This document shows, one piece after another, positions 1 through 64,000 of a stretch of 64,000 nt of DNA. The notes beneath the pieces are model-generated. The model was given only the letters and a program-made list of their open reading frames with translations, was not told where the DNA came from and did not search any database. Positions within the stretch are counted from its first letter, which is position 1. Each line of letters starts with the position of its first letter. Source of the DNA: Prolixibacteraceae bacterium (GTDB taxonomy: Bacteria; Bacteroidota; Bacteroidia; Bacteroidales; Prolixibacteraceae); the NCBI GenBank assembly GCA_037140615.1, contig JBAXED010000004.1, positions 8,485 through 72,484 on the forward strand, given 5' to 3'. The translations under genes and the position numbers were made by a program.

Positions 1-1
1 A

Positions 2-211
2 GCCCTTGTATTGACTTTCGTATTCGGCGTAGCGATGATAGCACCTGCTTTTGCTGTAGATAAACCAAAAGAAGGCAAAAAAGTCGAAGTAGCAAAAACA
101 TGTACCGGTACAGACGCCAAAGCTGGATGTTCTAAAGAGTGTGCAAAAGCTTGCGAAAAAGCTGGAAAATCTTGTGAAAAAGCTCCTGCAAAAGCTGACC
201 CAAAAAAATAA
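2..211 (+). CDS. small secreted Lys/Ala/Cys-rich protein, 5' end probably cut by the window edge
   Basis: The frame is open from the window edge. A signal-like hydrophobic stretch (VFGVAMIAPAFA) precedes a K/A/C-rich tail with 6 Cys in about 30 aa. A very strong hairpin follows immediately. Confidence 0.4.
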   Translation, partial: ALVLTFVFGVAMIAPAFAVDKPKEGKKVEVAKTCTGTDAKAGCSKECAKACEKAGKSCEKAPAKADPKK

Positions 212-228
212 TTGAGTCATAAGTTGAC

Positions 229-293
229 TTATTTACAGCATTACATAAGAAAAGAGGCCTCGAGCCTCTTTTCTTATGTAATGCTGTAAATAA
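229..293. terminator. bidirectional intrinsic terminator, 30-bp perfect stem with 5-nt loop
   Basis: Positions 229-258 pair perfectly with 264-293 (checked base by base). It sits exactly between convergent stops at 211 and 299. Confidence 0.8.
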
Positions 294-298
294 ATTGT

Positions 299-1771
299 CT
301 AAATGTCTTCGCTTTCCTGAATTGGAAAATTGTTTTCATACCTTATCAGGTTTTTCGCCATCCCATCGAAAATAAAGAGATGAAAAGGCAATTCAGCATA
401 CCAGTAAAGTCTGCCTGCAATTCCAACTGGTCTAAAGGTTGCCGTTTGCTGTAAAAAGGGTTTGTTGTTCTTTTGAATGATCTTAAATTCAAGCCAGGCC
501 TCCCCTGGTAATTTCATCTCAGCATAAAGTAACAGCCGCTTATTTTGTTTGTCAGCAGCCAGCACGCGCCAAAAATCAAGTGTATCTCCGGTATAAATGG
601 TACTGGTATTGGTTCTTCCTCTACGTAATCCAACTCCTCCCCACAATTTATCCAGGTAACCCCGGATATCCCACAGCCAATTGCCATAGTACCAACCCCG
701 CTCACCGCCAATTGACCACATGTTACTTAATACCTGATCAACACTTGTGGTGATTTCCATTTTCCTTCTGTCCCGGTAACAGCCAAGTGATGGGACTTTT
801 ATGTGTTCGAGCAGGCTATTATCGCTGTAGCTTGAGACCAAAGCATCTTTCCAGCTTGATACAACATTATTTTGCTCAATTCGCTGAAATGCCAATTTTA
901 CTGCTTCTTTATAGGGGATTAGATTTATTTCAAGAATCTCATTCAGATTATTGGAGGTTGGAATTACCTCCTTTTTCATGCGAATAACAAGTTGTTTTGC
1001 TAATTTGAATGAAGTGGAAGTAATCAGGTTTACCCAGTAAGCAGAAAATCTGGAGGCATTAAATGGAACAATAAAAATGTATCTTTTCATCCCTCGTACC
1101 TCGGCAAATTGTATAAGCATCTCCTTGAAAGACAATAAATCAGGCCCCCCAATTTCATAAGATTTGTCAAAAGTCTCCGGCTTAAGCAATACTCCGATCA
1201 GATATTCAAGCACATTTCGGATCGCAATAGGTCGATTTTTAGTGTTGACCCATTTAGGGGCTATCATAACCGGAAGCAATTCAACCAGATCGCGAATGAT
1301 TTCGAAATTAGCACTGCCTGATCCTACTATAATTTCTGCTTTTAATGAAGTAACCGGGATTCCGCCAGACTTTAGTATTTTTTCAACATTACTTTTTGAG
1401 AGAGAAGGATTTGATGAAAAATTGTTGGCTAAGTTTCCAAGATAAATGATCTGTTTTACTGAAGTTTGTTGGATAAATCTGATAAAATTTGCCGCTGTTG
1501 CTTCATCGTTTTTTGTTGAATCTTCACGTTTACTGCTCATCGAATCAATGAGATAATATGCTGCATCAATGGACAAAGCCGGATCAAGGGCAGCAGTGAC
1601 GGTAAGAAAATCTATCTCAAATAAAGAAATATTACTGTGTTTGTAAATTCCACTGTTAGGAAATCTTATCTTATTCCGAACACAACAAACTACGTCATGA
1701 CCTTGTTCCAATAATACTGGAAGTAATCTTTTCCCGATGTAGCCCGTCGCACCTGTCAATAAAATCTTCAT
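299..1771 (-). CDS. SDR-family NAD(P)-binding oxidoreductase with DUF2867-like C-terminal domain
   Basis: N-terminal Rossmann motif MKILLTGATGYIGKRL. The C-terminal W/Y-rich region (GWYYGNWLWDIRG) resembles DUF2867 from memory. 490 aa. Confidence 0.75.
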   Translation of the reverse strand: MKILLTGATGYIGKRLLPVLLEQGHDVVCCVRNKIRFPNSGIYKHSNISLFEIDFLTVTAALDPALSIDAAYYLIDSMSSKREDSTKNDEATAANFIRFIQQTSVKQIIYLGNLANNFSSNPSLSKSNVEKILKSGGIPVTSLKAEIIVGSGSANFEIIRDLVELLPVMIAPKWVNTKNRPIAIRNVLEYLIGVLLKPETFDKSYEIGGPDLLSFKEMLIQFAEVRGMKRYIFIVPFNASRFSAYWVNLITSTSFKLAKQLVIRMKKEVIPTSNNLNEILEINLIPYKEAVKLAFQRIEQNNVVSSWKDALVSSYSDNSLLEHIKVPSLGCYRDRRKMEITTSVDQVLSNMWSIGGERGWYYGNWLWDIRGYLDKLWGGVGLRRGRTNTSTIYTGDTLDFWRVLAADKQNKRLLLYAEMKLPGEAWLEFKIIQKNNKPFLQQTATFRPVGIAGRLYWYAELPFHLFIFDGMAKNLIRYENNFPIQESEDI

Positions 1772-2081
1772 CTATCCTTCCATTTTTATCGCATGTGCAG
1801 CAGCACAGCAATTTACCATTTCCTTAATCGCATTTAAGAACGCAACAAGATAAACATTTTAGACTATTGCATATTAAATTCAGTTAAAAAAACAAAAGAA
1901 TTTAGTTGATTGTTTTAAAAATAAGGGAATGATACTTAAAAATATAATGAATTTCTCCTATTTCTCATTTTCAATTTATTTTTTTCGGTTTTAATATCTT
2001 TTTTGATCTCATTTTTGTATTAGCCAAGACTTCGAAAACTTTCTCAGTTAAATACTCGTATAGTAAATAGAAATAAACAGC

Positions 2082-3881
2082 ATGAAGAACAATCAACCTG
2101 TCTATCAGATTGATGGACGATATCTATACTACACATTTCTGGCTGGCGCGCATAAGGTGTTGCAAAATCAGTCTGAGATTAATAGTATCAACGTTTTCCC
2201 TGTCAACGATAAGGATACAGGTACAAATCTTGCGTCGACTGTTCGTTCCATAATGGACAGTATCCGACCGGATCGTTCTTTCACTGCTACAGCAGGAGTA
2301 ATTGCGGAAGCTGCACTAGTAGGAGCAAGAGGGAATTCAGGGGTGATATTCGCGCAATTCTTTCATGGTCTCAGCCTTGAAACCAATAATAGACATGTTT
2401 TATCTTTTTCAGAATTTGCTGAGATCATTAAAAAATCAGTTAGACACATGTATCAGGCAGTCTCAAATCCTGTTGAAGGAACTATGCTTACCGTGATGAG
2501 CGACTGGGCAGATTTTCTTTACAGCAGAAAAGAGGTGGTAGTTGATTTTGACCAAGCTTTCCTGGAATCATTGGAAACTCTAAAAAAATCACTTTCTGAA
2601 ACTAAAGAGAAATTATTGATTCTGAAGAAAATGAATCTGGTGGATGCCGGAGCCAAAGGGTTTGTGGTATTTATTGAAGGAATAATTGAACTGATCCGCT
2701 CTAAAAATCTCAGACATTTAATGAAAGAGGTCCCTCAGATAGTTTCTTTGGTGCATTCTGAGGAGGTAACAGACGAAGTTATTGAATTCCGTTATTGTAC
2801 TGAAGCACTGATTAGAAATTTAGCTATAAATCAGGTATCTCTCCAGAATCTGCTTCAGAAATACGGAAATTCAATTGTAGTTGCCGGAGCCGAGAAAACT
2901 ACAAGGATTCACATACATACAAATTCTCCAGCTAAGCTTTTTCAAGAACTCAAAGACTTTGGTACTATCACTTCACAAAAGGTCGATGATATGGTTCGTC
3001 AAAACGAGGTGTCAAAAAACCGTAAATGGAACATTGCTGTGGTCACTGATTCTACTTGCGATTTGTCTCAGGACCTGATCGATTTTTACCAGATTCATGT
3101 GCTCCCGCTTAATTTGAATTTTGGCGAAAATCATTATTTGGACAAAGTAACCATTACACCGGATGAGTTTTATGATCTTTTGGATAGCAATCCGGAATTT
3201 CCCCGGACGTCATTAATTAATGAACGGACCTTTACCAACCTTTATTCTCAATTGGCAACACATTACGATGCAATCATTGCCATTCATCTTTCAGGGCATT
3301 TTAGCGGAACCCTACTCAATAGTCAGAAAGCAGCTGCTCGAATTGCGCAGGAGTTTAATAAAGAGGTCCATGTATTCGACTCAAAAAGTTTGTCAGGAGC
3401 ACTTGGATTGCTGGTTTTACGTACTGCACAAGCCATTGAAAGCGGTGAGTCACTAAATGTAATTCTAGGGAAGATGGATGACTGGATTAGTAAAACCCGT
3501 ATTTATGTGAGCGTGAAGACAATGAAATATATGGTAAAGGGAGGTAGGGTTTCAAAGCCTAAGGGGTTTATTACCAGCTTACTCAATATAAAACCTATTG
3601 TTTCACTGGACCAACATGGTAAGGCAATACTCTTGGGTAAAACATTCAGTCAGCCATCCAATGTAAATCTGGTCATGAAAAAAATTGAATCACAATTAGA
3701 CCAGACAAAAATTTGGAATTACGTGGTTTTGCATGCTCACAATCAAACTGGTGCAAATGAATATTCTTCCCGAATGCAAAAACTTACAGGAGTCGGTCCG
3801 GTGGCAACAGTGGATATCTCACCTGCCATTGGTATGAACGCAGGAGTGGGAGCGACTGCCGTTTCAATCATGTTAACTTGA
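2082..3881 (+). CDS. DAK2 (FakA/YloV-like) domain fused to DegV (FakB-like) fatty-acid-binding domain
   Basis: N-terminal NVFPVNDKDTGTN resembles the FakA/YloV Dak2 phosphate-binding motif. The C-terminal half starting NIAVVTDSTCDLSQDL is DegV-like. Confidence 0.8.
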   Translation: MKNNQPVYQIDGRYLYYTFLAGAHKVLQNQSEINSINVFPVNDKDTGTNLASTVRSIMDSIRPDRSFTATAGVIAEAALVGARGNSGVIFAQFFHGLSLETNNRHVLSFSEFAEIIKKSVRHMYQAVSNPVEGTMLTVMSDWADFLYSRKEVVVDFDQAFLESLETLKKSLSETKEKLLILKKMNLVDAGAKGFVVFIEGIIELIRSKNLRHLMKEVPQIVSLVHSEEVTDEVIEFRYCTEALIRNLAINQVSLQNLLQKYGNSIVVAGAEKTTRIHIHTNSPAKLFQELKDFGTITSQKVDDMVRQNEVSKNRKWNIAVVTDSTCDLSQDLIDFYQIHVLPLNLNFGENHYLDKVTITPDEFYDLLDSNPEFPRTSLINERTFTNLYSQLATHYDAIIAIHLSGHFSGTLLNSQKAAARIAQEFNKEVHVFDSKSLSGALGLLVLRTAQAIESGESLNVILGKMDDWISKTRIYVSVKTMKYMVKGGRVSKPKGFITSLLNIKPIVSLDQHGKAILLGKTFSQPSNVNLVMKKIESQLDQTKIWNYVVLHAHNQTGANEYSSRMQKLTGVGPVATVDISPAIGMNAGVGATAVSIMLT

Positions 3882-3891
3882 AAGTAAGCTT

Positions 3892-4674
3892 ATGGATTTT
3901 ATTCACCTCTATTTTTTGAATCTCGTCATAGTAATTGGTTTTATGACAATCTTATGGTTCATAAGTATATACCTTAGGAATGTCAGCATTGTTGATCTAT
4001 TTTGGGGTGCTGGATTTGTCCTATCAGCTTTCGTCTATTATTTAGGATCTGAAGGTGGTGAAACCAGAAATTTGATCCTTCTAATTTTAGTTACAATTTG
4101 GGGACTGAGACTTTCAATATATCTCGCATGGCGGAATATTGGAAAAGGTGAAGATTTCCGATACCGTGAATTTCGTCGCCAATATGGCGAGCATCGGTAT
4201 TGGTGGATCAGTTATTTTCAAACTTTTCTTTTGCAGGGAATTTTGATGTGGCTAATCTCGGCCCCTTTACTTGGTGCTCAATTTGACCCTATTCATCAGC
4301 AGTTATCTTTTCTGGATATCATTGGAATTATTGTTTGGATTATTGGTTTTACTTTTGAAGCGGGTGGTGATTTGCAACTTGCAAAATTTCGATCCAACCC
4401 TTTAAACAAGGGAAAAATTTTGGATCAGGGCTTCTGGCGTTATACCCGACATCCTAATTATTTTGGAGATGCCGCTGTTTGGTGGGGCTTTGCAATTTTC
4501 TCCTTTTCCTCTGGGAATTTCCTTCCGGTTCTTGGTTCTATTCTCATGACCGCTTTGATCCTCAAAGTCTCAGGCGTTTCGCTGCTTGAAAAGACATTAA
4601 AAACAACAAAACCTGAGTATATCTCATATATCACTAAGACTTCTGCATTTATTCCCTGGTTCCCTAAAAAATAA
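3892..4674 (+). CDS. DUF1295 / steroid 5-alpha-reductase-like integral membrane protein
   Basis: Multiple TM segments. RYTRHPNYFGDAAVWWG motif is typical of the DUF1295/ICMT-like fold. Confidence 0.75.
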   Translation: MDFIHLYFLNLVIVIGFMTILWFISIYLRNVSIVDLFWGAGFVLSAFVYYLGSEGGETRNLILLILVTIWGLRLSIYLAWRNIGKGEDFRYREFRRQYGEHRYWWISYFQTFLLQGILMWLISAPLLGAQFDPIHQQLSFLDIIGIIVWIIGFTFEAGGDLQLAKFRSNPLNKGKILDQGFWRYTRHPNYFGDAAVWWGFAIFSFSSGNFLPVLGSILMTALILKVSGVSLLEKTLKTTKPEYISYITKTSAFIPWFPKK

Positions 4675-4680
4675 TCGATT

Positions 4681-5436
4681 ATGGACATTATATTAAACAA
4701 TATCTGGCTGATACTTTTTGTTGTGTGGGGTATTCCACTTACCTGGTTTAGAAGTAAGTTCAGAAAGATGGTCTATCAAACAGATAGTTGGATTATTAAC
4801 ATTAAACCCGTTTTCATGGATGAAATAAAAGCCTTGTTTGGCAACAAATTTCCTGATAACAGACAGTACATCAGGCTGAGGAATTCTTATCGTAGTTATC
4901 TGTCGATTTATCTGATTTTATTTTTGTTGTATGTAAATTTTCAAAGTAAAGCACAAACTTTAAATAGCAATAAAATGGCAACTGTCTCTGTTGGAAGCAT
5001 CATCCCCGAATTTAGTTTGAAGGATCAATCAGGCAATAATTTTGATATCCAATCTGTTCTGGGCAAGAAAAATCTTGTCATCTATTTTTATCCGAAAGAT
5101 GATAGCCCAGGATGTACGAAGGAGGCCTGTTCCTTTAGGGACCAATTCGAAGTATTTGCCGATGCTAACGCTTTAATCATCGGAATTAGCTCTCAATCTG
5201 TGAAAAGTCACAAGGAGTTTGCTGATAAATACAGGCTCAATTATACTTTGTTAAGCGACGAAGAGGGAAAGGTTCGTAAACTTTTTGGAGTACCTACTAA
5301 TTTTCTTGGTTTGATTCCTGGCAGGGTCACCTATGTTGTGAACAAAGAAGGGAAAGTTGTTTACCTTTTTAATTCACAAATTAAAGCAGAACAGCATGTT
5401 AGTGAAGCCCTTAAAATATTGAAAGAGATGAAATAA
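4681..5436 (+). CDS. bcp: thiol peroxidase Bcp (peroxiredoxin) with a 98-aa two-TM N-terminal extension; alternative start ATG 4975
   Basis: FYPKDDSPGCTKEACSFRD peroxidatic-Cys motif. The canonical ~153-aa Bcp starts at MATVSVG (nt 4975). The upstream 294 nt are in frame and hydrophobic. Confidence 0.8.
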   Translation: MDIILNNIWLILFVVWGIPLTWFRSKFRKMVYQTDSWIINIKPVFMDEIKALFGNKFPDNRQYIRLRNSYRSYLSIYLILFLLYVNFQSKAQTLNSNKMATVSVGSIIPEFSLKDQSGNNFDIQSVLGKKNLVIYFYPKDDSPGCTKEACSFRDQFEVFADANALIIGISSQSVKSHKEFADKYRLNYTLLSDEEGKVRKLFGVPTNFLGLIPGRVTYVVNKEGKVVYLFNSQIKAEQHVSEALKILKEMK

Positions 5437-6035
5437 TGGGTTTAATTCATATTCTGCCTGTTTTTCTTGCTTACATTATTGGCGCAATCCCTTTTGGTTA
5501 TCTGTTAACTAAAAGAGCCACAGGCTTAAACATTCTTGAACAGGGTAGTGGCAACATTGGTTCAACGAATGTTCGCCGCATTGCAGGAAAAAGAATCTCG
5601 ATTCAGGTCCAGATTTTAGATATGCTGAAGGGTTTTCTTCCCGTAATTTTAGTATTAATGACCAACAAATCAGGTTATATACCCATCCCTGACTATTATA
5701 TTTTAATCATTGCATTCAGTACTATAATTGGTCATAACTTCTCTGTATTTCTGCGCTTTAGGGGAGGGAAGGGAGTAAATACGACACTCGGCGCGACTCT
5801 GCTTTTGGCACCTGTAGAAGTATTAAGTGCCGTCGTTATTTATTTTATAGTAAAGTGGCGATTTAGATATGTGTCCATAGGTTCAATTGTTCTTGCTTGC
5901 GCGCTTCCTTGTAGCGCCATATTTTGTAAGGAAAAAACGTACTTGATCATCTATCTGTTTCTGTGTTGCTTTATGATTCTTTTCCGCCATCTGCCAAATA
6001 TTAAGAGACTAATAGCCGGAAGTGAGCTTCATTGA
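5436..6035 (+). CDS. plsY: glycerol-3-phosphate acyltransferase PlsY
   Basis: GSGNIGSTNVRR motif, ~200-aa polytopic membrane protein. Its ATG overlaps the bcp stop. Confidence 0.9.
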   Translation: MGLIHILPVFLAYIIGAIPFGYLLTKRATGLNILEQGSGNIGSTNVRRIAGKRISIQVQILDMLKGFLPVILVLMTNKSGYIPIPDYYILIIAFSTIIGHNFSVFLRFRGGKGVNTTLGATLLLAPVEVLSAVVIYFIVKWRFRYVSIGSIVLACALPCSAIFCKEKTYLIIYLFLCCFMILFRHLPNIKRLIAGSELH

Positions 6036-6079
6036 GAATACATAACTGTATGCTTTAGATTTAACTTATTTATCGATAT

Positions 6080-6158
6080 ATTAATTGGAATCGTTACAAA
6101 TGTTACTTAATGTTTAATTTGTATTTAGAATAAATTAATGTATTAACATAATTATATA
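6080..6158 (+). promoter_or_regulatory. conserved AT-rich upstream element, copy A (core ATTAATTGGAATCGTTACAAAT)
   Basis: About 75% identical over ~80 bp to 10908-10990, with a 21/22 core match. It lies ~280 nt upstream of the 61-heme gene start. Confidence 0.45.
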
Positions 6159-6360
6159 CGTAAATGTTAAATTCATAAATACTTAATATTTAATGCATTA
6201 ATTGACTTTTGTAATTTTCCATTAAGGGCTTTAATGCAAAATATAATGAATTAGCTCTTCCTAAATCGTAAAATCAAATAATTGAAATAAACAAAGTATT
6301 TAGTAAAGCGTTACATTGGACGGTGGTATTAATGAATTTATAGTCTTTTAAAGACATATT

Positions 6361-9300
6361 ATGCGCTACTTGTCCCTTACAATAGTCGTCTTAATAATGG
6401 CTCTAATTGTTCATGGACAGACTTCCCCGCACGGGAAATCTTTCCAGATCGATTGTGCACAATGCCATACTTCCACCAACTGGAAGGTAAATCCCACAGC
6501 AATTCAGTTCAACCACGACATTACCAATTTTAAGCTGGTTGGTCAGCATTTGATTGTCAATTGCAAGGATTGTCATCTTGTGCTCACTTTCAAGGATGGG
6601 CGAAGCAATTGTCTTGATTGTCATGCAGATGCACACAACCAGTCGTTGGGTAAAGATTGCGGGAAATGTCATACGCCGAAATCCTGGATCATCAGTGATG
6701 TTACTGCCATGCATCAAAAAACAAGATTTCCGCTATTGGGTGCACATAGAACTGTCACTTGTAGTGAATGCCATAAGTCTGCTTCAAAATATCAATATGA
6801 GCCTCTTGGAATAGAATGTGTCAACTGTCATAACACAGATTTTCAGAAAACAACAACCCCAAATCACGTAACGAATAAATATTCAACATTTTGTCTGGAG
6901 TGCCACAACGAAAATTCAAATAGCTGGCGCACAACTCTAACAAGCCATGAATCGTTCCCTCTAACAGGTGGTCACAAGGTTGGATGCGGCTTATGCCATA
7001 CAACAGGTCATTACGCCAAAATTCCTACTGATTGTAATAATTGTCACAATAAACAGTATATAGCATCACAAATACCTAAGCATCAATCTGCAGGTATCCC
7101 GGTAAAATGCGAAACCTGCCATAATACCTCCACTTGGAAGCCTTCCAGCTTTAATCACCTTGCAACTGGTTTTGAATTAAAAGGATCACATAAAAATGTA
7201 GTACAATGTTCTGATTGCCATAAAGGAAATTTGACAAGTGCAAAACAAACTTGCATCAGTTGCCATCAGGTTCAATATGATAAAGCTCCCAACCATAAAA
7301 CTGTAAATTATCCACTAGATTGTACTCAATGCCATACACAAATTAATTGGGTAGATAATACCTTTAACCATTCTGCAACAAATTATCCACTTACAGGTGC
7401 TCATCAAAAAGTTAAATGCGGTGATTGCCATTTGACTACCTTGAAAGGAACACCTACTGTCTGTGGCAGTTGTCACCTTGCAACCTATAATAACTCCCAG
7501 GTACCCGCTCATGCGTCTGCAGGAATTCCAAAAGAATGCGCCACTTGCCACACAACAGCTGCATGGAAACCTTCCGGTTTTAACCATACAACAACAGGTT
7601 ATGAGTTGAAAGGTGCGCACAAATTACTGGTGCAGTGTTCATTGTGTCACAAGGGAAATGTTACTTCAGCACCACAAACCTGTGTCGGATGTCATCAGGC
7701 CAAATACGAAGTTGCTCCTAATCACAAAACTCTGGGCTATCCAACAGATTGTATTATGTGCCATACTCAGAACAATTGGTTGGAAAATAGCTTTAACCAT
7801 GCCACAACTGCCTTCCCATTAACAGGATCTCATGCATCAGTTCAATGTTCAAAATGTCATGTTGTAAGTTTTAAAGGAACATCTGCTATTTGTAGCAGTT
7901 GCCATTTGCCGGCGTATATCAGTTCAAAGTTACCTGACCATGTGGCAGCCGCTATACCAAAAGAATGTGCCACCTGCCATACTACAGTTTCCTGGAAACC
8001 TTCATCCTTCAATCATGCCACTACTGGCTATGAATTAAAAGGTGCACATACAAGCATTGTGCAGTGTTCACAGTGTCACAAAGGAATTGTCACTTCAGCA
8101 CCTCAGACTTGTTTAGCCTGCCACCAGACCAAGTATGATGCAGCTCCTAATCATAAAGTCAATGGTTTTCCAACTGATTGTGCCATGTGTCATACCCAGA
8201 ATAACTGGTTGGAAAATAGTTTTAACCATTCCACTACAGCCTTTCCACTGACCGGAGCACACACCAATGTTATCTGCTCAAAATGCCATACTGTTGGTTT
8301 TAAGGGGACATCCGCTGTTTGTAGTAATTGCCATATGCCAGTTTATACAAGTTCACAGATTCCTACCCATGTAGCTGCCGGTATTCCAAAGGAATGTGCA
8401 TCCTGCCATACGACAGCATCATGGAAGCCATCTGTTTTCAATCACACTACCACTGGTTATGAATTGAAAGGAGCTCATAAAAGCGTTGTTCAGTGTTCGC
8501 AATGTCACATAGGCAATGTCACTACTGCCCCTCAGGTATGTGTTGGATGCCATCAGGTTCAGTACAATGTGGCACCGGGTCATACGAAATATGGATTCTC
8601 AACTGATTGTGCCAAATGCCACACTCAAGACAACTGGTTATCAGCAATTTTTGATCATGCAGTAACTAATTTTCCGTTAACAGGTGCTCATTCAAAGGTC
8701 ATATGCGCTTCATGTCATGCCAATGGTTATACAGGAACTTCAACTGTTTGCAGCAGTTGCCATTTACCTGCTTTTAACAGTTCTCAAAATCCTGGTCACG
8801 TTGCCGCAGGCATTCCAAAGGAGTGTGCAACATGTCACACGATTGTATCCTGGAAACCATCCTCATTTAACCATACGACTACAGGATATGAACTTAAGGG
8901 GGCTCACAAGCTAATAGTTCAGTGTTCGCAATGTCACAAAGGCAATGTCACCAGCGCACCACAGGTTTGCATTGGATGCCACCAGGCGCAATACGATGTT
9001 GCACCCTCACATAAATCAAGTGGATTTTCAACAGATTGCGCCAAATGCCATTCTCAAGACAATTGGCTTTCTGCGAATTTTGACCATTCAACAACAAATT
9101 TCCCATTGACAGGAGCTCATACAAAGGTTCTTTGTGCTACCTGTCATGTAAAAGGCTATGCAGGCACTTCAACAGCTTGCAGCAGCTGTCACCTGCCGGT
9201 TTATACGAGCTCTCAACTGCCTGGTCACGTGGCTGCAGGTATACCAAAGGAGTGTGCGACCTGCCATACCACAGCAGTATGGAAACCTTCTACCTTCAAC

Positions 9301-10812
9301 CATACTACTACTGGTTATGAGCTAAAAGGCGCCCACAAACTGATTGTTCAGTGTTCAGACTGTCACAAAGGGAATGTTACAACTGCCGCCTTAACCTGCG
9401 TTGGATGCCATCAGGCCAAATATGATGCAGCATTGAATCACAAAGCACAGGGATACCCCACAGATTGCTCCATGTGCCACACCCAGAGCAACTGGTTGGA
9501 GAACAGTTTTAATCATGCCACAACGGCCTTCCCATTGACTGGGGCTCATACAACAGTTTTATGCTCAAAATGTCATATTGTTGGCTTCAAAGGGACGTCG
9601 ACAGTTTGTAGTAGCTGCCATTTGCCGGTATATACGAGCTCTCAATTGCCTGGTCACGTGGCTGCAGGTATACCAAAGGAGTGTGCGACCTGCCATACCA
9701 CAGCAGTATGGAAACCTTCTACCTTCAACCATACTACTACTGGTTATGAGCTAAAAGGCGCCCACAAACTGATTGTTCAGTGTTCAGACTGTCACAAAGG
9801 GAATGTTACAACTGCCGCCTTAACCTGCGTTGGATGCCATCAGGCCAAATATGATGCAGCATTGAATCACAAAGCACAGGGATACCCCACAGATTGCTCC
9901 ATGTGCCACACCCAGAGCAACTGGTTGGAGAACAGTTTTAATCATGCCACAACGGCCTTCCCATTGACTGGGGCTCATACAACAGTTTTATGCTCAAAAT
10001 GTCATATTGTTGGCTTCAAAGGGACGTCGACAGTTTGTAGTAGCTGCCATTTGCCGGTATATACGAGCTCTCAATTGCCTGGTCACGTGGCTGCAGGTAT
10101 ACCAAAGGAGTGTGCATCCTGCCATACCACAGCAGTATGGAAACCGTCTACATTCAATCATACAACCACAGGTTATGAACTGAAAGGTGCACATAAACTA
10201 ATAGTTCAGTGTTCACAATGCCACAAGGGAAATGTCACTTCTGCAGCTCTAACTTGCATTGGCTGTCATCAGACAAATTATGATACAGCTCTGAACCATA
10301 AAGCACAGGGATACCCCACAGATTGTGCCATGTGCCACACTCAGAACAACTGGTTGGAAAATAGTTTCAATCATGCCACAACAGCCTTCCCATTGACTGG
10401 AGCTCATACAACAGTTTTATGCTCAAAATGTCATACAACAAGTTTTAAGGGGACTTCTACGCTATGTTTCACATGTCATGCAGTGAAATACAATGCATCG
10501 ACAAATCCGAACCATCTTGGCGCTAAGTTTCCTACAAATTGCGAAATCTGTCATTCTACCAAGGCATGGACTCCTTCAACCTACAACCATGATGCTCAGT
10601 ATTTCCCAATAAACAGTGGGCGGCACAAGGGAGCATGGACGCTATGCACCGAATGTCATACGGTTCCTACTAATTATGCTACATTTAGTTGTATTGTTTG
10701 CCATACACATAGCAATAAGACAACAGTAGATGGAAATCATAAAGGCGTTAAAAATTATGCCTATACCGGTACATCCTGCTATACATGCCATCCCCGGGGA
10801 ACTACTAACTAA
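6361..10812 (+). CDS. giant multiheme c-type cytochrome, 61 CxxCH motifs, poly-c7-like modular architecture, Sec signal peptide
   Basis: I counted 61 CxxCH in 1483 aa (~24 aa per motif). Signal peptide MRYLSLTIVVLIMALIVHG. Repeated FNH / G(A/S)H / NHK histidines could serve as distal ligands. Confidence 0.9.
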   Translation: MRYLSLTIVVLIMALIVHGQTSPHGKSFQIDCAQCHTSTNWKVNPTAIQFNHDITNFKLVGQHLIVNCKDCHLVLTFKDGRSNCLDCHADAHNQSLGKDCGKCHTPKSWIISDVTAMHQKTRFPLLGAHRTVTCSECHKSASKYQYEPLGIECVNCHNTDFQKTTTPNHVTNKYSTFCLECHNENSNSWRTTLTSHESFPLTGGHKVGCGLCHTTGHYAKIPTDCNNCHNKQYIASQIPKHQSAGIPVKCETCHNTSTWKPSSFNHLATGFELKGSHKNVVQCSDCHKGNLTSAKQTCISCHQVQYDKAPNHKTVNYPLDCTQCHTQINWVDNTFNHSATNYPLTGAHQKVKCGDCHLTTLKGTPTVCGSCHLATYNNSQVPAHASAGIPKECATCHTTAAWKPSGFNHTTTGYELKGAHKLLVQCSLCHKGNVTSAPQTCVGCHQAKYEVAPNHKTLGYPTDCIMCHTQNNWLENSFNHATTAFPLTGSHASVQCSKCHVVSFKGTSAICSSCHLPAYISSKLPDHVAAAIPKECATCHTTVSWKPSSFNHATTGYELKGAHTSIVQCSQCHKGIVTSAPQTCLACHQTKYDAAPNHKVNGFPTDCAMCHTQNNWLENSFNHSTTAFPLTGAHTNVICSKCHTVGFKGTSAVCSNCHMPVYTSSQIPTHVAAGIPKECASCHTTASWKPSVFNHTTTGYELKGAHKSVVQCSQCHIGNVTTAPQVCVGCHQVQYNVAPGHTKYGFSTDCAKCHTQDNWLSAIFDHAVTNFPLTGAHSKVICASCHANGYTGTSTVCSSCHLPAFNSSQNPGHVAAGIPKECATCHTIVSWKPSSFNHTTTGYELKGAHKLIVQCSQCHKGNVTSAPQVCIGCHQAQYDVAPSHKSSGFSTDCAKCHSQDNWLSANFDHSTTNFPLTGAHTKVLCATCHVKGYAGTSTACSSCHLPVYTSSQLPGHVAAGIPKECATCHTTAVWKPSTFNHTTTGYELKGAHKLIVQCSDCHKGNVTTAALTCVGCHQAKYDAALNHKAQGYPTDCSMCHTQSNWLENSFNHATTAFPLTGAHTTVLCSKCHIVGFKGTSTVCSSCHLPVYTSSQLPGHVAAGIPKECATCHTTAVWKPSTFNHTTTGYELKGAHKLIVQCSDCHKGNVTTAALTCVGCHQAKYDAALNHKAQGYPTDCSMCHTQSNWLENSFNHATTAFPLTGAHTTVLCSKCHIVGFKGTSTVCSSCHLPVYTSSQLPGHVAAGIPKECASCHTTAVWKPSTFNHTTTGYELKGAHKLIVQCSQCHKGNVTSAALTCIGCHQTNYDTALNHKAQGYPTDCAMCHTQNNWLENSFNHATTAFPLTGAHTTVLCSKCHTTSFKGTSTLCFTCHAVKYNASTNPNHLGAKFPTNCEICHSTKAWTPSTYNHDAQYFPINSGRHKGAWTLCTECHTVPTNYATFSCIVCHTHSNKTTVDGNHKGVKNYAYTGTSCYTCHPRGTTN
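7537..10479 (+). repeat. in-frame tandem array of a 429-bp (143-aa, six-CxxCH) module, ~6.9 copies
   Basis: The periodic protein pattern CATCH..FNH..GAH..CSxCH..CxGCH..NHK..CxMCH..FNH..GAH..CSKCH..CSSCH recurs every 143 aa. Confidence 0.85.
9218..10115 (+). repeat. perfect 429-bp-period tandem duplication (2.09 copies) inside the cytochrome gene
   Basis: 9218-9686 is identical to 9647-10115 at lag 429 in line-by-line comparison. The flanking mismatches are at 9217/9646 and 9687/10116. Confidence 0.9.
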
Positions 10813-10870
10813 ATTAGAAAAGGGCAAATTTTCAATCTGAAATTTTCTAGTAAAAATTTGAGTTGCGTAG

Positions 10871-10888
10871 ATCAAAAAGCTTTTTGAT
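10871..10888. other. 18-nt perfect palindrome ATCAAAAAGCTTTTTGAT (weak terminator or binding site)
   Basis: Self-complementary sequence 59 nt downstream of the 61-heme gene stop. It is AT-rich, so its terminator strength is doubtful. Confidence 0.3.
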
Positions 10889-10907
10889 AGTCTGATTTCG
10901 TTGAAAA

Positions 10908-10990
10908 ATTAATTGGAATCATTACAAATATAAATAATGAGATAATTTATATTTAAAATAAATTGGTTAAAATGCATTTAATTATATCTA
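10908..10990 (+). promoter_or_regulatory. conserved AT-rich upstream element, copy B (core ATTAATTGGAATCATTACAAAT)
   Basis: Paralogous to 6080-6158. It lies ~296 nt upstream of the 11205 ORF start. Confidence 0.45.
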
Positions 10991-11204
10991 GATGGATAGT
11001 GATTATCTATAATAAAATCAGATACATAGCAATATTATTTATTTGACCGTATATAAAAAAGATTTTAAAAATTTAAAAATTTTGATTTTTCAAATTAAAT
11101 CAAAAAGTAACCCAGCAACCCGATTAGTTTAAAAAATTTCCTTCATGTGCTTCATAATGTTAGTTTTACACTTGATTCTTAACATGTGATTTGGAACATA
11201 AGAG

Positions 11205-12155
11205 TTGAACAAAAGTGTTGTGTTAAAAAAAAAGAATAACTTCACTTTACAAGTTACAGGTAGAAAGAATGTTAACAATCCCTTATTTGTTGCCATGAAA
11301 TTAAAAGATTCTACGATACATCAGATTGTCATTTCAGCATTAGTTGCCATAGTTGCCGGCATAGTTATAGTATTGTTATACATTGGCTATAGCTATTATT
11401 CAATTCCTATCGAAGAGAGACACTTTCATCCACTAAATCAATCATTTAAAGCTAGCGGTATTGTTGGACATGGCTTAGGCATTGTTGGTTCTGTCCTGAT
11501 CTTGGTCGGTGTATTCACCTATATTATCAGAAAGCGATTTCATCAATTTTCACGGATAGGCATTTTGAAGCATTGGCTGGAGTTCCATATATTCCTCTGC
11601 ACGCTAGGGCCATTCTTGATTCTATTTCATACCACTTTTAAATTTGGAGGAATTGTTGCAGTAAGTTTCTGGAGTATGGTGGTTGTTTTTCTTAGTGGAA
11701 TTATAGGAAGATATATTTATCTCCAAATTCCAAGATCAATTGAAGGGCAAGAACTCACACTTCTTGAACTTGAAGATCAGAAGATTGAAATGAACAAACA
11801 ATTAAGGCAGTCTGTTACATTGGACGAAAGTATTTATGAGCTTATAAATGTAACACCCAATAAATCAAAAGGCAATAGTAATTTTTTTGGAAGAAGTAAA
11901 GAGGAGCGAATGGCCTTTGGACAATTGAGAAGGGATTTGAAAATCCAAAAGCTTCCCACCAAAAAGGCAAGGGAAATAATTAGAATTTTTAAAAGTCAGT
12001 TGAGGCTTAAAAAGCGAATTGAGCGTTTGGTAACCATGCAAAAGCTTTTTTCCTACTGGCATGTGGCTCATTTACCATTTGCTTTAATCATGCTGGTGGT
12101 TATGATTATTCATGTTGTAGTCGCAGTTACTTTTGGTTATAAATGGATTTTTTAA
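11205..12155 (+). CDS. integral membrane protein, 5 predicted TM helices, two His-x13-His helices (candidate di-heme cytochrome b-like conduit)
   Basis: The ORF track start is TTG 11205; an alternative ATG is at 11295. H128/H142 lie in TM3 and H289/H303 in TM5. K/R-rich loops at 108-122 and 174-282 predict that both helices run cytoplasm to periplasm. Confidence 0.7.
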   Translation: MNKSVVLKKKNNFTLQVTGRKNVNNPLFVAMKLKDSTIHQIVISALVAIVAGIVIVLLYIGYSYYSIPIEERHFHPLNQSFKASGIVGHGLGIVGSVLILVGVFTYIIRKRFHQFSRIGILKHWLEFHIFLCTLGPFLILFHTTFKFGGIVAVSFWSMVVVFLSGIIGRYIYLQIPRSIEGQELTLLELEDQKIEMNKQLRQSVTLDESIYELINVTPNKSKGNSNFFGRSKEERMAFGQLRRDLKIQKLPTKKAREIIRIFKSQLRLKKRIERLVTMQKLFSYWHVAHLPFALIMLVVMIIHVVVAVTFGYKWIF

Positions 12156-13495
12156 TTATGGAAGTACTAATAGAAAATTTGGTCATTTATTCTCTGGTTG
12201 CAATATTTATTGTAGCTATTATTATGATTTATATTCTCAAGGGAAAGAGGGAATCACGCGTTGTGGAAGCCAAAATTGCCATTGCAATTGAGGAGGGAAT
12301 ACATGAACCGGTCACATTGCATCCTGTGATTGATGTAAACAGCTGCATCAAAAGTGGAGCCTGCATTACCGCATGTCACGAAAAGGATATAATTGGGATA
12401 AAAGATGGAAAGGCGACTATTATCAATGCTTCTCATTGCATTGGACATGGAGCTTGCTTTCATGCTTGTCCGGTTCAGGCTATCTCACTTTTTATTGGTA
12501 CTGAAAAGAGAGGCGTTGAATTGCCACACGTCGATCAAACATTTGAATCAAATGTTCCTGGAGTATATATTGCCGGGGAGATGGGAGGAATGGGTCTAAT
12601 AAGGAATTCAGTAGAACAGGGCAAGCAGGCAGTTGAGAACCTGATGAAAAAAATTGATAAAACAGTTGATGCTCAATATGATTTGCTAATTGTTGGTGGT
12701 GGGCCTGCCGGTGTATCTGCCTCCCTTGCGGCAAAGAAAAATAAGCTCAACGCATTGACTCTTGAGCAGAATAGCCTGGGTGGAACAGTCTTTACTTTTC
12801 CACGAGCGAAAATTGTCATGACATCAGCCATGGATTTACCCCTGCATGGTAAAGTTAAATTTAGTGAAACCAGTAAATCAGAGCTTCTGAATCTTTGGAC
12901 AACAGTGTTGACGAATAATGATATCGATCTTCGTGAGAACGCTAAAGTTGAGTCTATTACCCCAATTGATAATTATTTTTTGACAAAAACGCTGGATGGT
13001 CAGGAGTTTACCTCTCGCAAAATTTTGCTTGCCATTGGAAGAAGAGGTTCTCCCCGCAAGTTGAATGTTAAAGGAGAAGAGAGTATGAAAGTGGCTTATC
13101 GGCTGCTGGAACCGGAACTTATAATAGGGAAAAGAGTTTTGGTTGTTGGAGGAGGAGATTCAGCGATCGAATCTGCCTTGCTTCTAACTGACGAAAATGA
13201 AGTAACGCTTTCTTACAGAAGCGATGCATTTGGACGAATTAAGCCAAAAAACAATGAAAAGATCAGAGAAGCGATTGCAAATAAAACTGTAAATATGCTC
13301 TTTAATTCAAATGTGACATCCATTGAGGACCATCAGGTTAAATTATTTTTGTCGGATATTAAGGAAGAGGTTGTTCTCGAAAATGACCTTGTTTACATTT
13401 TTGCCGGAGGAGAACTGCCAACTCAGTTTCTAGAGAAAATAGGCATTAAAATCACCAAAAAATTTGGAGAAGCAATTCTTAAGCACGAAAAGTAG
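12143..13495 (+). CDS. membrane-anchored ferredoxin-like domain + FAD/NAD(P)-binding pyridine-nucleotide-disulfide-oxidoreductase-family protein
   Basis: N-terminal TM helix. Two Cys clusters CIKSGACITAC and CIGHGACFHACP. Dinucleotide motifs LLIVGGGPAGVSA and VLVVGGGDSAIE. The start overlaps the previous stop (or uses ATG 12158, 3 nt after it). Confidence 0.8.
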   Translation: MDFLIMEVLIENLVIYSLVAIFIVAIIMIYILKGKRESRVVEAKIAIAIEEGIHEPVTLHPVIDVNSCIKSGACITACHEKDIIGIKDGKATIINASHCIGHGACFHACPVQAISLFIGTEKRGVELPHVDQTFESNVPGVYIAGEMGGMGLIRNSVEQGKQAVENLMKKIDKTVDAQYDLLIVGGGPAGVSASLAAKKNKLNALTLEQNSLGGTVFTFPRAKIVMTSAMDLPLHGKVKFSETSKSELLNLWTTVLTNNDIDLRENAKVESITPIDNYFLTKTLDGQEFTSRKILLAIGRRGSPRKLNVKGEESMKVAYRLLEPELIIGKRVLVVGGGDSAIESALLLTDENEVTLSYRSDAFGRIKPKNNEKIREAIANKTVNMLFNSNVTSIEDHQVKLFLSDIKEEVVLENDLVYIFAGGELPTQFLEKIGIKITKKFGEAILKHEK

Positions 13496-13500
13496 TTTTA

Positions 13501-15123
13501 TTGGAAATTGATTTTAATAAAGCGGAAATGAGATTTGTATTTAGAATAGTATTTATTATTTGCATCCTGTCAATTTCTTTGCCTGGGAAATCTCAAATTT
13601 CGCCTGGAGAACTTTCAAAAGTTCACGCTCACCTGGAAGGAATGTCTAATTGCACCCAATGTCATACTTTGGGAGCGAAAGTATCAAACGAAAAATGTTT
13701 GGACTGCCACAAGGAGGTCAAGAAACGACTGAATGAAACCAGGGGTTATCATGCTTCATCAAAGGTCAAAAGCAAAGAATGTATTATTTGCCATAGTGAG
13801 CATTATGGTCGGAATTATGACATTGTCCACTTGATTAAGGATAAGTTTGACCATAATGAAACCGGGTATAAGCTGGAAGGAAAGCATGCAAAGAAAGAGT
13901 GCGCTGATTGTCACAAGATTGCAAATATCTCTGATCCTCAATTAAAGAACAAACATGAGACTTTTCTGGGATTGAGCGAGTCATGCCTTCCTTGTCATGA
14001 AGATTTTCACCAGAAGACCCTGCCAGTAAACTGCTTAAATTGTCACAATTACGATGCTTTTAAACCTGCCACTAAATTTGATCATGCTAAAACAAAATAT
14101 CAATTAAAAGGCAAGCATATTGATGTAGCTTGTGAAAAATGCCACCCGAAAAGTTCCCGGAATGGAAAAAATTTCCAGCAATTTTCAGGGTTGCAATTTC
14201 AAAATTGTGTAGCTTGTCATAAGGATCCCCACGAAAATAAATTTGGTCAGAATTGCATGCAATGTCATGTGGAGGAGTCGTTTAAGTCTGTAAAAAGCAT
14301 AGGGCAGTTTGATCATAGCAAGACTGGATTTGAATTGATTGGTAAGCACATTCAGGTGGCCTGTAAGACATGCCACAAAACCAATCTTACGGCTGCGATT
14401 AAACATGAGAAATGCACAGATTGCCACAAGGACTATCATAAGAATCAATTTAGCAAGGCCGGTAAATCGCCGGATTGTTCTGAATGTCATGATGTAACTG
14501 GGTTTGTTCAGTTTTCTTATTCGGTTGAGAAGCATAATCTTTCTAAATTTAAGCTCGAAGGAGCACACCTTGCTATTCCTTGCCTCGACTGCCATAAGAA
14601 AGAGAAAGAGTGGAATTTCAAAAATATTGGAGAAAGATGCGTGGATTGTCACAAGGACATTCACAAAGACCTGATTGATACAAAATATTATCCAGTTCAA
14701 AAATGTGAAAATTGCCATCAAGTGTTGGCTTGGAATGAAATTAAGTTTGACCACAAACTAACATCTTTTGACCTTCAAGGTAAACATGCGGCCACTTCTT
14801 GCAGGAAATGCCATTTTGATGAAAAAATCAACAAGGGAATGAGTCAAAAATTTAAAGGCTTTGATGGGAATTGCGAAAGTTGTCATACGGATGTGCATCG
14901 CGCTCAATTTAGCAAGAACAACGAGATTGTTTGTTTGAAGTGTCATGGTTTTAACAACTGGAAGCCAGAAAAATTCAACCACAATACAACCAGGTTTAAA
15001 TTGGATGGAGGTCATAAAGATGTAGCTTGTGCCAAATGCCACAAACTGCTGACAGAAGGGAATAATACGTACATTAATTACAAATTTAAAGACATATTAT
15101 GCGCTACTTGTCACTTACAATAG
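13501..15123 (+). CDS. multiheme c-type cytochrome, 20 CxxCH motifs; likely start ATG 13528
   Basis: I counted 20 CxxCH. The signal peptide MRFVFRIVFIICILSISLPGKSQ begins at 13528. Repeated FDH..T..L.GKH....CxxCH....CxxCH.D.H modules. Confidence 0.9.
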   Translation: MEIDFNKAEMRFVFRIVFIICILSISLPGKSQISPGELSKVHAHLEGMSNCTQCHTLGAKVSNEKCLDCHKEVKKRLNETRGYHASSKVKSKECIICHSEHYGRNYDIVHLIKDKFDHNETGYKLEGKHAKKECADCHKIANISDPQLKNKHETFLGLSESCLPCHEDFHQKTLPVNCLNCHNYDAFKPATKFDHAKTKYQLKGKHIDVACEKCHPKSSRNGKNFQQFSGLQFQNCVACHKDPHENKFGQNCMQCHVEESFKSVKSIGQFDHSKTGFELIGKHIQVACKTCHKTNLTAAIKHEKCTDCHKDYHKNQFSKAGKSPDCSECHDVTGFVQFSYSVEKHNLSKFKLEGAHLAIPCLDCHKKEKEWNFKNIGERCVDCHKDIHKDLIDTKYYPVQKCENCHQVLAWNEIKFDHKLTSFDLQGKHAATSCRKCHFDEKINKGMSQKFKGFDGNCESCHTDVHRAQFSKNNEIVCLKCHGFNNWKPEKFNHNTTRFKLDGGHKDVACAKCHKLLTEGNNTYINYKFKDILCATCHLQ

Positions 15124-18100
15124 TCGTCGTGTTGATGGCTTTAAATGTTTTGGGACAGACTTCCCCGCATGGGAAGGCATTCCAGATCGATTGTGCACAA
15201 TGCCATACTTCCACCAACTGGAAGGTAAATCCTACGGCAATTCAGTTCAACCATGACAATACCAATTTCAAGTTGGTTGGTCAGCATTTGGTTGTCAATT
15301 GCAAGGATTGTCACTTGTCCCTTACCTTCAAGGATGGGAGAAGAAACTGTATTGATTGTCATACAGATGCCCACAACCAGTCATTGGGTAAAGATTGCGA
15401 AAAGTGTCATATGCCGAAATCCTGGATCATCAGTGATGTAACAGCCATGCATCAAAAAAACAGATTTCCACTTTTAGGTGCACATAGGACAGTAAATTGC
15501 AGTTCATGCCATAAGTCGGCGTCACAATTTCTATTTGAGCCTCTTGGAATAGAATGTGTCAACTGTCATAACACAGATTTTCTGAAAACAACAACCCCAA
15601 ATCACGTAACGAATAAATATTCAACATTTTGTCTGGAGTGCCACAACGAAAATTCAAATAGCTGGCGCACAACTCTAACAAGCCATGAATCGTTCCCTCT
15701 AACAGGTGGTCACAACGTTGGATGCGGCTTATGCCATACGACAGGTCACTACACCAAAATCCCTACTGATTGTAATAATTGTCACAATAAGCAATATATA
15801 GCATCACAAATACCCAAGCATCAGGCTGCGGGTATACCTGTTAAATGTGAAACCTGCCATAATACTTCTAGCTGGAAACCATCCAGTTTCAACCATCTTT
15901 CGACTGGTTTCGAATTAAAAGGATCACATAAAAATGTTGTACAGTGTTCTGACTGCCACAAGGGTAATTTGACAAGTGCAAAGCAAACCTGCCTAAGCTG
16001 TCATCAGGTTCAATATGACAAAGCTCCCAACCACAAAGCAGTAAACTATCCGGTTGACTGTACTCAATGTCATTCCCAAATTAATTGGATAGATAATACT
16101 TTTAACCATTCTGCTACAAGCTATCCACTAACAGGAGCTCATAAAGTAGTGAAATGCGGTGATTGCCATTTGACCGCATTGAAAGGAACGCCTACAGTTT
16201 GTAGTGGCTGCCACCTTTCCACTTATACCAACTCACAGGTGCCAGCTCATGCTTCTGCAGGAATTTCCAAGGATTGTGCAACCTGTCACACCACAGTAGC
16301 ATGGAAACCTTCCGGTTTTAACCATACAACCACAGGTTATGAATTGAAAGGTGCGCACAAATTACTGGTGCAGTGTTCATTGTGTCACAAGGGAAATGTT
16401 ACTTCAGCACCACAAACCTGTGTCGGATGTCATCAGGCTAAATATGATGTAGCCCCTAACCACAAAGCTCAGGGCTATCCAACAGATTGTATCATGTGTC
16501 ATACACAGAACAATTGGCTGGAAAATAGCTTTAACCATGCCACAACAGCCTTTCCCTTAACCGGATCTCATATTTCAGTTGATTGTTCGAAATGTCATAC
16601 TGTTGGTTTTAAAGGAACACCAGTGGTTTGCAGCAGCTGCCATTTGCCGGCATATACCAGTTCCATGTTACCTGACCACGTGGCGGCCGGAATACCCAAA
16701 GAGTGTGCAACTTGTCATACAACGGTTTCCTGGAAACCTGCATCTTTTAATCATACCACAACAGGCTATGAGCTGAAAGGGGCGCATAAAAGCGTCGTTC
16801 AGTGTTCAGTGTGCCACAAAGGAAACCTGACTTCAACACCTCAGACTTGTATATCATGTCATCAGGCACAGTACGATGTTGCGCCTGCGCATAAGAAAAG
16901 CGGATTTTCAACTGATTGTGCCACATGCCATACACAAGACAACTGGTTATCCACTACTTTTGATCACTCAACTACAACTTTTCCTTTGACTGGAGCTCAT
17001 ACCAAGGTTGTTTGTTCTTTATGCCATGCCAATGGATATGCAGGAACTTCAACAGTATGCAGTAGCTGCCATTTACCTGTATATACCAGTTCTCAAACGC
17101 CTGGTCACGTTGCAGCAGGTGTCCCAAAAGAGTGTGCTACCTGCCATACCACAATTTCCTGGAAACCATCTTCGTTTAACCACTCAACCACCGGTTATGA
17201 GTTAAAAGGGGCTCATAAACTAATTATTCAGTGTTCACTTTGTCATTTAGGAAATGTAACATCCGCTCCACAGGTATGTATTGGATGCCATCAGGCACAA
17301 TACGATGTTGCACCATCACACAAAGCAAGCGGATTTTCAACAGATTGCACCAAATGCCATTCACAGGACAATTGGCTTTCCGCCAATTTTGACCATTCAA
17401 CAACTACATTTCCTCTTACCGGAGCTCATGCCAAGGTTCTCTGTACTACTTGCCATATCAATGGTTATGCCGGTACTTCAACCGCATGCAGTAGTTGCCA
17501 TTTGCCGGTTTATACGAGTTCTCAATTGCCAGGTCACGTTGCTGCGGGGATACCAAAGGAGTGCGCAACCTGCCACACCACCGTCGTATGGAAACCTTCT
17601 ACTTTCAACCATACCGCCACAGGATTTGAACTCAAAGGAGCGCATAAGCTTATAGTTCAATGTTCAGATTGTCATAAAGGAAATCTCACCTCCGCATCTT
17701 TGAGCTGTATTGGATGCCATCAGGCTAAATATGATGCAGCACCAAATCATAAAGCACAGGGATATCCAACAGACTGTACAATCTGCCACACCATGAACAA
17801 CTGGCTGGAGAACAGCTTCAATCATGCAACAACAGCCTTCCCATTGACTGGAGCTCATACCACTGTTTTATGTTCCAAATGTCATACCGTTGGTTTCAAA
17901 GGCACTCCGACAGCATGCAATAGTTGCCATTTACCGGTTTATACGAGTTCGCAATTACCTGGCCACGCTGCCGCTGGAATACCTACTGATTGTGCAACCT
18001 GTCATACAACAGCTGTATGGAAACCATCTACATTCAACCATACTACCACCGGATACCAACTACTAGGTGCGCATAAGCTTTTAGTCCAATGTTCAGATTG

Positions 18101-18689
18101 CCACAAAGGAAATGTCAAAACTGCGGCCTTAACATGTGTAGGTTGCCACCAGGCTAAATATGATGCAGCCCTTAACCATAAGGCACAGGGATATCCTACA
18201 GATTGTGCAATGTGCCACACTCAGAACAACTGGTTAGAGAATAGCTTCAATCATGCCACAACTGCCTTCCCATTGACTGGAGCTCATACTACTGTTTTAT
18301 GCTCTAAATGTCATGCCACAACTTTTAAGGGTACTTCGACATTGTGTTTCACTTGTCATGCAACCAAATACAATGCATCCACAAATCCGAACCATCTAGC
18401 CGCTAAATTCCCTACTAATTGCGAAATTTGTCATACTACCAAGGCATGGACTCCTTCAACATACAACCATGATGCTCAGTATTTCCCAATTAGTAGTGGA
18501 CGGCACAAAGGGGTATGGACGCTTTGTACCGAATGTCATACAGTTGCTACTAATTATGCCACTTTTAGTTGTATCGTTTGTCATACGCATAGCAATAAGG
18601 CTAGCATAGACAGCAGTCACAAAGGCATAAAAAATTATACATATACCGGTACATCTTGTTACACATGCCATCCCCGGGGAAATACTTAA
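15099..18689 (+). CDS. giant multiheme c-type cytochrome, 49 CxxCH motifs, paralog of 6361-10812
   Basis: I counted 49 CxxCH in 1196 aa. The signal peptide and N- and C-terminal caps match the 61-heme paralog. Its start overlaps the upstream gene by 25 nt. Confidence 0.9.
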   Translation: MRYLSLTIVVVLMALNVLGQTSPHGKAFQIDCAQCHTSTNWKVNPTAIQFNHDNTNFKLVGQHLVVNCKDCHLSLTFKDGRRNCIDCHTDAHNQSLGKDCEKCHMPKSWIISDVTAMHQKNRFPLLGAHRTVNCSSCHKSASQFLFEPLGIECVNCHNTDFLKTTTPNHVTNKYSTFCLECHNENSNSWRTTLTSHESFPLTGGHNVGCGLCHTTGHYTKIPTDCNNCHNKQYIASQIPKHQAAGIPVKCETCHNTSSWKPSSFNHLSTGFELKGSHKNVVQCSDCHKGNLTSAKQTCLSCHQVQYDKAPNHKAVNYPVDCTQCHSQINWIDNTFNHSATSYPLTGAHKVVKCGDCHLTALKGTPTVCSGCHLSTYTNSQVPAHASAGISKDCATCHTTVAWKPSGFNHTTTGYELKGAHKLLVQCSLCHKGNVTSAPQTCVGCHQAKYDVAPNHKAQGYPTDCIMCHTQNNWLENSFNHATTAFPLTGSHISVDCSKCHTVGFKGTPVVCSSCHLPAYTSSMLPDHVAAGIPKECATCHTTVSWKPASFNHTTTGYELKGAHKSVVQCSVCHKGNLTSTPQTCISCHQAQYDVAPAHKKSGFSTDCATCHTQDNWLSTTFDHSTTTFPLTGAHTKVVCSLCHANGYAGTSTVCSSCHLPVYTSSQTPGHVAAGVPKECATCHTTISWKPSSFNHSTTGYELKGAHKLIIQCSLCHLGNVTSAPQVCIGCHQAQYDVAPSHKASGFSTDCTKCHSQDNWLSANFDHSTTTFPLTGAHAKVLCTTCHINGYAGTSTACSSCHLPVYTSSQLPGHVAAGIPKECATCHTTVVWKPSTFNHTATGFELKGAHKLIVQCSDCHKGNLTSASLSCIGCHQAKYDAAPNHKAQGYPTDCTICHTMNNWLENSFNHATTAFPLTGAHTTVLCSKCHTVGFKGTPTACNSCHLPVYTSSQLPGHAAAGIPTDCATCHTTAVWKPSTFNHTTTGYQLLGAHKLLVQCSDCHKGNVKTAALTCVGCHQAKYDAALNHKAQGYPTDCAMCHTQNNWLENSFNHATTAFPLTGAHTTVLCSKCHATTFKGTSTLCFTCHATKYNASTNPNHLAAKFPTNCEICHTTKAWTPSTYNHDAQYFPISSGRHKGVWTLCTECHTVATNYATFSCIVCHTHSNKASIDSSHKGIKNYTYTGTSCYTCHPRGNT
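16275..18359 (+). repeat. in-frame tandem array of the 429-bp six-CxxCH module, ~4.9 copies
   Basis: Same 143-aa periodicity as in 7537-10479, with exactly two fewer modules. Confidence 0.85.
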
Positions 18690-18789
18690 TCTTATAATTT
18701 TGAAATGGTTGATTTAGAATGATTTTTGTTTTATTGAGACAAGAAAAAGATGGCAGATTCTGAATTAATGGTATCTGGAATGTTAAAAA

Positions 18790-18797
18790 TAATTTTG
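18790..18797 (+). promoter_or_regulatory. candidate Bacteroidota -7 box TAATTTTG
   Basis: Perfect TAnnTTTG 21 nt upstream of ATG 18818. No clear -33 TTTG was seen. Confidence 0.35.
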
Positions 18798-18817
18798 TAA
18801 ACGTATTAATTTGATTG

Positions 18818-20425
18818 ATGAGAATTATAATAATCATATTTGGAATGTTTTTGCTCTTACCAGCTGTTTCCGCCCAAAATGGGAAAACAGAAATTGAAGG
18901 AGCAGTAACTTACCAAACCACTCAAAATGTTTATGTCAAATTTTTATCGGCAAGAGGTATTAAAATCGGAGATAAAATTTTTCTCCGGAAGGATCAACTT
19001 CTCGTACCCGTTTTGAATGTGGAGAATGTTTCTTCTGTTTCTTGTGTTGGAAAACCAATTGGAAATGAAAAATTCAAGGTCGGTGACAAACTAATTGCCT
19101 TGGTTTCAAAAGAAGAAGCAGCAGTTGAAAAGGAATTACAAAAGGAACAGGCTGTTGCATTGGTGCCAGATAGCTCGAAATCAGGAATTAGTAAAACCCC
19201 CATTGCCACATCAAGTAGGAAACAACGCATCGATGGGCGAATTCAAATATCCTCTTATTCAAATCTTTCAAGTTTACCTTCCGGCAATAACAATCGGTTG
19301 AGGTACATCTGGTCTATGAATGCCACCAATATTTCAGATTCACGAATTTCATTGGATGCTTACATATCATTTTCCCATAAGTTGAACGATTGGGCACCAA
19401 TCAAGGAGAATATTTTTAACGGACTAAAAATTTACGACCTCAATCTGCAATATGAAGTCGGTGATAACACTACTATCTGGTTGGGAAGGAAAATCAATCC
19501 TAATATTGCCAGTCTAGGTGCGCTTGATGGTTTACAATTTGAAATGAAGTTCAAACATTTTTTCTGGGGAGCTGTAGGAGGCTTCAGACCTGATTATGTC
19601 GACTATAGTTTTAATAAGAATTTGTTGGAATATGGTGCATTTATTGGCCATATGGCAAAAAATATGAATGGAGTCATGCAGACTTCATTGGCTGGATTCA
19701 ACCAAACCAATTCCGGTCATACTGACCGACGTTTTGTTTATTTTCAACATGATAACTCATTGTTGAAAAATGTCAACCTTTTTCTGTCTTCAGAGGTAGA
19801 TCTGTATAAAATAATCAACGGACTTCCTGTCAATGAATATACCTTGACGAGTTTATACTTAATGCTGAACTATAGGATATCCAGAAAGCTTTCGGTTTCA
19901 ACTTCCTATGATAATCGTAAGAATATTATTTATTACGAGACCTATAAAAATTACGTCGATGCAATGCTGGCAGATGCAACAAGGCAAGGTGTACAATTTA
20001 GGATCAATTATCGACCAATTAATTACATGAGCATTGGTTTCTCATCTAGTTACTGGGATCGGGCAGGGGATAGCAGACCAACTAAAAACTTCAATGGAAT
20101 ATTTACCTATTCACAACTTCCGCTATTGAAAGTTTCATCTACTTTAACTGCTAATATACTGCAAACTAGTTATGTAGATGGGGCGATTTATGGGATTAGA
20201 TTTGATAAGGATTTTTTCAATGGCAAGATGAACTGGGGATTAAACTACAGATATGTTGATTATACCTACCTGGCCTCTTCAGGAAAACTCATCGAACACA
20301 TTGGCGCCGCTGACTTATCCATTCAATTTACCCGTAAATTTTCCATGTCAGTTAGCTATGAAGGAACCTTTGAACAACAGAATGTTTACCACCAGATCTA
20401 TGGTAGTCTGATTAAGCGTTTTTAA
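18818..20425 (+). CDS. predicted outer-membrane beta-barrel protein with ~140-aa N-terminal soluble domain
   Basis: Signal peptide MRIIIIIFGMFLLLPAVSAQ. Many amphipathic alternating stretches rich in Y/N/S/G (for example GVQFRINYRPINYMSIGFSSSYWD). C-terminal Phe (SLIKRF). Confidence 0.7.
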   Translation: MRIIIIIFGMFLLLPAVSAQNGKTEIEGAVTYQTTQNVYVKFLSARGIKIGDKIFLRKDQLLVPVLNVENVSSVSCVGKPIGNEKFKVGDKLIALVSKEEAAVEKELQKEQAVALVPDSSKSGISKTPIATSSRKQRIDGRIQISSYSNLSSLPSGNNNRLRYIWSMNATNISDSRISLDAYISFSHKLNDWAPIKENIFNGLKIYDLNLQYEVGDNTTIWLGRKINPNIASLGALDGLQFEMKFKHFFWGAVGGFRPDYVDYSFNKNLLEYGAFIGHMAKNMNGVMQTSLAGFNQTNSGHTDRRFVYFQHDNSLLKNVNLFLSSEVDLYKIINGLPVNEYTLTSLYLMLNYRISRKLSVSTSYDNRKNIIYYETYKNYVDAMLADATRQGVQFRINYRPINYMSIGFSSSYWDRAGDSRPTKNFNGIFTYSQLPLLKVSSTLTANILQTSYVDGAIYGIRFDKDFFNGKMNWGLNYRYVDYTYLASSGKLIEHIGAADLSIQFTRKFSMSVSYEGTFEQQNVYHQIYGSLIKRF

Positions 20426-20452
20426 TTTTTTCATCTCAATTTATATTCTACA

Positions 20453-20505
20453 GGTAAACAAAACAAAAGGGTTTTCATTCCGAAAACCCTTTTGTTTTGT
20501 TTACC
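20453..20505. terminator. bidirectional intrinsic terminator, 24-bp perfect stem with 5-nt loop
   Basis: 20453-20476 pairs perfectly with 20482-20505. It lies between convergent stops at 20425 and 20519. Confidence 0.8.
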
Positions 20506-20518
20506 TTAAAAAAACTTC

Positions 20519-23500
20519 TCAGCTCATTAGGGCTTTTATCTTCTTTAGATTTTTCCTTCTGCGGTTTTTAATACGTATGATGTAATCCATATAATAGAGC
20601 GCTGGAACGAACAATAGGGTAAGAAACGTTGCAAAGCTCAATCCGAAGATAATTGTCCATGAGAGAGGTCCCCAGAAGGCAACATTATCGCCTCCAAAAT
20701 AAATCTGTGGATTGAAAGAGGTGAACAAGGTTTCAAAGTTAATGTTCATTCCAACTGCCAAAGGAACCAAGCCTAGTATTGTCGCTGATGCGGTAAGAAC
20801 AACAGGGGTAATTCTGGTCTTTCCTGCCTGGATGATAGCATCTCTTGTTTTCATTCCCCGTTTTTTCATTTCGTCGCAGAATTCCACAATCAATATTCCG
20901 TTTCGGACAACAATTCCACCAAGTGCTACCACGCCTAAGCCAGTCATCATAATGACCAGATCCATGCGGAATACAATCACACCCAATAAAACTCCAACAA
21001 TACTAAATATCACCTCACTTAGGATAATGATAGATTTACTGATTGAGCCAAATTGTGATATCAGAATAAAGAATATCATGCCGAGTGCTATAATCATTGC
21101 CTTCAGCAGAAATGAAGAGGTTTCGGCCTGGTTTTCCTGCTCTCCTGTGAGCTTGATAGAGGTTCCCGAATGCATCGGATAATCTTTGGCCAATGCTTTG
21201 ATCTTAGGGACTATATCATTTGGAGAATAGCCGGATATAACATTTGAATAAACAGTAATGATACGTTTTTGATCCAAACGTTTTATTCCGGCATAGGAAC
21301 TTGAATATTGAATTTTCGCCACTGTGGAAAGTGGTATCGTCCTGATCTGTCCAGAGTTCATATCACGGTAGGTTATCACCAGATTGATCAACGAATTGAT
21401 ATTTTCGCGTGTCAGCTTTGAATAGCGCAGCGTAATTGGAAATTCGTCTTCATCTTTCTTAAATTTTGAAATCTCTTTTCCAAACAGGGCTGTTCTTAGC
21501 TCCAGTCCAATCTGACCCGTCGACAATCCAGCTCTTTGAGCACGGTCACGGTCGATGTTAATCATGATTTCCGGAGAGTTTATTTCAAAGTCAGTCTTCA
21601 GTTCTTCAACACCGGGAATATTTAATGAATCGAGGTAATTGCGAAATCCGAAAGCATCTGACACCAATTCATCCATATTTTCACTGGTAACCTCAATATT
21701 GATTGGTTGTCCGGTTGGAGGTCCCATTTTGCTTTTACCAACAGTTATCTCAGCTCCGGCAATATCAGCAATTGATTCTCGAATTTTTGCCATATATTTT
21801 GTTGTGGAGATGCCGGTTGTCCTGAATTTGCTTTCAACAAAATTAATAGAGATCTTTCCTTTGTTAAAAGGCTTACCTGCACTTGAAAAACCTTCCTCCT
21901 CGGCACCAATTGTAATATTGGAAATCACCGATTCAACGTCAGGATTATGATCTCCTATGGCTTGATAAACACGTTTTTCCGCAATTCTGGTAACGCTGTC
22001 CGTTACATTTTGATCAGTACCTCCAGGCATTTTTACATATACCATGATGCTGTTTGGATCACTATCAGGAAAAAAAAGTACTTTAGGTTTTACGATACCG
22101 GTAAGCACCATGGTAAATATGAAAAGCACTACCATTGCTCCAAGCATCCAAAGAGGACGGAAACCATACAGCACCCAACGCAACTGTTTCTCGTATGCAG
22201 CCATGATCTTTGGCCAAAAATTTTCCTGAAATGATTTGATCCAAAATTGGATGGCGTAATGGTATAGGAAGACCATCAATATGGCAAATACAATGAAATT
22301 GGCAATTCCAAAAGATTTGAACAGATAGAATACTACTGCCAAACCAAACATCCCAAGCATGATTTTCTTTGTTTGCTTCCATTCCGCTTTTGTGTCAGAA
22401 TCAAATTCATGTGCCATGAAAGAGACTGCAAATACCGGGTTGAAGATGTAGGCTACAAAGAGTGATGCAAACAAGGTGATAATTAATGTTACCGGTAAGT
22501 AATGCATGAATTGCCCAACAATACCTGGCCAGAATGCCAATGGGAAAAAGGGTGCAAGTGTCGTTAGCGTACCGGACAGAATGGGCAAAAATACTTCGCC
22601 TGCAGCCAGCTTAGCCGCGACCCGGATGTCTGGATGACTTTTGTGCATTCGGTGGGTATTTTCAATGACCACAATGGCATCATCAACCACAATTCCCAAA
22701 GCAAAAATGAAAGCGAACATGACAATCATGTTCATCGTAAATCCTATGTTTGGAATGATCAGATAAGCAATGGCCATAGAAAGCGGAACTGAGAGTCCGA
22801 CAAAGAACGCATTTGTAAAGCCCATGAAGAACATCAGAACGATAGTGACAAGAATGAAACCAATAATAATCGTATTGTTTAGTTCTTCAAGCGTGTTGCG
22901 CGTCATGCGGCTCTGATCGCCGGAGATAGTCATAGTAAGATCACCCGGAAGTTCTTTACCCTTAACTGAAGAAACAATTTCTTTGATCTGATCTGACGCA
23001 TCCAGAAGGTTTGTTCCGCTCTTTTTAATCACATTAAGCGTAATAACGTTTTTGCCATCCAGACGGGAGAAACTTTCCTGCTCTTTAAAGTTATCGCTGA
23101 CCTCAGCAAGGTCACTTAACTTGATGTATGCTCCACCAGAACCATGCACAACAATGTCTCGAACTTCCTGAACAGTTTCAAATTGACCCTTTAACCGAAC
23201 AGTATTTTTTGTTCCGTTCATCGTAATTGTACCACCAGAAATGGTTAAGTTCTCGCGGGCAACAGCTCCTTCGATGTCGGCAAAAGTGACTCTGGCAGCC
23301 TGCATTTTAAAAATATCGGCATTGATCTGAATTTCACGTTCGAGGGCACCTACAATATCGACTCTTGTAATTTCTTTGACACCTTCTATCTTATCCTGAA
23401 CGATTTCAGCATATTTCTTCAGTTTATCCAGCTCGTAATTTCCGGAGATATTGATATACATCACTGGAAATTCTGCTAAATTGACATCCATAATTTGAGG

Positions 23501-23908
23501 CTGATCAGGAAGGTCACTGGGCAAATCCCTTTTCGCTTTGTCTACAGCATCTCTAACCCTTTGCTTGGCTGATTCAACAGCAACACTTGGATCAAACTCT
23601 ACGACGATGGATGAGAAATCCTGCACTGAATTACTGGTGATTTTTTTGACATCAGCAATCGATTTCAACTGTTTTTCTATGGGACGCGTTATCAGATTCT
23701 CGATGTCTACCGGCGAAGTGCCGGGATAGGGAGAATTGACAATGATATATGGAATTACCACCTCAGGAAATTGTTCCTTGGGAATTTGGTAATAATTGAG
23801 CAGACCCAGGATGGAGATAATGAAGGCCAGCACATAAACACTCGTCTTGTTATCAACCGCCCAGCTGGTTGCAAAAAATTCTTTGATAAAAAATTTATCC
23901 TTTGACAT
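20519..23908 (-). CDS. efflux RND transporter permease (AcrB/HAE1-like)
   Basis: 1129 aa with 12-TM RND architecture and typical N-terminus FIKEFFATSWAVDNKTSVYVLAFII. It lies downstream of MFP and TolC genes. Confidence 0.9.
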   Translation of the reverse strand: MSKDKFFIKEFFATSWAVDNKTSVYVLAFIISILGLLNYYQIPKEQFPEVVIPYIIVNSPYPGTSPVDIENLITRPIEKQLKSIADVKKITSNSVQDFSSIVVEFDPSVAVESAKQRVRDAVDKAKRDLPSDLPDQPQIMDVNLAEFPVMYINISGNYELDKLKKYAEIVQDKIEGVKEITRVDIVGALEREIQINADIFKMQAARVTFADIEGAVARENLTISGGTITMNGTKNTVRLKGQFETVQEVRDIVVHGSGGAYIKLSDLAEVSDNFKEQESFSRLDGKNVITLNVIKKSGTNLLDASDQIKEIVSSVKGKELPGDLTMTISGDQSRMTRNTLEELNNTIIIGFILVTIVLMFFMGFTNAFFVGLSVPLSMAIAYLIIPNIGFTMNMIVMFAFIFALGIVVDDAIVVIENTHRMHKSHPDIRVAAKLAAGEVFLPILSGTLTTLAPFFPLAFWPGIVGQFMHYLPVTLIITLFASLFVAYIFNPVFAVSFMAHEFDSDTKAEWKQTKKIMLGMFGLAVVFYLFKSFGIANFIVFAILMVFLYHYAIQFWIKSFQENFWPKIMAAYEKQLRWVLYGFRPLWMLGAMVVLFIFTMVLTGIVKPKVLFFPDSDPNSIMVYVKMPGGTDQNVTDSVTRIAEKRVYQAIGDHNPDVESVISNITIGAEEEGFSSAGKPFNKGKISINFVESKFRTTGISTTKYMAKIRESIADIAGAEITVGKSKMGPPTGQPINIEVTSENMDELVSDAFGFRNYLDSLNIPGVEELKTDFEINSPEIMINIDRDRAQRAGLSTGQIGLELRTALFGKEISKFKKDEDEFPITLRYSKLTRENINSLINLVITYRDMNSGQIRTIPLSTVAKIQYSSSYAGIKRLDQKRIITVYSNVISGYSPNDIVPKIKALAKDYPMHSGTSIKLTGEQENQAETSSFLLKAMIIALGMIFFILISQFGSISKSIIILSEVIFSIVGVLLGVIVFRMDLVIMMTGLGVVALGGIVVRNGILIVEFCDEMKKRGMKTRDAIIQAGKTRITPVVLTASATILGLVPLAVGMNINFETLFTSFNPQIYFGGDNVAFWGPLSWTIIFGLSFATFLTLLFVPALYYMDYIIRIKNRRRKNLKKIKALMS

Positions 23909-23926
23909 AATTACTTTATTTGTCGA

Positions 23927-25042
23927 TTAGAAAATGACAGATGATCCTTCTTTCAGATTTTGGTAGCCGGCAGAAATTACCTGATCCCCGGGATTTAGTC
24001 CGGAAATAATTTCTGTTTCTCCATTGTAATCCATTCCAGTAGTGACCATTTTGCGAACAGCTGAAATTTTATCGCCTTGTTTTACCGCCACATATACAAA
24101 TTTCCCTTCCTGATTACTTTGAATGATATTGACTGGCAATACCAGTGAAGATTCATTGGTATAATCTTTGATTTTTACATAGGCAATCATATTGGCCCGA
24201 AGTTCAAACTCTTTCGTAGAAAACCGGCATTCAACTTTGAAGGTGCGGTTTGATGGATCTATGAAGCGACTGGTAAAGCTCAGCTTTGTATCAATTTCTT
24301 TACCCAAATCAGGAAAGCGTACAATGGCCTGGTTGCCATTTTTAATCCTTGAAGCAAAATTTTCAGAAACCTCAGCAGTAACTTTGGCTGATGACATGTT
24401 GATAACCCGAATCACAGATGTTGGCAATCCTGGTGAAGCCATTTGTCCAATCTTCAATGGAACACTTTCAACAGATCCGCTGATTGGGGAGATCACGCTT
24501 GCCATAGATATCTGTTCCTGCAAGGTTTTTATGCGCTTCTCAAGCGATTCTTTTGTCGCTTTGGCTTGAAGAAATTGTACTTCACTGCCAATTTTTTTAT
24601 CCCAAAGGTTTTTCTGCTTTTCAAATATGATGTTGGCCATATCAAGTTGGGTTTTTACCTCCTCAACGGATTGCTTGAGCACCTGTGCATCCAGGGTTGC
24701 CATGACATCTCCTTTTTTAACGAATGAACCTTCTTTTACAAATACATTGGTAACAACACCTGGGATTTGAGGGCTCACAGAAACATTTTGATCCCCATCA
24801 ACAATTCCCTGAATTTCAATAAAATGATTAAAAGGGATAGTCTTAAGATTTGTAACCTTAACCTGAACGGCTTTTTCGATTTTTTCCTGGTTCGGATTTA
24901 CTTCAGCCTCGAGTTTCGAGATCTTTGTATTCAGAACATCGCGTTCTGTTTTAAGCTTATCCAATTCTCCTTTTTTGTTGTTGCTCTGATTGCAGGCGAC
25001 CAGTGTGGCAAGGATGGCCAAAGTGAACAATGCGTTTTTCAT
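23927..25042 (-). CDS. efflux RND periplasmic adaptor (MFP/HlyD family) lipoprotein
   Basis: Lipobox LVAC, coiled-coil segment, beta-barrel/lipoyl-like regions. Its position is between TolC and the RND pump. Confidence 0.85.
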   Translation of the reverse strand: MKNALFTLAILATLVACNQSNNKKGELDKLKTERDVLNTKISKLEAEVNPNQEKIEKAVQVKVTNLKTIPFNHFIEIQGIVDGDQNVSVSPQIPGVVTNVFVKEGSFVKKGDVMATLDAQVLKQSVEEVKTQLDMANIIFEKQKNLWDKKIGSEVQFLQAKATKESLEKRIKTLQEQISMASVISPISGSVESVPLKIGQMASPGLPTSVIRVINMSSAKVTAEVSENFASRIKNGNQAIVRFPDLGKEIDTKLSFTSRFIDPSNRTFKVECRFSTKEFELRANMIAYVKIKDYTNESSLVLPVNIIQSNQEGKFVYVAVKQGDKISAVRKMVTTGMDYNGETEIISGLNPGDQVISAGYQNLKEGSSVIF

Positions 25043-25130
25043 CTTTTTATTATTTGTTTTTATAATATCTTTTTATTTTTCGGGAGACATATTCCTGATA
25101 AGGGAGCCTCCTATTTTATTTTTTGAGTTT

Positions 25131-26465
25131 TTATTTATTTATTTCCTGATTGATGTTGTACAATTTTTCCAGTTTGGTTTTCGCAGTGACCAGATCATAA
25201 ATACTTTGGTAGTAGCTGGATAGCGTTGTGAGATATTGATTTTGAGTAGTTGTCAGGTCCATGCTTGATGAAACACCATTTTTGTATTTTTCCAGCGTTC
25301 GCAAATAGATTTCGTCTGAGAGCGTCAGACTCTTCTTTTGAATTTCATATTTCTCATATTTGAGTTTCAAGTCTGTTTGATATTGATCAGCCTGCATCAT
25401 CAAATTGTTGTAAACGAATTGTTTAGTGTTTTCCATTTTGCTGATGGCCAATTTTTTCTGGGAAACTGCGGCCATTCTTTGTCCGCTGCTAAAAATTGGT
25501 AAGCTAAAATTGATCCCAAACATATCCTTCATGGAAAAATCAAAAGAAGGCTTATTTGTTTTTTCTGTATGGTTATAAAATCCTGATATTACAGGCATAT
25601 AAGCAGCAATTGCATTTTGATATTCAAGCGTAGTAAGGTCTTTGGCTGTTTTAATTATTCTAAAGTCAATATTCTTATCTATGTTAAATGGCTGATTGAC
25701 CAATGTTGAGATGTTTAATGGCAAATTTTCATTTGATTCAAGATTCTCAGTCAGATGAATATTCTTACTTACGTCAATTCCCAAAATGATCTTTAATAAC
25801 CTGTTGGCCACATCCAAATTGCCCTTTACCTGGTTAATTGCATTTAGAAGGTTATTAGAGGTAAGATCCAACTGGTCTACATCAGTTCTCTCTACAAACC
25901 CTTGTTTGTTCATTTCTTTGATCTGATAAGCTGTCTGGTTCACATTGTCCAAACTTTTTTGAAGATTTTTCAAGCTCTCCTCGCCAACTAAAATCATGTA
26001 ATAGGTATTTATTACTGATTCGTTTACATCCTGGACTACCTTTTCCGTGTTCTCATTTGTCTGCAGATAAAGTGTTTTCATGGCTTTTAATCCTACAAGG
26101 TAAGACCCGTTGAAAATTAACTGGGAAGCAGTAACATCAAATGTGATATTATTTTTCACTCCCAAAGAAACTGCAGGCGTACCTGGTCCAAAGGATCCTG
26201 GTGGCAAAGTCGGCACAGTAGGAAGAAATTGGTAAGCAGCTTTTGAATCAATGTGAGGCAATCCAATGGCGGTTGTTTCCCAGATTTTCTTTCTGGCAAT
26301 TTCCATTTCAATTGTTGAATTCCTGATGTTCGTGTTGTTTTCGAATGCCAGTCTGCGGGCTTCTTTCAACGATAAGCGCAAAGTATCCTGGGCATCACTT
26401 TTATGGACTCCAAGGAGAAGTAAAAAAATTGTTATCAAAATTAGATAACGACTTGAAAATGACAT
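25131..26465 (-). CDS. TolC-family outer membrane efflux protein
   Basis: 444 aa with a signal peptide and duplicated coiled-coil-rich repeats. It sits within the efflux operon. Confidence 0.85.
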   Translation of the reverse strand: MSFSSRYLILITIFLLLLGVHKSDAQDTLRLSLKEARRLAFENNTNIRNSTIEMEIARKKIWETTAIGLPHIDSKAAYQFLPTVPTLPPGSFGPGTPAVSLGVKNNITFDVTASQLIFNGSYLVGLKAMKTLYLQTNENTEKVVQDVNESVINTYYMILVGEESLKNLQKSLDNVNQTAYQIKEMNKQGFVERTDVDQLDLTSNNLLNAINQVKGNLDVANRLLKIILGIDVSKNIHLTENLESNENLPLNISTLVNQPFNIDKNIDFRIIKTAKDLTTLEYQNAIAAYMPVISGFYNHTEKTNKPSFDFSMKDMFGINFSLPIFSSGQRMAAVSQKKLAISKMENTKQFVYNNLMMQADQYQTDLKLKYEKYEIQKKSLTLSDEIYLRTLEKYKNGVSSSMDLTTTQNQYLTTLSSYYQSIYDLVTAKTKLEKLYNINQEINK

Positions 26466-26470
26466 AATTA

Positions 26471-27124
26471 TTATTTTTTATTTGTATTAATATATTCGAT
26501 TATTTCTTTTTTTCTGGATTCAAAGTATTCCAACCCAGATGAGGTGGAGATGGCCCGGATATGGTTTTCAAACATCACCTCAAAGAGTTGTATGAAATTG
26601 ACATCCATTATTTTGCATATTTCCGCATTGTGAAGTTCAATAAAACTGTTGAGATAAATTGAGGCGACCAAATCGATGTTTATATCATCCCTGTAAAGTT
26701 TTTCTTCAATACCTTGTTGCATGTTGATTTTCATGCCTTCGAATATCTGGGTTCGCTTTTTCTCCATGTAGGATTCAAACGTATTGTGGTAATACTTCAT
26801 CATCTCGAAACGAATCATTGGATTGATTTGTTTCATCTCGTCGTGAACCAACTGACTGATTCTTAATAGTCTTTCTATTGCATTGATCGATTCGTTTTTG
26901 ATTTTCTCACTCAATTGGAATACCCGGGATTCTTCTCCGAAAAATACTTTCTCTACTAGATCCTCCTTGTTCTTAACATAAGTATAGAGCGTCTTTTTTG
27001 AGATACCCAACCTTTGGCTAATCTCATCCATACTTAGGTTCTTTAATCCATATGCATAGAACAGTTTTTTGATAGGCCCTACCAACTCCTTAAACCGATC
27101 ACTTTGTTCTTCTTGATTATCCAT
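26471..27124 (-). CDS. TetR/AcrR-family transcriptional regulator
   Basis: N-terminal HTH LSMDEISQRLGISKKTLYTYVKNKEDL. It is the first gene of the efflux operon. Confidence 0.85.
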   Translation of the reverse strand: MDNQEEQSDRFKELVGPIKKLFYAYGLKNLSMDEISQRLGISKKTLYTYVKNKEDLVEKVFFGEESRVFQLSEKIKNESINAIERLLRISQLVHDEMKQINPMIRFEMMKYYHNTFESYMEKKRTQIFEGMKINMQQGIEEKLYRDDINIDLVASIYLNSFIELHNAEICKIMDVNFIQLFEVMFENHIRAISTSSGLEYFESRKKEIIEYINTNKK

Positions 27125-27278
27125 TTTTATTTAATTCTCATTTTCTTTGTAGGTGCAAATGTCGGAAACAATTTGGACACAAAACGTTTCCTTGTGTTAA
27201 ATGTTTCTTAATTCACATTAAATTATTATGATGTAAATACAATTGCACTCTGCGTTTTTTTAAGATTTCTTAAACAAT

Positions 27279-27286
27279 TATATTTG
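27279..27286 (+). promoter_or_regulatory. candidate -7 box TATATTTG for ruvX-def
   Basis: Perfect TAnnTTTG that overlaps the TTG used as start in the ORF track. This argues for the downstream ATG start. Confidence 0.4.
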
Positions 27287-27307
27287 TTGAGAAAATGGAA
27301 AGCAGAT

Positions 27308-27724
27308 ATGGGAAGAATCATGGCCATTGATTTCGGCAAGAAAAGGGTAGGAGTGGCAGTGACTGATTCTTTGCAATTAATTGCCACCCGTTTGGAGACC
27401 GTTGATTCAGATTTTATCTGGAAGTTTTTGGACGATTATTTTTCGAGAGAAATTGTTGATTTAGTTTTAGTTGGATATCCGGTTCAATTAAATAATCAAC
27501 CGTCGGAAGCCTTGAGATACATTAATCCATTTGTTCAAAAGTTCAGACAGAAATATGAAAAGGAGATCAGACAGGTGGATGAAAGATTCAGTTCAAAAAT
27601 TGCTTTCCAATCGATGATTGATGCCGGATTGAGAAAATCTCAACGTAAGAACAAAGGAACAATTGATGGCGTAAGCGCTACTATTCTGTTACAATCATAT
27701 CTTGAGCAAAAAAAGTATTTATAA
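27308..27724 (+). CDS. ruvX: Holliday junction resolvase-like RuvX (YqgF)
   Basis: MAIDFGKKRVGVAVTD motif. The ORF track start at 27284 is TTG inside the putative -7 box, so ATG 27308 or 27320 is more likely. Confidence 0.85.
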   Translation: MGRIMAIDFGKKRVGVAVTDSLQLIATRLETVDSDFIWKFLDDYFSREIVDLVLVGYPVQLNNQPSEALRYINPFVQKFRQKYEKEIRQVDERFSSKIAFQSMIDAGLRKSQRKNKGTIDGVSATILLQSYLEQKKYL

Positions 27725-27727
27725 TTT

Positions 27728-28285
27728 ATGATATTGCCTATTATACTGTATGGTGATCCTGTTCTTAGAAAGGTAGCCGAAAACATAGATTTGAACTATA
27801 ACGGTTTACAAGAACTGATAGTCAATATGTTCGAAACAATGTACAATGCCGAGGGAGTTGGCTTGGCTGCCCCTCAGATAGGATTATCTATTCGCTTGTT
27901 CGTCGTCGATTTAACTCCTTTGGCGAAGGACGAACCTAGCTTGATGGATTTTAAGAAGGCATTCATCAACGCCAAAATTTTAGAGAGAAGCGGGGAAGAG
28001 GAGTTGATGGAAGAGGGCTGCCTTAGTATTCCCGGCATACATGAAGAAATTTTCCGGAAAAATTACATTCATATTCAATATTTAAATACAGATGGCTTGT
28101 TATGCGATGAAATATATACCGGATATACGGCCAGAGTTCTCCAGCATGAATATGATCATCTCGATGGCATTATGTTTACAGATCTATGCTCTCCCTTGAA
28201 AAGGCGCTTGTTAAAGCGGAAGTTATCAGATATATCAAAAGGAATTACATCGGCTACCTATCGGGTTAAAGTGCCAAAGATTTAA
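27728..28285 (+). CDS. def: peptide deformylase
   Basis: The three canonical motifs are present: GVGLAAPQIG, EGCLSIPG and HEYDHLDG. Confidence 0.95.
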   Translation: MILPIILYGDPVLRKVAENIDLNYNGLQELIVNMFETMYNAEGVGLAAPQIGLSIRLFVVDLTPLAKDEPSLMDFKKAFINAKILERSGEEELMEEGCLSIPGIHEEIFRKNYIHIQYLNTDGLLCDEIYTGYTARVLQHEYDHLDGIMFTDLCSPLKRRLLKRKLSDISKGITSATYRVKVPKI

Positions 28286-28373
28286 TTCAAACACCCATTT
28301 GTTTCAGCGTTCTTCAATCCATTTTTCTTTTTCTCAATACAATGCCTTAACTTGATGTGGATACTTCATTCAC

Positions 28374-30479
28374 ATGCCTAACTCTTCTTTTCAGCTCACC
28401 AGTGCTCCCTTCATAAGACTTTTTATACCACTTTGTATTGGAGTCATCATGTATCAAATTTGTGATATTTCAAATTCGATACCTTTCATCGCACTCTTTT
28501 TTCTGGTCGTTCTCCTTCTTTTGATAGCCAAAAGCGTTTCTTTTTCTTCTCAATATTATTGGGGATTATTACTCTTATTGTGTATCCTTATTTTCTCGAT
28601 TATCAGATCTATAGATCAGAAAAGGATCTTTCCAGCACTTAGAAAACAAAGGTATTTTGTGGTACTCGACGAGTATCCTCAGGAAAAGGCAAAAACTTTT
28701 CAGGTTGTTTGCCAGCTGATAGATTCGGATTTGAAAATCCTGACCTACCTTCCCAAATCGCCTGCTGTCAAAAGTGCCCAGCCAGGTGATATTCTTTGCT
28801 TGACCGGATTCCCTGAATTGATAGAAAATGATGGCAACCCATTTGAATTTGATTATCGAAAATACCTTAACAATAAAGGAATAGGTTATCGGATATTTTT
28901 AAAGGAGAGCCAATTTTTCTTTCTCGTTGGGCAGCATCAAATGAACATCAACCGACATGCATTGATCTTGCGCGAAAAGCTCATAGATATCTTATATAAG
29001 TCCGGAATGAAAAGGGAAAATGTTCCTTTGGTATCTTCCATCTCCTTCGGCGCAAGGGAAGATGTTGACAAAGAAACTGTTCGAAGTTTTACCAATACAG
29101 GAGTTATACATGTTCTGGCAGTTTCAGGAATGAACGTTGGACTCATTTTTGTCATACTTGATTTTCTACTCCGCTTCTTGAAAAGAGGTCGAATTGGGTT
29201 TTTATGTCACACATTGATCATTTTGTTCTCAATATGGAGCTACGCATTAATTACCGGGATGTCAGCTTCCATTCTTAGGGCAGCTGTCATGCTTACTTTC
29301 GTTGTTGTCGGAAATGCGTTGCAGCAAAAGGCAAATATTTTTAATTCTTTGGCCGTTTCAGCTTTCTTTCTGGTTGCATGGGATCCTGTAATAATTTATG
29401 ATGTTGGATTTCAGCTATCATATGTGGCGGTATTGTCAATTGTTGTTATTCAACCCATATTATACAAACAGTTATATTTTAAATCCTGGATTGTGGATCA
29501 GACCTGGCTTATCCTTTCAGTAACTTGTTCTGCACAGGTTGGTACACTTCCTTTTACGCTTCATTATTTCCATCAATTTCCAGTTTATTTCTGGTTGGCA
29601 AATTTGATCGTAATACCATTGGTCACACTGATACTTTACCTCTCTTTCTTGGTTTTGTTTCTCACCTTTATTTCTGGTTTTTTAACTTCTTTATCTGCTT
29701 TGGTGCTTGATTGGTCAGTTCGTTTGGTATTGTTGACTGTCAATCTTGTTGAAAAGTTACCCATGGCCGTACTTAAAGGGTTATATCCTTCTTCTGTGCA
29801 GTTAATGTTGGTCTTTTCAATATTCCTATTTTTTTACATGTTTTTCAAAACCAGGAAAATTCTTCATGTTAAAGTTATCTGTACGCTTGCAATAGTGCTC
29901 TTTATTACAACAGTCATTTCGTCCTATTCAATGTCGACAAAGGCCGAAATAGTCTTTTTTAATGTGCCAGGCACAAGAGCGATGGCCCTTACACGAGGCC
30001 GAAAGACAATTGTGGTTTACGATAAGTGTGAGAATGGCGAGTCAAAACTTAATTATTATTTAAAACCTTACCTGGGTTCAAATGAGATCATTGAAACTGA
30101 ATATTATAAATTCTCTGATTCTTTGAGAATTATGAATGCAAGTTTCAGTATTAGAGGGAATTATATACTATTTAATGGGGTGAAGTTATTCGTGAAACCT
30201 GATTCATCTGGTGTCTTTAATAATGAGGAGGTTGGTCCAAAGGCTGATGTGGTCTGGTTAAGTGATATAAAGCCCCTTCCACTTAAAGATAATATATTTC
30301 CTGAGGCAAGAATTATCCTATATCGCTCTTCGAAAGAGGTCGAAAATGAGATTAATGCCAGTTACCCTCATATGTCCTTCAATATCAGGAAAGCCGTTCT
30401 CATGACCTTTGATTCAGAAGGAAGGGAAGGCAACGAAGGTTTCAAGTGTGGGTATTTTATAAAAAACACAGCTCAATAA
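28374..30479 (+). CDS. comEC: ComEC/Rec2-family competence membrane protein
   Basis: 701-aa polytopic protein with GVIHVLAVSGMNVG competence-domain motif. Confidence 0.8.
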   Translation: MPNSSFQLTSAPFIRLFIPLCIGVIMYQICDISNSIPFIALFFLVVLLLLIAKSVSFSSQYYWGLLLLLCILIFSIIRSIDQKRIFPALRKQRYFVVLDEYPQEKAKTFQVVCQLIDSDLKILTYLPKSPAVKSAQPGDILCLTGFPELIENDGNPFEFDYRKYLNNKGIGYRIFLKESQFFFLVGQHQMNINRHALILREKLIDILYKSGMKRENVPLVSSISFGAREDVDKETVRSFTNTGVIHVLAVSGMNVGLIFVILDFLLRFLKRGRIGFLCHTLIILFSIWSYALITGMSASILRAAVMLTFVVVGNALQQKANIFNSLAVSAFFLVAWDPVIIYDVGFQLSYVAVLSIVVIQPILYKQLYFKSWIVDQTWLILSVTCSAQVGTLPFTLHYFHQFPVYFWLANLIVIPLVTLILYLSFLVLFLTFISGFLTSLSALVLDWSVRLVLLTVNLVEKLPMAVLKGLYPSSVQLMLVFSIFLFFYMFFKTRKILHVKVICTLAIVLFITTVISSYSMSTKAEIVFFNVPGTRAMALTRGRKTIVVYDKCENGESKLNYYLKPYLGSNEIIETEYYKFSDSLRIMNASFSIRGNYILFNGVKLFVKPDSSGVFNNEEVGPKADVVWLSDIKPLPLKDNIFPEARIILYRSSKEVENEINASYPHMSFNIRKAVLMTFDSEGREGNEGFKCGYFIKNTAQ

Positions 30480-30482
30480 GTA

Positions 30483-31097
30483 CTATTCCAGAAGAATACC
30501 TTTTCCTTGCCTGATAATTTCTGCTTCCCCTGTCGTGCAATCCACGATTGTTGAAGGACGGTTGTCACCAAAACCGCCGTCAATGACCAGATCTACGAGA
30601 TGACCGTACTTTTCTTCAATGAGTTCAGGATCGGTAATGTATTCCAAAACCACATCATCGTGATGAACTGAAGTTGATAATACCGGATTGCCAAGCTCCT
30701 TTACAATGGTTCGTATTATATTGTTTTCCGGAATTCGGATGCCAATGTTTTTCTTGGAGTTTTTAAAAAGTTTGGGAACATTTGAATTTGCCTGCAGCAA
30801 AAAAGTAAAAGGCCCCGGAAGGTTTTTTTTCAAAAGTTTAAAAATACCGTTTGGGAAAGGTTTACAATAGTTGGAAATCTGACTTAAATCATGAAGAATA
30901 AAGGAAAAGTCCGCCTTTTCAGGTCTGACATTTTTAATTCTTGCAACCCTTTCTACTGCTTTTGACTTGGTGATATCACAACCAATGCCATAAATTGTAT
31001 CCGTGGGAAAGATAATAACCGCTCCATCTTTGAGCATGTCTACGATTTTATCTATCTCCTTCTGGTTGGGATTGTCGTCATAAAGCTTGATAAGCAT
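30483..31097 (-). CDS. tsaC: L-threonylcarbamoyladenylate synthase (TsaC/YrdC/Sua5 family)
   Basis: FPTDTIYGIGCD motif, ~204 aa. Confidence 0.85.
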   Translation of the reverse strand: MLIKLYDDNPNQKEIDKIVDMLKDGAVIIFPTDTIYGIGCDITKSKAVERVARIKNVRPEKADFSFILHDLSQISNYCKPFPNGIFKLLKKNLPGPFTFLLQANSNVPKLFKNSKKNIGIRIPENNIIRTIVKELGNPVLSTSVHHDDVVLEYITDPELIEEKYGHLVDLVIDGGFGDNRPSTIVDCTTGEAEIIRQGKGILLE

Positions 31098-31214
31098 TTG
31101 CCAGCATTTAAATTTTTTGTCTTTAAGCTAGTAAAATTAACTATTTTCGATTTACTTTCGTCGAATTAGGAACTTAAAGTGTCTTCTGTTAAGGGAAAAT
31201 GAAACGATCATTGG

Positions 31215-31886
31215 GTGAATATGAAAATTGAGATTGTCGAAACGCTTGATGGATCGAACACTTTGTATCTCGAAGATATTGGCGAGCACTATCATTCTAC
31301 TTTCGGTGCAATTCAGGAGTCGATGCATATTTTTATTCAGGAAGGTTTTAATCAAATCTTGTCTGCGGAAATCAACATACTTGAGATTGGGTTCGGAACA
31401 GGCCTGAATTGCTATCTGACTCTGCTTGCTAACCAAAAATGGAACCATCATGTTCGATATTATTCAATTGAGAAATATCCTTTGCAAGAATCAGTTTGGG
31501 CGAAATTGAATTATACCGATCAATTTCCAGATAATGATCCAAGTTTTTTCACTCTTATTCACAAAGCTCCCTGGAACTGCCCAGCAGTAATCCAGAAAGG
31601 ATTTATCCTTCAAAAAATGGATATAGATCTTTTGGAAACAAATTATTCTACCCTTCCCCAGATCGACCTGGTATATTTCGATGCCTTCTCTCCTGAGAAA
31701 CAACCTGAACTATGGGATTTGTCTGTCTTTCAATCACTTTTTGCGATTATGCAGGAAAGCAGTATTTTGGTCACATATTGTGCAAAGGGTTCCATCAGAC
31801 GAATGCTTCAATCCGTCGGATTTAGTGTTGAGAGAATTGCTGGTCCACCTGGGAAAAGAGAGATTTTAAGAGCCAGAAAAATATAG
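31215..31886 (+). CDS. tRNA mnm5s2U methyltransferase MnmD-like (MnmC C-terminal-type SAM methyltransferase)
   Basis: LEIGFGTGLN SAM motif and DLVYFDAFSPEKQPELW motif. Confidence 0.7.
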   Translation: MNMKIEIVETLDGSNTLYLEDIGEHYHSTFGAIQESMHIFIQEGFNQILSAEINILEIGFGTGLNCYLTLLANQKWNHHVRYYSIEKYPLQESVWAKLNYTDQFPDNDPSFFTLIHKAPWNCPAVIQKGFILQKMDIDLLETNYSTLPQIDLVYFDAFSPEKQPELWDLSVFQSLFAIMQESSILVTYCAKGSIRRMLQSVGFSVERIAGPPGKREILRARKI

Positions 31887-31969
31887 TAGAAGTTAAACAT
31901 TTGGTATTCTGGTGTTTGATTCTGGTTAATTTTTTTAATAATAGAGAAACACAAAGAATTGAAATTGCG

Positions 31970-33016
31970 ATGATAAAAAGGCCACGCCAACCGAGAATAA
32001 CAACGATTTTGTCCAGATCAATTGTGCTTATAGGTCTGTTTGTAGTAGTCTTTGCTTGTTATCACAGTAGCAAAGAGCTCAAAGTGTACAAAATGAATGG
32101 CGCTGCGCAAGGAACGTACTATGCTATCACATATTGTTCTGATAACAATGAAAATCTTCAGCCAGCCATGGATTCGCTTTTTAAGCAGTTTGATCGATCT
32201 GTTTCTGCCTATCTGCCCAACTCTATTCTTTCGAAGCTCAATAACAATGATACTTCAGTGGTTGCAGATGCTATCTACGAATCAATTTTCAATAAGTCAA
32301 TGGAAGTGTCTGCTAAAACGGATGGAGCCTTTGATATAACTGTTGGTCCGCTCGTAAATGCATGGGGTTTTGGATTTTCGAAGAAGGCCAGTGTTGATCA
32401 GGCTTTGGTAGACTCACTTCTACCTTTGGTCGGATATAGGAATGTGCATTTATCCAAGGGCAAGCTGGTCAAAACTGACCCGCGGATTCGAATCGATTTC
32501 GATGCTATCGCACAAGGATATACCTCAGACTGGCTGGCAAAATATTTAGAAGGGAGAGGAATTCAAAACTATTTGATTGATGTGGGAGGTGAAGTTTTAG
32601 GTCATGGATCCAAACCGGATGGGCAAAAATGGAGTGTAGCCATCGAGATGCCTGCTAAAAACATGAATGATGAAAGAAAGATTCAGGCAATTTTATCGCT
32701 TGTGAACCGGGCAATATCAACTTCTGGGAGTTACAGGAAGTATTATGAAGAGAATGGCATTAGGTATTCGCACACAATAGATCCTTCCAACGGCTATCCG
32801 GTTAAGCACAATCTGCTAAGTGTTTCTGTAGTCGCCGATGATTGTATGACTGCTGATGCCTATGCAACTGCTTTCATGGTAATGGGCCTGGAAAAATCAA
32901 AGGATTTTCTTTCAAAAGAGCGGAAAATTGAGGCATATTTTATCAGTGATGACCAAAATGGAGGATTTTCCGTTTATTATACTCCAGGTTTTGACAAAAT
33001 GCTGAAGAAAAATTAA
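31970..33016 (+). CDS. apbE: FAD:protein FMN transferase ApbE
   Basis: FDITVGPLVNAWGFG and ISTSGSYRKY motifs. The ORF track start at 31901 is TTG; ATG 31970 precedes the signal/anchor sequence. Confidence 0.85.
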   Translation: MIKRPRQPRITTILSRSIVLIGLFVVVFACYHSSKELKVYKMNGAAQGTYYAITYCSDNNENLQPAMDSLFKQFDRSVSAYLPNSILSKLNNNDTSVVADAIYESIFNKSMEVSAKTDGAFDITVGPLVNAWGFGFSKKASVDQALVDSLLPLVGYRNVHLSKGKLVKTDPRIRIDFDAIAQGYTSDWLAKYLEGRGIQNYLIDVGGEVLGHGSKPDGQKWSVAIEMPAKNMNDERKIQAILSLVNRAISTSGSYRKYYEENGIRYSHTIDPSNGYPVKHNLLSVSVVADDCMTADAYATAFMVMGLEKSKDFLSKERKIEAYFISDDQNGGFSVYYTPGFDKMLKKN

Positions 33017-33136
33017 AGACCCTATTGACAACTAGTTACATACAAATAAATTAAATAGCCACTATGTTTATCTATCGAAAAATAGTTATCTTCGCAGCTT
33101 TTAGAACCATCATTCAATTTTTTATAGAAAACAGTT

Positions 33137-33871
33137 ATGCAAATTAAAAATTTACTTCTAGCAGTAGTAGCCGGTTCAATTGTTCTGGCATCGTGCAACA
33201 CTTCAAACACAAAAGTTAACCTCAAGACTCAGGCCGACTCTGCAGCTTATGCAATAGGTGTGGATTTGGGTAACAACATCAAGAAAAACCTACCCGAAGC
33301 ACCGGGTGGCAAAGAACTCAATTCTGAAATCATTCTGCAGGCTTTTTCTACTGTGATGAAGGGTGATTCTGGTCTTATTGCCTCTTCCAAAGCTGGCGCG
33401 ATAACTCAGGCTTATTTTGTAAAGGCTCAGTCACAAGAAGGTGGCAAAAACAAAGAAGCAGGTCAGAAGTTTTTGGCTGACAATGGAAAACGTTCAGGAG
33501 TAACTACAACAGCATCAGGACTTCAGTATGAAGTTTTGAAAACAGGTACTGGACCAAAACCAACAGCAGAGAACACAGTTAAAGTACATTACCATGGAAC
33601 AACCATTGACGGCAAGGTGTTTGACAGCTCTGTTGAGCGTGGTGAACCAGTCACATTCGGTTTGGGACAAGTCATTAAAGGTTGGACTGAAGCTTTGCAG
33701 TTGATGCCAGTAGGATCAAAATGGAAAATCTACATTCCTTCTGAATTGGGTTATGGTGAACAAGCTGCCGGACCGAAAATTAAGCCAAATTCGACACTAA
33801 TTTTCGAAGTAGAACTGATTAGCATTGAGCCAACACCTGCTGCTGCAGCTCCTGCACCAGCTACAAAATAA
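33137..33871 (+). CDS. FKBP-type peptidyl-prolyl cis-trans isomerase lipoprotein (FkpA/Mip-like)
   Basis: Lipobox LASC. FKBP core VHYHGTTIDGKVFDSS...GQVIKGWTEAL...LIFEVELI. Confidence 0.9.
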   Translation: MQIKNLLLAVVAGSIVLASCNTSNTKVNLKTQADSAAYAIGVDLGNNIKKNLPEAPGGKELNSEIILQAFSTVMKGDSGLIASSKAGAITQAYFVKAQSQEGGKNKEAGQKFLADNGKRSGVTTTASGLQYEVLKTGTGPKPTAENTVKVHYHGTTIDGKVFDSSVERGEPVTFGLGQVIKGWTEALQLMPVGSKWKIYIPSELGYGEQAAGPKIKPNSTLIFEVELISIEPTPAAAAPAPATK

Positions 33872-33914
33872 ATGTTTTGATTTATTGTCAAAGAGGTATT
33901 AACCTCAAAAACAT

Positions 33915-33950
33915 AACCCGGAATGTATGAAATTCATCTTCCGGGTTTTG
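33915..33950 (+). terminator. intrinsic terminator
   Basis: AACCCGGAA ... TTCCGGGTT hairpin followed by a T-rich tract. Confidence 0.7.
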
Positions 33951-33969
33951 TTTCTAAAATCACTAAAGA

Positions 33970-34344
33970 ATGAGCTTTAAAGTTAAAGGAAAAGTAGTGG
34001 ACATACTTCCGTTACAGACTGGAAGCAGTGCAAGAGGAGAATGGAAAAAGCTGGACTTCGTTCTTGAGGTACCTGACGATCAATTCCCAAAGAAAATCTG
34101 TTTTACCCTGTTCAATGACAAAACAGACATGATCAAAGAAAATGACAGAAATCGAGAAGTCGAAGTTAGTTTTAGTTTGGAAGGTCGGGAATACAACGGT
34201 AAATGGTACCATAACGTCAATGCTTTCAAAATCGACAGAATAGAGAAATCTTCTACCACTGGAGATCAACCTCCTCCACCGCCTTACAATGAAGATGATT
34301 TCCTTCCTGTAAAAGAAGGTGAGAATGACGATTTACCCTTTTGA
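33970..34344 (+). CDS. DUF3127-like protein
   Basis: N-terminus KVKGKVVDILPLQTGSSARGEWKKLDFVLE and ...FPKKICFTLFNDK resemble DUF3127 from memory. Acidic/proline-rich tail. Confidence 0.65.
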   Translation: MSFKVKGKVVDILPLQTGSSARGEWKKLDFVLEVPDDQFPKKICFTLFNDKTDMIKENDRNREVEVSFSLEGREYNGKWYHNVNAFKIDRIEKSSTTGDQPPPPPYNEDDFLPVKEGENDDLPF

Positions 34345-34390
34345 TTATCCATAGTGAAGTCACTTCACTTTGATTAGTTGATTGTCACAA

Positions 34391-34431
34391 CACAAAAGCC
34401 CACAAAGATTTGTTCTTTGCGGGCTTTTGTG
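34391..34431. terminator. bidirectional terminator hairpin (17-bp stem, one mismatch)
   Basis: CACAAAAGCCCACAAAG / CTTTGCGGGCTTTTGTG between convergent genes. Confidence 0.7.
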
Positions 34432-34494
34432 CTCTTGGGTAACATTCCAGAAATCAGGTTTCCTCAAATTTTCCGGAATCCTTTTTAAAAATAT

Positions 34495-34995
34495 CTATTT
34501 GATTGGAATCTGACGCTTGAAGTCTTGCTCAAGTGAAATAAAGGTCTCTGTTCGTGCAATCCCGTCAATTGCCTGAAGATCAGTGTCAATTATTTTCATC
34601 AAATGCTTATTTGTCTTCGTTTGAATTTTAATGAAAATGGCATATTGTCCGGTAGTATGGTGACATTCTACTACTTCAGGGATGTCCTTTAGTTGTTTCA
34701 ATACTTTTTTGTCAAAACTGGTCTTCTCCAAATAAATACCCATAAAAGCGGTGGTATTGTATCCCATCCTTGACGGACTAACGATAAACTCAGAACCTGT
34801 AACTACTCCCATTGAGATCAGGCGTTGAACCCTTTGATGAATGGCTGCACCGGAAACTCCACATTCTCTTGCAACTTCAAGAAATGGAACTCTGGCATTG
34901 TTTGTGATAAGTTTTAGTATTTTTCGATCAAGATCATCAATCTGGACTGCTTGTTCTTTAAAATCTTCTTCTAATTCTAGGTTGTTTTTCTTCAC
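34495..34995 (-). CDS. Lrp/AsnC-family transcriptional regulator
   Basis: HTH LDRKILKLITNNARVPFLEVARECGVSGAAIHQRVQRL plus a C-terminal RAM-like domain. Confidence 0.85.
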   Translation of the reverse strand: MKKNNLELEEDFKEQAVQIDDLDRKILKLITNNARVPFLEVARECGVSGAAIHQRVQRLISMGVVTGSEFIVSPSRMGYNTTAFMGIYLEKTSFDKKVLKQLKDIPEVVECHHTTGQYAIFIKIQTKTNKHLMKIIDTDLQAIDGIARTETFISLEQDFKRQIPIK

Positions 34996-35079
34996 GATAC
35001 TTTCAATTTGTTATTAGATTGACTACTTTTTAACAAAACTATAAATTTTCATTCTTCCGGCAAATCTTTTCTGAAAAGA

Positions 35080-36321
35080 TTATTGATTTCTTGCAATGTA
35101 TCTAAAATCGCTACCGGATGGATTTTGGAATACTTTCAGATCAAATTCGGCAATAACTGCTAAAATATGATCTACGATTTCTGCAGAAATAGATTCAAAG
35201 AGATCAGATTGTTGTTCTTTACTGAAGACGATGTATTCAAGTGGAAGTCCACGTTCTGTTGATTGTAAAAATCTGACTATCAATGTCATATTGTTGTGTG
35301 TATTCGGGTTGGTCCAGAGAAATGCTTCAACATATGCCCGAAAAACTGCCAGATTAGTGGGCTGAGTTCCCATTTGTTCCTTCCAGTCGGGGAAATTTGG
35401 ATCCAAGTCTCTTTTCTGTTCCATAAAAATTTTGATAACCGGCAAATTCGCGATTCGCTCAACAAATTTCTGATCACAAAACTTAATTCGCGCCATATCG
35501 ATAAATACTGAACGCTGAATCCGTCTGCCTCCGGATTCCTGCATGCCGATCCAATTGGTTACGGATTCTGACACCAATGAATAAGTAGGAAGAGAAGTAA
35601 TTGTCTTATCCCAATTCTGTACCTTCACGGTAGTTAGAGAGATGTCTACAACAGTTCCATCTACGCTAAATTTAGGTACCGTAATCCAATCACCCGGTTT
35701 TACCATTTTATTGGCGGCAAGTTGAATACTTGCAACAAATCCCAGGATTGGGTCTTTAAATACAAACATCAGAACGGCTGCCATGGCACCCAGTCCGGCA
35801 AAAAGTCTGCCAGGATCCTGGTTAACGAGAATAGAAACCAGAATGATAGCTGCCACCGAATAAATGAGAATCTTGACTAACTGAAGATAACCCTTGATAG
35901 GACGTTCAATGGCAAAGGGATAAGTATTATAAATATCCTGAGAAGCATCCAGAAAGCGCACGAGACTAAGTACTACAGCGAATGTGATGTAAATTTTGGC
36001 AATGCCTTTGATGATTTCGGGAAGGGAAACCAAGTCTTCAGATCCAAATCCAGCGGATGCATATATGAAGACAGCAGGAATCAGGTGAGCAACTGCATGA
36101 AAGACTTTGTGATCAAACAGCACATCATCCCATAAGGTTTCTGTGTGTTTGGTGAACCTTTCGATTATTTTAATGAGTAATTCACGTAGGGGGAAGAAAA
36201 GGATAAGTGAGATAAGTGATAGTATCAGGAATGTACCTAATGCTGCTAAATAAATGGCAATTTTGGGATGCAGCTGAGCATTTAAAAGTAGTTCCCTCAA
36301 ATAATCGTAAAAAACTTGCAT
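35080..36321 (-). CDS. mechanosensitive ion channel (MscS family)
   Basis: Multi-TM N-terminus. PGDWITV...GTVVDISLTTVKVQNWDKT beta-domain motif. Confidence 0.8.
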   Translation of the reverse strand: MQVFYDYLRELLLNAQLHPKIAIYLAALGTFLILSLISLILFFPLRELLIKIIERFTKHTETLWDDVLFDHKVFHAVAHLIPAVFIYASAGFGSEDLVSLPEIIKGIAKIYITFAVVLSLVRFLDASQDIYNTYPFAIERPIKGYLQLVKILIYSVAAIILVSILVNQDPGRLFAGLGAMAAVLMFVFKDPILGFVASIQLAANKMVKPGDWITVPKFSVDGTVVDISLTTVKVQNWDKTITSLPTYSLVSESVTNWIGMQESGGRRIQRSVFIDMARIKFCDQKFVERIANLPVIKIFMEQKRDLDPNFPDWKEQMGTQPTNLAVFRAYVEAFLWTNPNTHNNMTLIVRFLQSTERGLPLEYIVFSKEQQSDLFESISAEIVDHILAVIAEFDLKVFQNPSGSDFRYIARNQ

Positions 36322-36495
36322 GGTCTGTTTCTTTAAAAGATGTTCAGAAATAATTATATTTGAATTGTTCGCAAAATTAGTGAAAGAACGCGGATTAACC
36401 CCGTAATTATAGATAAAAACATATTGGTTTTATTGGTGATTTTGGTGGACTTTCTACATAAACGTCTGATTATTTAACTAAAAAAGAATTTTCCG

Positions 36496-37773
36496 GTGAA
36501 AAATGGATTGATAATATTATTCCTGATTTTTGCTGCTGAAGCGCTTCAGGCACAAAGTAAATTCAACGATTATTTTACGGATGGAGTTTTGCGTTTTGAT
36601 TTCATGCTCTCCGGAACGAATAATTCCACCAAGGTGACTGAAGTTCAGCAAAAAAAGGAACCTGTTTGGGGTGGTTCAACAATGTTACATGTGTCGGAAA
36701 AAATTTTGGGGAATTATAGATACAGTGTTAAAGATCAAGATACTCAGACATTGATTTTCCGACAGGGGTTTTCACCGCTTTTTCAGGAATGGCAAACTAC
36801 AGCTGAAGCCAGGAACATTGAAAGATCATTTTATCAGGTTCTTCGGTTTCCATTTCCAAAAAAAAATGTTCTTGTTGAAATAGAATGTCGCGGTGTAGAT
36901 GGCTTGTTTCGAACCATATACACGAAATCCATTTTGCCATCTAATTATTTTATCAATACGGAGAAACCGCTGAAGTGTGATTTTACCAAATTGAAAATTA
37001 CTGGTGATCCTTCGCAAAAAGTGGATGTGGCTATTTTGGCTGAAGGATATAGAAAGGATGAGATGGGAAAATTTGTAAAGGATGCGCGCAGGTTGCTTGA
37101 TTCACTTTTTTCAGTTGAGCCATTTGCTTCGCAAAAAAATCAGTTCAATCTGTATGCACTCGAGACTCCATCAGAAGAGTCTGGAACAGACATCCCTGGC
37201 AGAAATATTTATGTAAATACCCTTTACAACAGTACGTTTTATACTTTTGATGTGGCACGGTATCTGACTACCACAGACATGAAATCTATCTATGATCATG
37301 CCGCATCAGTTCCATTTGATTACCTGATTGTCCTTGTAAATTCCAGTGAATATGGAGGAGGTGGATTTTATAATTATGTTTCGGTGTGCACTGCCGACAA
37401 TTATTTGTCAGCCAGCGTATTCATTCATGAGTTTGGTCATGAATTTGCCGGATTGGGGGATGAATATTATGAATCTGAAGTTGCTTACCAGGATTATTAC
37501 AACTTGAAAGTGGAGCCTTGGGAGCCAAATATTACCACTTTGGTGGATTTTAAGACTAAATGGGCCGACATGATAAGCCCCGATATCCAGATCCCAACTC
37601 CCAGGACAAAGACTAACACAGATATAGTTGGTGTATTTGAAGGAGGTGGGTATGTTTCAAAAGGTGTCTACAGTCCAATGCAAGATTGCCGCATGAAATC
37701 AAACAAACCGAACAGTTTCTGTCCGGTTTGTCAGCAGGCAATTCTCAAAGCCATCCAAATATGTACCAGATAA
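36496..37773 (+). CDS. M64-family (IgA peptidase-like) zinc metallopeptidase
   Basis: HEFGHEFAGLGDEY zinc motif, signal peptide, ~425 aa. GTG start. Confidence 0.8.
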   Translation: MKNGLIILFLIFAAEALQAQSKFNDYFTDGVLRFDFMLSGTNNSTKVTEVQQKKEPVWGGSTMLHVSEKILGNYRYSVKDQDTQTLIFRQGFSPLFQEWQTTAEARNIERSFYQVLRFPFPKKNVLVEIECRGVDGLFRTIYTKSILPSNYFINTEKPLKCDFTKLKITGDPSQKVDVAILAEGYRKDEMGKFVKDARRLLDSLFSVEPFASQKNQFNLYALETPSEESGTDIPGRNIYVNTLYNSTFYTFDVARYLTTTDMKSIYDHAASVPFDYLIVLVNSSEYGGGGFYNYVSVCTADNYLSASVFIHEFGHEFAGLGDEYYESEVAYQDYYNLKVEPWEPNITTLVDFKTKWADMISPDIQIPTPRTKTNTDIVGVFEGGGYVSKGVYSPMQDCRMKSNKPNSFCPVCQQAILKAIQICTR

Positions 37774-37803
37774 TCTCCAATCAAAGCATAGATTGAAATA
37801 CTG

Positions 37804-38154
37804 CTACTCTTTGTCAATCATTTTATTGGCCTTTTGTTCAATCTTATAGGAGAGCAAAAGTCCTGCACCACCAAAAATGCAAATCATAGCAAAATAAGAG
37901 GCAGGCTCATTCATTCCGGCATCCACAAGCAGTGTTGCCAGAAAGATACCAAGGCCAATACCAACCAATAAAAGTGCCCATTTTAAGACTCCACCGGAAG
38001 AGGTTTTCTTAACAGATTCAAATAGCTTCGGGTCCGCACCTTTTTCTATTAGAAGCATCCTTTCGCGGTTGCGTGAAGTAATGACAAGATAAACGACTCC
38101 GAAGATCATGATAAAAAATGCTATCGGAATAAAAAGTGCAATTGTTCTTTCCAT
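37804..38154 (-). CDS. small membrane protein (3 TM), function unknown
   Basis: Hydrophobic segments only. It is divergent from the ECF sigma gene. Confidence 0.5.
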   Translation of the reverse strand: MERTIALFIPIAFFIMIFGVVYLVITSRNRERMLLIEKGADPKLFESVKKTSSGGVLKWALLLVGIGLGIFLATLLVDAGMNEPASYFAMICIFGGAGLLLSYKIEQKANKMIDKE

Positions 38155-38286
38155 TTTGTTTTAATTTTAAGGATTAATATTTGCCCATTTGACGCAATGG
38201 AATATACTTGGTTACAAGTTCAAAGAAATAATGTTTTTATTTCCTGATAAGAGGTCACAGCTGATTTAAGAGAATATATTTTCATA

Positions 38287-38294
38287 TAATTTTG
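38287..38294 (+). promoter_or_regulatory. candidate -7 box TAATTTTG for the ECF sigma operon
   Basis: Perfect TAnnTTTG 36 nt upstream of ATG 38330. Confidence 0.4.
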
Positions 38295-38329
38295 TAACCG
38301 ATTCATTGTACCTGCAGTCTAATGGAGTA

Positions 38330-38902
38330 ATGGAGGCAAAAAGTGATTCATATTACATAGCAGAAGTACTCAAGGGAAAGTCTGATTCCTTTGCATCACT
38401 TATTGATAAGTACAAGCAATTGGCTTTTTCTCTCTCCATGAAAATCACAAAGAACCGTGAGGATGCAGAGGAAGTTGCTCAAGATGCCTTCTTGAAAGCA
38501 TATCGGTCACTTGAGACTTTTAAAGGTGGAGCCTCTTTTAAAACCTGGTTTTTTCGGATTGTCTATACAACTGCAATTTCAAAAGTAAGAGGAAAAAGGA
38601 AAGACTTCGTTAGTTATGAAGATCATAAACTCTCAGAAAGTGAATTATTGGAAACTGAAAATGCAGTGGGAGAATTAACAAGTGAGGAAAGATCCATTCA
38701 TTTGCACAATGCAATGGAACAGCTTGATCCGGAAGAACGTGCGATATTAAATCTATACTATTTCGATGAAATTCCTGTCGACGAAATAGCAGCAATTACG
38801 GATCTGACCGCATCAAACGTAAAGGTTAAACTTTTCAGGAGCAGGAAGAAATTATATGAGAAACTGCACTTTTTACTTAAAGGAGAAGGTGTCTTTGTTT
38901 AA
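38330..38902 (+). CDS. ECF-type RNA polymerase sigma-70 factor
   Basis: Region 2 (EDAEEVAQDAFLKAYRSLETF) and region 4 (EIPVDEIAAITDLTASNVKVKLFRSRKKL). The ORF track start at 38306 is TTG. Confidence 0.85.
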   Translation: MEAKSDSYYIAEVLKGKSDSFASLIDKYKQLAFSLSMKITKNREDAEEVAQDAFLKAYRSLETFKGGASFKTWFFRIVYTTAISKVRGKRKDFVSYEDHKLSESELLETENAVGELTSEERSIHLHNAMEQLDPEERAILNLYYFDEIPVDEIAAITDLTASNVKVKLFRSRKKLYEKLHFLLKGEGVFV

Positions 38903-38925
38903 AGGTTAGAGAAATAAGAATAAAT

Positions 38926-39360
38926 ATGAAAAATATGAATACTTCCGATAATAGAAACATGAAAAAGCCAGATCTTCTGAAAGAATATATCAGGGAACTT
39001 CCCAGGGAGGAGCCATCTGTTAATTTCACTGAGATGGTGATGAGCAGGGTGAACGTTGAGACACTCAAGTTCCCAGTTGCATATCAACCATTAATAGGTT
39101 CGAAAGGATGGAGAAATATTATTTTTTTATTAACGGGAGTATTACTTGGGTCAATTGTCCTTTATTTCTATTTTCCTACTAATCAATCGGCTTCAGGGTT
39201 GTTCTTGTTGCCGAAAATCGATTACTCTATTTTCATCAAACCTTTCGTTTTATTTTCTCAGTCCCTGAATAAGCTTTCCTTTTCTTTAAGTGCTGTTGTC
39301 ATGGCTGTTTCTACGCTCTTGATTATTGATCAAATTCATTCCAGAAAGACTCAGGTGTAA
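38926..39360 (+). CDS. putative anti-sigma factor / membrane protein
   Basis: It lies immediately downstream of the ECF sigma gene. It has a charged N-terminus followed by TM segments. No recognisable motif. Confidence 0.45.
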   Translation: MKNMNTSDNRNMKKPDLLKEYIRELPREEPSVNFTEMVMSRVNVETLKFPVAYQPLIGSKGWRNIIFLLTGVLLGSIVLYFYFPTNQSASGLFLLPKIDYSIFIKPFVLFSQSLNKLSFSLSAVVMAVSTLLIIDQIHSRKTQV

Positions 39361-39439
39361 TTCAAAATTCTTAAATCTCAAAAGCTATTTGTAACTCATA
39401 ATCAGAATAATAGTACTAATATTTTAAATTATTTACTGC

Positions 39440-39507
39440 ATGGAATTTCCATGAGATTATAGTCATCAAAATTGTTGATAATAATCTCAGGCAATTCCAT
39501 TTTTTAT
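39440..39507 (+). terminator. intrinsic terminator (long hairpin plus T-run)
   Basis: 39440-39460 pairs with 39481-39500 (about 19 bp with one bulge and one mismatch), followed by TTTTTATTT. Confidence 0.6.
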
Positions 39508-39663
39508 TTCTGGTATTTTTAGTCCGAAAAATGTAATAAACATTAACCATACAGAGAACTTATTTGGTGGGTACATATTCCCGCTAATTTCTATTTATTG
39601 ATAATTTTTTTGAAGTTTTTGAAAAAAAATCATTATTTTTTGTTTGGTAATCAATTTGCTTTC

Positions 39664-39671
39664 TATTTTTG
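39664..39671 (+). promoter_or_regulatory. candidate -7 box TATTTTTG (with TTTG at 39643-39646 as a possible -33)
   Basis: Perfect TAnnTTTG 18 nt upstream of ATG 39689. Confidence 0.4.
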
Positions 39672-39688
39672 CAAATTAAAACCAAACC

Positions 39689-40231
39689 ATGCTTGAAATC
39701 CTTTACAACCGAAGAAGTACCCGAAAGTTTAGTGATAAAAAGGTTGATGATGAAATAATACATCAATTGCTAAAGGCAGGATTACGTTCACCCTCCTCTA
39801 AAAATAGCCAGCCTTGGGAGTTTGTCGTGGTTGATGATCCAGATTTATTAAGTCAGTTATCTGTGGCTAAACCACATGGTGCTTGTCTTCTGAAACATGC
39901 TCCTCTTGCCATCGTGGTGGCAGGTGACAAAACAAAAAGTGATGTTTGGATTGAAGATTGTTCAATCGCTTCAATTATTTTGCAGCTTGCAGCCGAAGCC
40001 TTGGGATTGGGCTCATGCTGGGTTCAGATTCACCGCCGCTACCATGATGATGACCAGACCGCCAATGAATTTATCAGTGACTTGCTCCAGATCCCAAATC
40101 ATTTGGAAGTTCTTTCCATAGTTGGCATTGGCTATAAAGCAGCAGATAGACCGGCTTTAAGTGAAAAGGAGACAGATTGGCGCAAGGTTATGAGAAACAG
40201 CTACAAAATTGCGATCTCAAACGAAAAATAG
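39689..40231 (+). CDS. nitroreductase-family protein
   Basis: N-terminal RRSTRKF motif and SPSSKNSQPWEF motif, 180 aa. Confidence 0.8.
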   Translation: MLEILYNRRSTRKFSDKKVDDEIIHQLLKAGLRSPSSKNSQPWEFVVVDDPDLLSQLSVAKPHGACLLKHAPLAIVVAGDKTKSDVWIEDCSIASIILQLAAEALGLGSCWVQIHRRYHDDDQTANEFISDLLQIPNHLEVLSIVGIGYKAADRPALSEKETDWRKVMRNSYKIAISNEK

Positions 40232-40269
40232 CCTCAACTATCTTTTCCAATCATATCTTTCTACACTGA

Positions 40270-41592
40270 TCAGTCTTTGACGTGTTCAATGACATAAGAC
40301 TCATCATGCTGCGTAATATCCAATCCAAGTCGTTCAGCTTTTGGAGACACTCTTAAAGGAATAATTTTGTTGGTCAAAATATAGAGAAGATAGGAGCCTC
40401 CAAAGGTATATATGCCTACAATTATCAAGGCCAGCAGATGGAATAAAAAAGTTTTGTACTCTCCATAAAATAGTCCGACGCCCTGCGCAAATACCGCCGT
40501 AAGCAGCATACCGATTATTCCTCCCATTCCATGAGCAGGAAAGACATCCAGCGTATCATCAAGATTGGTTTTAGAACGATACGAGATAGCTATATTACAA
40601 ATAAATGAAGCAGCCAATCCAATGAATATTGCAGCGCCTAAGTTGACAAATCCAGCTGCTGGGGTGATGGCAACCAAACCAACAACCAAGCCGATTGCAG
40701 CCCCCATGGCGGTGGGTTTTCTTCCCATGGCAACATCAAAAAGGATAAAGCCAATCATTGCCGCGGCAGAAGCTATATTAGTATTCATTAAGGAGACAGT
40801 TGCAATTGCATTGGCGGCTAAAGCGGATCCTGCATTGAACCCAAACCAGCCAAACCAAAGCATGCTTGCGCCCAACAAAACGAAGGGAATGTTGGCAGGA
40901 TGAAATTGTTGCTGATAATCTCTTCTGGGACCTAAAAACATGGCTCCGGCAAGTGCAGCAAAACCTGCTGACATATGAACCACTGTTCCTCCGGCAAAAT
41001 CAAGTACTCCCCAATTACGCAAAAAACCATTGGGATGCCAGGTCCAGTGCGCCAAGGGTGCATAAATAAAAATTGAAAAAAGAGTGATAAACAGAATGTA
41101 TGAGCTAAACTTTACTCTTCCCGCAAAAGAACCGGTAATCAATGCAGGGGTTATAATGGCAAATTTCATTTGAAAAATAGCAAATAGTGCCAAGGGAATA
41201 GTTGGGGCCAATGCAGCATTGATATTCCCCCCAACTCCTTTGAACATAAAAAAGGTAAATGGATTTCCTATAAAACCATATTTTTCTGGGCCGATACTGT
41301 CTCCAAATGCGAGGCTGAATCCGAACAAAACCCACACAATACTCACAATTCCCATGGCAACAAAACTTTGTAGCATAGTGGAAATTATATTTTTGGGCTG
41401 AATCATTCCACCATAAAAAAAGGCCAACCCCGGAGTCATAAACAAAACGAGAGCTGTGGAAGTTAACATCCAAGCAACATCCCCTGGAACAGTTTTCGGG
41501 TCAAGTTCGAATGGATTTTTTCCTGAAACGATTACTCCAAGCAAGGAGACAATCAAGAGAAGAACAAGGGAAACCTGCCATGATTTTTTCAT
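40270..41592 (-). CDS. amt: ammonium transporter (Amt family), paralog 1
   Basis: 440 aa, ~11 TM. Motifs FAGGTVVHMSAG and GMGGIIG are Amt-like. Confidence 0.9.
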   Translation of the reverse strand: MKKSWQVSLVLLLIVSLLGVIVSGKNPFELDPKTVPGDVAWMLTSTALVLFMTPGLAFFYGGMIQPKNIISTMLQSFVAMGIVSIVWVLFGFSLAFGDSIGPEKYGFIGNPFTFFMFKGVGGNINAALAPTIPLALFAIFQMKFAIITPALITGSFAGRVKFSSYILFITLFSIFIYAPLAHWTWHPNGFLRNWGVLDFAGGTVVHMSAGFAALAGAMFLGPRRDYQQQFHPANIPFVLLGASMLWFGWFGFNAGSALAANAIATVSLMNTNIASAAAMIGFILFDVAMGRKPTAMGAAIGLVVGLVAITPAAGFVNLGAAIFIGLAASFICNIAISYRSKTNLDDTLDVFPAHGMGGIIGMLLTAVFAQGVGLFYGEYKTFLFHLLALIIVGIYTFGGSYLLYILTNKIIPLRVSPKAERLGLDITQHDESYVIEHVKD

Positions 41593-41844
41593 GATGGTAA
41601 AATCTAAATTATTTTGGTTGTTTTAGTTTAAAAGTTTTATTCAATTTATCTTTTTTCTAGAAAATAGGGTGATTCGTATGCATTTGTTTTACAATCACCT
41701 AAATTAATATACAAATAAATAAATTTAGTCTATTTTTGTTACAATGTACAATAACTAGACTATTAGCTGCAATAGCTACAAACTAAGATATTCGATCAGA
41801 ATATTATCACATCAAATTATTTTTAAATAAATATCTGCCCTACC

Positions 41845-42309
41845 ATGACACTAAGAAACCAACTTGATGATACAGACCTTCAAATATTGGACATTGTAAC
41901 CAAAAATGCCCGCATTCCTTTCAAAGATGTTGCCGAATCGTGCGGAATATCCAGGGCTGCGGTTCATCAGAGAGTAGCTCGGATGATTGATCTGGGCGTG
42001 ATTGTTGGTTCTGGCTATACGGTTGATCCAAGAAAGATTGATTATAGAACCTGTTCTTATATTGGTTTGTTTTTGGAAAAGGGTAGTATGTACACTGAAG
42101 TTGCAGAGCAACTACGATTGATAAAAGAGATTGTTGAGTGCCATTACATAACAGGTCAATATGCCATCTTCGCAAAGATATATGCCAGAGACAATGAACA
42201 TTTGAAATCTGTTTTGAGCGAAAAGATACAGAACATACCTGGCATTTCGAGTACAGAAACTTTCATCTCCCTGGAAGAGACCTTTAAGCGTGAGGTTCCA
42301 ATATTTTAA
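41845..42309 (+). CDS. Lrp/AsnC-family transcriptional regulator
   Basis: HTH TDLQILDIVTKNARIPFKDVAESCGISRAAVHQRVARM. Paralog of 34495-34995. Confidence 0.85.
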   Translation: MTLRNQLDDTDLQILDIVTKNARIPFKDVAESCGISRAAVHQRVARMIDLGVIVGSGYTVDPRKIDYRTCSYIGLFLEKGSMYTEVAEQLRLIKEIVECHYITGQYAIFAKIYARDNEHLKSVLSEKIQNIPGISSTETFISLEETFKREVPIF

Positions 42310-42657
42310 TCATTCTTCCTATAAATTGGACTTCCAATTTGTTTTATTTATTCAATGAACGTTTTGATATTAGTGGCGAATAAACATATATTATTTGTTT
42401 TATGCAATTAATATTGGGGGGTATCAATGAAAAATTAATGATAATTTCAGATTTGATGCCAAATAATTGCAGTAAATATATTCTTAACGCTATAAAATAG
42501 ATCCAGGTAACATAAGAGACAACTTTTTTATAGCTATATTCTTAGTCACCCGGATTCTTGTAAACAAATAAATGAATGTTGAAACGGAAAATGCTAATAT
42601 TTTGAAATGCAGTTATTGTTTTTAAATATCTATAGTAACTTTAAGTAATTCTTGGCA

Positions 42658-44193
42658 TTAGTCGTAATATGCTTTTGATCCATGTTCAAATACGTCAATA
42701 CCTCCTTCGCCAAGTTCACCTTTTGCTTCTACCCGCAGGCTCCATGGTTGAGGCAATTTCATTACTACCCACATCAGTAACATGGCTATTCCAAATGTCG
42801 TCAATGTGATGGTAATACTTCCTATTGCTTGAGCTTTTAGAACACTGGCGCCACCGCCATAGAATAATCCTGCTACAGGTGAAGAATCATCTGCACCAGT
42901 TGGGCCGGTTGCACCATACAATCCACAAGCAAAAAGTCCTAGCGATAAAGTTCCCCATATTCCGTTGAGTCCATGAACTGAAAAGGCACCAACTGGGTCA
43001 TCAATGCGAAGGTATTCAAGTAAATAAACACCCAAGACAACAACAACTCCTGCAACAAGGCCAATCACAACCGAACCGAATGGAGAAACCCAGTAGCAGG
43101 GTGCCGTAATGGCAACCAATCCACCAAGCATTCCATTAAGTGTAAAACCAACATCAAATTTTCCTTTTGTCAAACCAAAATAGAAAGCTACAGCCATTGC
43201 TCCCAGGGCACCAGTACAGGCTGCGAGGGTGGTGTTGGCTGCTACACGGCCAATCCCTGCAATATCCATTCCGGAAAGTGTACTTCCTGGATTAAAACCA
43301 TACCAGCCGAACCACAATAGAAAGGCACCAATAGTTGCCAGGGGTAAACTGTGAGGAGCTGGTAATCCACCTTTTTCCTTATCATCGCGAAGGAATATAC
43401 GTCCAAGTCTTGGTCCTAAAACAATCGCTCCTGCCAGAGAAACTACTCCACCAATAGTATGAACGACTGTTGAGCCGGCGAAGTCGCGAAATGGTTGGCC
43501 GAGGGAAGGCAAGAAATTACCAGCACTCCCCATGGTTGCCAGAAAACCATCAGGTCCCCATGCCCAATGGCCAATAATAGGGTAGATGAATCCGGTTACT
43601 CCAATGCTGTAAAGAATGTCACCACGGAATCCTGTGCGTCCAATCATAGCACCTGATGTGATGGTTGAAGCTGTATCAGCGAATGCGAATTGAAAAATCC
43701 AATGTGCAAGGATTGAAACGCCTGTTGCCTCGTAAGTTAAAGGTACTCCCTGAAGGAAAAACCAGTTGTATCCAATGAAGCCATTTCCATGACTAAACAT
43801 GAAGGCATAACCGATTGCCCAGAAAAAGACTCCGCAAATAGCAGTGTCCAGAGCGCATTCAACCAATATATTAACAGTTTCTCTTTTACGTGCAAAACCA
43901 GCCTCTAACATCACAAATCCTGCTTGCATCCCAAATACCAAGGCGGCTGCTATCAAGGTCCAAACTGTGTTTATGGCATTTATTGTTGCAGTTTCGTGAG
44001 GTGTATAGGTGTCAGCTGCATGTACCGACAACCCCAACAATCCTGGAATCATCATCATAGCAGCGATTACCATGGCCAACCCAATCATTTTTCCAGCAAA
44101 AATTGCGATGAATAGGTTCCATTTTTCGGATCGACTCAACTTAACCTTAGGTGCGGCTGAGGATTTTTTGTTAAAAAGCCTTCGTAATATCAT
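42658..44193 (-). CDS. amt: ammonium transporter (Amt family), paralog 2
   Basis: 511 aa polytopic. FAGSTVVHTIGG and HGLNGIWG motifs. It lies downstream of the PII gene. Confidence 0.9.
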   Translation of the reverse strand: MILRRLFNKKSSAAPKVKLSRSEKWNLFIAIFAGKMIGLAMVIAAMMMIPGLLGLSVHAADTYTPHETATINAINTVWTLIAAALVFGMQAGFVMLEAGFARKRETVNILVECALDTAICGVFFWAIGYAFMFSHGNGFIGYNWFFLQGVPLTYEATGVSILAHWIFQFAFADTASTITSGAMIGRTGFRGDILYSIGVTGFIYPIIGHWAWGPDGFLATMGSAGNFLPSLGQPFRDFAGSTVVHTIGGVVSLAGAIVLGPRLGRIFLRDDKEKGGLPAPHSLPLATIGAFLLWFGWYGFNPGSTLSGMDIAGIGRVAANTTLAACTGALGAMAVAFYFGLTKGKFDVGFTLNGMLGGLVAITAPCYWVSPFGSVVIGLVAGVVVVLGVYLLEYLRIDDPVGAFSVHGLNGIWGTLSLGLFACGLYGATGPTGADDSSPVAGLFYGGGASVLKAQAIGSITITLTTFGIAMLLMWVVMKLPQPWSLRVEAKGELGEGGIDVFEHGSKAYYD

Positions 44194-44303
44194 AGCTTTA
44201 AGTTTTTTTGTGATAAATTATTGTCTTTGAAATGTCAATCTTCACGATAATTCAGTATAAATTCTGAATGTTTTGATGATTGGCGAGCTGTATTTTGCAT
44301 GGG

Positions 44304-44657
44304 TTAATCTTTAACAAACAGAGATTCGTCTCCTTGTTCTTTTGTCCGGATTCTCCAGGATTCTTCAATCTGAGAAACGAAAATCTTTCCATCCCCAATT
44401 TCTCCGGTGTATGCAACTTTTAGAAGGCAGTCGACTGTCTTTCTGAGATTCTGGTCTCTAACGACAATTGTAAGCATCCTCCTGGGAATGAAGGATGTAC
44501 TCCCGTGTACACCTCTATAAGTTCTTTGGGATGATTTCATTTCATTACCGACGCCTGTTGCTTCCCAGAAAGAAAAGAAATCGATATCAATGGAATGCAA
44601 GGCTTCTTTTACCTCTTCGAACTTTGAAGTTCTGATGATGGCTTCAATTTTTTTCAT
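44304..44657 (-). CDS. glnK: P-II family nitrogen regulatory protein
   Basis: MKKIEAIIRTSKFEEVKEAL N-terminus, T-loop with TYRG, GDGKIFV motif. It is adjacent to amt. Confidence 0.85.
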   Translation of the reverse strand: MKKIEAIIRTSKFEEVKEALHSIDIDFFSFWEATGVGNEMKSSQRTYRGVHGSTSFIPRRMLTIVVRDQNLRKTVDCLLKVAYTGEIGDGKIFVSQIEESWRIRTKEQGDESLFVKD

Positions 44658-44698
44658 GGTGTTTCAATATTAAGAAGTTATACTTTTTGTATTTTAAT

Positions 44699-45358
44699 TT
44701 ACTGGTTGGCCAATGTTATGCCTACAACGATGTTAAACTGTTCTGTAGAAGGATTCAAGATCAAGGCACCAGTTATTGGAATAGAAAAAGTGTCATTTAT
44801 TTTAATGGCAGTACCTGTTTTTATTCCTAAGTTGCAAAGGTTTAGCTTGGTGTCTTTTGTGTACTGTCCATCACCTAATCCTGCGAAAAGTGTTATCGGA
44901 CCTGCTGCATATCCAGCTTCCAGGTAAGTATCTTTAGCATTGAACATATATGCTCCGGTGAGTGTTAGCTTTCCCAAACCCAGACTTACTGTCGGTTCGA
45001 AGAAATGTGAGGTTCCGGTGAAATAGGGAGCAGTTGCTGCTGGAAAATAATAATCTGTTGCACCCAAAGTAAGAGATGAACTTTTGCCAAGCGAGATAGC
45101 ATAAGTCGCGAAAAGATCTGATTCGGTAGCTTCATTGGTCGAAAAGCAATAATTTCCCCAGCCACCGATGGTGAATCCACCTTTCCCATATTTTACTGTT
45201 GGTTGCAATGCTGGACCTGATCCAAATTTGGTTCCACGCCACACATAGCTGCTGTAAAGATCTACACCAGTCGTCCATGGACTTTTTTCCTGAGCATTTG
45301 CATTGAAAGTCAGAATTAGCGTTAGTGTAAAAACTAATAAAACAATTTTCCTCTTCAT
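44699..45358 (-). CDS. TorF-like small outer-membrane beta-barrel/porin
   Basis: Signal peptide. SSYVWRGTKFG motif and alternating beta pattern. First gene of the porin-PII-amt operon. Confidence 0.6.
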   Translation of the reverse strand: MKRKIVLLVFTLTLILTFNANAQEKSPWTTGVDLYSSYVWRGTKFGSGPALQPTVKYGKGGFTIGGWGNYCFSTNEATESDLFATYAISLGKSSSLTLGATDYYFPAATAPYFTGTSHFFEPTVSLGLGKLTLTGAYMFNAKDTYLEAGYAAGPITLFAGLGDGQYTKDTKLNLCNLGIKTGTAIKINDTFSIPITGALILNPSTEQFNIVVGITLANQ

Positions 45359-45432
45359 GGTTTTAAAAATTAAGATTTATACTCTGTTGTTTTAAATTTT
45401 TAGGACAGTCTTTAAAAAAACGCTGTTTTTTT

Positions 45433-45624
45433 GTATACCCCCCCCCTGTTTTTTTATCTTCTTCGACAAAAATAGATGTTTTAATTGATATTGATATACA
45501 AAAAATAGGGGGTGTACTCAAATTAATGATTAATTAACAAACGGGGTATCTGAAAAATAGGGGGGGTAATATGAAAAAACACATATATTTTTGAATATAT
45601 GTGTTTAGAATAGGGGGTGTATTT
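45433..45624. promoter_or_regulatory. cluster of G-run boxes (AAATAGGGGGTGTA-like), 4 strong copies plus 1 weak
   Basis: Copies at 45433-45448 (inverted, C9 run), 45501-45517, 45553-45570 (G7 run) and 45608-45622, with a weak copy at 45541-45550. The cluster is upstream of the porin-PII-amt operon. Confidence 0.5.
45577..45606. other. 13-bp-stem perfect hairpin AAACACATATATT/AATATATGTGTTT
   Basis: 45577-45589 pairs with 45594-45606, with a 4-nt loop. It is embedded between two G-run boxes. Confidence 0.5.
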
Positions 45625-45649
45625 AAAATATTATAAATAGTGACGAAAA

Positions 45650-45677
45650 TGAAAAACGCCACTTTGAGTGGCGTTTA
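45650..45677 (-). terminator. intrinsic terminator of rlmB
   Basis: AAACGCCAC/GTGGCGTTT hairpin followed on the minus strand by a T5 tract. Confidence 0.75.
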
Positions 45678-45726
45678 ATCAAGCTTTACTGTCAAATAGC
45701 TCCATAATATCTATCATAATTGCCTT

Positions 45727-46470
45727 TCAGCAAATAAGTATTCTCTGTCTCACTGCTTCAAAAAGCAGAATACCTGCTGCCACTGAAACATTCAGCGACT
45801 GAATGGTACCTAACTGGGGTATCTTGGTCCATTGGTCTGCAATTTTTAGGATTGACATGTCGATTCCTGTCTCTTCAGATCCCATAACGATCACCAAAGG
45901 CACAGTCATATCGCATCCAAAGTAATTTATGTCACCTTTTTCAGAGGCAGCAATCACCTTAAGTCCTGAATTCTGCAAGAACCTAACAGCATTGATCAGA
46001 TTTTTTTCTCTGCAAACCGGAATGGTCAGCAAGGCCCCTGAAGATGTTTTAATTGCATCAGCATTGATTTGTGCTGCTCCCTTTTCGGGAATCAATATTG
46101 CATCTACGCCGGCCACTTCAGCAGACCGGGCAATTGCTCCAAAATTTCTGACATCTGTAATCCTGTCCAGAACAAGGATTAGAGGATTCTTCCCTTGTTC
46201 GAATAACATTGGGATAATTTCTGTAATTGGTTGGTAAGCAATGGGAGAGATAAAAGTAACGACCCCTTGATGGTTCTTACGGGTTACCCTGTCAATGCGT
46301 TCTACAGGAACTTGCTGAAATGGAATTTCAAACTGTCTGACGAGTTTCATCAATTCCATATACAATTCTCCCTGCAATCCTTTCCGGATCAGTATGCGTT
46401 CAATCTCTTTGCCGGCATTGATCGCCTCAATGGTAGAGTGCAATCCGAATACAAAATTTTTGTCTTCCAT
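45727..46470 (-). CDS. rlmB: 23S rRNA (guanosine-2'-O)-methyltransferase RlmB (SpoU/TrmH family)
   Basis: 247 aa. N-terminal FGLHSTIEAINAG and a C-terminal SpoU knot region (LNVSVAAGILLFE). Confidence 0.85.
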   Translation of the reverse strand: MEDKNFVFGLHSTIEAINAGKEIERILIRKGLQGELYMELMKLVRQFEIPFQQVPVERIDRVTRKNHQGVVTFISPIAYQPITEIIPMLFEQGKNPLILVLDRITDVRNFGAIARSAEVAGVDAILIPEKGAAQINADAIKTSSGALLTIPVCREKNLINAVRFLQNSGLKVIAASEKGDINYFGCDMTVPLVIVMGSEETGIDMSILKIADQWTKIPQLGTIQSLNVSVAAGILLFEAVRQRILIC

Positions 46471-46479
46471 AATTATTAT

Positions 46480-48420
46480 TTATTCGGGCTTCCTTGAGTT
46501 CCAACCCTCCAGTTCACTGTTCAGATCGGCCCATTTTCCCAATTCCAGATCAAGCTGTTTCTTGGTAGATTCGTATTTGGTGAGTAGATCACTATCAACC
46601 TTTTCGGGATGATCACTCATATATATATCGGTAATAATGATCTCATTTTCCAGTTTTGAGATGTATGCTTCTACATCGGAAATCTGTTTTTCTAGCTTGC
46701 TGATCATTTTATTGATCTCTTTTCGCTCTTCAAATGAGACATTGGTAACCACTTTTATTAGCTCTTTTTTCTCCTTTTTTACAGGGGAATTTACTTCAAG
46801 TTCCCTCAGGGAATCTATTTCTTTTTTTTGCAAGAATTCATAGATACCGCCAAGGTGTTGCCTGATTTTCTTGTTTTTGAATTCATAAACCACATTAACG
46901 AGTCCGTCTAAGAATTCGCGGTCGTGCGATACAAGCAACAATGTGCCATCAAAATCCAGCAATGCCTTTTTCAGAATTCCCTTTGAATGAATATCAAGAT
47001 GGTTGGTCGGTTCGTCAAGCACCAGAAAGTTTACAGGTTCGAGTAGCAATCGGATCATGGCAAGCCTTGATCTTTCGCCTCCTGACAAGACCTTAACTTT
47101 TTTGTCAACATCTTCTCCTGAAAACATAAAGGCACCCAGAATGTCCCTGATTTTTGTACGAATGTCACCCACAGCTATCTGATCGATAGTTTCGAGTGCA
47201 GTAATATCTTCATTCAGCAAGGAGGCCTGGTTTTGTGCGAAGTATCCTACTTTTACATTGTGTCCAAGTACTTGTTCTCCTGTACATTCCAGTTGCTGCA
47301 TCAGGATGCGTGCCATGGTAGTTTTCCCTTCACCGTTTTTACCGACGAAAGCTATTTTTTCACCTCTTTCAATGGTGAGATCAACGTTTTTCAGGACTTG
47401 AAGATTTCCAAAGGACTTGGATACTTCCACCGCTTTGAAGACAACTGTTCCAGATCTTGGGGAAGGAGGGAACCTGATGTTCATTGAACGGGTGTCCTCT
47501 TCGTCGACTTCGATTCTGTCCACCTTATCCAACTGCTTGATCCGGGATTGAACCTGCACAGATTTTGTCGCTTTGTAACGAAATCTTTCAATAAAATCTT
47601 CCGTATCCTGGATCATCTTTTGCTGGTTGCGAAAGGATGCCATTTGTTGTTCTCTTCTTTCTACTCTTAGCTCAAGATATTTGCTATAATTGACCTTGTA
47701 GTCATAAATTTTACCCAAACTAATCTCGACTGTCCGGTTGGTAACATTATCGAGAAATGCCCGGTCATGAGATACAAGAACAACCGCCCCGGCATACTCC
47801 TTAAGAAAGCGCTCAAGCCATTGAATTGATTCTATATCCAGGTGATTGGTCGGCTCATCCAACAAGAAGACATGAGGTTTCTGGAGTAAAATTTTAGCCA
47901 ATTCAATCCGCATGCGCCAGCCTCCTGAAAACTCTGAAGTTGGTCTGTCAAAATCTTTGCGATCGAACCCCAAACCGATTAGTGTTTGTTCAATATTGGC
48001 ATGAAAATTCCCCCCTCCAAGCAGGTGAAAGCGATCATTGATTTCATGGAGTTCATCCATTATTTGATGGTACTCGACTGAATCATAATCATTTCTCACA
48101 GAAAGCTCATTGCTGAGAAAGTTGATTTTTTTTTCAAGAAGGTGAATCTCTTCAAAAGCTTTGGCTGCTTCTTCTATGACAGAATTTGAGTCCGTCGTAT
48201 CCATGTGCTGTGGTAAATAGCCGATTTTGATATCCTTGGGCGCGATTACCCTTCCTGACGTTGGGATCTGTTTACCAGCAAATATTTTGAGTAATGTTGA
48301 CTTCCCTGCACCATTCCGGCCAGCAAGACCAATACGATCTCGGGGATTTACGATAAAGCTTACCTGTTTGAAAAGCTCAAAACCACCAAATTCAACATAT
48401 AGTTCTTCAACAGATATCAT
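46480..48420 (-). CDS. ABC-F family ATPase (Uup/YbiT-like, no TM domain)
   Basis: Two ABC cassettes (GRNGAGKST / GKNGEGKTT Walker A, LSGG signatures) plus a C-terminal coiled coil. Confidence 0.9.
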   Translation of the reverse strand: MISVEELYVEFGGFELFKQVSFIVNPRDRIGLAGRNGAGKSTLLKIFAGKQIPTSGRVIAPKDIKIGYLPQHMDTTDSNSVIEEAAKAFEEIHLLEKKINFLSNELSVRNDYDSVEYHQIMDELHEINDRFHLLGGGNFHANIEQTLIGLGFDRKDFDRPTSEFSGGWRMRIELAKILLQKPHVFLLDEPTNHLDIESIQWLERFLKEYAGAVVLVSHDRAFLDNVTNRTVEISLGKIYDYKVNYSKYLELRVERREQQMASFRNQQKMIQDTEDFIERFRYKATKSVQVQSRIKQLDKVDRIEVDEEDTRSMNIRFPPSPRSGTVVFKAVEVSKSFGNLQVLKNVDLTIERGEKIAFVGKNGEGKTTMARILMQQLECTGEQVLGHNVKVGYFAQNQASLLNEDITALETIDQIAVGDIRTKIRDILGAFMFSGEDVDKKVKVLSGGERSRLAMIRLLLEPVNFLVLDEPTNHLDIHSKGILKKALLDFDGTLLLVSHDREFLDGLVNVVYEFKNKKIRQHLGGIYEFLQKKEIDSLRELEVNSPVKKEKKELIKVVTNVSFEERKEINKMISKLEKQISDVEAYISKLENEIIITDIYMSDHPEKVDSDLLTKYESTKKQLDLELGKWADLNSELEGWNSRKPE

Positions 48421-48427
48421 AAAAAAA

Positions 48428-48560
48428 CACGAATTTCACTAATTATTACAGATTACACAGATGAACACCGTCCCAACCACAGATTAAACGAATTTCACCA
48501 ATTAAGAAAGATATTTAAACCCCTTTCCTTACCACAGATTACACAAATTACACCGATTAA
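48428..48560. repeat. short interspersed direct repeats (ACGAATTTCACYAATTA x2; CCACAGATTAMAC x3)
   Basis: Copies at 48428-48445 and 48488-48505, and at 48447-48462, 48477-48493 and 48532-48559. Confidence 0.6.
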
Positions 48561-48706
48561 AGAAGAGATTATTTATTTTTCGCCGTTTCACCGTTTCACT
48601 CTTCTCGTTTCCTTCTTTAACCACTTGCCCCGTCTCCCAGTCCCCAAGTCTCCCCGTCATTCTCCATCGGCCGCAAAGGTAGTACAAAATAGGGCACGTG
48701 AAAAGA

Positions 48707-48734
48707 ATCGCCGGAAGTTAATGCTTCCGGCGAT
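48707..48734 (-). terminator. intrinsic terminator of the Gfo/Idh/MocA gene
   Basis: ATCGCCGGAAG/CTTCCGGCGAT hairpin (11 bp) followed on the minus strand by TTCTTTT. Confidence 0.8.
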
Positions 48735-48760
48735 GGCAATTATTAGATTGTAACTGATTA

Positions 48761-50242
48761 CTAAGCGGGCATATCCGGCAAAGACCAGCCTTCACGGTAG
48801 TTGTGTTTGATCAGGTCGGCAGCAAACCCTTTTGCACTGATTGGTTCACTGAATTTTTTGTTGAATGTTGGGTGTCCGTCATTTATTACAAACCCATCAT
48901 CCAGACAGAAATTGAAGGTTTCATTGTCATGAATATTGGTGAAATTCATATTTGGTCCATCCCAAAGCAGCTCTTTGTTGAGGTCCTGAAGGCGAACCGC
49001 CAATACGCCCATCACCACCATCTCGTTAAACGGTCCGGCTTGCGAGAAAGGAGATGCAGTTTCAGTCCTACTTTCAGGACTCTCCTTGCAAGAGCGAATC
49101 CAATCCTGTTCGTGACTTGTTGTAATGCGTGGAATTGTTTTAGGAACTGTTGGCACACGTCCTGAGAGTAGCCAAGGATTGACCCCATAGCAACCACATG
49201 CAATGCTATCTTTGGTTCCGTGGAAAATTACACCGCCTCCATCGTCGTTCATATCCTTGCCTTCCGGCCAATTTGAGGGTTTCATGGGTCTCATTCCACC
49301 ATCCATCCAGGTAACTGTAACTTCAGGAAAATTCATTTTGATACCCTTGATTTTTGGACGTGCCGGGAAAATCATTTGGACCAATTCTGAGTTGGGCGGA
49401 GTATCTGTCATCAAAAGGGTAGAGGCGCCCTGAACTCTGGTTGGATAGCCTAGTTTGAGCCCCATAAATACGGGATGCAAGATGTGACAAGCCATATCTC
49501 CAAGCGCGCCTGTGCCGAAGTCCCACCAACCGCGGAAAGTCCATGGTGTATACATTCTATGGTAAGGACGAAACTTTGCAGGACCGATAAAAAGGTCCCA
49601 GTTCATGGTATCAGGTGGCCACATTCCATCTTTTGGTCTGGCAAGTCCCTGTGGCCACAAAGGACGGTCCGTAAAGGCTTCTACCCTGGTAACATCCCCA
49701 ATCTCGCCATTCCATAGCCATTCCTGAATCAAACGGACGCCTTCTCCTGAGGATCCCTGATTACCCATCGAAGTGGCCACTTTATGTTTTACGGCTAGTT
49801 TAGTAAGCAGTCGTGACTCGTAAACTGAGTGTGTCAACGGTTTCTGAATGTAGACATGTTTGTTCAATGTCATGGCATGTGCACCGACGATGGCATGGTT
49901 ATGGTCGGCCGTCGCCACCAAAACCGCATCAATGTCTTTGTTCATTTCGTCATACATTTTTCGCCAGTCCCAGTATTTTTTCGCTTTGGGAAAGTGCTCG
50001 AAACAGCGCTGACTGTGGTCCCAGTCGACATCGCACAATGCTACGATGTTCTCTGTTTCCATCTGTTTTAAATTTCCGAACCCCATTCCGCCAATGCCGA
50101 CACCTGCAATGTTCAGTTTGTCACTTGGAGCCTTATGCCCCAATCCGGCAATGGTGTTCGAAGGAACTACCGTGATTGCTGCAGCTGCTGCAGCCGATGT
50201 CCCAATGAAACCTCTTCTTGAAAGATTGTTTTTTGGATTCAT
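48761..50242 (-). CDS. TAT-signal Gfo/Idh/MocA-family oxidoreductase
   Basis: Twin-arginine signal SRRGFIGTSAAAAAA. Rossmann motif NIAGVGIGGMG. Confidence 0.8.
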   Translation of the reverse strand: MNPKNNLSRRGFIGTSAAAAAAITVVPSNTIAGLGHKAPSDKLNIAGVGIGGMGFGNLKQMETENIVALCDVDWDHSQRCFEHFPKAKKYWDWRKMYDEMNKDIDAVLVATADHNHAIVGAHAMTLNKHVYIQKPLTHSVYESRLLTKLAVKHKVATSMGNQGSSGEGVRLIQEWLWNGEIGDVTRVEAFTDRPLWPQGLARPKDGMWPPDTMNWDLFIGPAKFRPYHRMYTPWTFRGWWDFGTGALGDMACHILHPVFMGLKLGYPTRVQGASTLLMTDTPPNSELVQMIFPARPKIKGIKMNFPEVTVTWMDGGMRPMKPSNWPEGKDMNDDGGGVIFHGTKDSIACGCYGVNPWLLSGRVPTVPKTIPRITTSHEQDWIRSCKESPESRTETASPFSQAGPFNEMVVMGVLAVRLQDLNKELLWDGPNMNFTNIHDNETFNFCLDDGFVINDGHPTFNKKFSEPISAKGFAADLIKHNYREGWSLPDMPA

Positions 50243-50443
50243 GATGTTAATATTAATAGTTATTGATTGGCCAGACCATTAGGAATATAACTTGGTCAGA
50301 CCCTCAAATTTATCGTTTAATTTTAGAAACGAAAAGCCAATCCAAACTATTTTGAGGTGGAACAACAAATTAGTAAATTGCCATAGTTTCAAGTTTGGGT
50401 TTCAAATACTACTATTAACGTTAACAAGTCAACCAAATTACTG

Positions 50444-51256
50444 ATGGAAAAGACTTTGCTTAAAAAAATAAGAGCAGGGAAGGTTGTTTTTGGTACATGC
50501 ATGACATCCACTTCCCCCACATGGCCGGCTATTGCCAAGCGGGCAGGATTGGATTTTGTGTTTTTGGATACAGAGCATATTCCATTGGAAAGAATGGAAA
50601 TAGCCCATTTGTGCCAAATCTTAAGAGCTATGGGTATTGCACCCATCGTTAGGATTCCCTCGCCTGACCCATACAAGGCTTGTCAGATGATGGATGCAGG
50701 GGCAGAAGGCGTAGTTGCACCCTATCTGGAAAATACAAATCAGATCAAGGAACTGGTTGGGGCGTTAAAATACAGACCATTAAAAGGGGAGCTACTTGAT
50801 AAATTTCTAAACGGTGAAATTGAACCAGATCCTGTACTTAAGGAATATCTTGATAAATGGAACGAAGGCAACGTATGCATTGCCAATATTGAGAGTTTAT
50901 CTGCTTTGGGAAAATTGGAAGATCTTTTATCGATTAAAGGACTTGATGCAGTTTTCATTGGCCCCCATGATCTGTCGATCAGTTTAGGTTTGCCGGAGCA
51001 ATATGATCATCCATTGTTCGAATCTGCAGTTAAAAAAATCATTCGGATCTCGAAGGACAATGGGCTCGCAGTAGGTATTCATTTCTCAGAATCACCCGAT
51101 AGGCAAATCCGCTGGATGAAAGAGGGAGTCAATATGGTTATTCACAGTTCTGATTTGGCTATGTTCTCCCAAAGATTGCTGCTCGATATGGAATGCATCA
51201 AAAGTGCCATTGGTGAGAGGAGTGTGAAAGCAGATACTTCCGGCGATGTTATCTGA
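50444..51256 (+). CDS. HpcH/HpaI-family aldolase
   Basis: LDFVFLDTEHIP and VRIPSPDPYKACQMMDAGAEGVVAP motifs resemble 2-keto-3-deoxy-acid aldolases. Confidence 0.8.
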   Translation: MEKTLLKKIRAGKVVFGTCMTSTSPTWPAIAKRAGLDFVFLDTEHIPLERMEIAHLCQILRAMGIAPIVRIPSPDPYKACQMMDAGAEGVVAPYLENTNQIKELVGALKYRPLKGELLDKFLNGEIEPDPVLKEYLDKWNEGNVCIANIESLSALGKLEDLLSIKGLDAVFIGPHDLSISLGLPEQYDHPLFESAVKKIIRISKDNGLAVGIHFSESPDRQIRWMKEGVNMVIHSSDLAMFSQRLLLDMECIKSAIGERSVKADTSGDVI

Positions 51257-51327
51257 TTTCCTTTTTAAGATTTAAAAAATTCTTTCCAAAGGAATTATTT
51301 TTATACATCAACTTAAATTACTACAAA

Positions 51328-51930
51328 ATGAAAAACAGATTTGCAACATTTTTAATGGTAGGCATGCTTCTTATTGCGGGCAATTGTGAAGCACAAAAGT
51401 GGATATCGCTTTTTAATGGAAAGGATCTTTCCGGATGGACTCCACATGGTAAGGCATCATGGAGTGTGGAAAATGGCGTATTGGTAGGTGTTGGAGGAAT
51501 GGGACACATTTACACAGATGTTGAGTGCACTGATTTCGAAGTCAAGGGTATGTTTCGTATTTCCGCAGATCCGGGTTCCAAAAGCAATAGTGGATTCTAT
51601 TTCAGATGTAATGCCCCGGCTAAAAACATTGACGGATTTCCGGAAGGTTATGAGGCTCAGATCTGTCATAACCAGGATGCTTATACCGGATGGCTTTGGA
51701 AACCAGGTACTCCTACCGGGAAGGCAACAGAATTGCTTACCAAAGATGGGGAGTGGTTCGGGTACCACATAAAAATGGTTGGCGAACACATCGAATTCTG
51801 GATCAACGGAAAATCTGTTATGACATACGATGACAAGGAATATAAGAAGGGTCATTTTGCCATTCAGGGACACAATCCAGGGATGAAGATTGAGGCCAAG
51901 GAGATGTTCTATCGCGAGGTGAAGAAGTAA
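51328..51930 (+). CDS. DUF1080 (3-keto-disaccharide hydrolase-like) secreted protein
   Basis: Signal peptide. FNGKDLSGWTPHGKASWSVENGVLVG and GHFAIQGH motifs. Confidence 0.75.
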   Translation: MKNRFATFLMVGMLLIAGNCEAQKWISLFNGKDLSGWTPHGKASWSVENGVLVGVGGMGHIYTDVECTDFEVKGMFRISADPGSKSNSGFYFRCNAPAKNIDGFPEGYEAQICHNQDAYTGWLWKPGTPTGKATELLTKDGEWFGYHIKMVGEHIEFWINGKSVMTYDDKEYKKGHFAIQGHNPGMKIEAKEMFYREVKK

Positions 51931-51935
51931 AGAGA

Positions 51936-52048
51936 AGTGCCTAAAGTGTCTAAAGTGCCTAGAATGTCTAAAGTTAATGCTTTAATCAAATCCTGATTGC
52001 GGCGTATTTACTTTAGGCATTCTAGGCACTTTAAATACTCTAGGCACT
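51936..52048. repeat. long imperfect inverted repeat (38-nt arms built from GTGCCTAAAG/GTGCCTAGAA-type sub-repeats), probable bidirectional terminator
   Basis: The reverse complement of arm 51936-51973 matches 52011-52048 at about 33/38 positions. It lies between convergent stops at 51930 and 52052. Confidence 0.65.
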
Positions 52049-52051
52049 CTT

Positions 52052-53365
52052 TTATAGTTTGGGCAGCTCCCAGGGTGCCCTGTAATTTGCCAGAATCAGT
52101 TTATCAGCTTCAGGATCATTTTTGAAAGCCTGTTTGTCGCCGTCCCAATTTACTTGCCGGCCTAATCGGTAGGCAATGTTCCCAAGCGAAGCGATGCGTG
52201 CAATATGAGCTCCTGTTTCGATGTCGCAGTTAGGTTTTTCCCTGGTTTTAATGCAATCCAGGAAGTTTTTAACGTGCAAATCCAATCCTTTTCCGGTACT
52301 TGGCTGCAGAGGCACTGGTTTCATTCCTTGCAATGCGGAAGTACTCGTTGTCTCAGGGTATACTTCCCAACCTTTTCTATCAACCACCAAGGTGCCATAT
52401 TCTCCTATAAAGGCAACTCCGTGTCCCCTGCCATAATTCTGGCCATAAATACCAATTGTATGGTCCCATACGATGTTAAAGTCACCAAAATCGTATATTG
52501 TCATCATGGTATCAGGAGTTTGCATTGCATCTCCTGGAAAGGCATACTTTCCTCCTGAAGCCATCACTGATTTTGGCACATACTGATTCATGCCAAACAA
52601 AGCGTAATCCAAAAGATGGACTCCCCAATCTGTCATCAATCCACCGGCATATTCCCAATACCAGCGGAAGGTAAAGTGAAACCGGTTGATGTTGAAGGGT
52701 CTGCTTGGAGCTGGTCCGAGCCACATATCGTAGTTGACACCTGCAGGCACAGGAGAATCTGGTGCAATAGGAATTGATCCTTTCCATCCAACATACGACC
52801 ATGCCCTGGCAGAGCGTACGCGTCCAAGTTTTCCACTGTGAACATATTCCACAGCATTTTTCCAATGCGGATCACTCCTTTGCCACTGGCCAACCTGCAC
52901 TACACGTTTATATTTTTGAGCGGCCTTCACCATAAGATTACATTCTTCGATGGTGCGGCCCAATGGTTTTTCACAGTAAACGTCTTTTCCGCTTTGGCAG
53001 GCATAAACCATTGGAAGACAATGCCAATGATCAGGGGTTCCAACAATAACAACATCAATATCCTTTCTGTCAATTACCTTACGGAAATCTTCATACACAT
53101 CCGGACGTTTTCCTGTCATTTTTTCCACTTCTGCCGCGCGTTGGTTTAAAATGTTGCTGTCTACGTCACACAATGCTGCGCAAATAACTCCAGGTTGTTG
53201 CAGAAAAGCCGAAAGATCATTGAAGCCCATTCCTTTGCATCCAATAAGCGCCACAACCACTTTGTCGCTGGCCGAAACGCAGGAGCTCATGCCATTGGAT
53301 AATACTGCTATTCCTGAGGCAGTTAAACCGGTATCACGGATAAAATTTCTACGACTGGTATTCAT
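52052..53365 (-). CDS. TAT-signal Gfo/Idh/MocA-family oxidoreductase
   Basis: Twin-arginine signal SRRNFIRDTGL. Rossmann motif VALIGCKGMG. Confidence 0.8.
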   Translation of the reverse strand: MNTSRRNFIRDTGLTASGIAVLSNGMSSCVSASDKVVVALIGCKGMGFNDLSAFLQQPGVICAALCDVDSNILNQRAAEVEKMTGKRPDVYEDFRKVIDRKDIDVVIVGTPDHWHCLPMVYACQSGKDVYCEKPLGRTIEECNLMVKAAQKYKRVVQVGQWQRSDPHWKNAVEYVHSGKLGRVRSARAWSYVGWKGSIPIAPDSPVPAGVNYDMWLGPAPSRPFNINRFHFTFRWYWEYAGGLMTDWGVHLLDYALFGMNQYVPKSVMASGGKYAFPGDAMQTPDTMMTIYDFGDFNIVWDHTIGIYGQNYGRGHGVAFIGEYGTLVVDRKGWEVYPETTSTSALQGMKPVPLQPSTGKGLDLHVKNFLDCIKTREKPNCDIETGAHIARIASLGNIAYRLGRQVNWDGDKQAFKNDPEADKLILANYRAPWELPKL

Positions 53366-53557
53366 GTTTAATTTTTAACTGATGTTGATAAATGGGCAAG
53401 AATTGTTTTTCAAAAACCCGCTAAATTTATATAAAATGGCTGAAATCATTTATCTGCAATCCATTTTATTATTTTTTTCACCTTATTTAACAATAATACT
53501 TGCAAACCGGCATTCATGATATTATATTTGTTTTTATTTAAACTAAATAAATATAAT

Positions 53558-54346
53558 ATGAAAAAGCTATTAACGATTTGTATGATTGTATTATTGAATG
53601 TTGGGGTTCATGCTCAAAATGACACACAAAAATTATATCTATTATTCGAATTTATGCAAGTTAAAGGTGAACAATCCTCAGAATATCTGCAAGTTGAAGA
53701 TTTTTGGTCAGGGATTCATAAACAACTTCTTGCGGATAAATCTATTCTAGGATGGGACCTTTGGTCGCTAACGCCAGCTGGCAAGGAACAAGGATCACAG
53801 TATTTAACTGTAACACTCTTCCCATCTCTTCAAAGCATGCTTCAGGCAATTGGTTCATTGGATGTTATGGCCTATGCCAAGAAAGCTTATCCTAATAAAA
53901 CTGAAAAGGAGCTTAGTGCGTGGATGGATAAAACTATGAAATCCAGGGATATGGCTCATCAGGTACTTTGCCGACTGATTGATAATACAAAGGATGAATT
54001 TAAAATGAAACCCGGCACAATATTTACCATGGATATCATGAAACAAATGGATGACAGCTACGAAAGAGTTGAATCGGAAATATTTAAGCCGTGGCATCAG
54101 AAGATGGTCAATGAAGGAAAGAAGGGATGCTGGAAATTGCTTCAGACGATATTGCCATCAGGAAGTGAAGCATATGGTACCCATTTAACTGTTAGTATGT
54201 ATCAGGATGAAACTCAACTTGCCACCTTCATGGAAAGTTCAGGCGGAGAGATGGATTTCATGACTCAGCTTGCTGTTAAACAGGGACTTAAAACAAGAGA
54301 TTTAAGAGAAACAAAAATTGGTAAACTGATCATGACTGTCCAGTAA
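53558..54346 (+). CDS. secreted protein of unknown function
   Basis: Signal peptide MKKLLTICMIVLLNVGVHAQ at ATG 53558. The ORF track start at 53516 lies in an AT-rich leader. No motif recognised. Confidence 0.5.
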   Translation: MKKLLTICMIVLLNVGVHAQNDTQKLYLLFEFMQVKGEQSSEYLQVEDFWSGIHKQLLADKSILGWDLWSLTPAGKEQGSQYLTVTLFPSLQSMLQAIGSLDVMAYAKKAYPNKTEKELSAWMDKTMKSRDMAHQVLCRLIDNTKDEFKMKPGTIFTMDIMKQMDDSYERVESEIFKPWHQKMVNEGKKGCWKLLQTILPSGSEAYGTHLTVSMYQDETQLATFMESSGGEMDFMTQLAVKQGLKTRDLRETKIGKLIMTVQ

Positions 54347-54416
54347 TTAATCCACAAACATCTTGCTCTGATTGTTGGCAGATTTCCTTCAAACAGCTTA
54401 TATTTGAGAGAAAAAA

Positions 54417-55784
54417 ATGGATCAACTTGAATCTTATCTTTCTACTAGTCGCAATAGAATTTTAGAAGAATTATTTGGATTAATAAGGATTCCCTCAATT
54501 AGCTCTCTTGAAAAGCACAAGCCTGATATGTGGAAGGCTGCTGAATACTGGAAGAAAATATTACTGGATGCCGGTGCAGATCTTGCAACAATTTATTCAA
54601 CTCCGGGAAATCCGATTGTCTATGCCGAAAAGATCCTGGATCCTTCCAAACCAACAATTCTAGTGTATGCGCATATGGATGTGATGCCAGTAGACCCTAT
54701 TGAAAAATGGCATTCTGATCCTTTTGATCCCATCATTAAGGACGGGAAAATTTGGGCAAGGGGTGCCAATGATGACAAGGGTCAATCTTTTATTCATGCG
54801 AAAGCTTTTGAATATCTGGTAAAAAGTGGAACACTTCCATGCAATGTAAAGTTCATGATAGAAGGGGAGGAAGAGATTGGCTCGACCAATTTGGGTGCAT
54901 TCTGCGAAGAACACAAAGAGATGTTGAAATCAGATATCATTCTTGTATCTGATACTGGAATGATTGCCAAAGATATTCCTTCTATAACTTCGGGATTAAG
55001 AGGTTTAGCCTATTGGGAAGTTGAAGTGACAGGACCCAATAGAGACCTTCACTCTGGTCTTTTTGGAGGAGCTGTTGCGAATCCTATCAATGAATTGTGC
55101 AAACTGATTGCAAAAATGACCGATGAGGAGAACAAAATCACAATACCGGGCTTTTATGATGATGTAATAGATGTTACTAATGAAGAAAGAGAAAGGCTTT
55201 CTCAGAATCCATTTAATGAATTGAAATATATGGAAGCTTTGGATGTCAAGGAGCTTCAAGGCGAAAAAGGTTATTCTACTACTGAGCGAACTGGTATTCG
55301 GCCTACTTTTGATGTTTGCGGGATTTGGGGCGGATATACAGGAGAAGGTTCGAAAACTGTCTTGCCATCAAAAGCATATGCAAAAATAAGTTCAAGACTG
55401 GTTCCTAATCAGGATCATGAGAAAATTGCTCTCTTATTTAAGAATTACTTTGGATCAATAGCTCCAAAATCTATCAGGGTAAATGTATCTGTTCATCATG
55501 GAGGGCAAGGGTATTTGTGCCCCATCGATCATCCAGCTTTTCTTGCAGCAGAAAAAGCATACTTTAAAGTATATGATAAGCTTCCAGTTCCGGTTCGAAG
55601 TGGAGGAAGTATTCCAATTGTTTCAACTTTTGAAAAAATACTGGGTGTGAAAACTATTCTGATGGGATTTGGACTTGAATCAGATGCAATCCATTCGCCA
55701 AATGAACATTTCTTGTTGGAGAATTTCTACAATGGAATAAGGTGTGTTGTTCAATATTATCATTTTTTTAACCAGATAGGGTAG
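54417..55784 (+). CDS. M20-family dipeptidase/metallohydrolase
   Basis: YAHMDVMPVDP...W..DPF and GANDDKGQ motifs, 455 aa. Confidence 0.85.
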   Translation: MDQLESYLSTSRNRILEELFGLIRIPSISSLEKHKPDMWKAAEYWKKILLDAGADLATIYSTPGNPIVYAEKILDPSKPTILVYAHMDVMPVDPIEKWHSDPFDPIIKDGKIWARGANDDKGQSFIHAKAFEYLVKSGTLPCNVKFMIEGEEEIGSTNLGAFCEEHKEMLKSDIILVSDTGMIAKDIPSITSGLRGLAYWEVEVTGPNRDLHSGLFGGAVANPINELCKLIAKMTDEENKITIPGFYDDVIDVTNEERERLSQNPFNELKYMEALDVKELQGEKGYSTTERTGIRPTFDVCGIWGGYTGEGSKTVLPSKAYAKISSRLVPNQDHEKIALLFKNYFGSIAPKSIRVNVSVHHGGQGYLCPIDHPAFLAAEKAYFKVYDKLPVPVRSGGSIPIVSTFEKILGVKTILMGFGLESDAIHSPNEHFLLENFYNGIRCVVQYYHFFNQIG

Positions 55785-55804
55785 GAAAATTGATGTCTTT
55801 TTCA

Positions 55805-55839
55805 AAAAATACCGGTTCCTATGAATCGGTATTTTTTTT
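55805..55839 (+). terminator. intrinsic terminator
   Basis: AAAAATACCG ... CGGTATTTTT hairpin followed by a T8 run. Confidence 0.6.
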
Positions 55840-55942
55840 GATAATTATACTTAGATTCGAAAAATATTGTATTTTTTGACGTGAATGTGCCTAAATATTC
55901 ATGATTAATGTTAAAAAAATATGAAATATTGATATATTTATG

Positions 55943-55960
55943 AAAAAAATGGGGGTATTT
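55943..55960 (+). promoter_or_regulatory. G-run box AAAAAAATGGGGGTATTT upstream of the GSIII gene
   Basis: Same motif family as 45433-45624. The G-run ends 17 nt upstream of a TAATTTAG -7-like box (55973-55980) and about 65 nt upstream of ATG 56020. Confidence 0.45.
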
Positions 55961-56019
55961 ATAAAATATATGTAATTTAGCTGAAAATTTTGAATTTATT
56001 ATTTTTTAAAATTATAGCT

Positions 56020-58209
56020 ATGGCAACAATTAGATTTAAAGCACTTGAGATTTTGATGACCAGAAAGCCTGTCGAGGTAAAAAGAGAAGAGAATCTGACA
56101 TCTGATTACTATGGAATGCTGGTTTTCGATCGACCTAAGATGAAAAAATATCTTTCCAAAGATTCTTTTAAAGGTATTTGTGATGCTATGGACAATGGCA
56201 CCACCATTGACAGAAAAATTGCCGATCAGGTAGCCATCGGAATGAAAACATGGGCCATTGAAAACGGAGCAACACACTACACTCACTGGTTTCATCCATT
56301 GACCGACGGAACTGCAGAAAAACATGATGCTTTTATTGATCATTCAGAGATGGGTGGTGTCATTGAAAGTTTTCCAGGTAAATTGTTGGCTCAACAGGAA
56401 CCTGATGCATCTTCCTTCCCAAGCGGTGGTATCAGAAATACCTTTGAGGCAAGGGGTTATACGGCATGGGATGTTTCTTCTCCGGCGTTTGTAGTGGGTA
56501 CAACACTTTGTATTCCAACTATTTTTATTGCTTACACTGGCGAAGCACTTGATTACAAAGCTCCATTGTTAAAAGTAATGAGTGCGGTTGACAAGGCAGC
56601 AGTAGAAGTATGTCAGTATTTTGATAAAAATGTTACCCAGGTAACAGCTAATCTTGGTTGGGAACAGGAGTATTTTTTGGTTGATGAAGCTCTATTCATT
56701 GCACGTCCTGACCTTGTATTAACAGGACGGACCTTAATGGGACATTCTTCAGCAAAAGACCAGCAACTTGAGGACCACTATTTCGCATCAATTCCAGAGC
56801 GTGTCGCCATGTTTATGATGGATCTGGAAAATGAGGCTTACAAATTGGGTATTCCTGTTAAGACCCGCCACAACGAGGTTGCTCCTAACCAATTTGAACT
56901 TGCTCCGATTTTTGAAGAGGTTAACCTTGCCAATGACCATAATCAAATGGTTATGGATTTGATGAATAAAATTGCGCGTCATCATGGTTTCAGAGTATTG
57001 TTGCACGAAAAACCATTTTCAGGAATCAATGGTTCAGGAAAACACAACAACTGGTCGCTTTCTACCAACACTGGTGTAAACCTTTATTCTCCCGGGAAAA
57101 ATCCAAAATCAAATACACAGTTTCTGACCTTTATCGTCAATACAATCAAGGCGGTATATGACAACCAGGATTTGCTGCGTGCATCCATTGTGTCTGCAAG
57201 CAATTCTCACAGGTTGGGCGCAAATGAAGCACCACCTGCGATTATTTCTACTTTCCTGGGAACAGAAGTTAGCGCCATGCTCGACCAGATTGAGGAGATG
57301 GTAGGCGAAAAGAAAATGACTCCTGATGAAAAAACTGATCTCAAATTGAACATTGGCCGTATTCCTGAGATCCTGCTTGATAACACGGACAGGAACCGTA
57401 CGTCACCATTTGCATTCACTGGCAACAGATTTGAATTCCGGGCCGTAGGATCTTCTGCCAACTGTGCTTCGGCAATGATAGCCTTGAATTCTGTTGTGGC
57501 AGCTCAACTGATTCAATTCAAGAAAGATGTCGACAAGTTGATTGACGCGAATGTAAAGAAGGATGAAGCAATCTTTCAGGTATTGAAAAAATATATCTCA
57601 GAATGCAAACCTGTTCGTTTTGATGGCAATGGTTACAGTCAGGAGTGGGCCGACGAAGCAGAACGTCGTGGTTTGACCAACATCAAGAGTGTGCCACTGG
57701 CACTTGACGCTTATCTTTTCAAGAGTTCAAGAAAAGTATTCGAATCACTCGGTATTTTCAATGAGAAAGAGCTTGAAGCCCGTGTTGAGGTAGAATATGA
57801 AAAATATATTAAAAAGATTCAGATTGAGTCTCGGGTATTGGGTGACTTGGCTATCAACCATATTGTGCCAACAGCAATCACATACCAGACCATGTTAATT
57901 GAAAACGTTAAGGGGTTGAAAATTATTTTCTCCGATGAAGAATTCAATGAGCTAGCTGGTGCCCGTAAAGATTTGATTAAAGAGATTTCCAATCATATTA
58001 CCTGCATCAAATCCAAGACCAAGGAAATGATTGATGCCAGGAAAGTTGCCAACGTGATTGAACATGCCAGAGAAAAGTCATTGGCTTACGAGCAGAATGT
58101 TAAACCATATCTTGAGGATATCCGATACCACATTGATAAACTTGAATTGGTTGTAGACAATGAGTTATGGCCATTGCCAAAATATCGCGAACTTTTATTT
58201 ACCCGCTAG
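56020..58209 (+). CDS. glnN: type III glutamine synthetase (GlnN/GSIII)
   Basis: ~729 aa. N-terminus MATIRFKALEILMTRKP and central NEVAPNQFELAP / GSGKHNNWS motifs are typical of Bacteroides GSIII. The ORF track start at 55990 is an upstream non-ATG codon. Confidence 0.9.
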   Translation: MATIRFKALEILMTRKPVEVKREENLTSDYYGMLVFDRPKMKKYLSKDSFKGICDAMDNGTTIDRKIADQVAIGMKTWAIENGATHYTHWFHPLTDGTAEKHDAFIDHSEMGGVIESFPGKLLAQQEPDASSFPSGGIRNTFEARGYTAWDVSSPAFVVGTTLCIPTIFIAYTGEALDYKAPLLKVMSAVDKAAVEVCQYFDKNVTQVTANLGWEQEYFLVDEALFIARPDLVLTGRTLMGHSSAKDQQLEDHYFASIPERVAMFMMDLENEAYKLGIPVKTRHNEVAPNQFELAPIFEEVNLANDHNQMVMDLMNKIARHHGFRVLLHEKPFSGINGSGKHNNWSLSTNTGVNLYSPGKNPKSNTQFLTFIVNTIKAVYDNQDLLRASIVSASNSHRLGANEAPPAIISTFLGTEVSAMLDQIEEMVGEKKMTPDEKTDLKLNIGRIPEILLDNTDRNRTSPFAFTGNRFEFRAVGSSANCASAMIALNSVVAAQLIQFKKDVDKLIDANVKKDEAIFQVLKKYISECKPVRFDGNGYSQEWADEAERRGLTNIKSVPLALDAYLFKSSRKVFESLGIFNEKELEARVEVEYEKYIKKIQIESRVLGDLAINHIVPTAITYQTMLIENVKGLKIIFSDEEFNELAGARKDLIKEISNHITCIKSKTKEMIDARKVANVIEHAREKSLAYEQNVKPYLEDIRYHIDKLELVVDNELWPLPKYRELLFTR

Positions 58210-58222
58210 AGTAAAATGAAAT

Positions 58223-58262
58223 AAAAAAAATGCCCCGGAGAATTCTCCAGGGCATTTTTTTT
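58223..58262. terminator. bidirectional intrinsic terminator (A-run, hairpin, T-run)
   Basis: TGCCCCGGAG/CTCCAGGGCA stem with one bulge, flanked by A8 and T7 runs. It lies between convergent genes. Confidence 0.8.
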
Positions 58263-59985
58263 ATTTATGTCTGTATGGGTTTTCCACCTCTTTTGTTTTT
58301 CTCCTTTTCATCTGAAAGAAATTAGAGAAACGGTCTTTCTTGTTGAGTACATCTCTGCAAACCAAAAGCAGTTCCATCTCTTTTAATTCTTTCCATTTCT
58401 CCTTTGAGATATTAAAATCTGCCGATTGCGATATAACCTGAACCATCTGCTTGTATCTGCCTTTTCCGGTCTTGTTGAAAGAGACCAATGCGTACCATTC
58501 TGAAGGAGAGGTATTTTGTGTTTTCCAGGACAATAATCTATCGCCATCGCTGACTTTGGCTAACGTTATTTCACCTGCTAAAGTGATCCATTCTGATCTG
58601 ATAGATATTGGATTGTATTCGATCGAATGAAGAAATTCTTTTCTTATTGATTCAACATCGATTGGAATAGTTGAGGGTTCGCCGACAGGCATAGTTATTT
58701 TTGAAATGGCAGCTATATCTTTATGACGGTCATCATCAATGGAGGCTTCCAAATTGAGTTGGTTCTCGCGCAAGGTTTTGGCTTGATCAGACGACAATTT
58801 ACCTATGTTTGATGCACTGTAAAAAGCAAATCCCCTGACTTTATCATTGGATCTCAAATAGTTGATCTGGTTGGTAAGTTCATCAGGTTGTCTCCATCCA
58901 TTTTTCCCTACTGCTGATTTATAGAGAGCCTGGCCAATGTAAAGAGGCTTTCCGTAACTATTCTCGCTCCACCATTGTACCAAAGACGTGAAATCGCCAA
59001 AATGATTTCCTTTTTCCCAGTACAATTGCGGTATAACGTAATCGATCCATCCATTGATAAGCCATTTGCGAACATCGGCATATAAATCGTCATAGGAACT
59101 TATTCCGCGAAGACCAACCGAACCTCCGGTGTCTACAGATTTGTTTCTCCAGATGCCAAACGGACTAATTCCAAATTTAATTTTTGGATTGATATTTTGG
59201 ATGGTGTCGTGAAGTAATGAAACAAAGCGGTTGATATTTTCCCTTCGCCACTCTTTGATTCTTTTGGGATAAAAGGCTTTTCCAAATTTTGCAAAGCTTG
59301 ATTCATCCTTGAATTTCTTACCTTCAACAGGGTAAGGATAGAAATAGTCATCCAGGAGAATGGCATCTACATCATATTTTTTAGCGACTTCAGCAATCAC
59401 ACCCACCAAATGTGATATGACTTGCGGATATCCTGGATCCAGGAATAGTTTATTATCAAATTCTTTTACATATTGAGGATGTTTCGCTGCAAAGCTATTG
59501 GGGTCAAGAGGATAAAACCCTACATTTCTTACCCTGAATGGATTAAACCAGGCATGGAGTTCCATTCCCCTTTGGTGGCACATTTCAATCGCCCATGCAA
59601 GAGGATCATAGAATGGATTTGGTGCTTTCCCTTGTTTGCCTGTAAGAAAATGGGACCAGGGTTCAGTTTTTGACTGGTAGAAAGCATCGGAAGCGGCTCG
59701 TACCTGAAGAATTACTACATTAAGGTTGAATTTCTGAAATGTATCAAGTAAGCTCAAAAATTCACTTTTTTGTTCTTCAACAGATAAATTAGGTTTGGAG
59801 GGCCAGTCAATGTTATTGATGGTGGCAATCCATACTGCTCTGAATTCACTCGTTTTCGTTGCGTTCGGTTGGTCCTTTGAGAATCTACTCTGACCTTGAA
59901 GGTTTATAACGGAGCTTTTGACTGAAATTGGTTCCAAAAGGATCAAGACCAAAACAAAAGAAATTGTTCGAAGGAATGGATTCAT
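58261..59985 (-). CDS. glycoside hydrolase-like GHL10-family protein (YngK-like)
   Basis: FRAVWIATINNIDWPS motif. The signal peptide begins at the ATG at 59985; the ORF track start at 60048 is further upstream. Confidence 0.75.
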   Translation of the reverse strand: MNPFLRTISFVLVLILLEPISVKSSVINLQGQSRFSKDQPNATKTSEFRAVWIATINNIDWPSKPNLSVEEQKSEFLSLLDTFQKFNLNVVILQVRAASDAFYQSKTEPWSHFLTGKQGKAPNPFYDPLAWAIEMCHQRGMELHAWFNPFRVRNVGFYPLDPNSFAAKHPQYVKEFDNKLFLDPGYPQVISHLVGVIAEVAKKYDVDAILLDDYFYPYPVEGKKFKDESSFAKFGKAFYPKRIKEWRRENINRFVSLLHDTIQNINPKIKFGISPFGIWRNKSVDTGGSVGLRGISSYDDLYADVRKWLINGWIDYVIPQLYWEKGNHFGDFTSLVQWWSENSYGKPLYIGQALYKSAVGKNGWRQPDELTNQINYLRSNDKVRGFAFYSASNIGKLSSDQAKTLRENQLNLEASIDDDRHKDIAAISKITMPVGEPSTIPIDVESIRKEFLHSIEYNPISIRSEWITLAGEITLAKVSDGDRLLSWKTQNTSPSEWYALVSFNKTGKGRYKQMVQVISQSADFNISKEKWKELKEMELLLVCRDVLNKKDRFSNFFQMKRRKTKEVENPYRHK

Positions 59986-60073
59986 TTGTCGTTTATGAAT
60001 GGGTGCAGAACTTAAAAAGAATGACCAATCATTTGATTGAATGGTCATTCAAAAAATATAATTTATAAATATT

Positions 60074-62062
60074 TCAAGGATAGTATTTAACGAACGCTTC
60101 CATCGCTTCATATTCTGCCATACCTAAGGCATCATAAAGATTGGCTGTTGCACGATTTCTTTCTTCAGCTCTCTGCCAAAATTCACGTTCATCTTCTCCC
60201 ATGAACATGGCACCTTCTTTTTGTGATTGATGACGAAGAATTGCCTCCCTTTTTCTGGACAACTCAATGGGGCTAATTGGAACTGCCATTTCAATTTGAT
60301 CGGCATCCCACTCTGCCCAGGCACCTCTGTACAACCATACCCAGCAATCATTCATCCATGCTTGATTCTTAAGATGTTCAAGTGCAATGAAAATCGCATC
60401 CAAACAAACCCTGTGAGTTCCATGTGGATCGGATAAATCACCGGCAGCGAAAATCTGATGAGGTTGAATGGTCTCAACCAGGTTCATGATAAGTTGTACA
60501 TCTCTTTCGCCAATGGGAGCTTTTGATTTGAGTCCGGTTTCATAAAAGGGGAGATCTAGAAAATGGATATTTTCATTTTTTAGACCAAAATACCTTAAGG
60601 CAGACCTGGCCTCCATTCTTCGGATCAATCCTTTCACTTTTCTAAGATCCGGGATATCTATATCATTGTCCTTCTTATTTTTTATGAAATGAAGAATCTT
60701 GTCCTGCTGAATTTTTGCTACAGGATTCTCCGTATCATAAAACTCGATGTACTCCTGATGAAAGTCAAGAAACCGTGTCACGTATTCGTCAGATACCGCG
60801 AAGTTACCAGATACCTGGTAAGCTACATGGACATCATGCCCTTGTTCGATTAACCTGAGCAACGTCCCACCCATTGAAATGACATCGTCATCGGGATGAG
60901 GGCTGAAAAGGATAATCTTTTTCATTTCAGGACAAGCTCTTTCAGGTCGGAATGTATCATCTACATTGGGCTTACCTCCAGGCCATCCGGTTATTGTATG
61001 CTGTAAGTCATTGAATACTTTGATGTTGATCTTATAGGCTGATCCAACGGTAGCAAGTAGGTCACTCAACCCATGATCATTGTAGTCTTTACCAGTAAGT
61101 TTCAAAAGGGGTTTGCTTGTTTTAAAGCATAGCCATAAGACCGCTTTTCTGATCAAAATATCTTCTGACCAGTCCATGCTGTCAAGAAGCCAGGGTGTTT
61201 TCATTCTAATTAAATGCAGAGCAGCCCCACTTTCAAGAATTACTTTTGCATTTTGATGAAATTGGATGTAGGAAGCAGGAATAAGATTGTTAGGTTCATC
61301 TTCAACCATCTGCTTAATTACCTTTGCCTTTGTCTCACCGAAAGCCGAAAGGATTATTTTTTTTGCACTTAGGATGGTTGATATGCCAATTGTAATTGCA
61401 CTTCGTGGAACATTCTCAAAACCCCTGAATTGAATTGCTTCTTCCTGACGGGTCAAAGGATCCAGTGTGATAATCCGGGTTTTCGTATTTCTTCCTGAAC
61501 CTGGTTCATTGAATCCAATGTGGCCGCTTCTACCAATCCCTAGCAACAACAGGTCTATGCCACCTGCATTTTCAATTTTCTTCTCATACTCACGACAAAA
61601 ATCGTGCACTTCATCCAGCAATATTGTCCCATCTGGAATATGTATGTTCTCAGGCAATATATTAACATGGTTAAAGAAATGCATGCGCATGTAATGGTGG
61701 TAACTATGAATAGAATGAGAGGAAAGAGGATAATATTCGTCCAAATTAAACGTAATAACATTATGAAAACTTAGATCCTCTTCTTTATGCATCCTGACTA
61801 ATTCGGCATAAATACCCAGCTGAGTAGAACCCGTAGGAAGTCCCAATATGCAGTTTTCACCTTTTTCTTGTTTTAAAAGAATTAAGCTGGATACTTCGCG
61901 TGCTACTTCCTTCGAGGCATCGGAACTTTCCTGGTAAATGAAAGTTGGAATTTTCTCATATTTAGTCAGAACATCCCGGTGGGTAAGGTTGGTTGGCAGA
62001 TGATCAAGTGAATGGTCAAAAATGGGATTTTGACTCTGTAATTTGTTGCTAAGATTTATCAC
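60074..62062 (-). CDS. nagB: long-form glucosamine-6-phosphate deaminase (NagB domain fused to PIG-L/LmbE-like domain)
   Basis: NagB motifs GLPTGST and LLGIGRSGHIGFNEPGS. C-terminal LFSPHPDDDVISMGGTL PIG-L motif. Confidence 0.85.
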   Translation of the reverse strand: MINLSNKLQSQNPIFDHSLDHLPTNLTHRDVLTKYEKIPTFIYQESSDASKEVAREVSSLILLKQEKGENCILGLPTGSTQLGIYAELVRMHKEEDLSFHNVITFNLDEYYPLSSHSIHSYHHYMRMHFFNHVNILPENIHIPDGTILLDEVHDFCREYEKKIENAGGIDLLLLGIGRSGHIGFNEPGSGRNTKTRIITLDPLTRQEEAIQFRGFENVPRSAITIGISTILSAKKIILSAFGETKAKVIKQMVEDEPNNLIPASYIQFHQNAKVILESGAALHLIRMKTPWLLDSMDWSEDILIRKAVLWLCFKTSKPLLKLTGKDYNDHGLSDLLATVGSAYKINIKVFNDLQHTITGWPGGKPNVDDTFRPERACPEMKKIILFSPHPDDDVISMGGTLLRLIEQGHDVHVAYQVSGNFAVSDEYVTRFLDFHQEYIEFYDTENPVAKIQQDKILHFIKNKKDNDIDIPDLRKVKGLIRRMEARSALRYFGLKNENIHFLDLPFYETGLKSKAPIGERDVQLIMNLVETIQPHQIFAAGDLSDPHGTHRVCLDAIFIALEHLKNQAWMNDCWVWLYRGAWAEWDADQIEMAVPISPIELSRKREAILRHQSQKEGAMFMGEDEREFWQRAEERNRATANLYDALGMAEYEAMEAFVKYYP

Positions 62063-62168
62063 TGGTAAGAATCTTTAAAGGGTGATCTTAATTTACTCAA
62101 GTAATCAATGTTCATATTGAGGTCATATTATAGCTCTTACGTCAAAATTAGAAAAAAAGTAACCATTA

Positions 62169-62810
62169 TCAGAAAAATTTCCGGATAATATCCTCGATCA
62201 TGGCGTCTTCAATTGGATCATAATCACTCTTTAAATTTACGAGTAAGGCGTTGGCTGAAAGCTGCCATAAAAAAGCATCCATTCCACCACGATATTTTTT
62301 TATCAGGTCAAAAGGGGAACTACCTGTTTCGCGCTTAATTAATTTAACGAAAAGTTTTATTTGTCTAATATTTAATGACTTAAGAGTGTCTATGTATGTA
62401 TTAAAAGTGTGTTTTTGATACCATTTCAGGTATGCTTTTCTCTGATTTTTTGTTTGATAGATTGAATCGAGTTCAGCATTTACAAGCTTTACTTCGCTGG
62501 ATACTATCTGAGAAAGAGGGTAAGTACGCTTTACATCTTCATACAATTGGTAATACTTTCGTTCTTGCTGTTTATTTTTATAAATATATTCTGCCCTGAT
62601 TTCAATAGGAGGAAAGCTGAAATGCAGCATAGTATCCTGGCTTTCTTCATTTTTTAACTCAGCTTCTTTTTGAGCTTTTTCACGTTCTGATTGTAAAATA
62701 ATCCGGGAGGTTTGTGCACTAAGGTCAATACTTATGCAGGAGAGGATGAGAACTAAAAGTATCAAAATCCTTTTTCCAGAATGCAAGTTATTGGGGATAG
62801 GATGTGTCAT
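62169..62810 (-). CDS. secreted protein, DUF4294-like
   Basis: Signal peptide. The family assignment is from memory only (YLKWYQKH..., position downstream of mfd). Confidence 0.45.
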   Translation of the reverse strand: MTHPIPNNLHSGKRILILLVLILSCISIDLSAQTSRIILQSEREKAQKEAELKNEESQDTMLHFSFPPIEIRAEYIYKNKQQERKYYQLYEDVKRTYPLSQIVSSEVKLVNAELDSIYQTKNQRKAYLKWYQKHTFNTYIDTLKSLNIRQIKLFVKLIKRETGSSPFDLIKKYRGGMDAFLWQLSANALLVNLKSDYDPIEDAMIEDIIRKFF

Positions 62811-62813
62811 ATT

Positions 62814-64000
62814 TTACAATTCTCTATTTTGGACTAAATAGTGAGATACTTGGTGCAAGATCGTCAGAGCATCGCTAATGGTTTCTACATTTTCCAGAAT
62901 GACGGCTAGCTTTCCTTTGTTTTCCCTGACCTTGCATTGAGTAGGGTTCTTGGATATCCATTGCATCAACCCTGCAAATTCTTTCGAAAAGTAGTATTTT
63001 GATCTTTGATCCGAGGGGAGATAACAGAACATTTTCTTTTCCTTCACAATCAATTTTTCCATGTTTAAGGCAATAGCTTGCCATCGAAGTCTTACTACAT
63101 CCAATAATTCTTTGGCAGGCTTTGGAATTAGGCCAAAACGGTCGGCCAGGGTTTGCTCAAAGAGTTTGAGCGTATCTTCTCCTTTTAAATCATCTAATTC
63201 CCTGTAAAGCAAGACTCTTTCTGAAATGCTGCTCACATAAGTATCAGGAAACAGAAGTTCCAGATCTGTATCAATGGTACAATCCCGTATGAAGGATGTC
63301 TGAAGAAAAGCATTCTGCTGGTCTTTGATTTCCTGTTCTTCAAAAACACCCTGGAATTCATCATTTCTTAATTCTTCCATGGCTTCATTCAGGATGCGTT
63401 GATACGCTTCAAATCCAATATCAGCAATGAAACCGCTTTGTTCGCCTCCTAAGAGATTACCTGCTCCGCGGATATCAAGATCTTGCATAGCCAGACTGAA
63501 GCCACTTCCGATATCAGAAAATTCTTCAATTGCCTGCAACCGTCGCCGCGCTTCAGGAGTCATTGATTCAAGTGGTGGCGTCAACAGATAACAATAGGCC
63601 TTTTTGTTAGATCGTCCGACCCTTCCTCTTAGTTGATGAAGTTCGCTTAGACCAAAATTTTGAGCATTGTTGATTAGGATAGTATTGGTATTAGGTATAT
63701 CCAGACCTGATTCTATGATGGTTGTTGCAATCAGTACATCAAAATCCCCATTGATAAAATCAAACATGACCTTCTCTAGTTTGTCACCTTCCATTTGTCC
63801 GTGGCCTACTATGGTTCTTACACCTGGACAAAGCTTATGAATCAATCGCTCCAGTTCGTAAATGTTGTTTACGCGGTTGTTGATAAAAAAGACCTGACCT
63901 CCACGAGAAACTTCATAGGTAATGGCTTCTCGGATTACTTCTTCATCAAAAGAATGAACTTCAGTAGAAATGGGGTATCGGTTGGGTGGAGGGGTACTGA
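62814..64000 (-). CDS. mfd: transcription-repair coupling factor Mfd, C-terminal part (continues beyond the window)
   Basis: Hand translation stays open to nt 63998 (..PPPNRYPISTEVHSFDEEVIREAITYEVSRGGQVFFINNRVNNIYELERLIHKL..). Helicase motifs GHGQM, TTIIESGLDIPNTNT and QLRGRVGRS. Confidence 0.9.
   Translation of the reverse strand, partial: STPPPNRYPISTEVHSFDEEVIREAITYEVSRGGQVFFINNRVNNIYELERLIHKLCPGVRTIVGHGQMEGDKLEKVMFDFINGDFDVLIATTIIESGLDIPNTNTILINNAQNFGLSELHQLRGRVGRSNKKAYCYLLTPPLESMTPEARRRLQAIEEFSDIGSGFSLAMQDLDIRGAGNLLGGEQSGFIADIGFEAYQRILNEAMEELRNDEFQGVFEEQEIKDQQNAFLQTSFIRDCTIDTDLELLFPDTYVSSISERVLLYRELDDLKGEDTLKLFEQTLADRFGLIPKPAKELLDVVRLRWQAIALNMEKLIVKEKKMFCYLPSDQRSKYYFSKEFAGLMQWISKNPTQCKVRENKGKLAVILENVETISDALTILHQVSHYLVQNREL

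Follow-up and report, generated by a model that had tools for sequence, protein, structure and literature searches.

Five adjoining genes (B-C-D-E-F) in a Prolixibacteraceae genome encode what we infer, on balance and with only modest conviction, to be a self-contained, quinone-independent conduit carrying electrons from NAD(P)H to the outside across the whole cell envelope, a function that has not been demonstrated. What is established is the set of parts with the residues they conserve, how strictly the genes occur together and in what order, and, at the level of a model, the barrel fold. The domains, the barrel and their co-conservation support the trans-envelope conduit proposed in an earlier sequence-only reading of this DNA. 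All six proteins of the locus (A-F) carry the GenBank label "hypothetical" and none reaches any NCBIfam curated cut-off. An orthologue already characterised in another role would have refuted the proposal; none turned up, and neither D nor E gave a significant match to a relative of solved structure.

Organization of the locus

Within the window, the whole 64 kb stretch of DNA analysed, three plus-strand genes (A, D and E) hold 61, 20 and 49 CxxCH motifs, 130 in all, exactly as first counted, and only seven further motifs occur outside these frames across all six reading frames (Table 1). The overlaps and short gaps described for B to E were confirmed by measurement: B and C overlap by 13 nt, D and E by 25 nt, and C and D are separated by 32 nt. 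Both overlaps are also present in relatives and, as possible signs of translational coupling, are counted in support of the conduit. The E-F intergenic gap is 128 nt, and no hairpin was found when looked for there. As reported, plsY lies on the upstream flank and an AcrB/HlyD/OEP/TetR efflux operon, on the minus strand, on the downstream flank, with no mobility genes seen in the 64 kb. The AhpC/TSA gene immediately upstream is shared with close relatives but is not kept beyond them. The closing terminator held up as a perfect inverted repeat, its stem being 25 bp and not the 24 bp first given, and is probably bidirectional.

Table 1. Features of the locus, with positions counted from the first letter of the window
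Feature	Position	Strand	Description
Upstream element copy	6081..6101	+	Near-palindromic, TTAATTGGAATCGTTACAAAT; 280 nt before gene A
Gene A	6361..10812	+	1483-aa secreted multihaem cytochrome, 61 CxxCH; eight 143-aa hexahaem repeat units
Upstream element	10909..10929	+	TTAATTGGAATCATTACAAAT; 386 nt before ATG of B
Gene B	11295..12155	+	286-aa 5-TM membrane protein, four conserved His; alternative start TTG 11205
Gene C	12143..13495	+	450 aa; N-terminal TM anchor, 6-Cys ferredoxin-like domain, thioredoxin-reductase-type FAD/NAD(P)H domain
Gene D	13528..15123	+	531-aa cytochrome, 20 CxxCH, N-terminal signal or anchor; alternative start 13501
Gene E	15099..18689	+	1196-aa secreted cytochrome, 49 CxxCH; six 143-aa hexahaem repeats
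Gene F	18818..20425	+	535-aa outer-membrane protein; signal peptide, small N-terminal beta domain, disordered linker, barrel; C-terminal Phe
Inverted repeat	20452..20506	.	Perfect, 25 bp, 5-nt loop; between convergent F and acrB

The sequence-only reading had placed all these genes in one locus, which holds for the B-C-D-E-F core and not for A. Genes A and E are 79% identical in amino acids and 81% in nucleotides, repeat units 6 and 7 of A are 98.4% identical in nucleotides, and A is missing at the equivalent position in close relatives (loci L001/L006, L003 and L005). Judged from sequence comparison, A is a duplicate of E restricted to this lineage and preceded by a second copy of the palindrome that lies upstream of the operon; it is an accessory outside the conserved core, and the functional unit is the five genes B-C-D-E-F. 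Allowing up to three mismatches, the upstream element matches the window at just two sites (chance expectation 0), and the copy before A can be aligned with the sequence preceding B in this genome and in relatives. In L001/L006 and L003 the core of the element, TTGGAATCNTTACAA, precedes B by ~375-385 nt, and L005 has a one-mismatch version. No Rfam family matched the leader upstream of B, and TTAATTGGAATCATTACAAAT is a candidate operator or promoter-associated site.

Conservation of the five-gene module

The module occurs in hundreds of Bacteroidota and relatives, and the order B-C-cyt20/23-cytN-F was found at 80 genome loci that span many Bacteroidota families, among them Prolixibacteraceae, Saprospiraceae and Rikenellaceae, and have unrelated flanking genes; cultured carriers include Sunxiuqinia sp. 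A32 and Draconibacterium aestuarii Z1-6. For 48 loci at least 9 kb of downstream sequence was available; after correction of ORF-start artefacts, all of these had C, 47 had at least two multihaem genes and 44 had F; the remaining four either end too early or carry a divergent barrel. The barrel thus passed a test that could have overturned the proposal, namely co-conservation with the cytochromes, and the order persists in Melioribacteraceae (Ignavibacteriota) and where B is only ~32-33% identical.

The first cytochrome (D position) has 20 haems in 53 of the fetched loci and 23 in 17, and the E-type cytochrome is the length-variable member, with 13-87 haems across genomes. Since 61-87-haem genes follow B-C-cyt23 in Saprospiraceae and related loci, the giant Saprospiraceae cytochromes of activated sludge (PMC11495043) are very probably E-type genes of this module, as far as gene order and haem motifs can tell. 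Uncharacterised porin-multihaem clusters and giant Bacteroidota cytochromes have been mentioned in passing (PMC6344600, PMC8258643, PMC11495043), none of these papers mentioning the B-C module. We found no paper describing that input module and no experimental work on the B-C-D-E-F system. The original description of the locus as undescribed needs softening, given those earlier mentions.

The predicted inner-membrane input module

The true start of B is probably ATG 11295 rather than TTG 11205, because its homologues are 284-290 aa long. The anticipated five-TM protein with two His-x13-His helices was recovered, with pairs H98-x13-H112 and H259-x13-H273 (286-aa numbering); among 36 sequences, some only 29% identical, H112, H259 and H273 never vary, and H98 is kept in at least 90%. 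Lys/Arg counts (positive-inside rule) make loops 78-90 and 144-250 cytoplasmic, a topology from which each membrane face is inferred to have one His of each pair. B meets the ferric-reductase superfamily rule of two His pairs 12-14 residues apart and is predicted to be a di-haem-b transmembrane wire, haem binding being inferred.

Profile searches gave weaker support. Matches to DUF4405 (PF14358) were obtained for 22 of the 36 family members (best E 2.3e-5; 9.4 bits for B itself against a cut-off of 26.7) and, in different members, span both His-bearing regions; this family is MsrQ-like and has been shown by experiment to bind haem b (PMC11334425). A further 13 of 36 matches to Ferric_reduct (PF01794; best E 5.5e-4) and 11 of 36 to prokaryotic cytochrome b561 (Ni_hydr_CYTB) were also weak, so the ferric-reductase relationship suggested for B has only sub-threshold support from its family, and B reaches no Pfam gathering threshold. 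An hhalign comparison of the B profile with E. coli MsrQ was not significant (E 0.13) and aligned only the last His helix, and a fold search with the poor structure model (pLDDT 67) returned nothing significant.

Gene C has the domain make-up of the membrane-anchored ferredoxin-like and FAD-NAD(P) oxidoreductase that had been proposed, with Pfam matches to Fer4 (Fer4_10, Fer4_2) and Pyr_redox_3/Pyr_redox_2 and an N-terminal TM segment in 72/72 homologues. In these 72 sequences the GxGPAG (FAD) and VVGGGDSA (NAD(P)H) motifs are conserved, as are the Fer4 motifs CxxT/SxxCxxxCP and CxxHxxCxxxCP, whose six Cys and His102 are invariant. A standard 2x[4Fe-4S] ferredoxin domain would require two CxxCxxCxxxCP motifs (eight Cys) and was rejected; with only six Cys, the type and number of Fe-S clusters are uncertain. 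Among solved structures, C comes closest to YpdA/Bdr and to thioredoxin-reductase-type ferredoxin-NADP reductases (E 1e-24 to 1e-9 for the flavin domain; best PDB matches 7a76 and 7a7b). Because the six Cys of the Fer4 domain are the only ones in the C of the window, C lacks a disulphide redox centre, and identification as thioredoxin reductase or YpdA-Bdr disulphide reductase was rejected (no flavin-domain Cys; YpdA 158 against 340 bits, TrxR 82 against 343).

To our knowledge, characterised Gram-negative EET starts from quinol (CymA, ImcH, CbcL), and the same conduit could be fed by the quinone pool, with B a menaquinol-oxidising cytochrome b, like CbcL, CybB-like proteins or MsrQ in its original description, and C in a side role such as maintenance reductase or second input. 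We consider this unlikely, though worth keeping in view. Quinone-reactive cytochromes are represented, through cytochrome b561, among the weak B-family matches; PMC8238504 quotes the original description of MsrQ as quinone-binding, and PMC6295460 has the characterised Gram-negative EET pathways all beginning at quinol. Set against this, C adjoins B in every locus examined, with overlapping or abutting genes, and has its TM anchor in 72/72 sequences, which is hard to explain if B acted alone. No quinone-site motif was identified in B; a quinone site cannot be excluded. For NAD(P)H feeding, by comparison, there is a precedent in MsrQ-like proteins fused to NAD-binding domains, for which NAD(P)H has been proposed as cytosolic donor (PMC8238504).

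Multihaem cytochromes and the outer-membrane barrel

The domain assignment foreseen for the cytochromes was confirmed, A, D and E all matching Cytochrome_C7 and Cytochrom_c3_2 in Pfam. Non-motif His number 64 for 61 haems in A, 24 for 20 in D and 51 for 49 in E, or roughly one for each haem; the three proteins lack CxxCK motifs and contain few Met, a composition implying bis-His electron-transfer haems rather than those of a catalytic reductase. We consequently give next to no credence to a respiratory enzyme of the Nrf, Otr or Hao kind that would reduce a soluble N- or S-oxyanion in the periplasm. One D homologue was named "nitrate/TMAO reductase-like tetraheme cytochrome c subunit" by JGI and there are weak NCBIfam matches to ExtN, octahaem and NrfH models, but these fall far below curated cut-offs, a molybdopterin or sirohaem partner is absent, no haem motifs are left without a distal His, and variation from 13 to 87 haems between species is unfit for an enzyme active site.

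The earlier statement that the locus lacks a NapC/NrfH/CymA-type tetrahaem protein was upheld: an NCBIfam profile search found no NapC/NrfH-type quinol dehydrogenase in the locus, the only trace of the NapC/NirT family being a score of 17.5 bits for D against the NrfH model (cut-off 134). At its N-terminus D may carry an anchor that is not cleaved, in place of a signal peptide. The accompanying claim that no decahaem MtrA/C-like protein is present stood for MtrA/DmsE, an identity rejected for A, D and E on score (TIGR03508: 36.6, 48.6 and 47.5 bits, respectively, cut-off 192) and on haem number. For MtrC it is not cleanly settled, since PF22113 (MtrC-MtrF domain II/IV) sums to 64-65 bits on the A and E C-termini against a cut-off of 30 with no single stretch passing, the TIGR03507 (MtrC/OmcA) score being 16.7 bits against 209. 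No lipobox was found in A or E, agreeing with the reported lack of a lipoprotein cytochrome, and no NCBIfam secretion-signal model matched them, so the route of a 49-61-haem protein to the cell surface is unexplained.

The signal peptide and terminal Phe noted for F were both found, and the protein models as a ~22-strand barrel (barrel pLDDT ~90) with Foldseek matches of E ~1e-9 to usher and porin barrels. The best of its fold matches are 24-strand usher pores, through which folded proteins pass; general and substrate-specific porins also matched and, with 16-18 strands, are smaller than the modelled F. No Pfam or NCBIfam family matched F (E<=0.01). An MtrB/PioB barrel (~26 strands; MtrB_PioB, TIGR03509) was rejected for want of a profile match, on strand number and with MtrB absent from the best 50 fold matches.

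The cytochromes could also form a periplasmic store ("capacitor") or a sink for O2, H2O2 or soluble metals, F being a substrate porin and not a cytochrome sheath, a reading to which we attach only a little weight. One argument against it is length: proteins of 10-12 haems are ~8-12 nm long, and by analogy a 49-87-haem chain would be expected to far exceed the width of the periplasm. On the other side, the giant Saprospiraceae cytochromes have been suggested to act much like a capacitor (PMC11495043), and the missing export signal of A and E and the AhpC/TSA neighbour would both suit this reading. That neighbour is, however, not kept in more distant relatives; F and the cytochromes are conserved together, and the modelled barrel is larger than such porins.

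Proposed electron path

Under the preferred reading of an NAD(P)H-to-outside conduit, C would be held at the cytoplasmic face by its N-terminal helix and NAD(P)H, the inferred donor, oxidised at its FAD. Electrons would pass through two unusual Fe-S clusters, in which Thr/Ser or the invariant His replaces the usual second Cys, and by an inferred B-C contact into two b-type haems stacked across the membrane, the cytoplasm-side haem held by H98 and H259 and the periplasm-side haem by H112 and H273, as in NOX, MsrQ and DUF4405 cytochromes; cofactor loading is inferred throughout. The outer haem of B would supply the 20-haem D, bridging the periplasm, and D the repeat-built E (here also its paralogue A), which, extending to or through the wide barrel F, would serve external acceptors such as metal oxides, humics, electrodes or partner cells. 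Outer-membrane passage, the placement of a cytochrome within the barrel and independence from quinones are likewise inferences. Electron export with protons left inside would conserve no energy, and the likely role would be an electron "exhaust" regenerating NAD(P)+ for fermentative or oxygen-limited metabolism. Against this, many hosts, such as Saprospiraceae, are known aerobes.

The direction of flow is also inferred, and an inward conduit, in which external donors such as Fe(II) minerals, cathodes or syntrophic partners would reduce NAD(P)+ or ferredoxin in the cytoplasm, remains conceivable, if quite improbable. TrxR-type FNRs are reversible and bis-His multihaems can have low potentials. 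Mtr/Mto/Pio-type conduits, moreover, are bidirectional (PMC8258643). Inward flow would nevertheless be energetically uphill, the cell being negative inside and given the NAD(P)H potential, with no coupling device in the locus, and the hosts are mostly organotrophs.

Comparison with known systems

The outward conduit that we favour resembles several characterised systems in part. MsrQ with Fre, bacterial NOX, STEAP, DUF4405 and PepSY-like cytochromes carry two b haems on His pairs of two helices, and B has the same H-x13-H spacing; these carriers combine a cytoplasmic flavin/NAD(P)H partner as source with an extracytosolic acceptor (PMC8238504, PMC11334425), as is inferred here. Whereas the ferric-reductase superfamily has a six-TM core, B has five predicted TM segments and a ~100-aa cytoplasmic insert; the reductase of the locus is a separate Fer4 and TrxR-type flavoprotein rather than an FNR-like FAD/NAD domain or Fre, and the proposed acceptor is a multihaem c chain in place of MsrP, O2 or a flavinylated protein. 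C shares its FAD and NAD(P)H Rossmann motifs with TrxR-type FNRs (Chlorobaculum FNR, Bacillus YumC) and YpdA/Bdr, from which it differs in its fusion to a membrane anchor and ferredoxin-like domain and in a flavin domain without Cys. The Tmc and Hmc complexes of Desulfovibrio similarly join a periplasmic multihaem c, a membrane cytochrome b and a cytoplasmic Fe-S protein in a quinone bypass, but have no flavoprotein, NAD(P)H site or outer-membrane barrel. An Hmc/Tmc identity was rejected (HmcA 27.9 against 400 bits; no HdrD-like CCG protein or NrfD-like subunit).

Tandem c7/c3-like modules such as those of E are also found in the Geobacter "nanowire" cytochromes (GSU1996-type c7 repeats) and the giant Saprospiraceae cytochromes. 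Here the repeat is of six haems in 143 aa, without significant match to solved cytochromes, and the operon context was previously not described.

At the outer membrane, the locus is like MtrCAB of Shewanella and Pcc (OmbB-OmaB-OmcB) and Ext of Geobacter in co-encoding a periplasmic multihaem, a further multihaem and a large barrel, with haems apparently all bis-His and a presumed electron passage through the outer membrane. It differs in that, the summed PF22113 score on A and E apart, the DmsE/MtrA, OmcA/MtrC and MtrB models were missed or fell far below cut-off, and in carrying 20 and 13-87 haems against 8-12. Assignment of D and E as the 8-haem protein and 12-haem lipoprotein of Pcc was rejected on haem number and the absence of a lipoprotein signal. 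As Shi et al. reported a Pcc cluster in Ignavibacterium album (PMC4245776), a distant link of the F barrel to OmbB/OmbC cannot be excluded. The known conduits rely on the quinol oxidases CymA, ImcH or CbcL, whereas this locus has its own inner-membrane input module; if our reading is true, a module annotated as "hypothetical" is a porin-cytochrome type with an NAD(P)H-fed input instead of a quinol-fed one.

Genomic setting of the proposed conduit locus

In the window, which is part of a Prolixibacteraceae MAG, six plus-strand open reading frames (ORFs), here termed A to F, lie between plsY and an ordinary, convergent RND efflux operon, and all six products (WCI31_01285-01310) are deposited in GenBank as 'hypothetical protein', with B matching WCI31_01290 at 100% identity. 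The sequence-only reading had reported these ORFs, their CxxCH counts (61, 20 and 49 in the multihaem cytochromes A, D and E), close gene spacing and a lack of mobility genes, and each of these was recovered, with overlaps of 13 nt between B and C and 25 nt between D and E. A mobile element or horizontally acquired island was rejected, given the absence of mobility genes and a locus GC content inside the range across the window. A long hairpin closes the locus, and there is none in the E-F gap; scans for sigma-70 promoters and simple terminators performed at chance level and missed the long hairpin. Elsewhere in the window, two ammonium-transporter genes close together, with a type III glutamine synthetase approximately 12 kb beyond, form an ordinary nitrogen-assimilation neighbourhood with no relation to the conduit locus.

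Coordinates of the proposed conduit locus, its flanks and other features of the window
Feature	Position	Strand	Description
plsY	5436-6035		Upstream flank of the six-ORF locus
Near-palindrome, second copy	6081-6101		280 nt upstream of A
A	6361-10812	+	61 CxxCH
A, repeat units 6 and 7	9178-10035	+	Adjacent units
Near-palindrome TTAATTGGAATC(A/G)TTACAAAT, core TTGGAATCNTTACAA	10909-10929		386 nt upstream of B
B	11205 or 11295-12155	+	Alternative starts TTG 11205 and ATG 11295
C	12143-13495	+	TM helix, ferredoxin-like domain, FAD/NAD(P)H domain
C, ferredoxin-like domain	12344-12472	+	Residues 68-110
D	13501 or 13528-15123	+	20 CxxCH
E	15099-18689	+	49 CxxCH
F	18815 or 18818-20425	+	Signal peptide, barrel, terminal Phe
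F, small beta domain and linker	18884-19210	+	Residues 23-131
Inverted repeat	20452-20506		Perfect, 25 bp; closes the locus; long hairpin common to F and the efflux operon
RND efflux operon	20519-27124	-	AcrB-family pump, HlyD-family adaptor, outer-membrane efflux protein, TetR-family regulator; convergent with F
Ammonium-transporter genes	40270-44193		Two genes
Glutamine synthetase	55990-58209		Type III

Conservation and distribution of the module

Species-representative genomes were scanned with an alignment of close B homologues. Of 600 stretches that matched, 596 were confirmed, which gives a lower bound of 596 species genomes, mainly Bacteroidota. Across the 80 loci kept from the matches listed, ORF and homology analysis recovered B and C, followed in turn by a 20- or 23-haem cytochrome, at least one more multihaem cytochrome and F. 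This arrangement occurs in Prolixibacteraceae, Marinilabiliales, Rikenellaceae, Lentimicrobiaceae, Saprospiraceae, Lewinellaceae and others, and the genes on either side are unrelated between carriers. Co-occurrence was counted in the 48 loci extending at least 9 kb downstream of B. C was present in every one (four seeming absences were ORF-start artefacts), two or more multihaem genes in 47 and a recognizable F in 44, the remainder either stopping inside a giant cytochrome or carrying a divergent 523-aa protein. With F in 44 of 48 loci and gene order kept across families, conservation of the barrel goes together with that of the cytochromes and B-C, which was the key test posed by the sequence-only reading for the proposed conduit. 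Directly observed are the parts with their conserved ligands, their obligatory joint occurrence and the order in which they come.

Clustering at 50% identity divides the B family into about 2,800 groups, and a protein search with a diverse profile returned Bacteroidota and Ignavibacteriota only, among the matches listed. For distant carriers, gene contexts were taken from single look-ups. These placed the module in Melioribacteraceae, where a 202-aa TPR protein separates B from C (L082 10885-11493), and in metagenomic contigs with B only 32-33% identical, one of which has flagellar genes. One distant carrier (L084 1-391) encodes, approximately 10 kb upstream of the module, a 684-aa protein with multihaem c motifs and a Ni_hydr_CYTB domain; being CbcL-like in architecture, it may give this organism a quinol-linked route as well. 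Directly after F, plus-strand ORF pairs of ~263-305 and 780-830 aa were found in Saprospiraceae/Lewinella (L034, L035, L069), and of ~506 and 253 aa in some Bacteroidales (L037, L039, L044). These pairs, missing from the window, may be lineage-specific accessory components.

Multihaem cytochromes A, D and E

Outside the three cytochromes, all other codons of the 64-kb window contain just seven CxxCH motifs in six frames. Neither CxxCK nor longer-spaced variants were found in A, D or E. Non-motif His residues (64 in A, 24 in D and 51 in E) number close to one per haem and Met residues are few, a pattern that marks bis-His haems serving electron transfer and not catalysis. A catalytic multihaem reductase, such as an oxyanion reductase, was therefore rejected, as both the haem ligation counts and the variation in repeat number contradict it. 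All three proteins fall in the Pfam families Cytochrome_C7 and Cytochrom_c3_2; none came near the curated cut-off of the NCBIfam DmsE/MtrA, OmcA/MtrC, HmcA, ExtN or NrfH models, and no solved-structure relatives of D or E were found at sequence level. A and E are without a lipobox and no T9SS signal was detected in them; the N-terminus of D could be an uncleaved anchor rather than a signal peptide.

A and E are built on a tandem repeat of 429 nt (143 aa, six haems), present as eight units in A and six in E. The first cytochrome of the module is nearly fixed in size among fetched loci (20 haems in 53, 23 in 17), and the later cytochromes together carry 13 to 87 haems. Within A, repeat units 6 and 7 share 98.4% DNA and 100% protein identity, compared with 64-86% between other neighbouring units. 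This indicates a very recent tandem expansion and hence ongoing repeat growth, with assembly collapse or expansion of A-type repeats in MAGs a possible alternative.

The sequence-only reading had given A the same standing as the other conduit components, which did not hold. A is 79% identical to E, and a close relative with a 4.16-Mb chromosome carries plsY-B-C-D-E-F at the same site without A, which is likewise missing from that site in other relatives. A is therefore a lineage-specific extra copy, leaving a core of five genes. Its upstream region bears the only other match in the window to the near-palindrome preceding B, and ~70 bp around this element can be aligned between the two regions; A was therefore duplicated together with, or recruited to, the control region of the operon. 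The TTGGAATCNTTACAA core lies equally far (~380 nt) upstream of B in the homologous loci of close relatives (L001 9617-9631, L003 9627-9641). A regulator might bind this element, which precedes a long leader. A search of the whole window against Rfam returned no match, so the leader holds no known riboswitch.

B and C as a putative electron-input pair

The longest ORF of B opens at the TTG (316 aa) and the GenBank call gives 311 aa. Nearly all homologues are 284-290 aa long (286 aa here) and begin at the Met equivalent to ATG 11295, so that this is the likely start and the deposited one is probably too far upstream. B has five hydrophobic or helical segments, with a Lys/Arg-rich insert of ~100 aa between helices 4 and 5. 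Among 36 B sequences, the most distant at 29% identity, no other residue replaces H112, H259 or H273, and conservation of H98 reaches at least 90%, giving an H-x13-H pattern on both helix 3 (H98/H112) and helix 5 (H259/H273). The same His geometry stacks two haems across the membrane in cytochrome b, NOX and MsrQ. From positive-inside counts, H98 and H259 are predicted on the cytoplasmic side and H112 and H273 on the periplasmic side.

B meets no Pfam or NCBIfam threshold. When the 36 members were scanned singly, weak matches covering the His-bearing helices were obtained to DUF4405 (22 of 36, best E 2.3e-5), Ferric_reduct (13), prokaryotic cytochrome b561 (11) and PepSY_TM (1). A purified DUF4405 protein binds haem b and has a structure like MsrQ and PepSY-like cytochromes (PMC11334425). 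The AlphaFold2 model of B (18 homologues) was mediocre (pLDDT 67, pTM 0.47) and its Foldseek search against the PDB returned only noise (best E 1.6); we therefore make no fold claim. A PDB profile search with the B alignment found nothing meaningful, and hhalign of the B profile against E. coli MsrQ was not significant. Since these structural tests failed, B is placed outside any curated family, as a new and very divergent family of probable di-haem-b proteins.

In all 72 C homologues an N-terminal TM helix is followed by basic residues, and the bulk of C is therefore cytoplasmic. Conserved motifs for FAD (GxGPAG) and NAD(P)H (VVGGGDSA, then Tyr-Arg) accompany nearest solved relatives among YpdA/Bdr and thioredoxin-reductase-type ferredoxin-NADP+ reductases. 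A disulphide reductase was rejected, as C in the window has no Cys beyond its Fe-S domain. The ferredoxin-like domain carries the motifs CxxT/SxxCxxxCP and CxxHxxCxxxCP, in which six Cys and the His are invariant across the 72 homologues and the usual second Cys is replaced by Thr/Ser and by His, respectively; this suggests one three-Cys and one Cys3His cluster. It is possible that B is instead fed by quinol, since related cytochromes react with quinones, yet this would leave unexplained a C that is universal, membrane-anchored and translationally coupled.

The outer-membrane barrel

The model of F, which has a signal peptide and terminal Phe, is a barrel of ~22 strands (pLDDT ~90). Foldseek matched it to 321 PDB chains at E<=1e-3, led by the 24-strand usher pores FimD and PapC, with porins and TonB-dependent receptors ranking next. 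Neither Pfam nor NCBIfam, the MtrB/PioB models included, gave a match to F, and an 'ASC-1-like (ASCH) protein' label on some JGI homologues looks spurious. Ahead of the barrel, residues 23-97 make up a small beta domain that, together with a disordered, Ser-rich linker of ~30 residues, may be a periplasmic docking domain. A periplasmic capacitor or a detoxification system cannot be excluded as the function of the module, but fits poorly with a co-conserved wide barrel and chains of up to 87 haems.

Proposed electron path and physiological role

That B-F form a trans-envelope multihaem electron conduit is a claim we hold with considerable confidence. Electrons from NAD(P)H would enter the FAD of C, pass to its Fe-S clusters, and then to the inner and outer b haems of B. 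The outer haem would reduce D, whose fixed size makes it a plausible periplasmic bridge, and D would pass electrons to the repeat-expandable E and A, from which they would reach external acceptors through or at F. The cofactors, the contacts, the electron donor and the direction of flow are all inferred, and this specific NAD(P)H-to-outside mechanism is favoured only by a slight margin over doubt. The quinone-independent, NAD(P)H- or ferredoxin-linked route of the sequence-only reading stands as a supported candidate. Electrons could also run inward through the same parts, a direction made unfavourable by its energetics.

In outward flow, no energy is conserved when electrons leave the cell and the protons stay in the cytoplasm, and we therefore favour the role of a redox-balancing 'exhaust' that would serve fermentative or oxygen-limited growth. 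A Bacteroidetes MAG carrying an uncharacterized multihaem-plus-barrel cluster rose 39-fold on an anode (PMC8258643), which lends indirect ecological support. Many module carriers are regarded as aerobes, which remains an open problem for this role.

Relation to known systems and significance

The five-gene module is widespread, unannotated and without experimental work. Previous studies mention 'putative novel PCCs' in Bacteroidetes (PMC6344600), a Bacteroidetes cytochrome-plus-barrel cluster (PMC8258643) and undescribed giant cytochromes in Saprospiraceae and other Bacteroidota (PMC11495043); neither the B-C input module nor the five-gene unit was described in the literature that our search retrieved. 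Papers on Melioribacter roseus (PMC5492636, PMC3534657), peat EET (10.64898/2026.05.27.727921), Desulfuromonadia cytochromes (PMC11492766) and deep-sea chitin (PMC13374861) held nothing informative on this locus.

Tentatively, and with more doubt than conviction, we propose an unrecognized, widespread Bacteroidota-Ignavibacteriota EET route, in which a split NOX-like NAD(P)H module bypasses quinones and feeds a 20-haem bridge and a barrel-threaded nanowire whose length is tuned by hexahaem repeats (13 to >87 haems). If true, it would equip fermenters, and heterotrophs short of oxygen, with an electron exhaust in habitats such as sediments, peat and activated sludge, and would explain the puzzling giant cytochromes of Saprospiraceae and other Bacteroidota. 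Bacteroidota, the dominant polymer degraders of sediments, soils and wastewater, would be linked with interspecies electron transfer and with the reduction of metals, humics and electrodes. For bioelectronic design, too, the repeat-expandable hexahaem unit and the Fe-S domain, with its inferred His ligation, are of interest. Sunxiuqinia sp. A32 and Draconibacterium aestuarii Z1-6 both carry the module and are in culture, which makes the question directly testable.

To our knowledge, every characterized Gram-negative EET route begins with the quinone pool and was found in Proteobacteria or Desulfobacterota. Should the module work as its parts suggest, the input logic would be new, with a direct connection from cytoplasmic NAD(P)H to the outside of the cell. 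Its outer half would work like the porin-cytochrome conduits Mtr, Pcc and Ext but does not satisfy the haem numbers that define them, nor most of the sequence criteria; its inner half, B-C, would work like NOX and MsrQ-Fre, yet without membership, and would, like Tmc/Hmc, link cytoplasmic Fe-S centres to periplasmic multihaems, again without being a member.

What the first reader, a model, noticed from the sequence alone, without database searches (positions are those of the whole stretch)
6361..10812. 61-CxxCH, 1483-aa single-polypeptide poly-c7-like cytochrome
By hand I count 61 CxxCH motifs, about 24 aa per motif. The N-terminal region holds 15 motifs. It is followed by ~6.9 copies of a 143-aa unit, then a 5-motif C-terminal cap. 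Each 143-aa unit is two ~71-aa halves of the form CxxCH-x12-FNH-x8-G(A/S)H-x5-7-CxxCH-x10-CxxCH-x8-(N/G)H. Each half therefore has 3 heme motifs plus 3 extra conserved His, enough for bis-His ligation of every heme. Three hemes in ~71 aa is the size of Geobacter triheme cytochrome c7 (PpcA). Polymerised c7-type domains are known from the 12-heme GSU1996, which I recall being described as a ~12-nm nanowire-like protein. Scaling by ~0.8-1 nm per heme gives roughly 50-60 nm, longer than a typical periplasm. The protein has a Sec signal peptide. I recognise no lipobox and no T9SS C-terminal domain, so its final location is open.
Basis: partly seen in the sequence, partly recalled or inferred. Interest (0 to 1): 0.8.

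Follow-up and report, generated by a model that had tools for sequence, protein, structure and literature searches.

The report
61-heme cytochrome of PCC3-type conduit
The gene really does encode a protein with 61 heme-attachment sites, but it is one mid-sized member of a widespread, already noticed and still untested family of very long "wire" cytochromes that sit in a conserved five-gene envelope-spanning electron-transfer operon.

Summary
ORF 6361..10812(+) encodes 1483 aa with exactly 61 CxxCH. All 122 Cys lie in these motifs, and there are 64 further His.

The anatomy is better described as follows:
- a Sec signal peptide;
- a 9-heme N-terminal core;
- 16 triheme modules of about 71 aa, arranged as 8 units of 143 aa;
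- a 4-heme C-terminal cap.

It is neither a record nor an orphan. About 1,900 relatives carry up to 103 motifs, and the literature reports 85–116.

The gene is a lineage-specific extra paralog of the variable-length cytochrome of a conserved operon that lies just downstream in the window. That operon encodes:
- a ~290-aa inner-membrane protein with two W-x3-H-x13-H motifs (putative di-heme b);
- a membrane-anchored 2x[4Fe-4S]/FAD flavoprotein;
- a 20-heme cytochrome;
- a 49-heme paralog;
- a 22-strand outer-membrane barrel.

This matches the "PCC3" porin-cytochrome cluster predicted by He et al. 2017, which was described only in Proteobacteria.

Across 80 Bacteroidota genomes the variable cytochrome ranges from 13 to 105 hemes. 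Heme counts follow 3k+1.

The most likely function is long-range electron conduction or storage at or beyond the outer membrane. Location and direction of flow are inferred, not shown. The finding is a new member of a known kind.

The parts
6081..6101 (+). Conserved upstream element TTAATTGGAATCGTTACAAAT, the start of a ~55-nt block shared with the operon's upstream region. It lies ~280 nt upstream of the ATG of the 61-heme gene.
   Evidence: Only two matches in the window (this one and 10909-10929), with 0 expected in shuffles. Alignment of the two intergenic regions shows the shared block. The same element lies ~365-410 nt upstream of the membrane-protein gene in L005, L006, L008 and L010, and ~295 nt upstream in L007.
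6361..10812 (+). Gene A: 1483-aa, 61-CxxCH multiheme cytochrome c, the subject of the finding. It is an extra paralog of the operon's variable-length cytochrome.
   Evidence: NCBI MEI7828367.1 is called 12 aa shorter, which removes the start of the signal peptide.
6361..6417 (+). Signal peptide (aa 1-19), with predicted cleavage VHG|QTSPHG.
   Evidence: Read directly from the sequence. The motif (signal)-Q-(S/T/N)-PHG is conserved in about 120 homologues. A Gln at +1 fits the Bacteroidota 'Q-rule' (my own knowledge).
6418..7086 (+). N-terminal 9-heme core (aa 20-242).
   Evidence: Heme spacing is the same as in the 13-heme minimal homologue. Weak hits to the DmsE/MtrA decaheme model (36.6 bits against a cutoff of 192). 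Profile hits to HmcA 1Z1N and GSU1996 3OV0.
7087..10518 (+). Eight 143-aa units, equal to 16 triheme modules (48 hemes). Each unit has 6 CxxCH plus 6 invariant distal His.
9218..10115 (+). 898 nt made of 2.09 exactly identical copies of the 429-nt unit (units 6 and 7). Copy number here is uncertain in a short-read assembly.
   Evidence: Exact run of 469 nt at offset 429. A contig breaks here in another assembly (P0007).
10519..10809 (+). C-terminal 4-heme cap (aa 1387-1483), ending ...CYTCHPRGTTN.
   Evidence: Conserved in the family. Falls within the weak, summed Pfam MtrC/MtrF domain II/IV match, best stretch aa 1298-1480 (64.9 bits summed, no single stretch passing). Profile hit to MtrF 3PMQ, E 1.2e-5.
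10909..10929 (+). Second copy of the upstream element, in front of the core operon.
11295..12155 (+). Inner-membrane protein (286 aa) with 5 hydrophobic (predicted TM) segments. It has W-x3-H-x13-H in the third and in the last of them and SGxxG in the fourth, and is a putative di-heme b transmembrane electron carrier (the PCC3 'IMP').
   Evidence: No Pfam match. H99/H113 and H260/H274 are invariant in 114 sequences. The motifs match He et al. 2017. The family has more than 7,300 members.
12143..13495 (+). Membrane-anchored flavoprotein (450 aa): an N-terminal TM helix, two Fe-S cluster motifs (one is C-x2-H-x2-C-x3-CP) and a TrxR/YpdA-like FAD and NAD(P)-binding domain. It overlaps the previous gene by 13 nt.
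   Evidence: Pfam and NCBIfam. Alignment across three phylum-level lineages (Bacteroidota, Ignavibacteria, Acidobacteriota).
13528..15123 (+). 20-heme cytochrome (531 aa). It corresponds to the PCC3 'periplasmic MHC'.
   Evidence: It has 20 or 23 hemes in nearly all of the 80 loci where the gene is complete.
15099..18689 (+). Gene B: 1196-aa, 49-heme paralog of A. It has two fewer 143-aa units and is ~89% identical to A in the N- and C-terminal parts. It is the syntenic copy inside the operon.
18818..20425 (+). Outer-membrane protein (535 aa): signal peptide, small N-terminal beta domain, disordered linker and a ~22-strand beta-barrel, ending in ...KRF.
   Evidence: AF2 pLDDT 83.5. Foldseek finds only OM barrels; the best TM-scores, 0.43-0.47, are to the PapC/FimD usher pores, and TonB-dependent receptors are also hit. 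The family has 1,041 members, none with a Pfam match.

Best explanation
Gene A encodes a Sec-exported c-type cytochrome in which every heme is predicted to be bis-His ligated. It is a recently duplicated extra copy of the variable-length subunit of a PCC3-type porin-cytochrome system in a Prolixibacteraceae (Bacteroidota) genome.

The polypeptide is a 9-heme core, 16 inserted triheme c7-like modules and a 4-heme cap. By analogy with solved class III multiheme proteins it is expected to hold one continuous chain of closely packed hemes tens of nanometres long.

It most likely works together with the operon next to it. The proposed route is: cytoplasmic NAD(P)H, then FAD and two Fe-S clusters of the membrane-anchored flavoprotein, then the two b hemes of the 5-TM membrane protein, then the 20-heme periplasm-spanning cytochrome, then the long cytochrome (B and/or A) associated with the 22-strand outer-membrane barrel, and finally an extracellular acceptor such as a mineral, humic matter or another cell. 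The many hemes would also buffer charge.

Shown here:
- the heme-motif and His anatomy;
- the modular 3k+1 architecture;
- the conserved five-gene synteny;
- the barrel fold;
- the His motifs of the membrane protein.

Inferred:
- heme loading;
- a linear shape;
- which cytochrome sits in the barrel;
- an extracellular location;
- the electron donor;
- the direction of electron flow.
For: Anatomy:
- 61 CxxCH, 64 extra His and 9 Met.
- 6 invariant extra His per 6-heme unit.
- Pfam Cytochrome_C7, Cytochrom_c3_2 and Cytochrom_CIII are all well above their cutoffs.

Family:
- 1,923 relatives at E<=1e-10. The best 120 have conserved N- and C-termini and up to 103 motifs.
- 92 of 103 complete members have 3k+1 motifs.
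- A 13-heme member equals the N-core plus the cap.

Synteny:
- The order membrane protein, flavoprotein, 20/23-heme MHC, variable MHC (13 to 105 hemes), barrel is seen in Saprospiraceae and Ignavibacteriaceae, and Acidobacteriota carry the same five genes in a different order. It is seen in essentially every one of 80 Bacteroidota loci long enough to show it, in the JGI ortholog, and on plasmid pEMTOL02 of the cultured Emticicia oligotrophica, where it is preceded by a fused CcsBA heme lyase.

Barrel:
- AF2 pLDDT 83.5 with ~22 strands; Foldseek hits only OM barrels.

Membrane protein:
- Two invariant H-x13-H pairs and SGxxG, identical to the PCC3 inner-membrane-protein signature (PMC5566968).
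- A remote homologue on a Methylophaga plasmid lies between an unrelated FAD/NAD/2Fe-2S reductase and a 7-heme cytochrome, which is the same logic with different parts.

Literature:
- PCC3 large MHCs are T/S/A/G-rich and repetitive, with a low ratio of amino acids to hemes, and are proposed to act as wires. Their AF2 models 'appear long and mostly linear' (PMC9900912).

Co-regulation:
- A and the operon share a unique upstream element.
Against: - There is no expression, heme-loading or localisation evidence for any member of this family.
- The AF2 model of the repeat region was poor (pLDDT 57), and Foldseek found nothing with it. The linear shape and the ~50-60 nm length are therefore extrapolations.
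- A has no lipobox, no T9SS domain and no known secretion signal beyond Sec, so an extracellular location rests only on the adjacent barrel and on analogy.
- A lies outside the operon and there is only one barrel gene, so A may not use that barrel.
- He et al. proposed that the membrane protein exchanges electrons with quinones, not with a flavoprotein.
- I did not test sequence homology to the type PCC3 proteins of Sideroxydans or Leptothrix.
- The exact repeat copy number, and so the figure of 61, is not fully secure in this assembly.
Confidence: 0.6

Rival explanations
1. Periplasmic electron store (capacitor). The long cytochromes stay in the periplasm, lying along the membrane or folded back. 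They buffer electrons when acceptors fluctuate. Only the shorter 20-heme protein, or the N-core, engages the barrel.
For: A carries only a Sec signal and no surface-sorting signal. Capacitor roles were proposed for these giants in PMC11495043, PMC7399161 and PMC9900912. An extra paralog outside the operon, as A is, simply adds capacity.
Against: Length varies from 13 to 105 hemes at one conserved operon position, immediately upstream of a dedicated barrel. That is easier to explain as reach than as storage. A 50-100 nm rod fits poorly in a periplasm that is about 20-30 nm wide (general knowledge). The two roles are not mutually exclusive.
Confidence: 0.2
2. Same machinery, opposite direction. 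It is an electron-uptake conduit, for example for oxidation of Fe(II), minerals or a cathode, as PCC3 was first proposed to be in iron oxidisers. The membrane protein would hand electrons to the quinone pool rather than receive them from NAD(P)H.
For: PCC3 was discovered in Fe(II)-oxidising Proteobacteria and modelled as feeding quinones (PMC5566968). Bis-His heme chains are reversible.
Against: The hosts here are Bacteroidota, Ignavibacteria and Acidobacteriota, which are mostly organoheterotrophs by general knowledge. A cytoplasmic-facing FAD/NAD(P)/Fe-S protein is translationally coupled to the membrane protein across three phylum-level lineages (Bacteroidota, Ignavibacteria, Acidobacteriota). 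An unrelated NAD-binding reductase takes its place in Methylophaga. Reducing NAD(P)+ from Fe(II) would be strongly uphill.
Confidence: 0.15
3. The 61-heme array is an assembly artefact, produced by mis-joined or inflated tandem repeats, or the gene is a pseudogene.
For: 898 nt of exactly repeated sequence. Another assembly breaks at that point. In a related assembly B is 767 aa, which is exactly three units shorter.
Against: - The frame is intact over 4.45 kb, and every Cys is in a motif.
- An independent ortholog has the same 61 motifs with distinguishable copies.
- Relatives with 64-105 motifs occur in megabase-scale or complete-chromosome MAG assemblies that are most likely long-read (L058, L065, L074 and the OY-accession chromosomes).
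- At most, the count could be off by multiples of 6.
Confidence: 0.03
4. It is a catalytic multiheme enzyme, or a non-heme Cys/His-rich metal-binding repeat protein.
For: None specific. Cys/His-rich repeats can bind metals.
Against: - There are strict CxxCH motifs with one conserved distal His per heme.
- There is no CxxCK motif and no motif lacking a partner His, because 64 extra His cover 61 hemes.
- There are strong hits to cytochrome families.
- A heme lyase gene heads the operon in Emticicia.
- No non-heme domain is present.
Confidence: 0.02

Closest known systems
PCC3 porin-cytochrome gene cluster (He, Barco, Emerson & Roden 2017, Front Microbiol, PMC5566968). [quoted passage not shown]
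   Same: - The parts list is the same: a predicted OM barrel; a large, repetitive, T/S/A/G-rich cytochrome with ~24 aa per heme and a variable motif number; a ~21-heme cytochrome; and a ~300-aa membrane protein with 5 TM helices, two W-x3-H-x13-H motifs (TM3, TM5) and SGxxG (TM4).
- The proposed role is the same: an envelope-spanning wire or capacitor.
- The status is the same: bioinformatic only.
   Different: - PCC3 was described in Alpha-, Beta- and Gammaproteobacteria. Here it is in Bacteroidota, and also in Ignavibacteria and Acidobacteriota.
- Here a membrane-anchored 2x[4Fe-4S]/FAD/NAD(P) flavoprotein is always adjacent to the membrane protein (and overlaps its gene in this window). He et al. 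do not list it for PCC3, and it points to an NAD(P)H rather than a quinone link.
- PCC3 porins were predicted with up to 42 TM segments; this barrel has ~22 strands in the AF2 model.
- This genome has a second, longer paralog (A) outside the operon.
- Sequence homology to the type PCC3 proteins was not tested.
'Undescribed' Bacteroidota (Saprospiraceae) cytochromes with very high numbers of heme motifs, up to and over 100, in activated sludge (mSystems 2024, PMC11495043).
   Same: They belong to the same protein family. Saprospiraceae and Lewinellaceae proteins of 2,000-2,300 aa with 79-91 motifs are among the best hits, at 35-39% identity over 96-98% of A. L065 (Ca. Opimibacter skivensis, a sludge MAG) has 105 motifs in the same operon.
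   Different: That paper only counted motifs and speculated on EET or a capacitor role. It did not report an operon context or a link to PCC3. The window's protein is a shorter, Prolixibacteraceae member.
GSU1996 dodecaheme 'nanowire' cytochrome of Geobacter sulfurreducens (PDB 3OV0) and the triheme cytochrome c7, PpcA.
   Same: - It is a tandem array of ~70-aa triheme modules in one polypeptide.
- The order of the three CxxCH motifs is the same, and one distal His lies just before the second motif.
- Pfam PF14522 matches.
- The N-core profile finds 3OV0 (E 1.8e-4) and its fragments.
   Different: - The curated TIGR04257 model is not reached (22.3 bits against 40).
- The repeat-unit profile finds no c7 or GSU1996 structure.
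- An 8-residue insertion carries an extra F-N-H ligand, and only one His lies upstream of the first motif, where c7 has two.
- All hemes appear to be bis-His, whereas GSU1996 has one His-Met heme per domain (my own knowledge).
- It has 61 hemes rather than 12.
- GSU1996 is periplasmic and has no dedicated barrel operon.
MtrCAB / MtoAB porin-cytochrome complexes (Shewanella, Sideroxydans).
   Same: - The variable cytochrome gene lies immediately upstream of the barrel gene, as mtrA lies upstream of mtrB.
- The minimal family member (13 hemes, ~340 aa) is the size of MtrA.
- There are weak matches of the N-core to the DmsE/MtrA model and of the C-terminus to the MtrC/MtrF pentaheme domain and to MtrF 3PMQ.
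   Different: - All family cutoffs are missed or met only by summed weak hits.
- The PDB profile searches returned no MtrA structure.
- The barrel has ~22 strands rather than 26, and the 50 best Foldseek hits listed include no MtrB.
- There is no lipoprotein MtrC analogue and no type II secretion link.
- The inner-membrane entry is not CymA-like.
HmcA, the 16-heme high-molecular-weight cytochrome of Desulfovibrio (PDB 1Z1N).
   Same: It is the best solved-structure match by profile (E 1.9e-7 for the C-terminal profile and 3e-6 for the N-core). It is a poly-domain class III (c3/c7-like) cytochrome.
   Different: HmcA is compact and periplasmic, and is part of a transmembrane Hmc complex for sulfate respiration. 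It has no tandem expansion and no barrel partner.

Membership tests
PCC3 porin-cytochrome cluster (He et al. 2017) | An outer-membrane beta-barrel gene in the cluster, next to a cytochrome gene. | tested here: met
   18818..20425 lies directly downstream of B. AF2 gives pLDDT 83.5 and ~22 strands. Foldseek finds only OM barrels. The position is conserved in the 80 loci.
PCC3 porin-cytochrome cluster (He et al. 2017) | A large 'extracellular' MHC with many hemes, a low ratio of amino acids to hemes, T/S/A/G-rich composition and internal repeats. | tested here: met
   A has 61 hemes at 24.3 aa per heme, with T 12.5%, S 8.3%, A 8.2% and G 6.3%, and a 143-aa repeat in 8 copies. B has 49 hemes. The extracellular location itself was not tested.
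PCC3 porin-cytochrome cluster (He et al. 2017) | A second ('periplasmic') MHC with about 21 hemes. | tested here: met
   13528..15123 has 20 CxxCH. It has 20 or 23 in related loci.
PCC3 porin-cytochrome cluster (He et al. 2017) | A ~300-aa inner-membrane protein with 5 TM helices, W-x3-H-x13-H on TM3 and TM5, and SGxxG on TM4. | tested here: met
   11295..12155 (286 aa) has WLEFH-x13-H, SGIIG and WHVAH-x13-H. The His residues are invariant in 114 sequences. A hydropathy scan resolves the hydrophobic stretches only coarsely; the 5-TM count is my reading of the sequence.
PCC3 porin-cytochrome cluster (He et al. 2017) | Sequence homology to the type PCC3 proteins (Sideroxydans lithotrophicus ES-1, Leptothrix cholodnii SP-6). 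| not tested
Cytochrome c7 / GSU1996-type poly-c7 'nanowire' cytochromes | Triheme domains of ~70 aa recognised by the family models. | tested here: inconclusive
   The broad Pfam PF14522 model is met (177.8 bits, 7 stretches). The specific NCBIfam TIGR04257 nanowire_3heme model is not met (22.3 bits against a cutoff of 40).
Cytochrome c7 / GSU1996-type poly-c7 'nanowire' cytochromes | c7 axial-ligand layout (two His just upstream of the first CxxCH, one before the second). In GSU1996, one His-Met heme per domain. | tested here: not met
   The modules have one His upstream, two between motifs 1 and 2 (FNH, GAH) and no conserved Met. The c7 and GSU1996 layout is from my own knowledge.
MtrA/DmsE decaheme family (TIGR03508) | Score at or above the curated cutoff (192.2 bits). 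| tested here: not met
   A scores 36.6 bits over aa 67-215 and B scores 47.5 bits. The PDB profile searches returned no MtrA chain.
MtrC/OmcA outer-surface decaheme family | A lipoprotein signal, two pentaheme domains and two non-heme beta-barrel domains. | tested here: not met
   There is no lipobox. There is only a summed weak PF22113 match at the C-terminus, with no single stretch passing. Heme motifs occur every ~24 aa, which leaves no room for non-heme domains.
T9SS cargo / Bacteroidota surface lipoprotein | A C-terminal sorting domain of ~80-100 aa, or an N-terminal lipobox Cys. | tested here: not met
   The protein ends 6 aa after the last CxxCH, and the first Cys is residue 32, inside a heme motif. 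Nearly all of the ~120 homologues listed end within a few to ~25 residues of their last heme motif.

The most novel reading that the evidence does not exclude
The variable cytochrome is a genetically length-tunable, single-polypeptide nanowire. Its conserved MtrA-sized core would sit in the dedicated 22-strand barrel. The inserted triheme modules, from 0 to about 30 of them, would project from a few nm to roughly 100 nm outside the cell.

The whole five-gene system would be fed directly from cytoplasmic NAD(P)H, through an Fe-S flavoprotein and a NOX-like di-heme b membrane protein. It would bypass the quinone pool and all known inner-membrane EET entry points (CymA, ImcH, CbcL).

Carrying two paralogs of different length, as here (61 and 49 hemes), would then give one cell two 'reaches'.
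Probability: 0.25. Interest if true: 0.8.

Novelty: new member of a known kind. Interest (0 to 1): 0.42.

Why it matters
Taken alone, the 61-heme protein is one more member of a family already flagged in surveys, so the specific finding is not a discovery.

Its value lies in what the locus ties together:
- The 'undescribed' Bacteroidota cytochromes with very high heme-motif counts (up to and over 100) reported from wastewater belong to the PCC3-type operon predicted in iron oxidisers in 2017.
- That operon extends well beyond Proteobacteria. At least 561 genome stretches in the species-representative collection carry the flavoprotein marker.
- The long subunit grows and shrinks in triheme steps, from a 13-heme core to more than 100 hemes.
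- The inner-membrane entry looks like a split NOX-type NAD(P)H-to-heme-b module rather than a quinol dehydrogenase.

None of this has been tested at the bench. The complete module sits on a plasmid of a cultured strain, Emticicia oligotrophica DSM 17448, and at least its barrel gene is present in Prolixibacteraceae bacterium Z1-6. The questions of how long a single-chain heme wire can be, where it sits and what feeds it can therefore be tested directly.

Tried and rejected
1. AF2 of the C-terminal 383 aa of A (2 units plus the cap), with a 27-sequence alignment of homologue fragments. It gave pLDDT 57 and pTM 0.31. Foldseek against the PDB then found nothing. No structural conclusion was drawn about rod shape or length.
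2. Direct sequence search of A against the PDB gave no hit. The repeat-unit profile gave only non-significant hits. Only the broader family profiles reached HmcA, MtrF and GSU1996, and weakly.
3. Pfam at E<=10 for the membrane protein and the barrel gave nothing usable. Their nature had to come from motif conservation and from AF2.
4. Rfam and promoter/terminator scans of 5900-11400 gave no RNA family, and promoter and terminator counts were at shuffle level.
5. No cytochrome c maturation genes were found among the 30 window ORFs scanned with Pfam. One is present only in the Emticicia version.
6. I considered that A might be the largest known multiheme protein. This is rejected (literature).
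7. I considered a T9SS or lipoprotein surface route. This is rejected from the termini.
8. Literature searches for Prolixibacteraceae, or for a named Bacteroidota EET system with this operon, found nothing specific.
9. I did not use the representative-library HMMER job or the metagenome scan, because the family size and the synteny were already clear.

Full report
**1. The observation**

The ORF at 6361..10812(+) is open for 1483 codons.
- A regex finds 61 CxxCH and none of the variant motifs.
- All 122 Cys are in the motifs.
- There are 125 His, so 64 are available as distal ligands, and only 9 Met.
- With the protein's own composition, chance would give fewer than one motif.

Tandem Repeats Finder reports a 429-nt period, 6.8 copies, at 7517..10435. 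Cutting the protein every 143 aa from residue 243 gives eight units. Seven are 62-100% identical to each other, and the first is a diverged copy at 58-62%. Aligning 13 units from this gene and its paralog shows 6 CxxCH plus 6 invariant extra His per unit.

The N-terminus is a plausible signal peptidase I substrate (…IVHG|QTSPHG). No Cys precedes the first heme motif. The protein stops six residues after the last motif.

One caveat applies. Units 6 and 7 are identical at the DNA level, with 898 nt of exact tandem repeat at 9218..10115. A different assembly of what appears to be the same or a near-identical genome breaks a contig there (P0007). However, an independent ortholog (P0004, 1482 aa, 89% identical, from a JGI metagenome) has the same 61 motifs, with those two units 97% identical and so distinguishable.

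**2. Source and family**

The sequence is in NCBI as a 'hypothetical protein' of a Prolixibacteraceae MAG. MEI7828367.1 is called 12 aa short, which clips the signal peptide.

A search of 5.8 billion proteins gives 1,923 relatives at E<=1e-10. The best 120 hits include Saprospiraceae, Lewinellaceae, Ignavibacteriaceae, Calditrichota, Acidobacteriota and Eisenbacteria. Nearly all are unnamed. They carry up to 103 CxxCH (median 73 across all sequences held at that point), at a constant ~25 aa per heme.

They share:
- an N-terminus (signal peptide, then Q-[STN]-PHG…C..CH);
- a C-terminus (…GY.Y.S..C..CHP.G);
- in nearly all of them, no extra C-terminal domain.

Ninety-two of 103 complete members have 3k+1 motifs. 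The smallest relatives (13 hemes, ~341 aa) have the same heme spacing as the first nine or ten hemes of A, plus its last three or four. A is therefore a 9-heme core, 16 inserted triheme modules and a 4-heme cap. The unit of evolutionary growth is the triheme module.

**3. Context**

Directly downstream on the same strand, often with overlapping stops and starts, lie:
- a 286-aa membrane protein with no Pfam match (11295..12155);
- a 450-aa protein with an N-terminal TM helix, two Fe-S motifs and a TrxR/YpdA-like FAD and NAD(P) domain (12143..13495);
- a 20-heme cytochrome (13528..15123);
- a 1196-aa, 49-heme paralog of A (15099..18689), ~89% identical in the N- and C-terminal regions and two units shorter;
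- a 535-aa protein with no Pfam match (18818..20425).

This five-gene set recurs widely:
- It is present in Saprospiraceae and Ignavibacteriaceae in this order, and in Acidobacteriota in a rearranged order.
- A scan of one genome per species with the flavoprotein as marker found at least 561 positive stretches. In the best 80 loci (all Bacteroidota) the order is invariant wherever the contig is long enough.
- The fourth gene ranges from 13 hemes (341 aa) to 105 hemes (2639 aa, Ca. Opimibacter skivensis).
- Several large arrays sit in complete-chromosome or megabase-scale contigs (L058, L065, L074, OY-series). These are most likely long-read assemblies, which is my inference from the record names and sizes. 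Long arrays are therefore not a short-read artefact in general.

Gene A itself is an extra copy. It is absent upstream of the operon in the closest other genera (L005, L006, L008, L010) and present in the 89%-identical JGI relative.

A and the operon each carry a copy of an element found nowhere else in the window, TTAATTGGAATC[GA]TTACAAAT plus a ~30-nt continuation. The same element is conserved upstream of the operon in close relatives. This suggests that A was duplicated together with the operon's control region and is co-regulated with it.

**4. The partners**

The last gene.
- Modelled with 62 homologues (pLDDT 83.5), it has a signal peptide, a small beta domain, a disordered linker and a barrel of about 22 strands.
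- Foldseek returns only outer-membrane barrels. The best TM-scores (0.43-0.47) are to the 24-strand PapC/FimD usher pores, and TonB-dependent receptors are also hit.
- Barrels of that size pass folded pilus subunits (general knowledge). A ~2.5-nm heme rod inside such a barrel is therefore physically plausible, but it is not shown.

The membrane protein.
- It has five hydrophobic segments.
- In 114 aligned sequences it has invariant H99-x13-H113 and H260-x13-H274, each preceded by W-x3, and SGxxG in the fourth segment.
- With positive-inside topology, the four His pair up as one heme near each face of the membrane. This is my own reading of the sequence.

The flavoprotein.
- Its TM helix is followed by KGKRESR, so its cofactor domains face the cytoplasm.
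- One Fe-S motif is C-x2-H-x2-C-x3-CP in all four lineages compared.

Supporting associations.
- On a Methylophaga plasmid, a remote homologue of the membrane protein with the same motifs lies between an unrelated FAD/NAD/2Fe-2S reductase and a 7-heme cytochrome.
- The association of a cytoplasmic NAD(P)H flavoprotein, this membrane protein and a periplasmic multiheme cytochrome therefore arises with different parts. This supports a NOX-like transmembrane electron path.
- On plasmid pEMTOL02 of the cultured Emticicia oligotrophica DSM 17448, the whole module (23- and 40-heme cytochromes) is headed by a fused CcsBA heme lyase and followed by a GW-domain lipoprotein.

**5. Comparison with what is known**

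He et al. 2017 (PMC5566968) defined 'PCC3' in Fe(II)-oxidising and other Proteobacteria as four parts:
- a porin;
- an 'extracellular' MHC (median 34 hemes; 63 in Amphritea, 85 in Agromonas) that is T/S/A/G-rich and repetitive;
- a 'periplasmic' MHC (median 21 hemes);
- a ~300-aa inner-membrane protein with five TM helices, SGxxG on TM4 and W-x3-H-x13-H on TM3 and TM5. They compared this protein with the ferric-reductase and NOX domain and proposed that it talks to quinones.

Every one of these defining features is met here. Other papers add to the picture:
- Hoover et al. (PMC9900912) modelled PCC3 cytochromes as 'long and mostly linear' and discussed both reach and capacitance.
- Arbour et al. 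(PMC7399161) saw 24- and 49-heme cytochromes before a porin, with variable motif number.
- The mSystems 2024 survey (PMC11495043) flagged 'undescribed' Saprospiraceae cytochromes with very high heme-motif counts, and a 112-motif Acidobacteriota protein.
- A 2026 preprint reports up to 116 motifs.

The finding is thus a new member of a known, computationally predicted and experimentally untouched kind.

- the link between the Bacteroidota giants and PCC3;
- the constant flavoprotein partner;
- the 13-heme core and the 3k+1 growth rule;
- the ~22-strand barrel model;
- a cultured plasmid-borne example.

**6. The 'poly-c7' idea**

In favour:
- The broad Pfam c7 family matches strongly.
- A profile of the N-core finds GSU1996 (3OV0, E 1.8e-4) and its fragments, but HmcA (1Z1N) scores better.
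- The C-terminal profile finds HmcA (1.9e-7) and MtrF (1.2e-5).

Against:
- The specific 'nanowire_3heme' model is missed.
- The repeat-unit profile finds no solved relative.
- The ligand layout differs from c7.

'Built from c7-like triheme modules' is fair. 'Member of the GSU1996 family' is not established.

**7. Mechanism and confidence**

I consider it about 85% likely that A is a genuine heme-loaded electron-transfer protein that belongs functionally to the PCC3-type system.

I put about 60% on the fuller statement, in which A serves long-range conduction or charge buffering at or beyond the outer membrane and the chain is fed from the cytoplasm through the flavoprotein and the di-heme b protein.

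The following remain inferences:
- the location (outside, or periplasmic capacitor);
- the direction of electron flow;
- the donor (NAD(P)H or quinol);
- which cytochrome occupies the barrel;
- the physical length. AF2 of the repeat region failed.

The 50-60 nm figure follows from ~0.8-1 nm per heme in GSU1996, MtrA and OmcS (my own knowledge). It is plausible but untested.

**8. Verdict**

The protein is not exceptional within its family and is already covered in kind by PCC3. Interest is moderate: the family is large, environmentally widespread and entirely uncharacterised, and this locus, together with the Emticicia plasmid, gives a clear route to test it.

Noticed in passing
window 15099-18689 (+): A second giant cytochrome: 1196 aa and 49 CxxCH, a paralog of the finding (~89% identical in the N- and C-terminal parts, two 143-aa units fewer). 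In a closely related assembly this gene is 767 aa, exactly three units shorter. That indicates either rapid copy-number change or assembly collapse.
   Followed up: yes
window 11295-12155 (+): A membrane protein with no Pfam match, with two invariant W-x3-H-x13-H motifs and SGxxG (putative di-heme b). The wider family has more than 7,300 clusters, far more than the giant cytochromes, so it also works in other contexts.
   Followed up: partly
window 12143-13495 (+): The flavoprotein has non-canonical Fe-S motifs. One is C-x2-S-x2-C-x3-C (Cys in Acidobacteriota). The other is C-x2-H-x2-C-x3-CP, with His replacing the second Cys in all four lineages compared. This suggests a His-ligated cluster at an inter-protein electron exit.
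   Followed up: partly
window 6081-6135 and 10909-10963 (+): A ~55-nt block is shared by the upstream regions of gene A and of the operon. Its core, TTAATTGGAATC[GA]TTACAAAT, occurs nowhere else in the window and is conserved ~295-410 nt upstream of the operon in five related genomes. It is a candidate operator or promoter element, and the regulator is unknown.
   Followed up: partly
family-wide (proteins P0013-P0131; loci L004-L083): Heme-motif counts follow 3k+1 in 89% of complete family members (13, 16, 19, 22 ... 100, 103). The companion cytochrome has 20 or 23. Both proteins grow in triheme steps.
   Followed up: yes
L084 (Emticicia oligotrophica DSM 17448 plasmid pEMTOL02, NC_018749.1 78197-90781): The complete module sits on a plasmid of a cultured strain. 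It is headed by a fused 1028-aa ResB-CcsA heme lyase and followed by a GW-domain lipoprotein. A GW-domain gene also follows the barrel in Saprospiraceae L001. The module may be mobile and may bring its own maturation enzyme.
   Followed up: partly
L085 (Methylophaga pinxianii plasmid pWTT2411, 9992-13346 of the locus): A small three-gene set: an FNR-like FAD/NAD/2Fe-2S protein, a remote homologue of the 5-TM His-motif membrane protein and a 7-heme cytochrome. It lies ~3 kb upstream of a full ccm operon (ccm genes at 16577-23803 of the locus).
   Followed up: partly
window 6361 vs 6397: The NCBI annotation of gene A starts at Met13 (1471 aa), which removes the n-region and the start of the hydrophobic core of the signal peptide. 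The paralog B and most homologues are annotated from the MRYLSL-type start. The start of A is therefore probably mis-called in the record.
   Followed up: yes
window 20519-27124 (-): An RND efflux system (ACR_tran-type pump, from the JGI ortholog's Pfam; the adaptor, outer-membrane factor and TetR-type regulator roles of the 371-, 444- and 217-aa ORFs are my reading of their sequences, not scanned) abuts the barrel gene convergently. The pump gene abuts the cluster in the JGI relative too, and an unrelated RND system also flanks the cluster in the Acidobacteriota locus L003. This may be coincidence.
   Followed up: no
window 31901-33016 (+): An ApbE-family flavin transferase, which flavinylates extracytoplasmic redox proteins, lies ~11 kb from the cluster. 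No link to the cluster has been established.
   Followed up: no
L031, L059, L066: Other Bacteroidota genomes also carry an extra cytochrome of 13-45 heme motifs just outside the five-gene operon. I did not check that these belong to the same family. If they do, duplication of the variable subunit is recurrent and not unique to this window.
   Followed up: no

Follow-up and report, generated by a model that had tools for sequence, protein, structure and literature searches.

The question raised by this locus is how electrons would enter a cluster of very large multiheme cytochromes (MHCs) at the inner membrane. Clusters of the PCC3 type contain some of the largest multiheme cytochromes known and are widespread in sediment, sludge and groundwater bacteria, yet they are functionally unverified and the point of electron entry at the inner membrane is open in the literature. 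The DNA analysed here, the window, is a stretch of 64,000 nucleotides from a Prolixibacteraceae bacterium (contig JBAXED010000004.1). A sequence-only reading of it had proposed that one small membrane protein, referred to below as the IMP, is a transmembrane wire with two b hemes coupled to a cytoplasmic flavoprotein. That proposal is supported: of the in silico tests named with it, those that were run favoured it or gave no clear outcome, and none was contrary. The genes concerned are as follows.

6361..10812, + strand: 61-heme cytochrome c, 1483 aa, with signal peptide (61 CxxCH, 24 aa per heme)
11295..12155, + strand: IMP, 286 aa, five TM, predicted di-heme b transmembrane electron carrier (homolog alignment, AF2)
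12143..13495, + strand: membrane-anchored FeS flavoprotein, 450 aa (Pfam Pyr_redox_3, 2e-40, plus Fer4 families)
13501..15123, + strand: 20-heme cytochrome c, 540 aa, with signal peptide (20 CxxCH; Pfam Cytochrome_C7 and c3)
15099..18689, + strand: 49-heme cytochrome c, 1196 aa, of the repeat-built 'extracellular MHC' type (49 CxxCH; 429-bp repeats)
18815..20425, + strand: putative outer-membrane beta-barrel (porin), 536 aa (signal peptide, C-terminal Phe)

The open reading frame originally assigned to the IMP, 11205..12155 on the + strand, is real and present in the ORF list of the window. The TTG at 11205 that had been taken as its start is probably wrong. The homologs are mostly 284–289 aa long and their alignments begin at M31 in TTG numbering, and for this reason ATG 11295, giving 286 aa, is most likely the start; TTG 11205 and the GTG at 11220 used by NCBI are less likely. 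Histidines occur at positions 39, 73, 75, 89, 113, 123, 128, 142, 286, 289 and 303 in TTG numbering, and H128, H142, H289 and H303 become H98, H112, H259 and H273 when counted from ATG 11295, as is done from here on. Upstream of the IMP gene there is a gap of 482 nt, where a sigma-70 promoter scan is uninformative for Bacteroidota.

Five TM segments were found in the IMP both by hydropathy and from the AlphaFold2 helices, and the two methods agree in locating the histidine pairs in TM3 and TM5. Checking of the translation confirmed that exactly 13 residues intervene in each pair. The parts of the protein that matter for the argument are given below.

11574..11630, + strand: TM3, W94-x3-H98-x13-H112 (His codons 11586-11588 and 11628-11630)
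11694..11708, + strand: SGxxG on TM4, S134-G-I-I-G138 (near-invariant alignment columns)
11724..12050, + strand: cytoplasmic helical insert between TM4 and TM5, about 109 residues, K/R-rich (variable in alignments)
12051..12137, + strand: TM5, W255-H256-x2-H259-x13-H273 (His codons 12069-12071 and 12111-12113)

The motif on TM3 reads W94LEFH98...H112 and that on TM5 reads W255HVAH259...H273. The loop behind TM2, IRKRFHQFSRIGILKH, contains five K/R and no D/E, and the insert between TM4 and TM5 contains 24 K/R against 14 D/E. By the positive-inside rule, TM3 and TM5 therefore both run from the inside to the outside, and the orientation given in the sequence-only reading is upheld. The SGxxG on TM4 is followed at the cytoplasmic end by R139-x2-Y142-x2-I145-P146, again in near-invariant columns. 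The insert is poorly conserved in sequence and its helices are of moderate confidence in the AF2 model.

The conservation of the four histidines was examined in 105 full-length representatives of clusters at no more than 50% identity. H98 is kept in 99%, H112 in 100%, H259 in 93% and H273 in 95% of these diverse relatives, the exceptions being mostly gaps, and H259 and H273 are invariant in A1 and A6. The pattern is therefore more than chance. In the same set S134, G135 and G138 are conserved at 99–100%, and W-x3-H, SGxxG-R and the motifs on both membrane faces are near-invariant. Among the 258 family proteins of at least 260 aa, 253 have at least two Hx13H and 240 have at least two Wx3Hx13H. 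The family comprises about 2,800 clusters at 50% identity, is annotated as hypothetical and has no Pfam model. Its hosts are Bacteroidota and also Gemmatimonadota, Acidobacteriota and Schekmanbacteria, and remote homologs with 26% identity are found on gammaproteobacterial plasmids.

This class of protein is not new. The IMP of the PCC3 and PCC4 porin-cytochrome clusters was described as having five TM, with SGxxG on the fourth and Wx3Hx13H on each of TM3 and TM5, and it was proposed to bind two b hemes and to take electrons across the inner membrane (He, Barco, Emerson & Roden, Front Microbiol 8:1584; He et al. 2017, PMC5566968). The window IMP shares the five TM, these motifs and the size of about 300 aa (286 here). 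Its gene company is also shared, namely a porin (putative here), a periplasmic MHC of about 21 hemes (20 here) and an extracellular MHC that is built of repeats and has a very large number of hemes, one per 24–27 aa or so. Judged by the published description, the motifs and the gene company, the window cluster thus fits the PCC3 type. The published IMP came from Proteobacteria, most of them Fe(II)-oxidisers, whereas the IMP here occurs in Bacteroidota and other phyla. Furthermore, the published proteobacterial cluster has four genes, no flavoprotein being part of its description, and its IMP was guessed to be quinone-active (PMC5566968), whereas here an FeS/FAD/NAD(P) flavoprotein is a conserved fifth gene. 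This NAD(P)-binding FeS flavoprotein beside the IMP, conserved beyond the Proteobacteria, appears to be what is new relative to 2017. No account of the link was found in the literature on Bacteroidota EET, on DUF4405 with multihemes, on PCC3 or on quinone-independent routes, and the conserved partner appears to be undescribed.

The gene that follows the IMP had been read as encoding a membrane-anchored FeS/FAD/NAD(P) protein translationally coupled to it, and this was borne out. Its first 13 nt overlap the end of the IMP gene, or, if the alternative start is used, it begins 3 nt past the IMP stop. Three parts can be recognised.

about 12158-12238, + strand: N-terminal TM helix
12320-12487, + strand: ferredoxin-like domain with two 3-Cys motifs
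12677-13474, + strand: YpdA/TrxR-type FAD and NAD(P) domain

The nearest PDB entries are 7a76 and 7a7b (YpdA/Bdr) and 3ab1 (TrxR-type FNR), and the closest solved relatives are NADPH-dependent YpdA/Bdr proteins and TrxR-type ferredoxin-NADP+ reductases; the match to the NCBIfam YpdA model is below its cut-off. The sequence contains no redox-active CxxC disulfide centre. The FeS domain is not a canonical 2x[4Fe-4S] domain, with two CxxCxxCxxxCP motifs and eight Cys, because it has only six Cys, arranged as C68-x2-S-x2-C74-x3-C78-H and C99-x2-H-x2-C105-x3-C109-P. The His of the second motif is invariant in 84 homologs. At the corresponding position of the first motif Bacteroidota have S/T, and lineages further away have Cys.

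Related loci were surveyed using an alignment of 10 IMP sequences as the query, which gave 80 Bacteroidota species loci. The flavoprotein lies immediately downstream of the IMP in about 79 of them, and the sole exception stops just past the IMP. The conserved order in Bacteroidota is IMP, FeS flavoprotein, 20-heme MHC, giant MHC and the 536-aa outer-membrane protein; it is also present on plasmid pEMTOL02 of the cultured Emticicia oligotrophica DSM 17448, where the IMP is WP_015031196.1 and the flavoprotein WP_015031197.1, and the order in Gemmatimonadaceae is the same. Among distant metagenomic members of the IMP family the flavoprotein was found in 12 of the 14 loci having at least 1.3 kb downstream. 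A natural fusion exists in one lineage (P0301, 732 aa, two records) in which the flavoprotein comes first, then the IMP, with MHCs after. Elsewhere, beside remote IMP homologs, NAD(P)H-type reductases that are not homologous to the flavoprotein take its place. One locus has a fusion of cNMP-binding, Fer4 and IMP parts adjoining an FNR-like FAD/NAD/2Fe-2S protein and MHCs, plasmids of Legionella and Methylophaga carry an FNR-like reductase, an IMP and a small MHC in that order, and FNR-like genes adjoin IMPs in two metagenome loci; such FNR-like partners were seen only beside remote IMP homologs. There are also departures from the pattern: a Bryobacteraceae locus has an IMP, MHCs and a barrel-sized gene and no flavoprotein within 8 kb, and one locus with the IMP and the flavoprotein has no multiheme gene nearby.

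Downstream of the flavoprotein come multiheme cytochromes, as the sequence-only reading had indicated. The 20-heme protein precedes the 49-heme protein, and the 61-heme paralog lies upstream of the IMP. All three have 24–27 aa per heme. The 20-heme gene, which probably starts at ATG 13528, matches the 'periplasmic MHC' type of PCC3, and by far the most of the 80 loci keep such a gene behind the flavoprotein. The 49-heme gene is likewise syntenic in related loci. The 61-heme protein is 79% identical to the 49-heme paralog, and in its gene a 429-bp unit is repeated 6.8 times in tandem; among the PCC3 cytochromes it corresponds to the 'extracellular MHC' type. The 536-aa putative porin has no Pfam match; a homolog of it ends the operon in about 50 of the 80 loci, and genes of 538–567 aa without Pfam matches occupy its position in other phyla. 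Pfam domain searches revealed no NapC/NirT, NrfD or classical cytochrome b genes in the window operon.

Known relatives of the IMP were sought by several methods. The window IMP itself gave no match to Pfam or NCBIfam even at E<=1, and PDB sequence searches with the single sequence and with a 40-sequence profile produced only noise in the cytoplasmic insert. Among 40 diverse relatives the only recurrent Pfam signals were from di-heme b families, all of them sub-threshold. DUF4405 (PF14358) appeared in 26 (best 2.3e-5, with P0255 at 26.2 bits against a cut-off of 26.7), its matches, the best of them at 25–26 bits, spanning one His-x13-His helix only, the last; Ferric_reduct appeared in 17, mapping to TM2-TM3 (best 5.5e-4), Ni_hydr_CYTB in 11 and PepSY_TM in one. 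Neither the window IMP nor the 40 relatives reached the gathering thresholds of PF01794 and PF14358. In hhalign comparisons with E. coli MsrQ, taken singly and as a 15-sequence alignment, the last helix alone was aligned with a probability of <1%, though the MsrQ profile was weak because its homolog search gave only near-identical enterobacterial sequences. A first AF2 model made with close homologs only (pLDDT 68.7) gave BAR-domain and long-helix noise in Foldseek, and a second with distant homologs added (pLDDT 79.9, pTM 0.70, TM helices 85–95) found nothing in the PDB below E=0.9; an all-helical TM bundle with a long insert seems to defeat Foldseek. As to the idea of a split module resembling NOX or ferric reductases, the pairing with a cytoplasmic reductase is supported by synteny and fusion; homology to the NOX/FRD family is not established by the sub-threshold Pfam matches, hhalign or Foldseek.

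NOX, FRE, STEAP and MsrQ proteins (PF01794) share with the IMP the bis-His pairs on TM3 and TM5, the in-to-out direction and a cytoplasmic NAD(P)H/FAD dehydrogenase. The ferric-reductase domain has six TM whereas the IMP has five, the partner flavoprotein adding one TM helix, and it lacks the 109-residue cytoplasmic insert ahead of TM5. The spacing is 13 and 13 in the IMP as against 12 in the second pair of MsrQ (H151-H164 in the translated E. coli sequence). NOX has a fused C-terminal FNR-type dehydrogenase, whereas here a separate gene encodes a Pyr_redox_3/YpdA-type protein with a ferredoxin-like domain, and the acceptor of NOX and FRD proteins is O2 or an Fe(III) chelate whereas that of the IMP would be a multiheme cytochrome. 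That the TM anchor of the flavoprotein supplies the 'missing' sixth helix is speculation, and the sole natural fusion has the opposite order.

Type-B SQR/QFR anchors (Wolinella FrdC) and HdrE/DsrM-type subunits pass electrons from a cytoplasmic flavoprotein through FeS clusters to a five-TM di-heme b subunit. The logic of the electron path is like that proposed for the IMP but the His spacing and helix assignment differ, and the distal partner of the type-B anchors is a quinone rather than a periplasmic multiheme cytochrome; sequence similarity to SQR/QFR-type anchors was undetectable in the PDB searches. DUF4405, PepSY_TM (FoxB) and FezC proteins have four central His, two bis-His heme b sites and a small TM bundle, and DUF4405 and FezC proteins were shown to bind heme b (PMC11334425). 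DUF4405 is the commonest remote signal among IMP relatives, the window IMP itself being below detection. Such proteins work with flavinylated partners outside the cytosol or belong to ferrosomes, whereas the IMP would have an FeS flavoprotein of the cytoplasmic side and c-type multihemes as its partners.

The reading that we consider probable is that the IMP is the inner-membrane subunit of a PCC3-type conduit, fed with NAD(P)H through the flavoprotein and passing electrons via two b hemes outward to the multihemes. The pairing itself suggests a path on which electrons of cytoplasmic NAD(P)H could leave the cell with quinones bypassed. The analysis shows the sequence features and their conservation, the synteny and the fusions; heme b binding, contact between FeS cluster and heme, the direction of flow and independence of quinones are what we infer, in the following way. 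Two b-type hemes would be held between TM3 and TM5, the one near the cytoplasmic face with H98 and H259 as axial ligands and the one near the periplasmic face with H112 and H273, about 21 Å (14 residues) along the helices. The co-translated flavoprotein, anchored in the membrane, would dock on the cytoplasmic side, oxidise NAD(P)H at its FAD and hand on single electrons through two FeS clusters, in one of which the invariant His may substitute for the second Cys. Electrons would then pass from heme to heme across the membrane to the 20-heme periplasmic cytochrome and on through the outer-membrane barrel to the 49- and 61-heme extracellular cytochromes and an external acceptor, for example Fe(III) or Mn(IV) minerals, humics or a partner cell. 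Such a chain would be akin to a NOX or ferric reductase, or to a type-B fumarate reductase anchor, with a multiheme wire as its outlet in place of O2 or quinone. Outward flow would be favoured by both redox potential and membrane potential, and the module would therefore conserve no energy and act as an electron sink through which Bacteroidota with a fermentative or facultative metabolism regenerate NAD(P)+.

The model published for PCC3 makes the IMP a quinone-active cytochrome b with two hemes, through which electrons pass in either direction between the menaquinone pool and the periplasmic MHC, and the flavoprotein would be an accessory, possibly feeding the same hemes or the quinone site as in succinate:quinone oxidoreductases. 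This was the proposal of He et al. 2017 (PMC5566968), and it is favoured by the weak matches to Ni_hydr_CYTB, a family of quinone-reactive cytochromes b, and by the loci, in Bryobacteraceae and, as described, in Proteobacteria, where IMP and MHCs have no adjoining flavoprotein. The tight linkage of the flavoprotein or another NAD(P)H-type reductase to the IMP across phyla, and the existence of fusions, nevertheless make it rather unlikely in our judgement. Quite improbable is an inward module, in which the multihemes and the IMP would bring electrons from a partner cell, a cathode or Fe(II) to the flavoprotein, for the reduction of NAD(P)+ or some other acceptor in the cytoplasm. Electron wires can in principle run both ways, PCC3 was first found in Fe(II)-oxidisers and a PCC3 IMP gene is upregulated in iron-oxidising cells of Sideroxydans CL21, but transfer from Fe(II) to NAD(P)+ is uphill by several hundred mV, entry of electrons opposes a membrane potential that is negative inside and the operon encodes no coupling device. 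Many of the hosts, moreover, belong to organotroph families of Bacteroidota, among them the Prolixibacteraceae, Lentimicrobiaceae and Saprospiraceae.

We give very little weight to a role in maintenance, where the pair would supply reductant for making or keeping the giant cytochromes (CxxCH thiols, periplasmic heme or iron) and not a respiratory current. The flavoprotein is thioredoxin-reductase-like, the Emticicia operon opens with the cytochrome c biogenesis gene ccsA, and the three-gene plasmid module of Methylophaga and Legionella lies amid metal-resistance genes, with ccm genes after it in Methylophaga. Against this, the flavoprotein is without the redox-active CxxC, the IMP is without a conserved Cys pair of the thiol-relay kind and an operon of stoichiometric make-up that includes a porin points to a structural conduit. 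There is an equally slight chance that the conserved His bind no heme and serve as ligands of a metal, transported or catalytic, or as the lining of a proton path; in favour of this, no solved heme protein was matched significantly by structure or by profile. However, parallel helices with His 14 residues apart and a Trp four residues before the first His have the geometry of di-heme proteins, heme b families are the only ones to which remote similarity recurs and the genomic neighbours are all redox proteins.

Returning to the NAD(P)H-fed reading, it may be taken further, with slightly less than even confidence, to propose that the IMP and flavoprotein together form a self-contained, quinone-independent transmembrane NAD(P)H dehydrogenase, a 'NOX for minerals', that is modular and widespread. 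One di-heme IMP would accept TrxR-like FeS flavoproteins, FNR-like 2Fe-2S reductases or fused FeS domains, and the module would be spread over Bacteroidota, Gemmatimonadota, Acidobacteriota and gammaproteobacterial plasmids. Quinol dehydrogenases feeding EET are exemplified by CymA, ImcH and CbcL; the pair would be a third feed beside these and flavin-based EET and would supply the missing inner-membrane step of PCC3. Emticicia oligotrophica DSM 17448, as a cultured carrier with the genes on pEMTOL02, makes the idea directly testable, and for the engineering of electroactive cells the pair would be a compact inlet of two genes. If the flavoprotein is the true partner, electrons from NAD(P)H could reach minerals, humics, electrodes or partner cells with the quinone pool unused, and fermentative Bacteroidota would be placed differently in iron cycling and interspecies electron transfer.

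The inner-membrane protein (IMP), a five-helix predicted di-heme b protein, is encoded in the window next to a flavoprotein and to multiheme cytochromes c (MHCs). The features of this region are as follows.

6361-10812, gene for a 61-heme MHC, with 143-aa (429-bp) tandem units at 7517-10435 (6.8 copies)
10813-11294, AT-rich gap of 482 nt
11205-12155 (+), open reading frame of the IMP, likely start ATG 11295
12143-13495 (+), gene for the flavoprotein, with a ferredoxin-like domain at 12344-12472 (residues 68-110)
13501-15123, gene for a 20-heme MHC
15099-18689, gene for a 49-heme MHC, with the same tandem units at 16629-18436 (about 3.5 copies)
20519-27124 (-), RND efflux operon (OEP, HlyD-type adaptor, AcrB-type pump and TetR regulator)

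The reading frame described in the sequence-only reading was found and, numbered from its TTG, His 128/142 and His 289/303 are each separated by exactly 13 residues, as claimed. Kyte-Doolittle windows and the AlphaFold2 secondary structure agreed on five TM helices, of which TM3 and TM5 carry the His pairs. Past TM2 the loop contains 5 K/R and no acidic residues, and the 109-residue insert between TM4 and TM5 has 24 K/R versus 14 D/E. By the positive-inside rule these K/R-rich loops place the N-terminus and both loops in the cytoplasm, thus TM3 and TM5 both run from in to out, as had been deduced earlier. The proposed start at TTG 11205 is made less likely by comparison with homologs. These are nearly all 284-289 aa long and align from Met31, so that ATG 11295, backed by about 90% of them, is the likely start, giving a protein of 286 aa with H98, H112, H259 and H273. 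Start annotations disagree across 11205-11294, an NCBI MAG protein of 311 aa implying GTG 11220; the closest protein match has a Prolixibacteraceae MAG as its named source. The operon promoter probably lies within the AT-rich gap upstream of ATG 11295.

Among the candidates scored, the IMP family numbers over 7,000 proteins when clustered at 90%. At 50%-identity clustering there are 2,805 representatives with E<=1e-3, 1,570 of them with E<=1e-10. Across 105 full-length representatives conservation of the four His is 99, 100, 93 and 95%, the outcome expected for heme ligands in the sequence-only reading, and three curated alignments show them invariant or almost so. Also conserved are a W four residues ahead of the first His of each pair, Y76-x2-R-K-R past TM2, F-K-x-G-G past TM3 and S134-G-x2-G138-R139-x2-Y142-x2-I145-P146 on and past TM4. 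These motifs lie on both membrane faces and would fit docking of partners at both sides.

Searches of Pfam, NCBIfam and PDB sequences with the window IMP gave no match. When 40 diverse relatives were scanned one by one against Pfam, the only recurrent signals, all sub-threshold, came from di-heme b families: DUF4405 (26/40), Ferric_reduct (17/40) and Ni_hydr_CYTB (11/40), with PepSY_TM in a single relative. Positions 1-63 of the Ferric_reduct profile align with TM2-TM3, and the DUF4405 and Ni_hydr_CYTB matches fall on the last helix. The best DUF4405 score was 26.2 bits, in one distant member, against a threshold of 26.7 bits. DUF4405, PepSY/FoxB, MsrQ and FezC reportedly share a related structure as cytochromes with four His, heme b having been shown for DUF4405 and FezC (PMC11334425). 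Alignment to MsrQ with hhalign was insignificant and Foldseek with the pLDDT-80 model of the IMP gave no PDB neighbour. The IMP is therefore likely to be a very distant offshoot of the di-heme b transmembrane cytochromes, resembling the ferric-reductase domain (FRD) in its working but with no significant match for membership of the FRD or DUF4405 families. A non-heme role for the conserved His is an unlikely rival reading, the recurrent remote similarities all being to heme b families.

The IMP class has been described before. He, Barco, Emerson & Roden (2017, PMC5566968) introduced PCC3 and PCC4 as new types of porin-cytochrome gene cluster. In PCC3 a porin and a conserved hypothetical IMP of ~300 aa accompany two MHCs, one extracellular and repeat-built with a median of 34 hemes at 22-39 aa per heme, the other periplasmic with a median of 21 hemes. 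Every PCC3 and PCC4 IMP was reported to have five TM helices, with SGxxG on TM4 and Wx3Hx13H on both TM3 and TM5; He et al. noted a likeness to FRD and cytochrome b and proposed two b hemes and a role that is possibly quinone-active. The window IMP and its cluster agree with this description of PCC3 in every respect. Hence the class and its di-heme reading are already published, and the window IMP alone is a new Bacteroidota member. Later papers still treat PCC3 as four genes of unverified function, and counts of 61 and 20 hemes given in this literature equal those in the window. Neither the PCC3 papers nor the He et al. supplements were found to mention an FeS/FAD/NAD(P) partner. The apparent novelty lies in this NAD(P)-flavoprotein partner, conserved and in some cases fused, and in the interchangeable types of reductase.

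The flavoprotein gene overlaps the IMP stop codon by 13 nt, bearing out the translational coupling noted earlier. Its product begins with a TM helix, followed by a ferredoxin-like domain and then a Pyr_redox_3 FAD/NAD(P) domain. Among solved structures it is nearest to YpdA/Bdr (7a76, 7a7b) and to TrxR-type ferredoxin-NADP+ reductases, for example 3ab1; the NCBIfam YpdA model matches far under its cut-off. The ferredoxin-like domain has only six Cys, in two three-Cys motifs, C-x2-S-x2-C-x3-C and C-x2-H-x2-C-x3-C-P, instead of CxxCxxCxxxCP. The His of motif 2, in the second-Cys position, is invariant across phyla (84 homologs), and at the equivalent position of motif 1 Bacteroidota have S/T, and more distant, Gemmatimonadota-like lineages have Cys. 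The motifs are thus not those of a canonical 2x[4Fe-4S] pair, and suggest [3Fe-4S] or [4Fe-4S] clusters with a non-Cys (His/Ser) ligand at the membrane interface.

Downstream of the pair are the 20-heme and 49-heme genes, followed by a secreted 536-aa protein with a C-terminal Phe and no Pfam match, a putative outer-membrane barrel. The 61-heme protein upstream is a paralog, 79% identical to the 49-heme protein, and this flanking pair suggests a recent duplication with a change in repeat number. The RND efflux operon right past the cytochrome cluster is ordinary and unrelated to the IMP cluster.

Neighbourhoods were compared at 80 loci fetched from GTDB species genomes, all Bacteroidota (including Prolixibacteraceae, Saprospiraceae, Lentimicrobiaceae, Rikenellaceae-labelled MAGs and Flavobacteriales) except one Syntrophothermus-labelled MAG and two labelled only 'uncultured bacterium'. 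The flavoprotein gene directly follows the IMP in about 79/80, the single locus without a match stopping about 100 bp past the IMP, and the 20-heme cytochrome, giant cytochrome and 536-aa protein come next wherever the contig runs on. In the cultured Cytophagales isolate Emticicia oligotrophica DSM 17448 the whole cluster (8818-20616 of locus L090) is on the 100-kb plasmid pEMTOL02. There ccsA precedes the IMP and flavoprotein genes, and genes for two cytochrome c3-family MHCs and then a 538-aa hypothetical protein follow, RefSeq naming the IMP 'hypothetical protein' and the flavoprotein 'NAD(P)-binding domain-containing protein'. The plasmid location points to horizontal mobility of the cluster.

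Beyond Bacteroidota, a Gemmatimonadaceae contig has the identical gene order, another lineage has the pair adjoining an MHC and one locus has the pair without MHCs. Acidobacteriota-type clusters are ordered MHC-MHC-barrel-260 aa-IMP-TPR. The flavoprotein gene is convergent and just downstream in one such contig (that of family protein P0276) and was not found within 8 kb in a Bryobacteraceae genome. In the P0276 contig and at locus L083 (7218-8000) a conserved 255-260 aa protein with no Pfam match is encoded directly upstream of the IMP and overlapping it, a small TPR protein follows the IMP, and a second 260-aa no-Pfam gene adjoins the convergent flavoprotein gene in clusters of this type. 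Of 38 metagenomic loci of distant IMP members, 16 contain an FeS flavoprotein and 2 an FNR-like reductase, and for most others the contig is too short for a judgement; where 1.3 kb or more is available downstream, the flavoprotein was present at 12 of 14 loci.

Fusions and substitutions of the reductase were also observed. P0301 (732 aa, two records) is a natural fusion of an N-terminal flavoprotein to a C-terminal IMP, with two MHC genes and a 562-aa gene downstream. In P0305 (855 aa; L089 7001-9568) a remote IMP is fused with a multi-cluster Fer4 domain as well as cNMP-binding domain(s). An FNR-like FAD/NAD/2Fe-2S protein, an 809-aa MHC and a cytochrome c554-like protein are encoded next to it, an arrangement resembling PCC4 subgroup II of He et al.; the cNMP part of P0305 hints at cyclic-nucleotide control of transmembrane electron flow. 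A 253-aa remote IMP retaining two Hx13H and SGxxG is encoded on two plasmids in a translationally coupled three-gene module, FNR-like FAD/NAD/2Fe-2S reductase (about 620 aa), IMP and small multiheme cytochrome c.

L091 5944-9406, three-gene module, Legionella sp. MW5194 plasmid
L092 6992-10346, three-gene module, Methylophaga pinxianii plasmid

Both modules sit inside copper/heavy-metal-resistance islands (multicopper oxidase, P-type ATPase, DUF2933, ICMT) and may serve metal detoxification by passing NAD(P)H electrons to the periplasm. One TM module is thus found beside three unrelated kinds of cytoplasmic NAD(P)H-type reductase. This swapping is the strongest argument that the cytoplasmic partner of the IMP would be a soluble-cofactor dehydrogenase, instead of or in addition to the quinone pool.

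The published alternative is a quinone-active cytochrome b. The operon contains no gene for NapC/NirT, NrfD or a classical cytochrome b, and the conserved or fused flavoprotein and the interchangeable reductases lead us to infer a NOX-like, quinone-independent model in its place. Electrons would pass from NAD(P)H to FAD and two FeS clusters, one His-ligated, in the flavoprotein, then to a cytoplasmic-side heme b (H98/H259) and a periplasmic-side heme b (H112/H273) in the IMP, and from there via the 20-heme periplasmic cytochrome to the barrel with the 49/61-heme cytochromes and an external acceptor. Inward electron uptake along this chain is a less likely rival. By established bioenergetics outward flow is redox-downhill and aided by the membrane potential, whereas inward flow to NAD(P)+ would be strongly uphill. 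A maturation or redox-maintenance role, also unlikely, would suit the YpdA/Bdr and TrxR-type relatives of the flavoprotein, the sequence of which has no CxxC disulfide centre.

The earlier reading of a di-heme wire coupled to a flavoprotein is thus supported as far as sequence analysis reaches. Since outward flow is favoured, the module would act as an electron sink, itself non-energy-conserving, that regenerates NAD(P)+. E. oligotrophica DSM 17448, as a cultured strain, provides an experimental system in which the NAD(P)H-fed model of the IMP can be tested.
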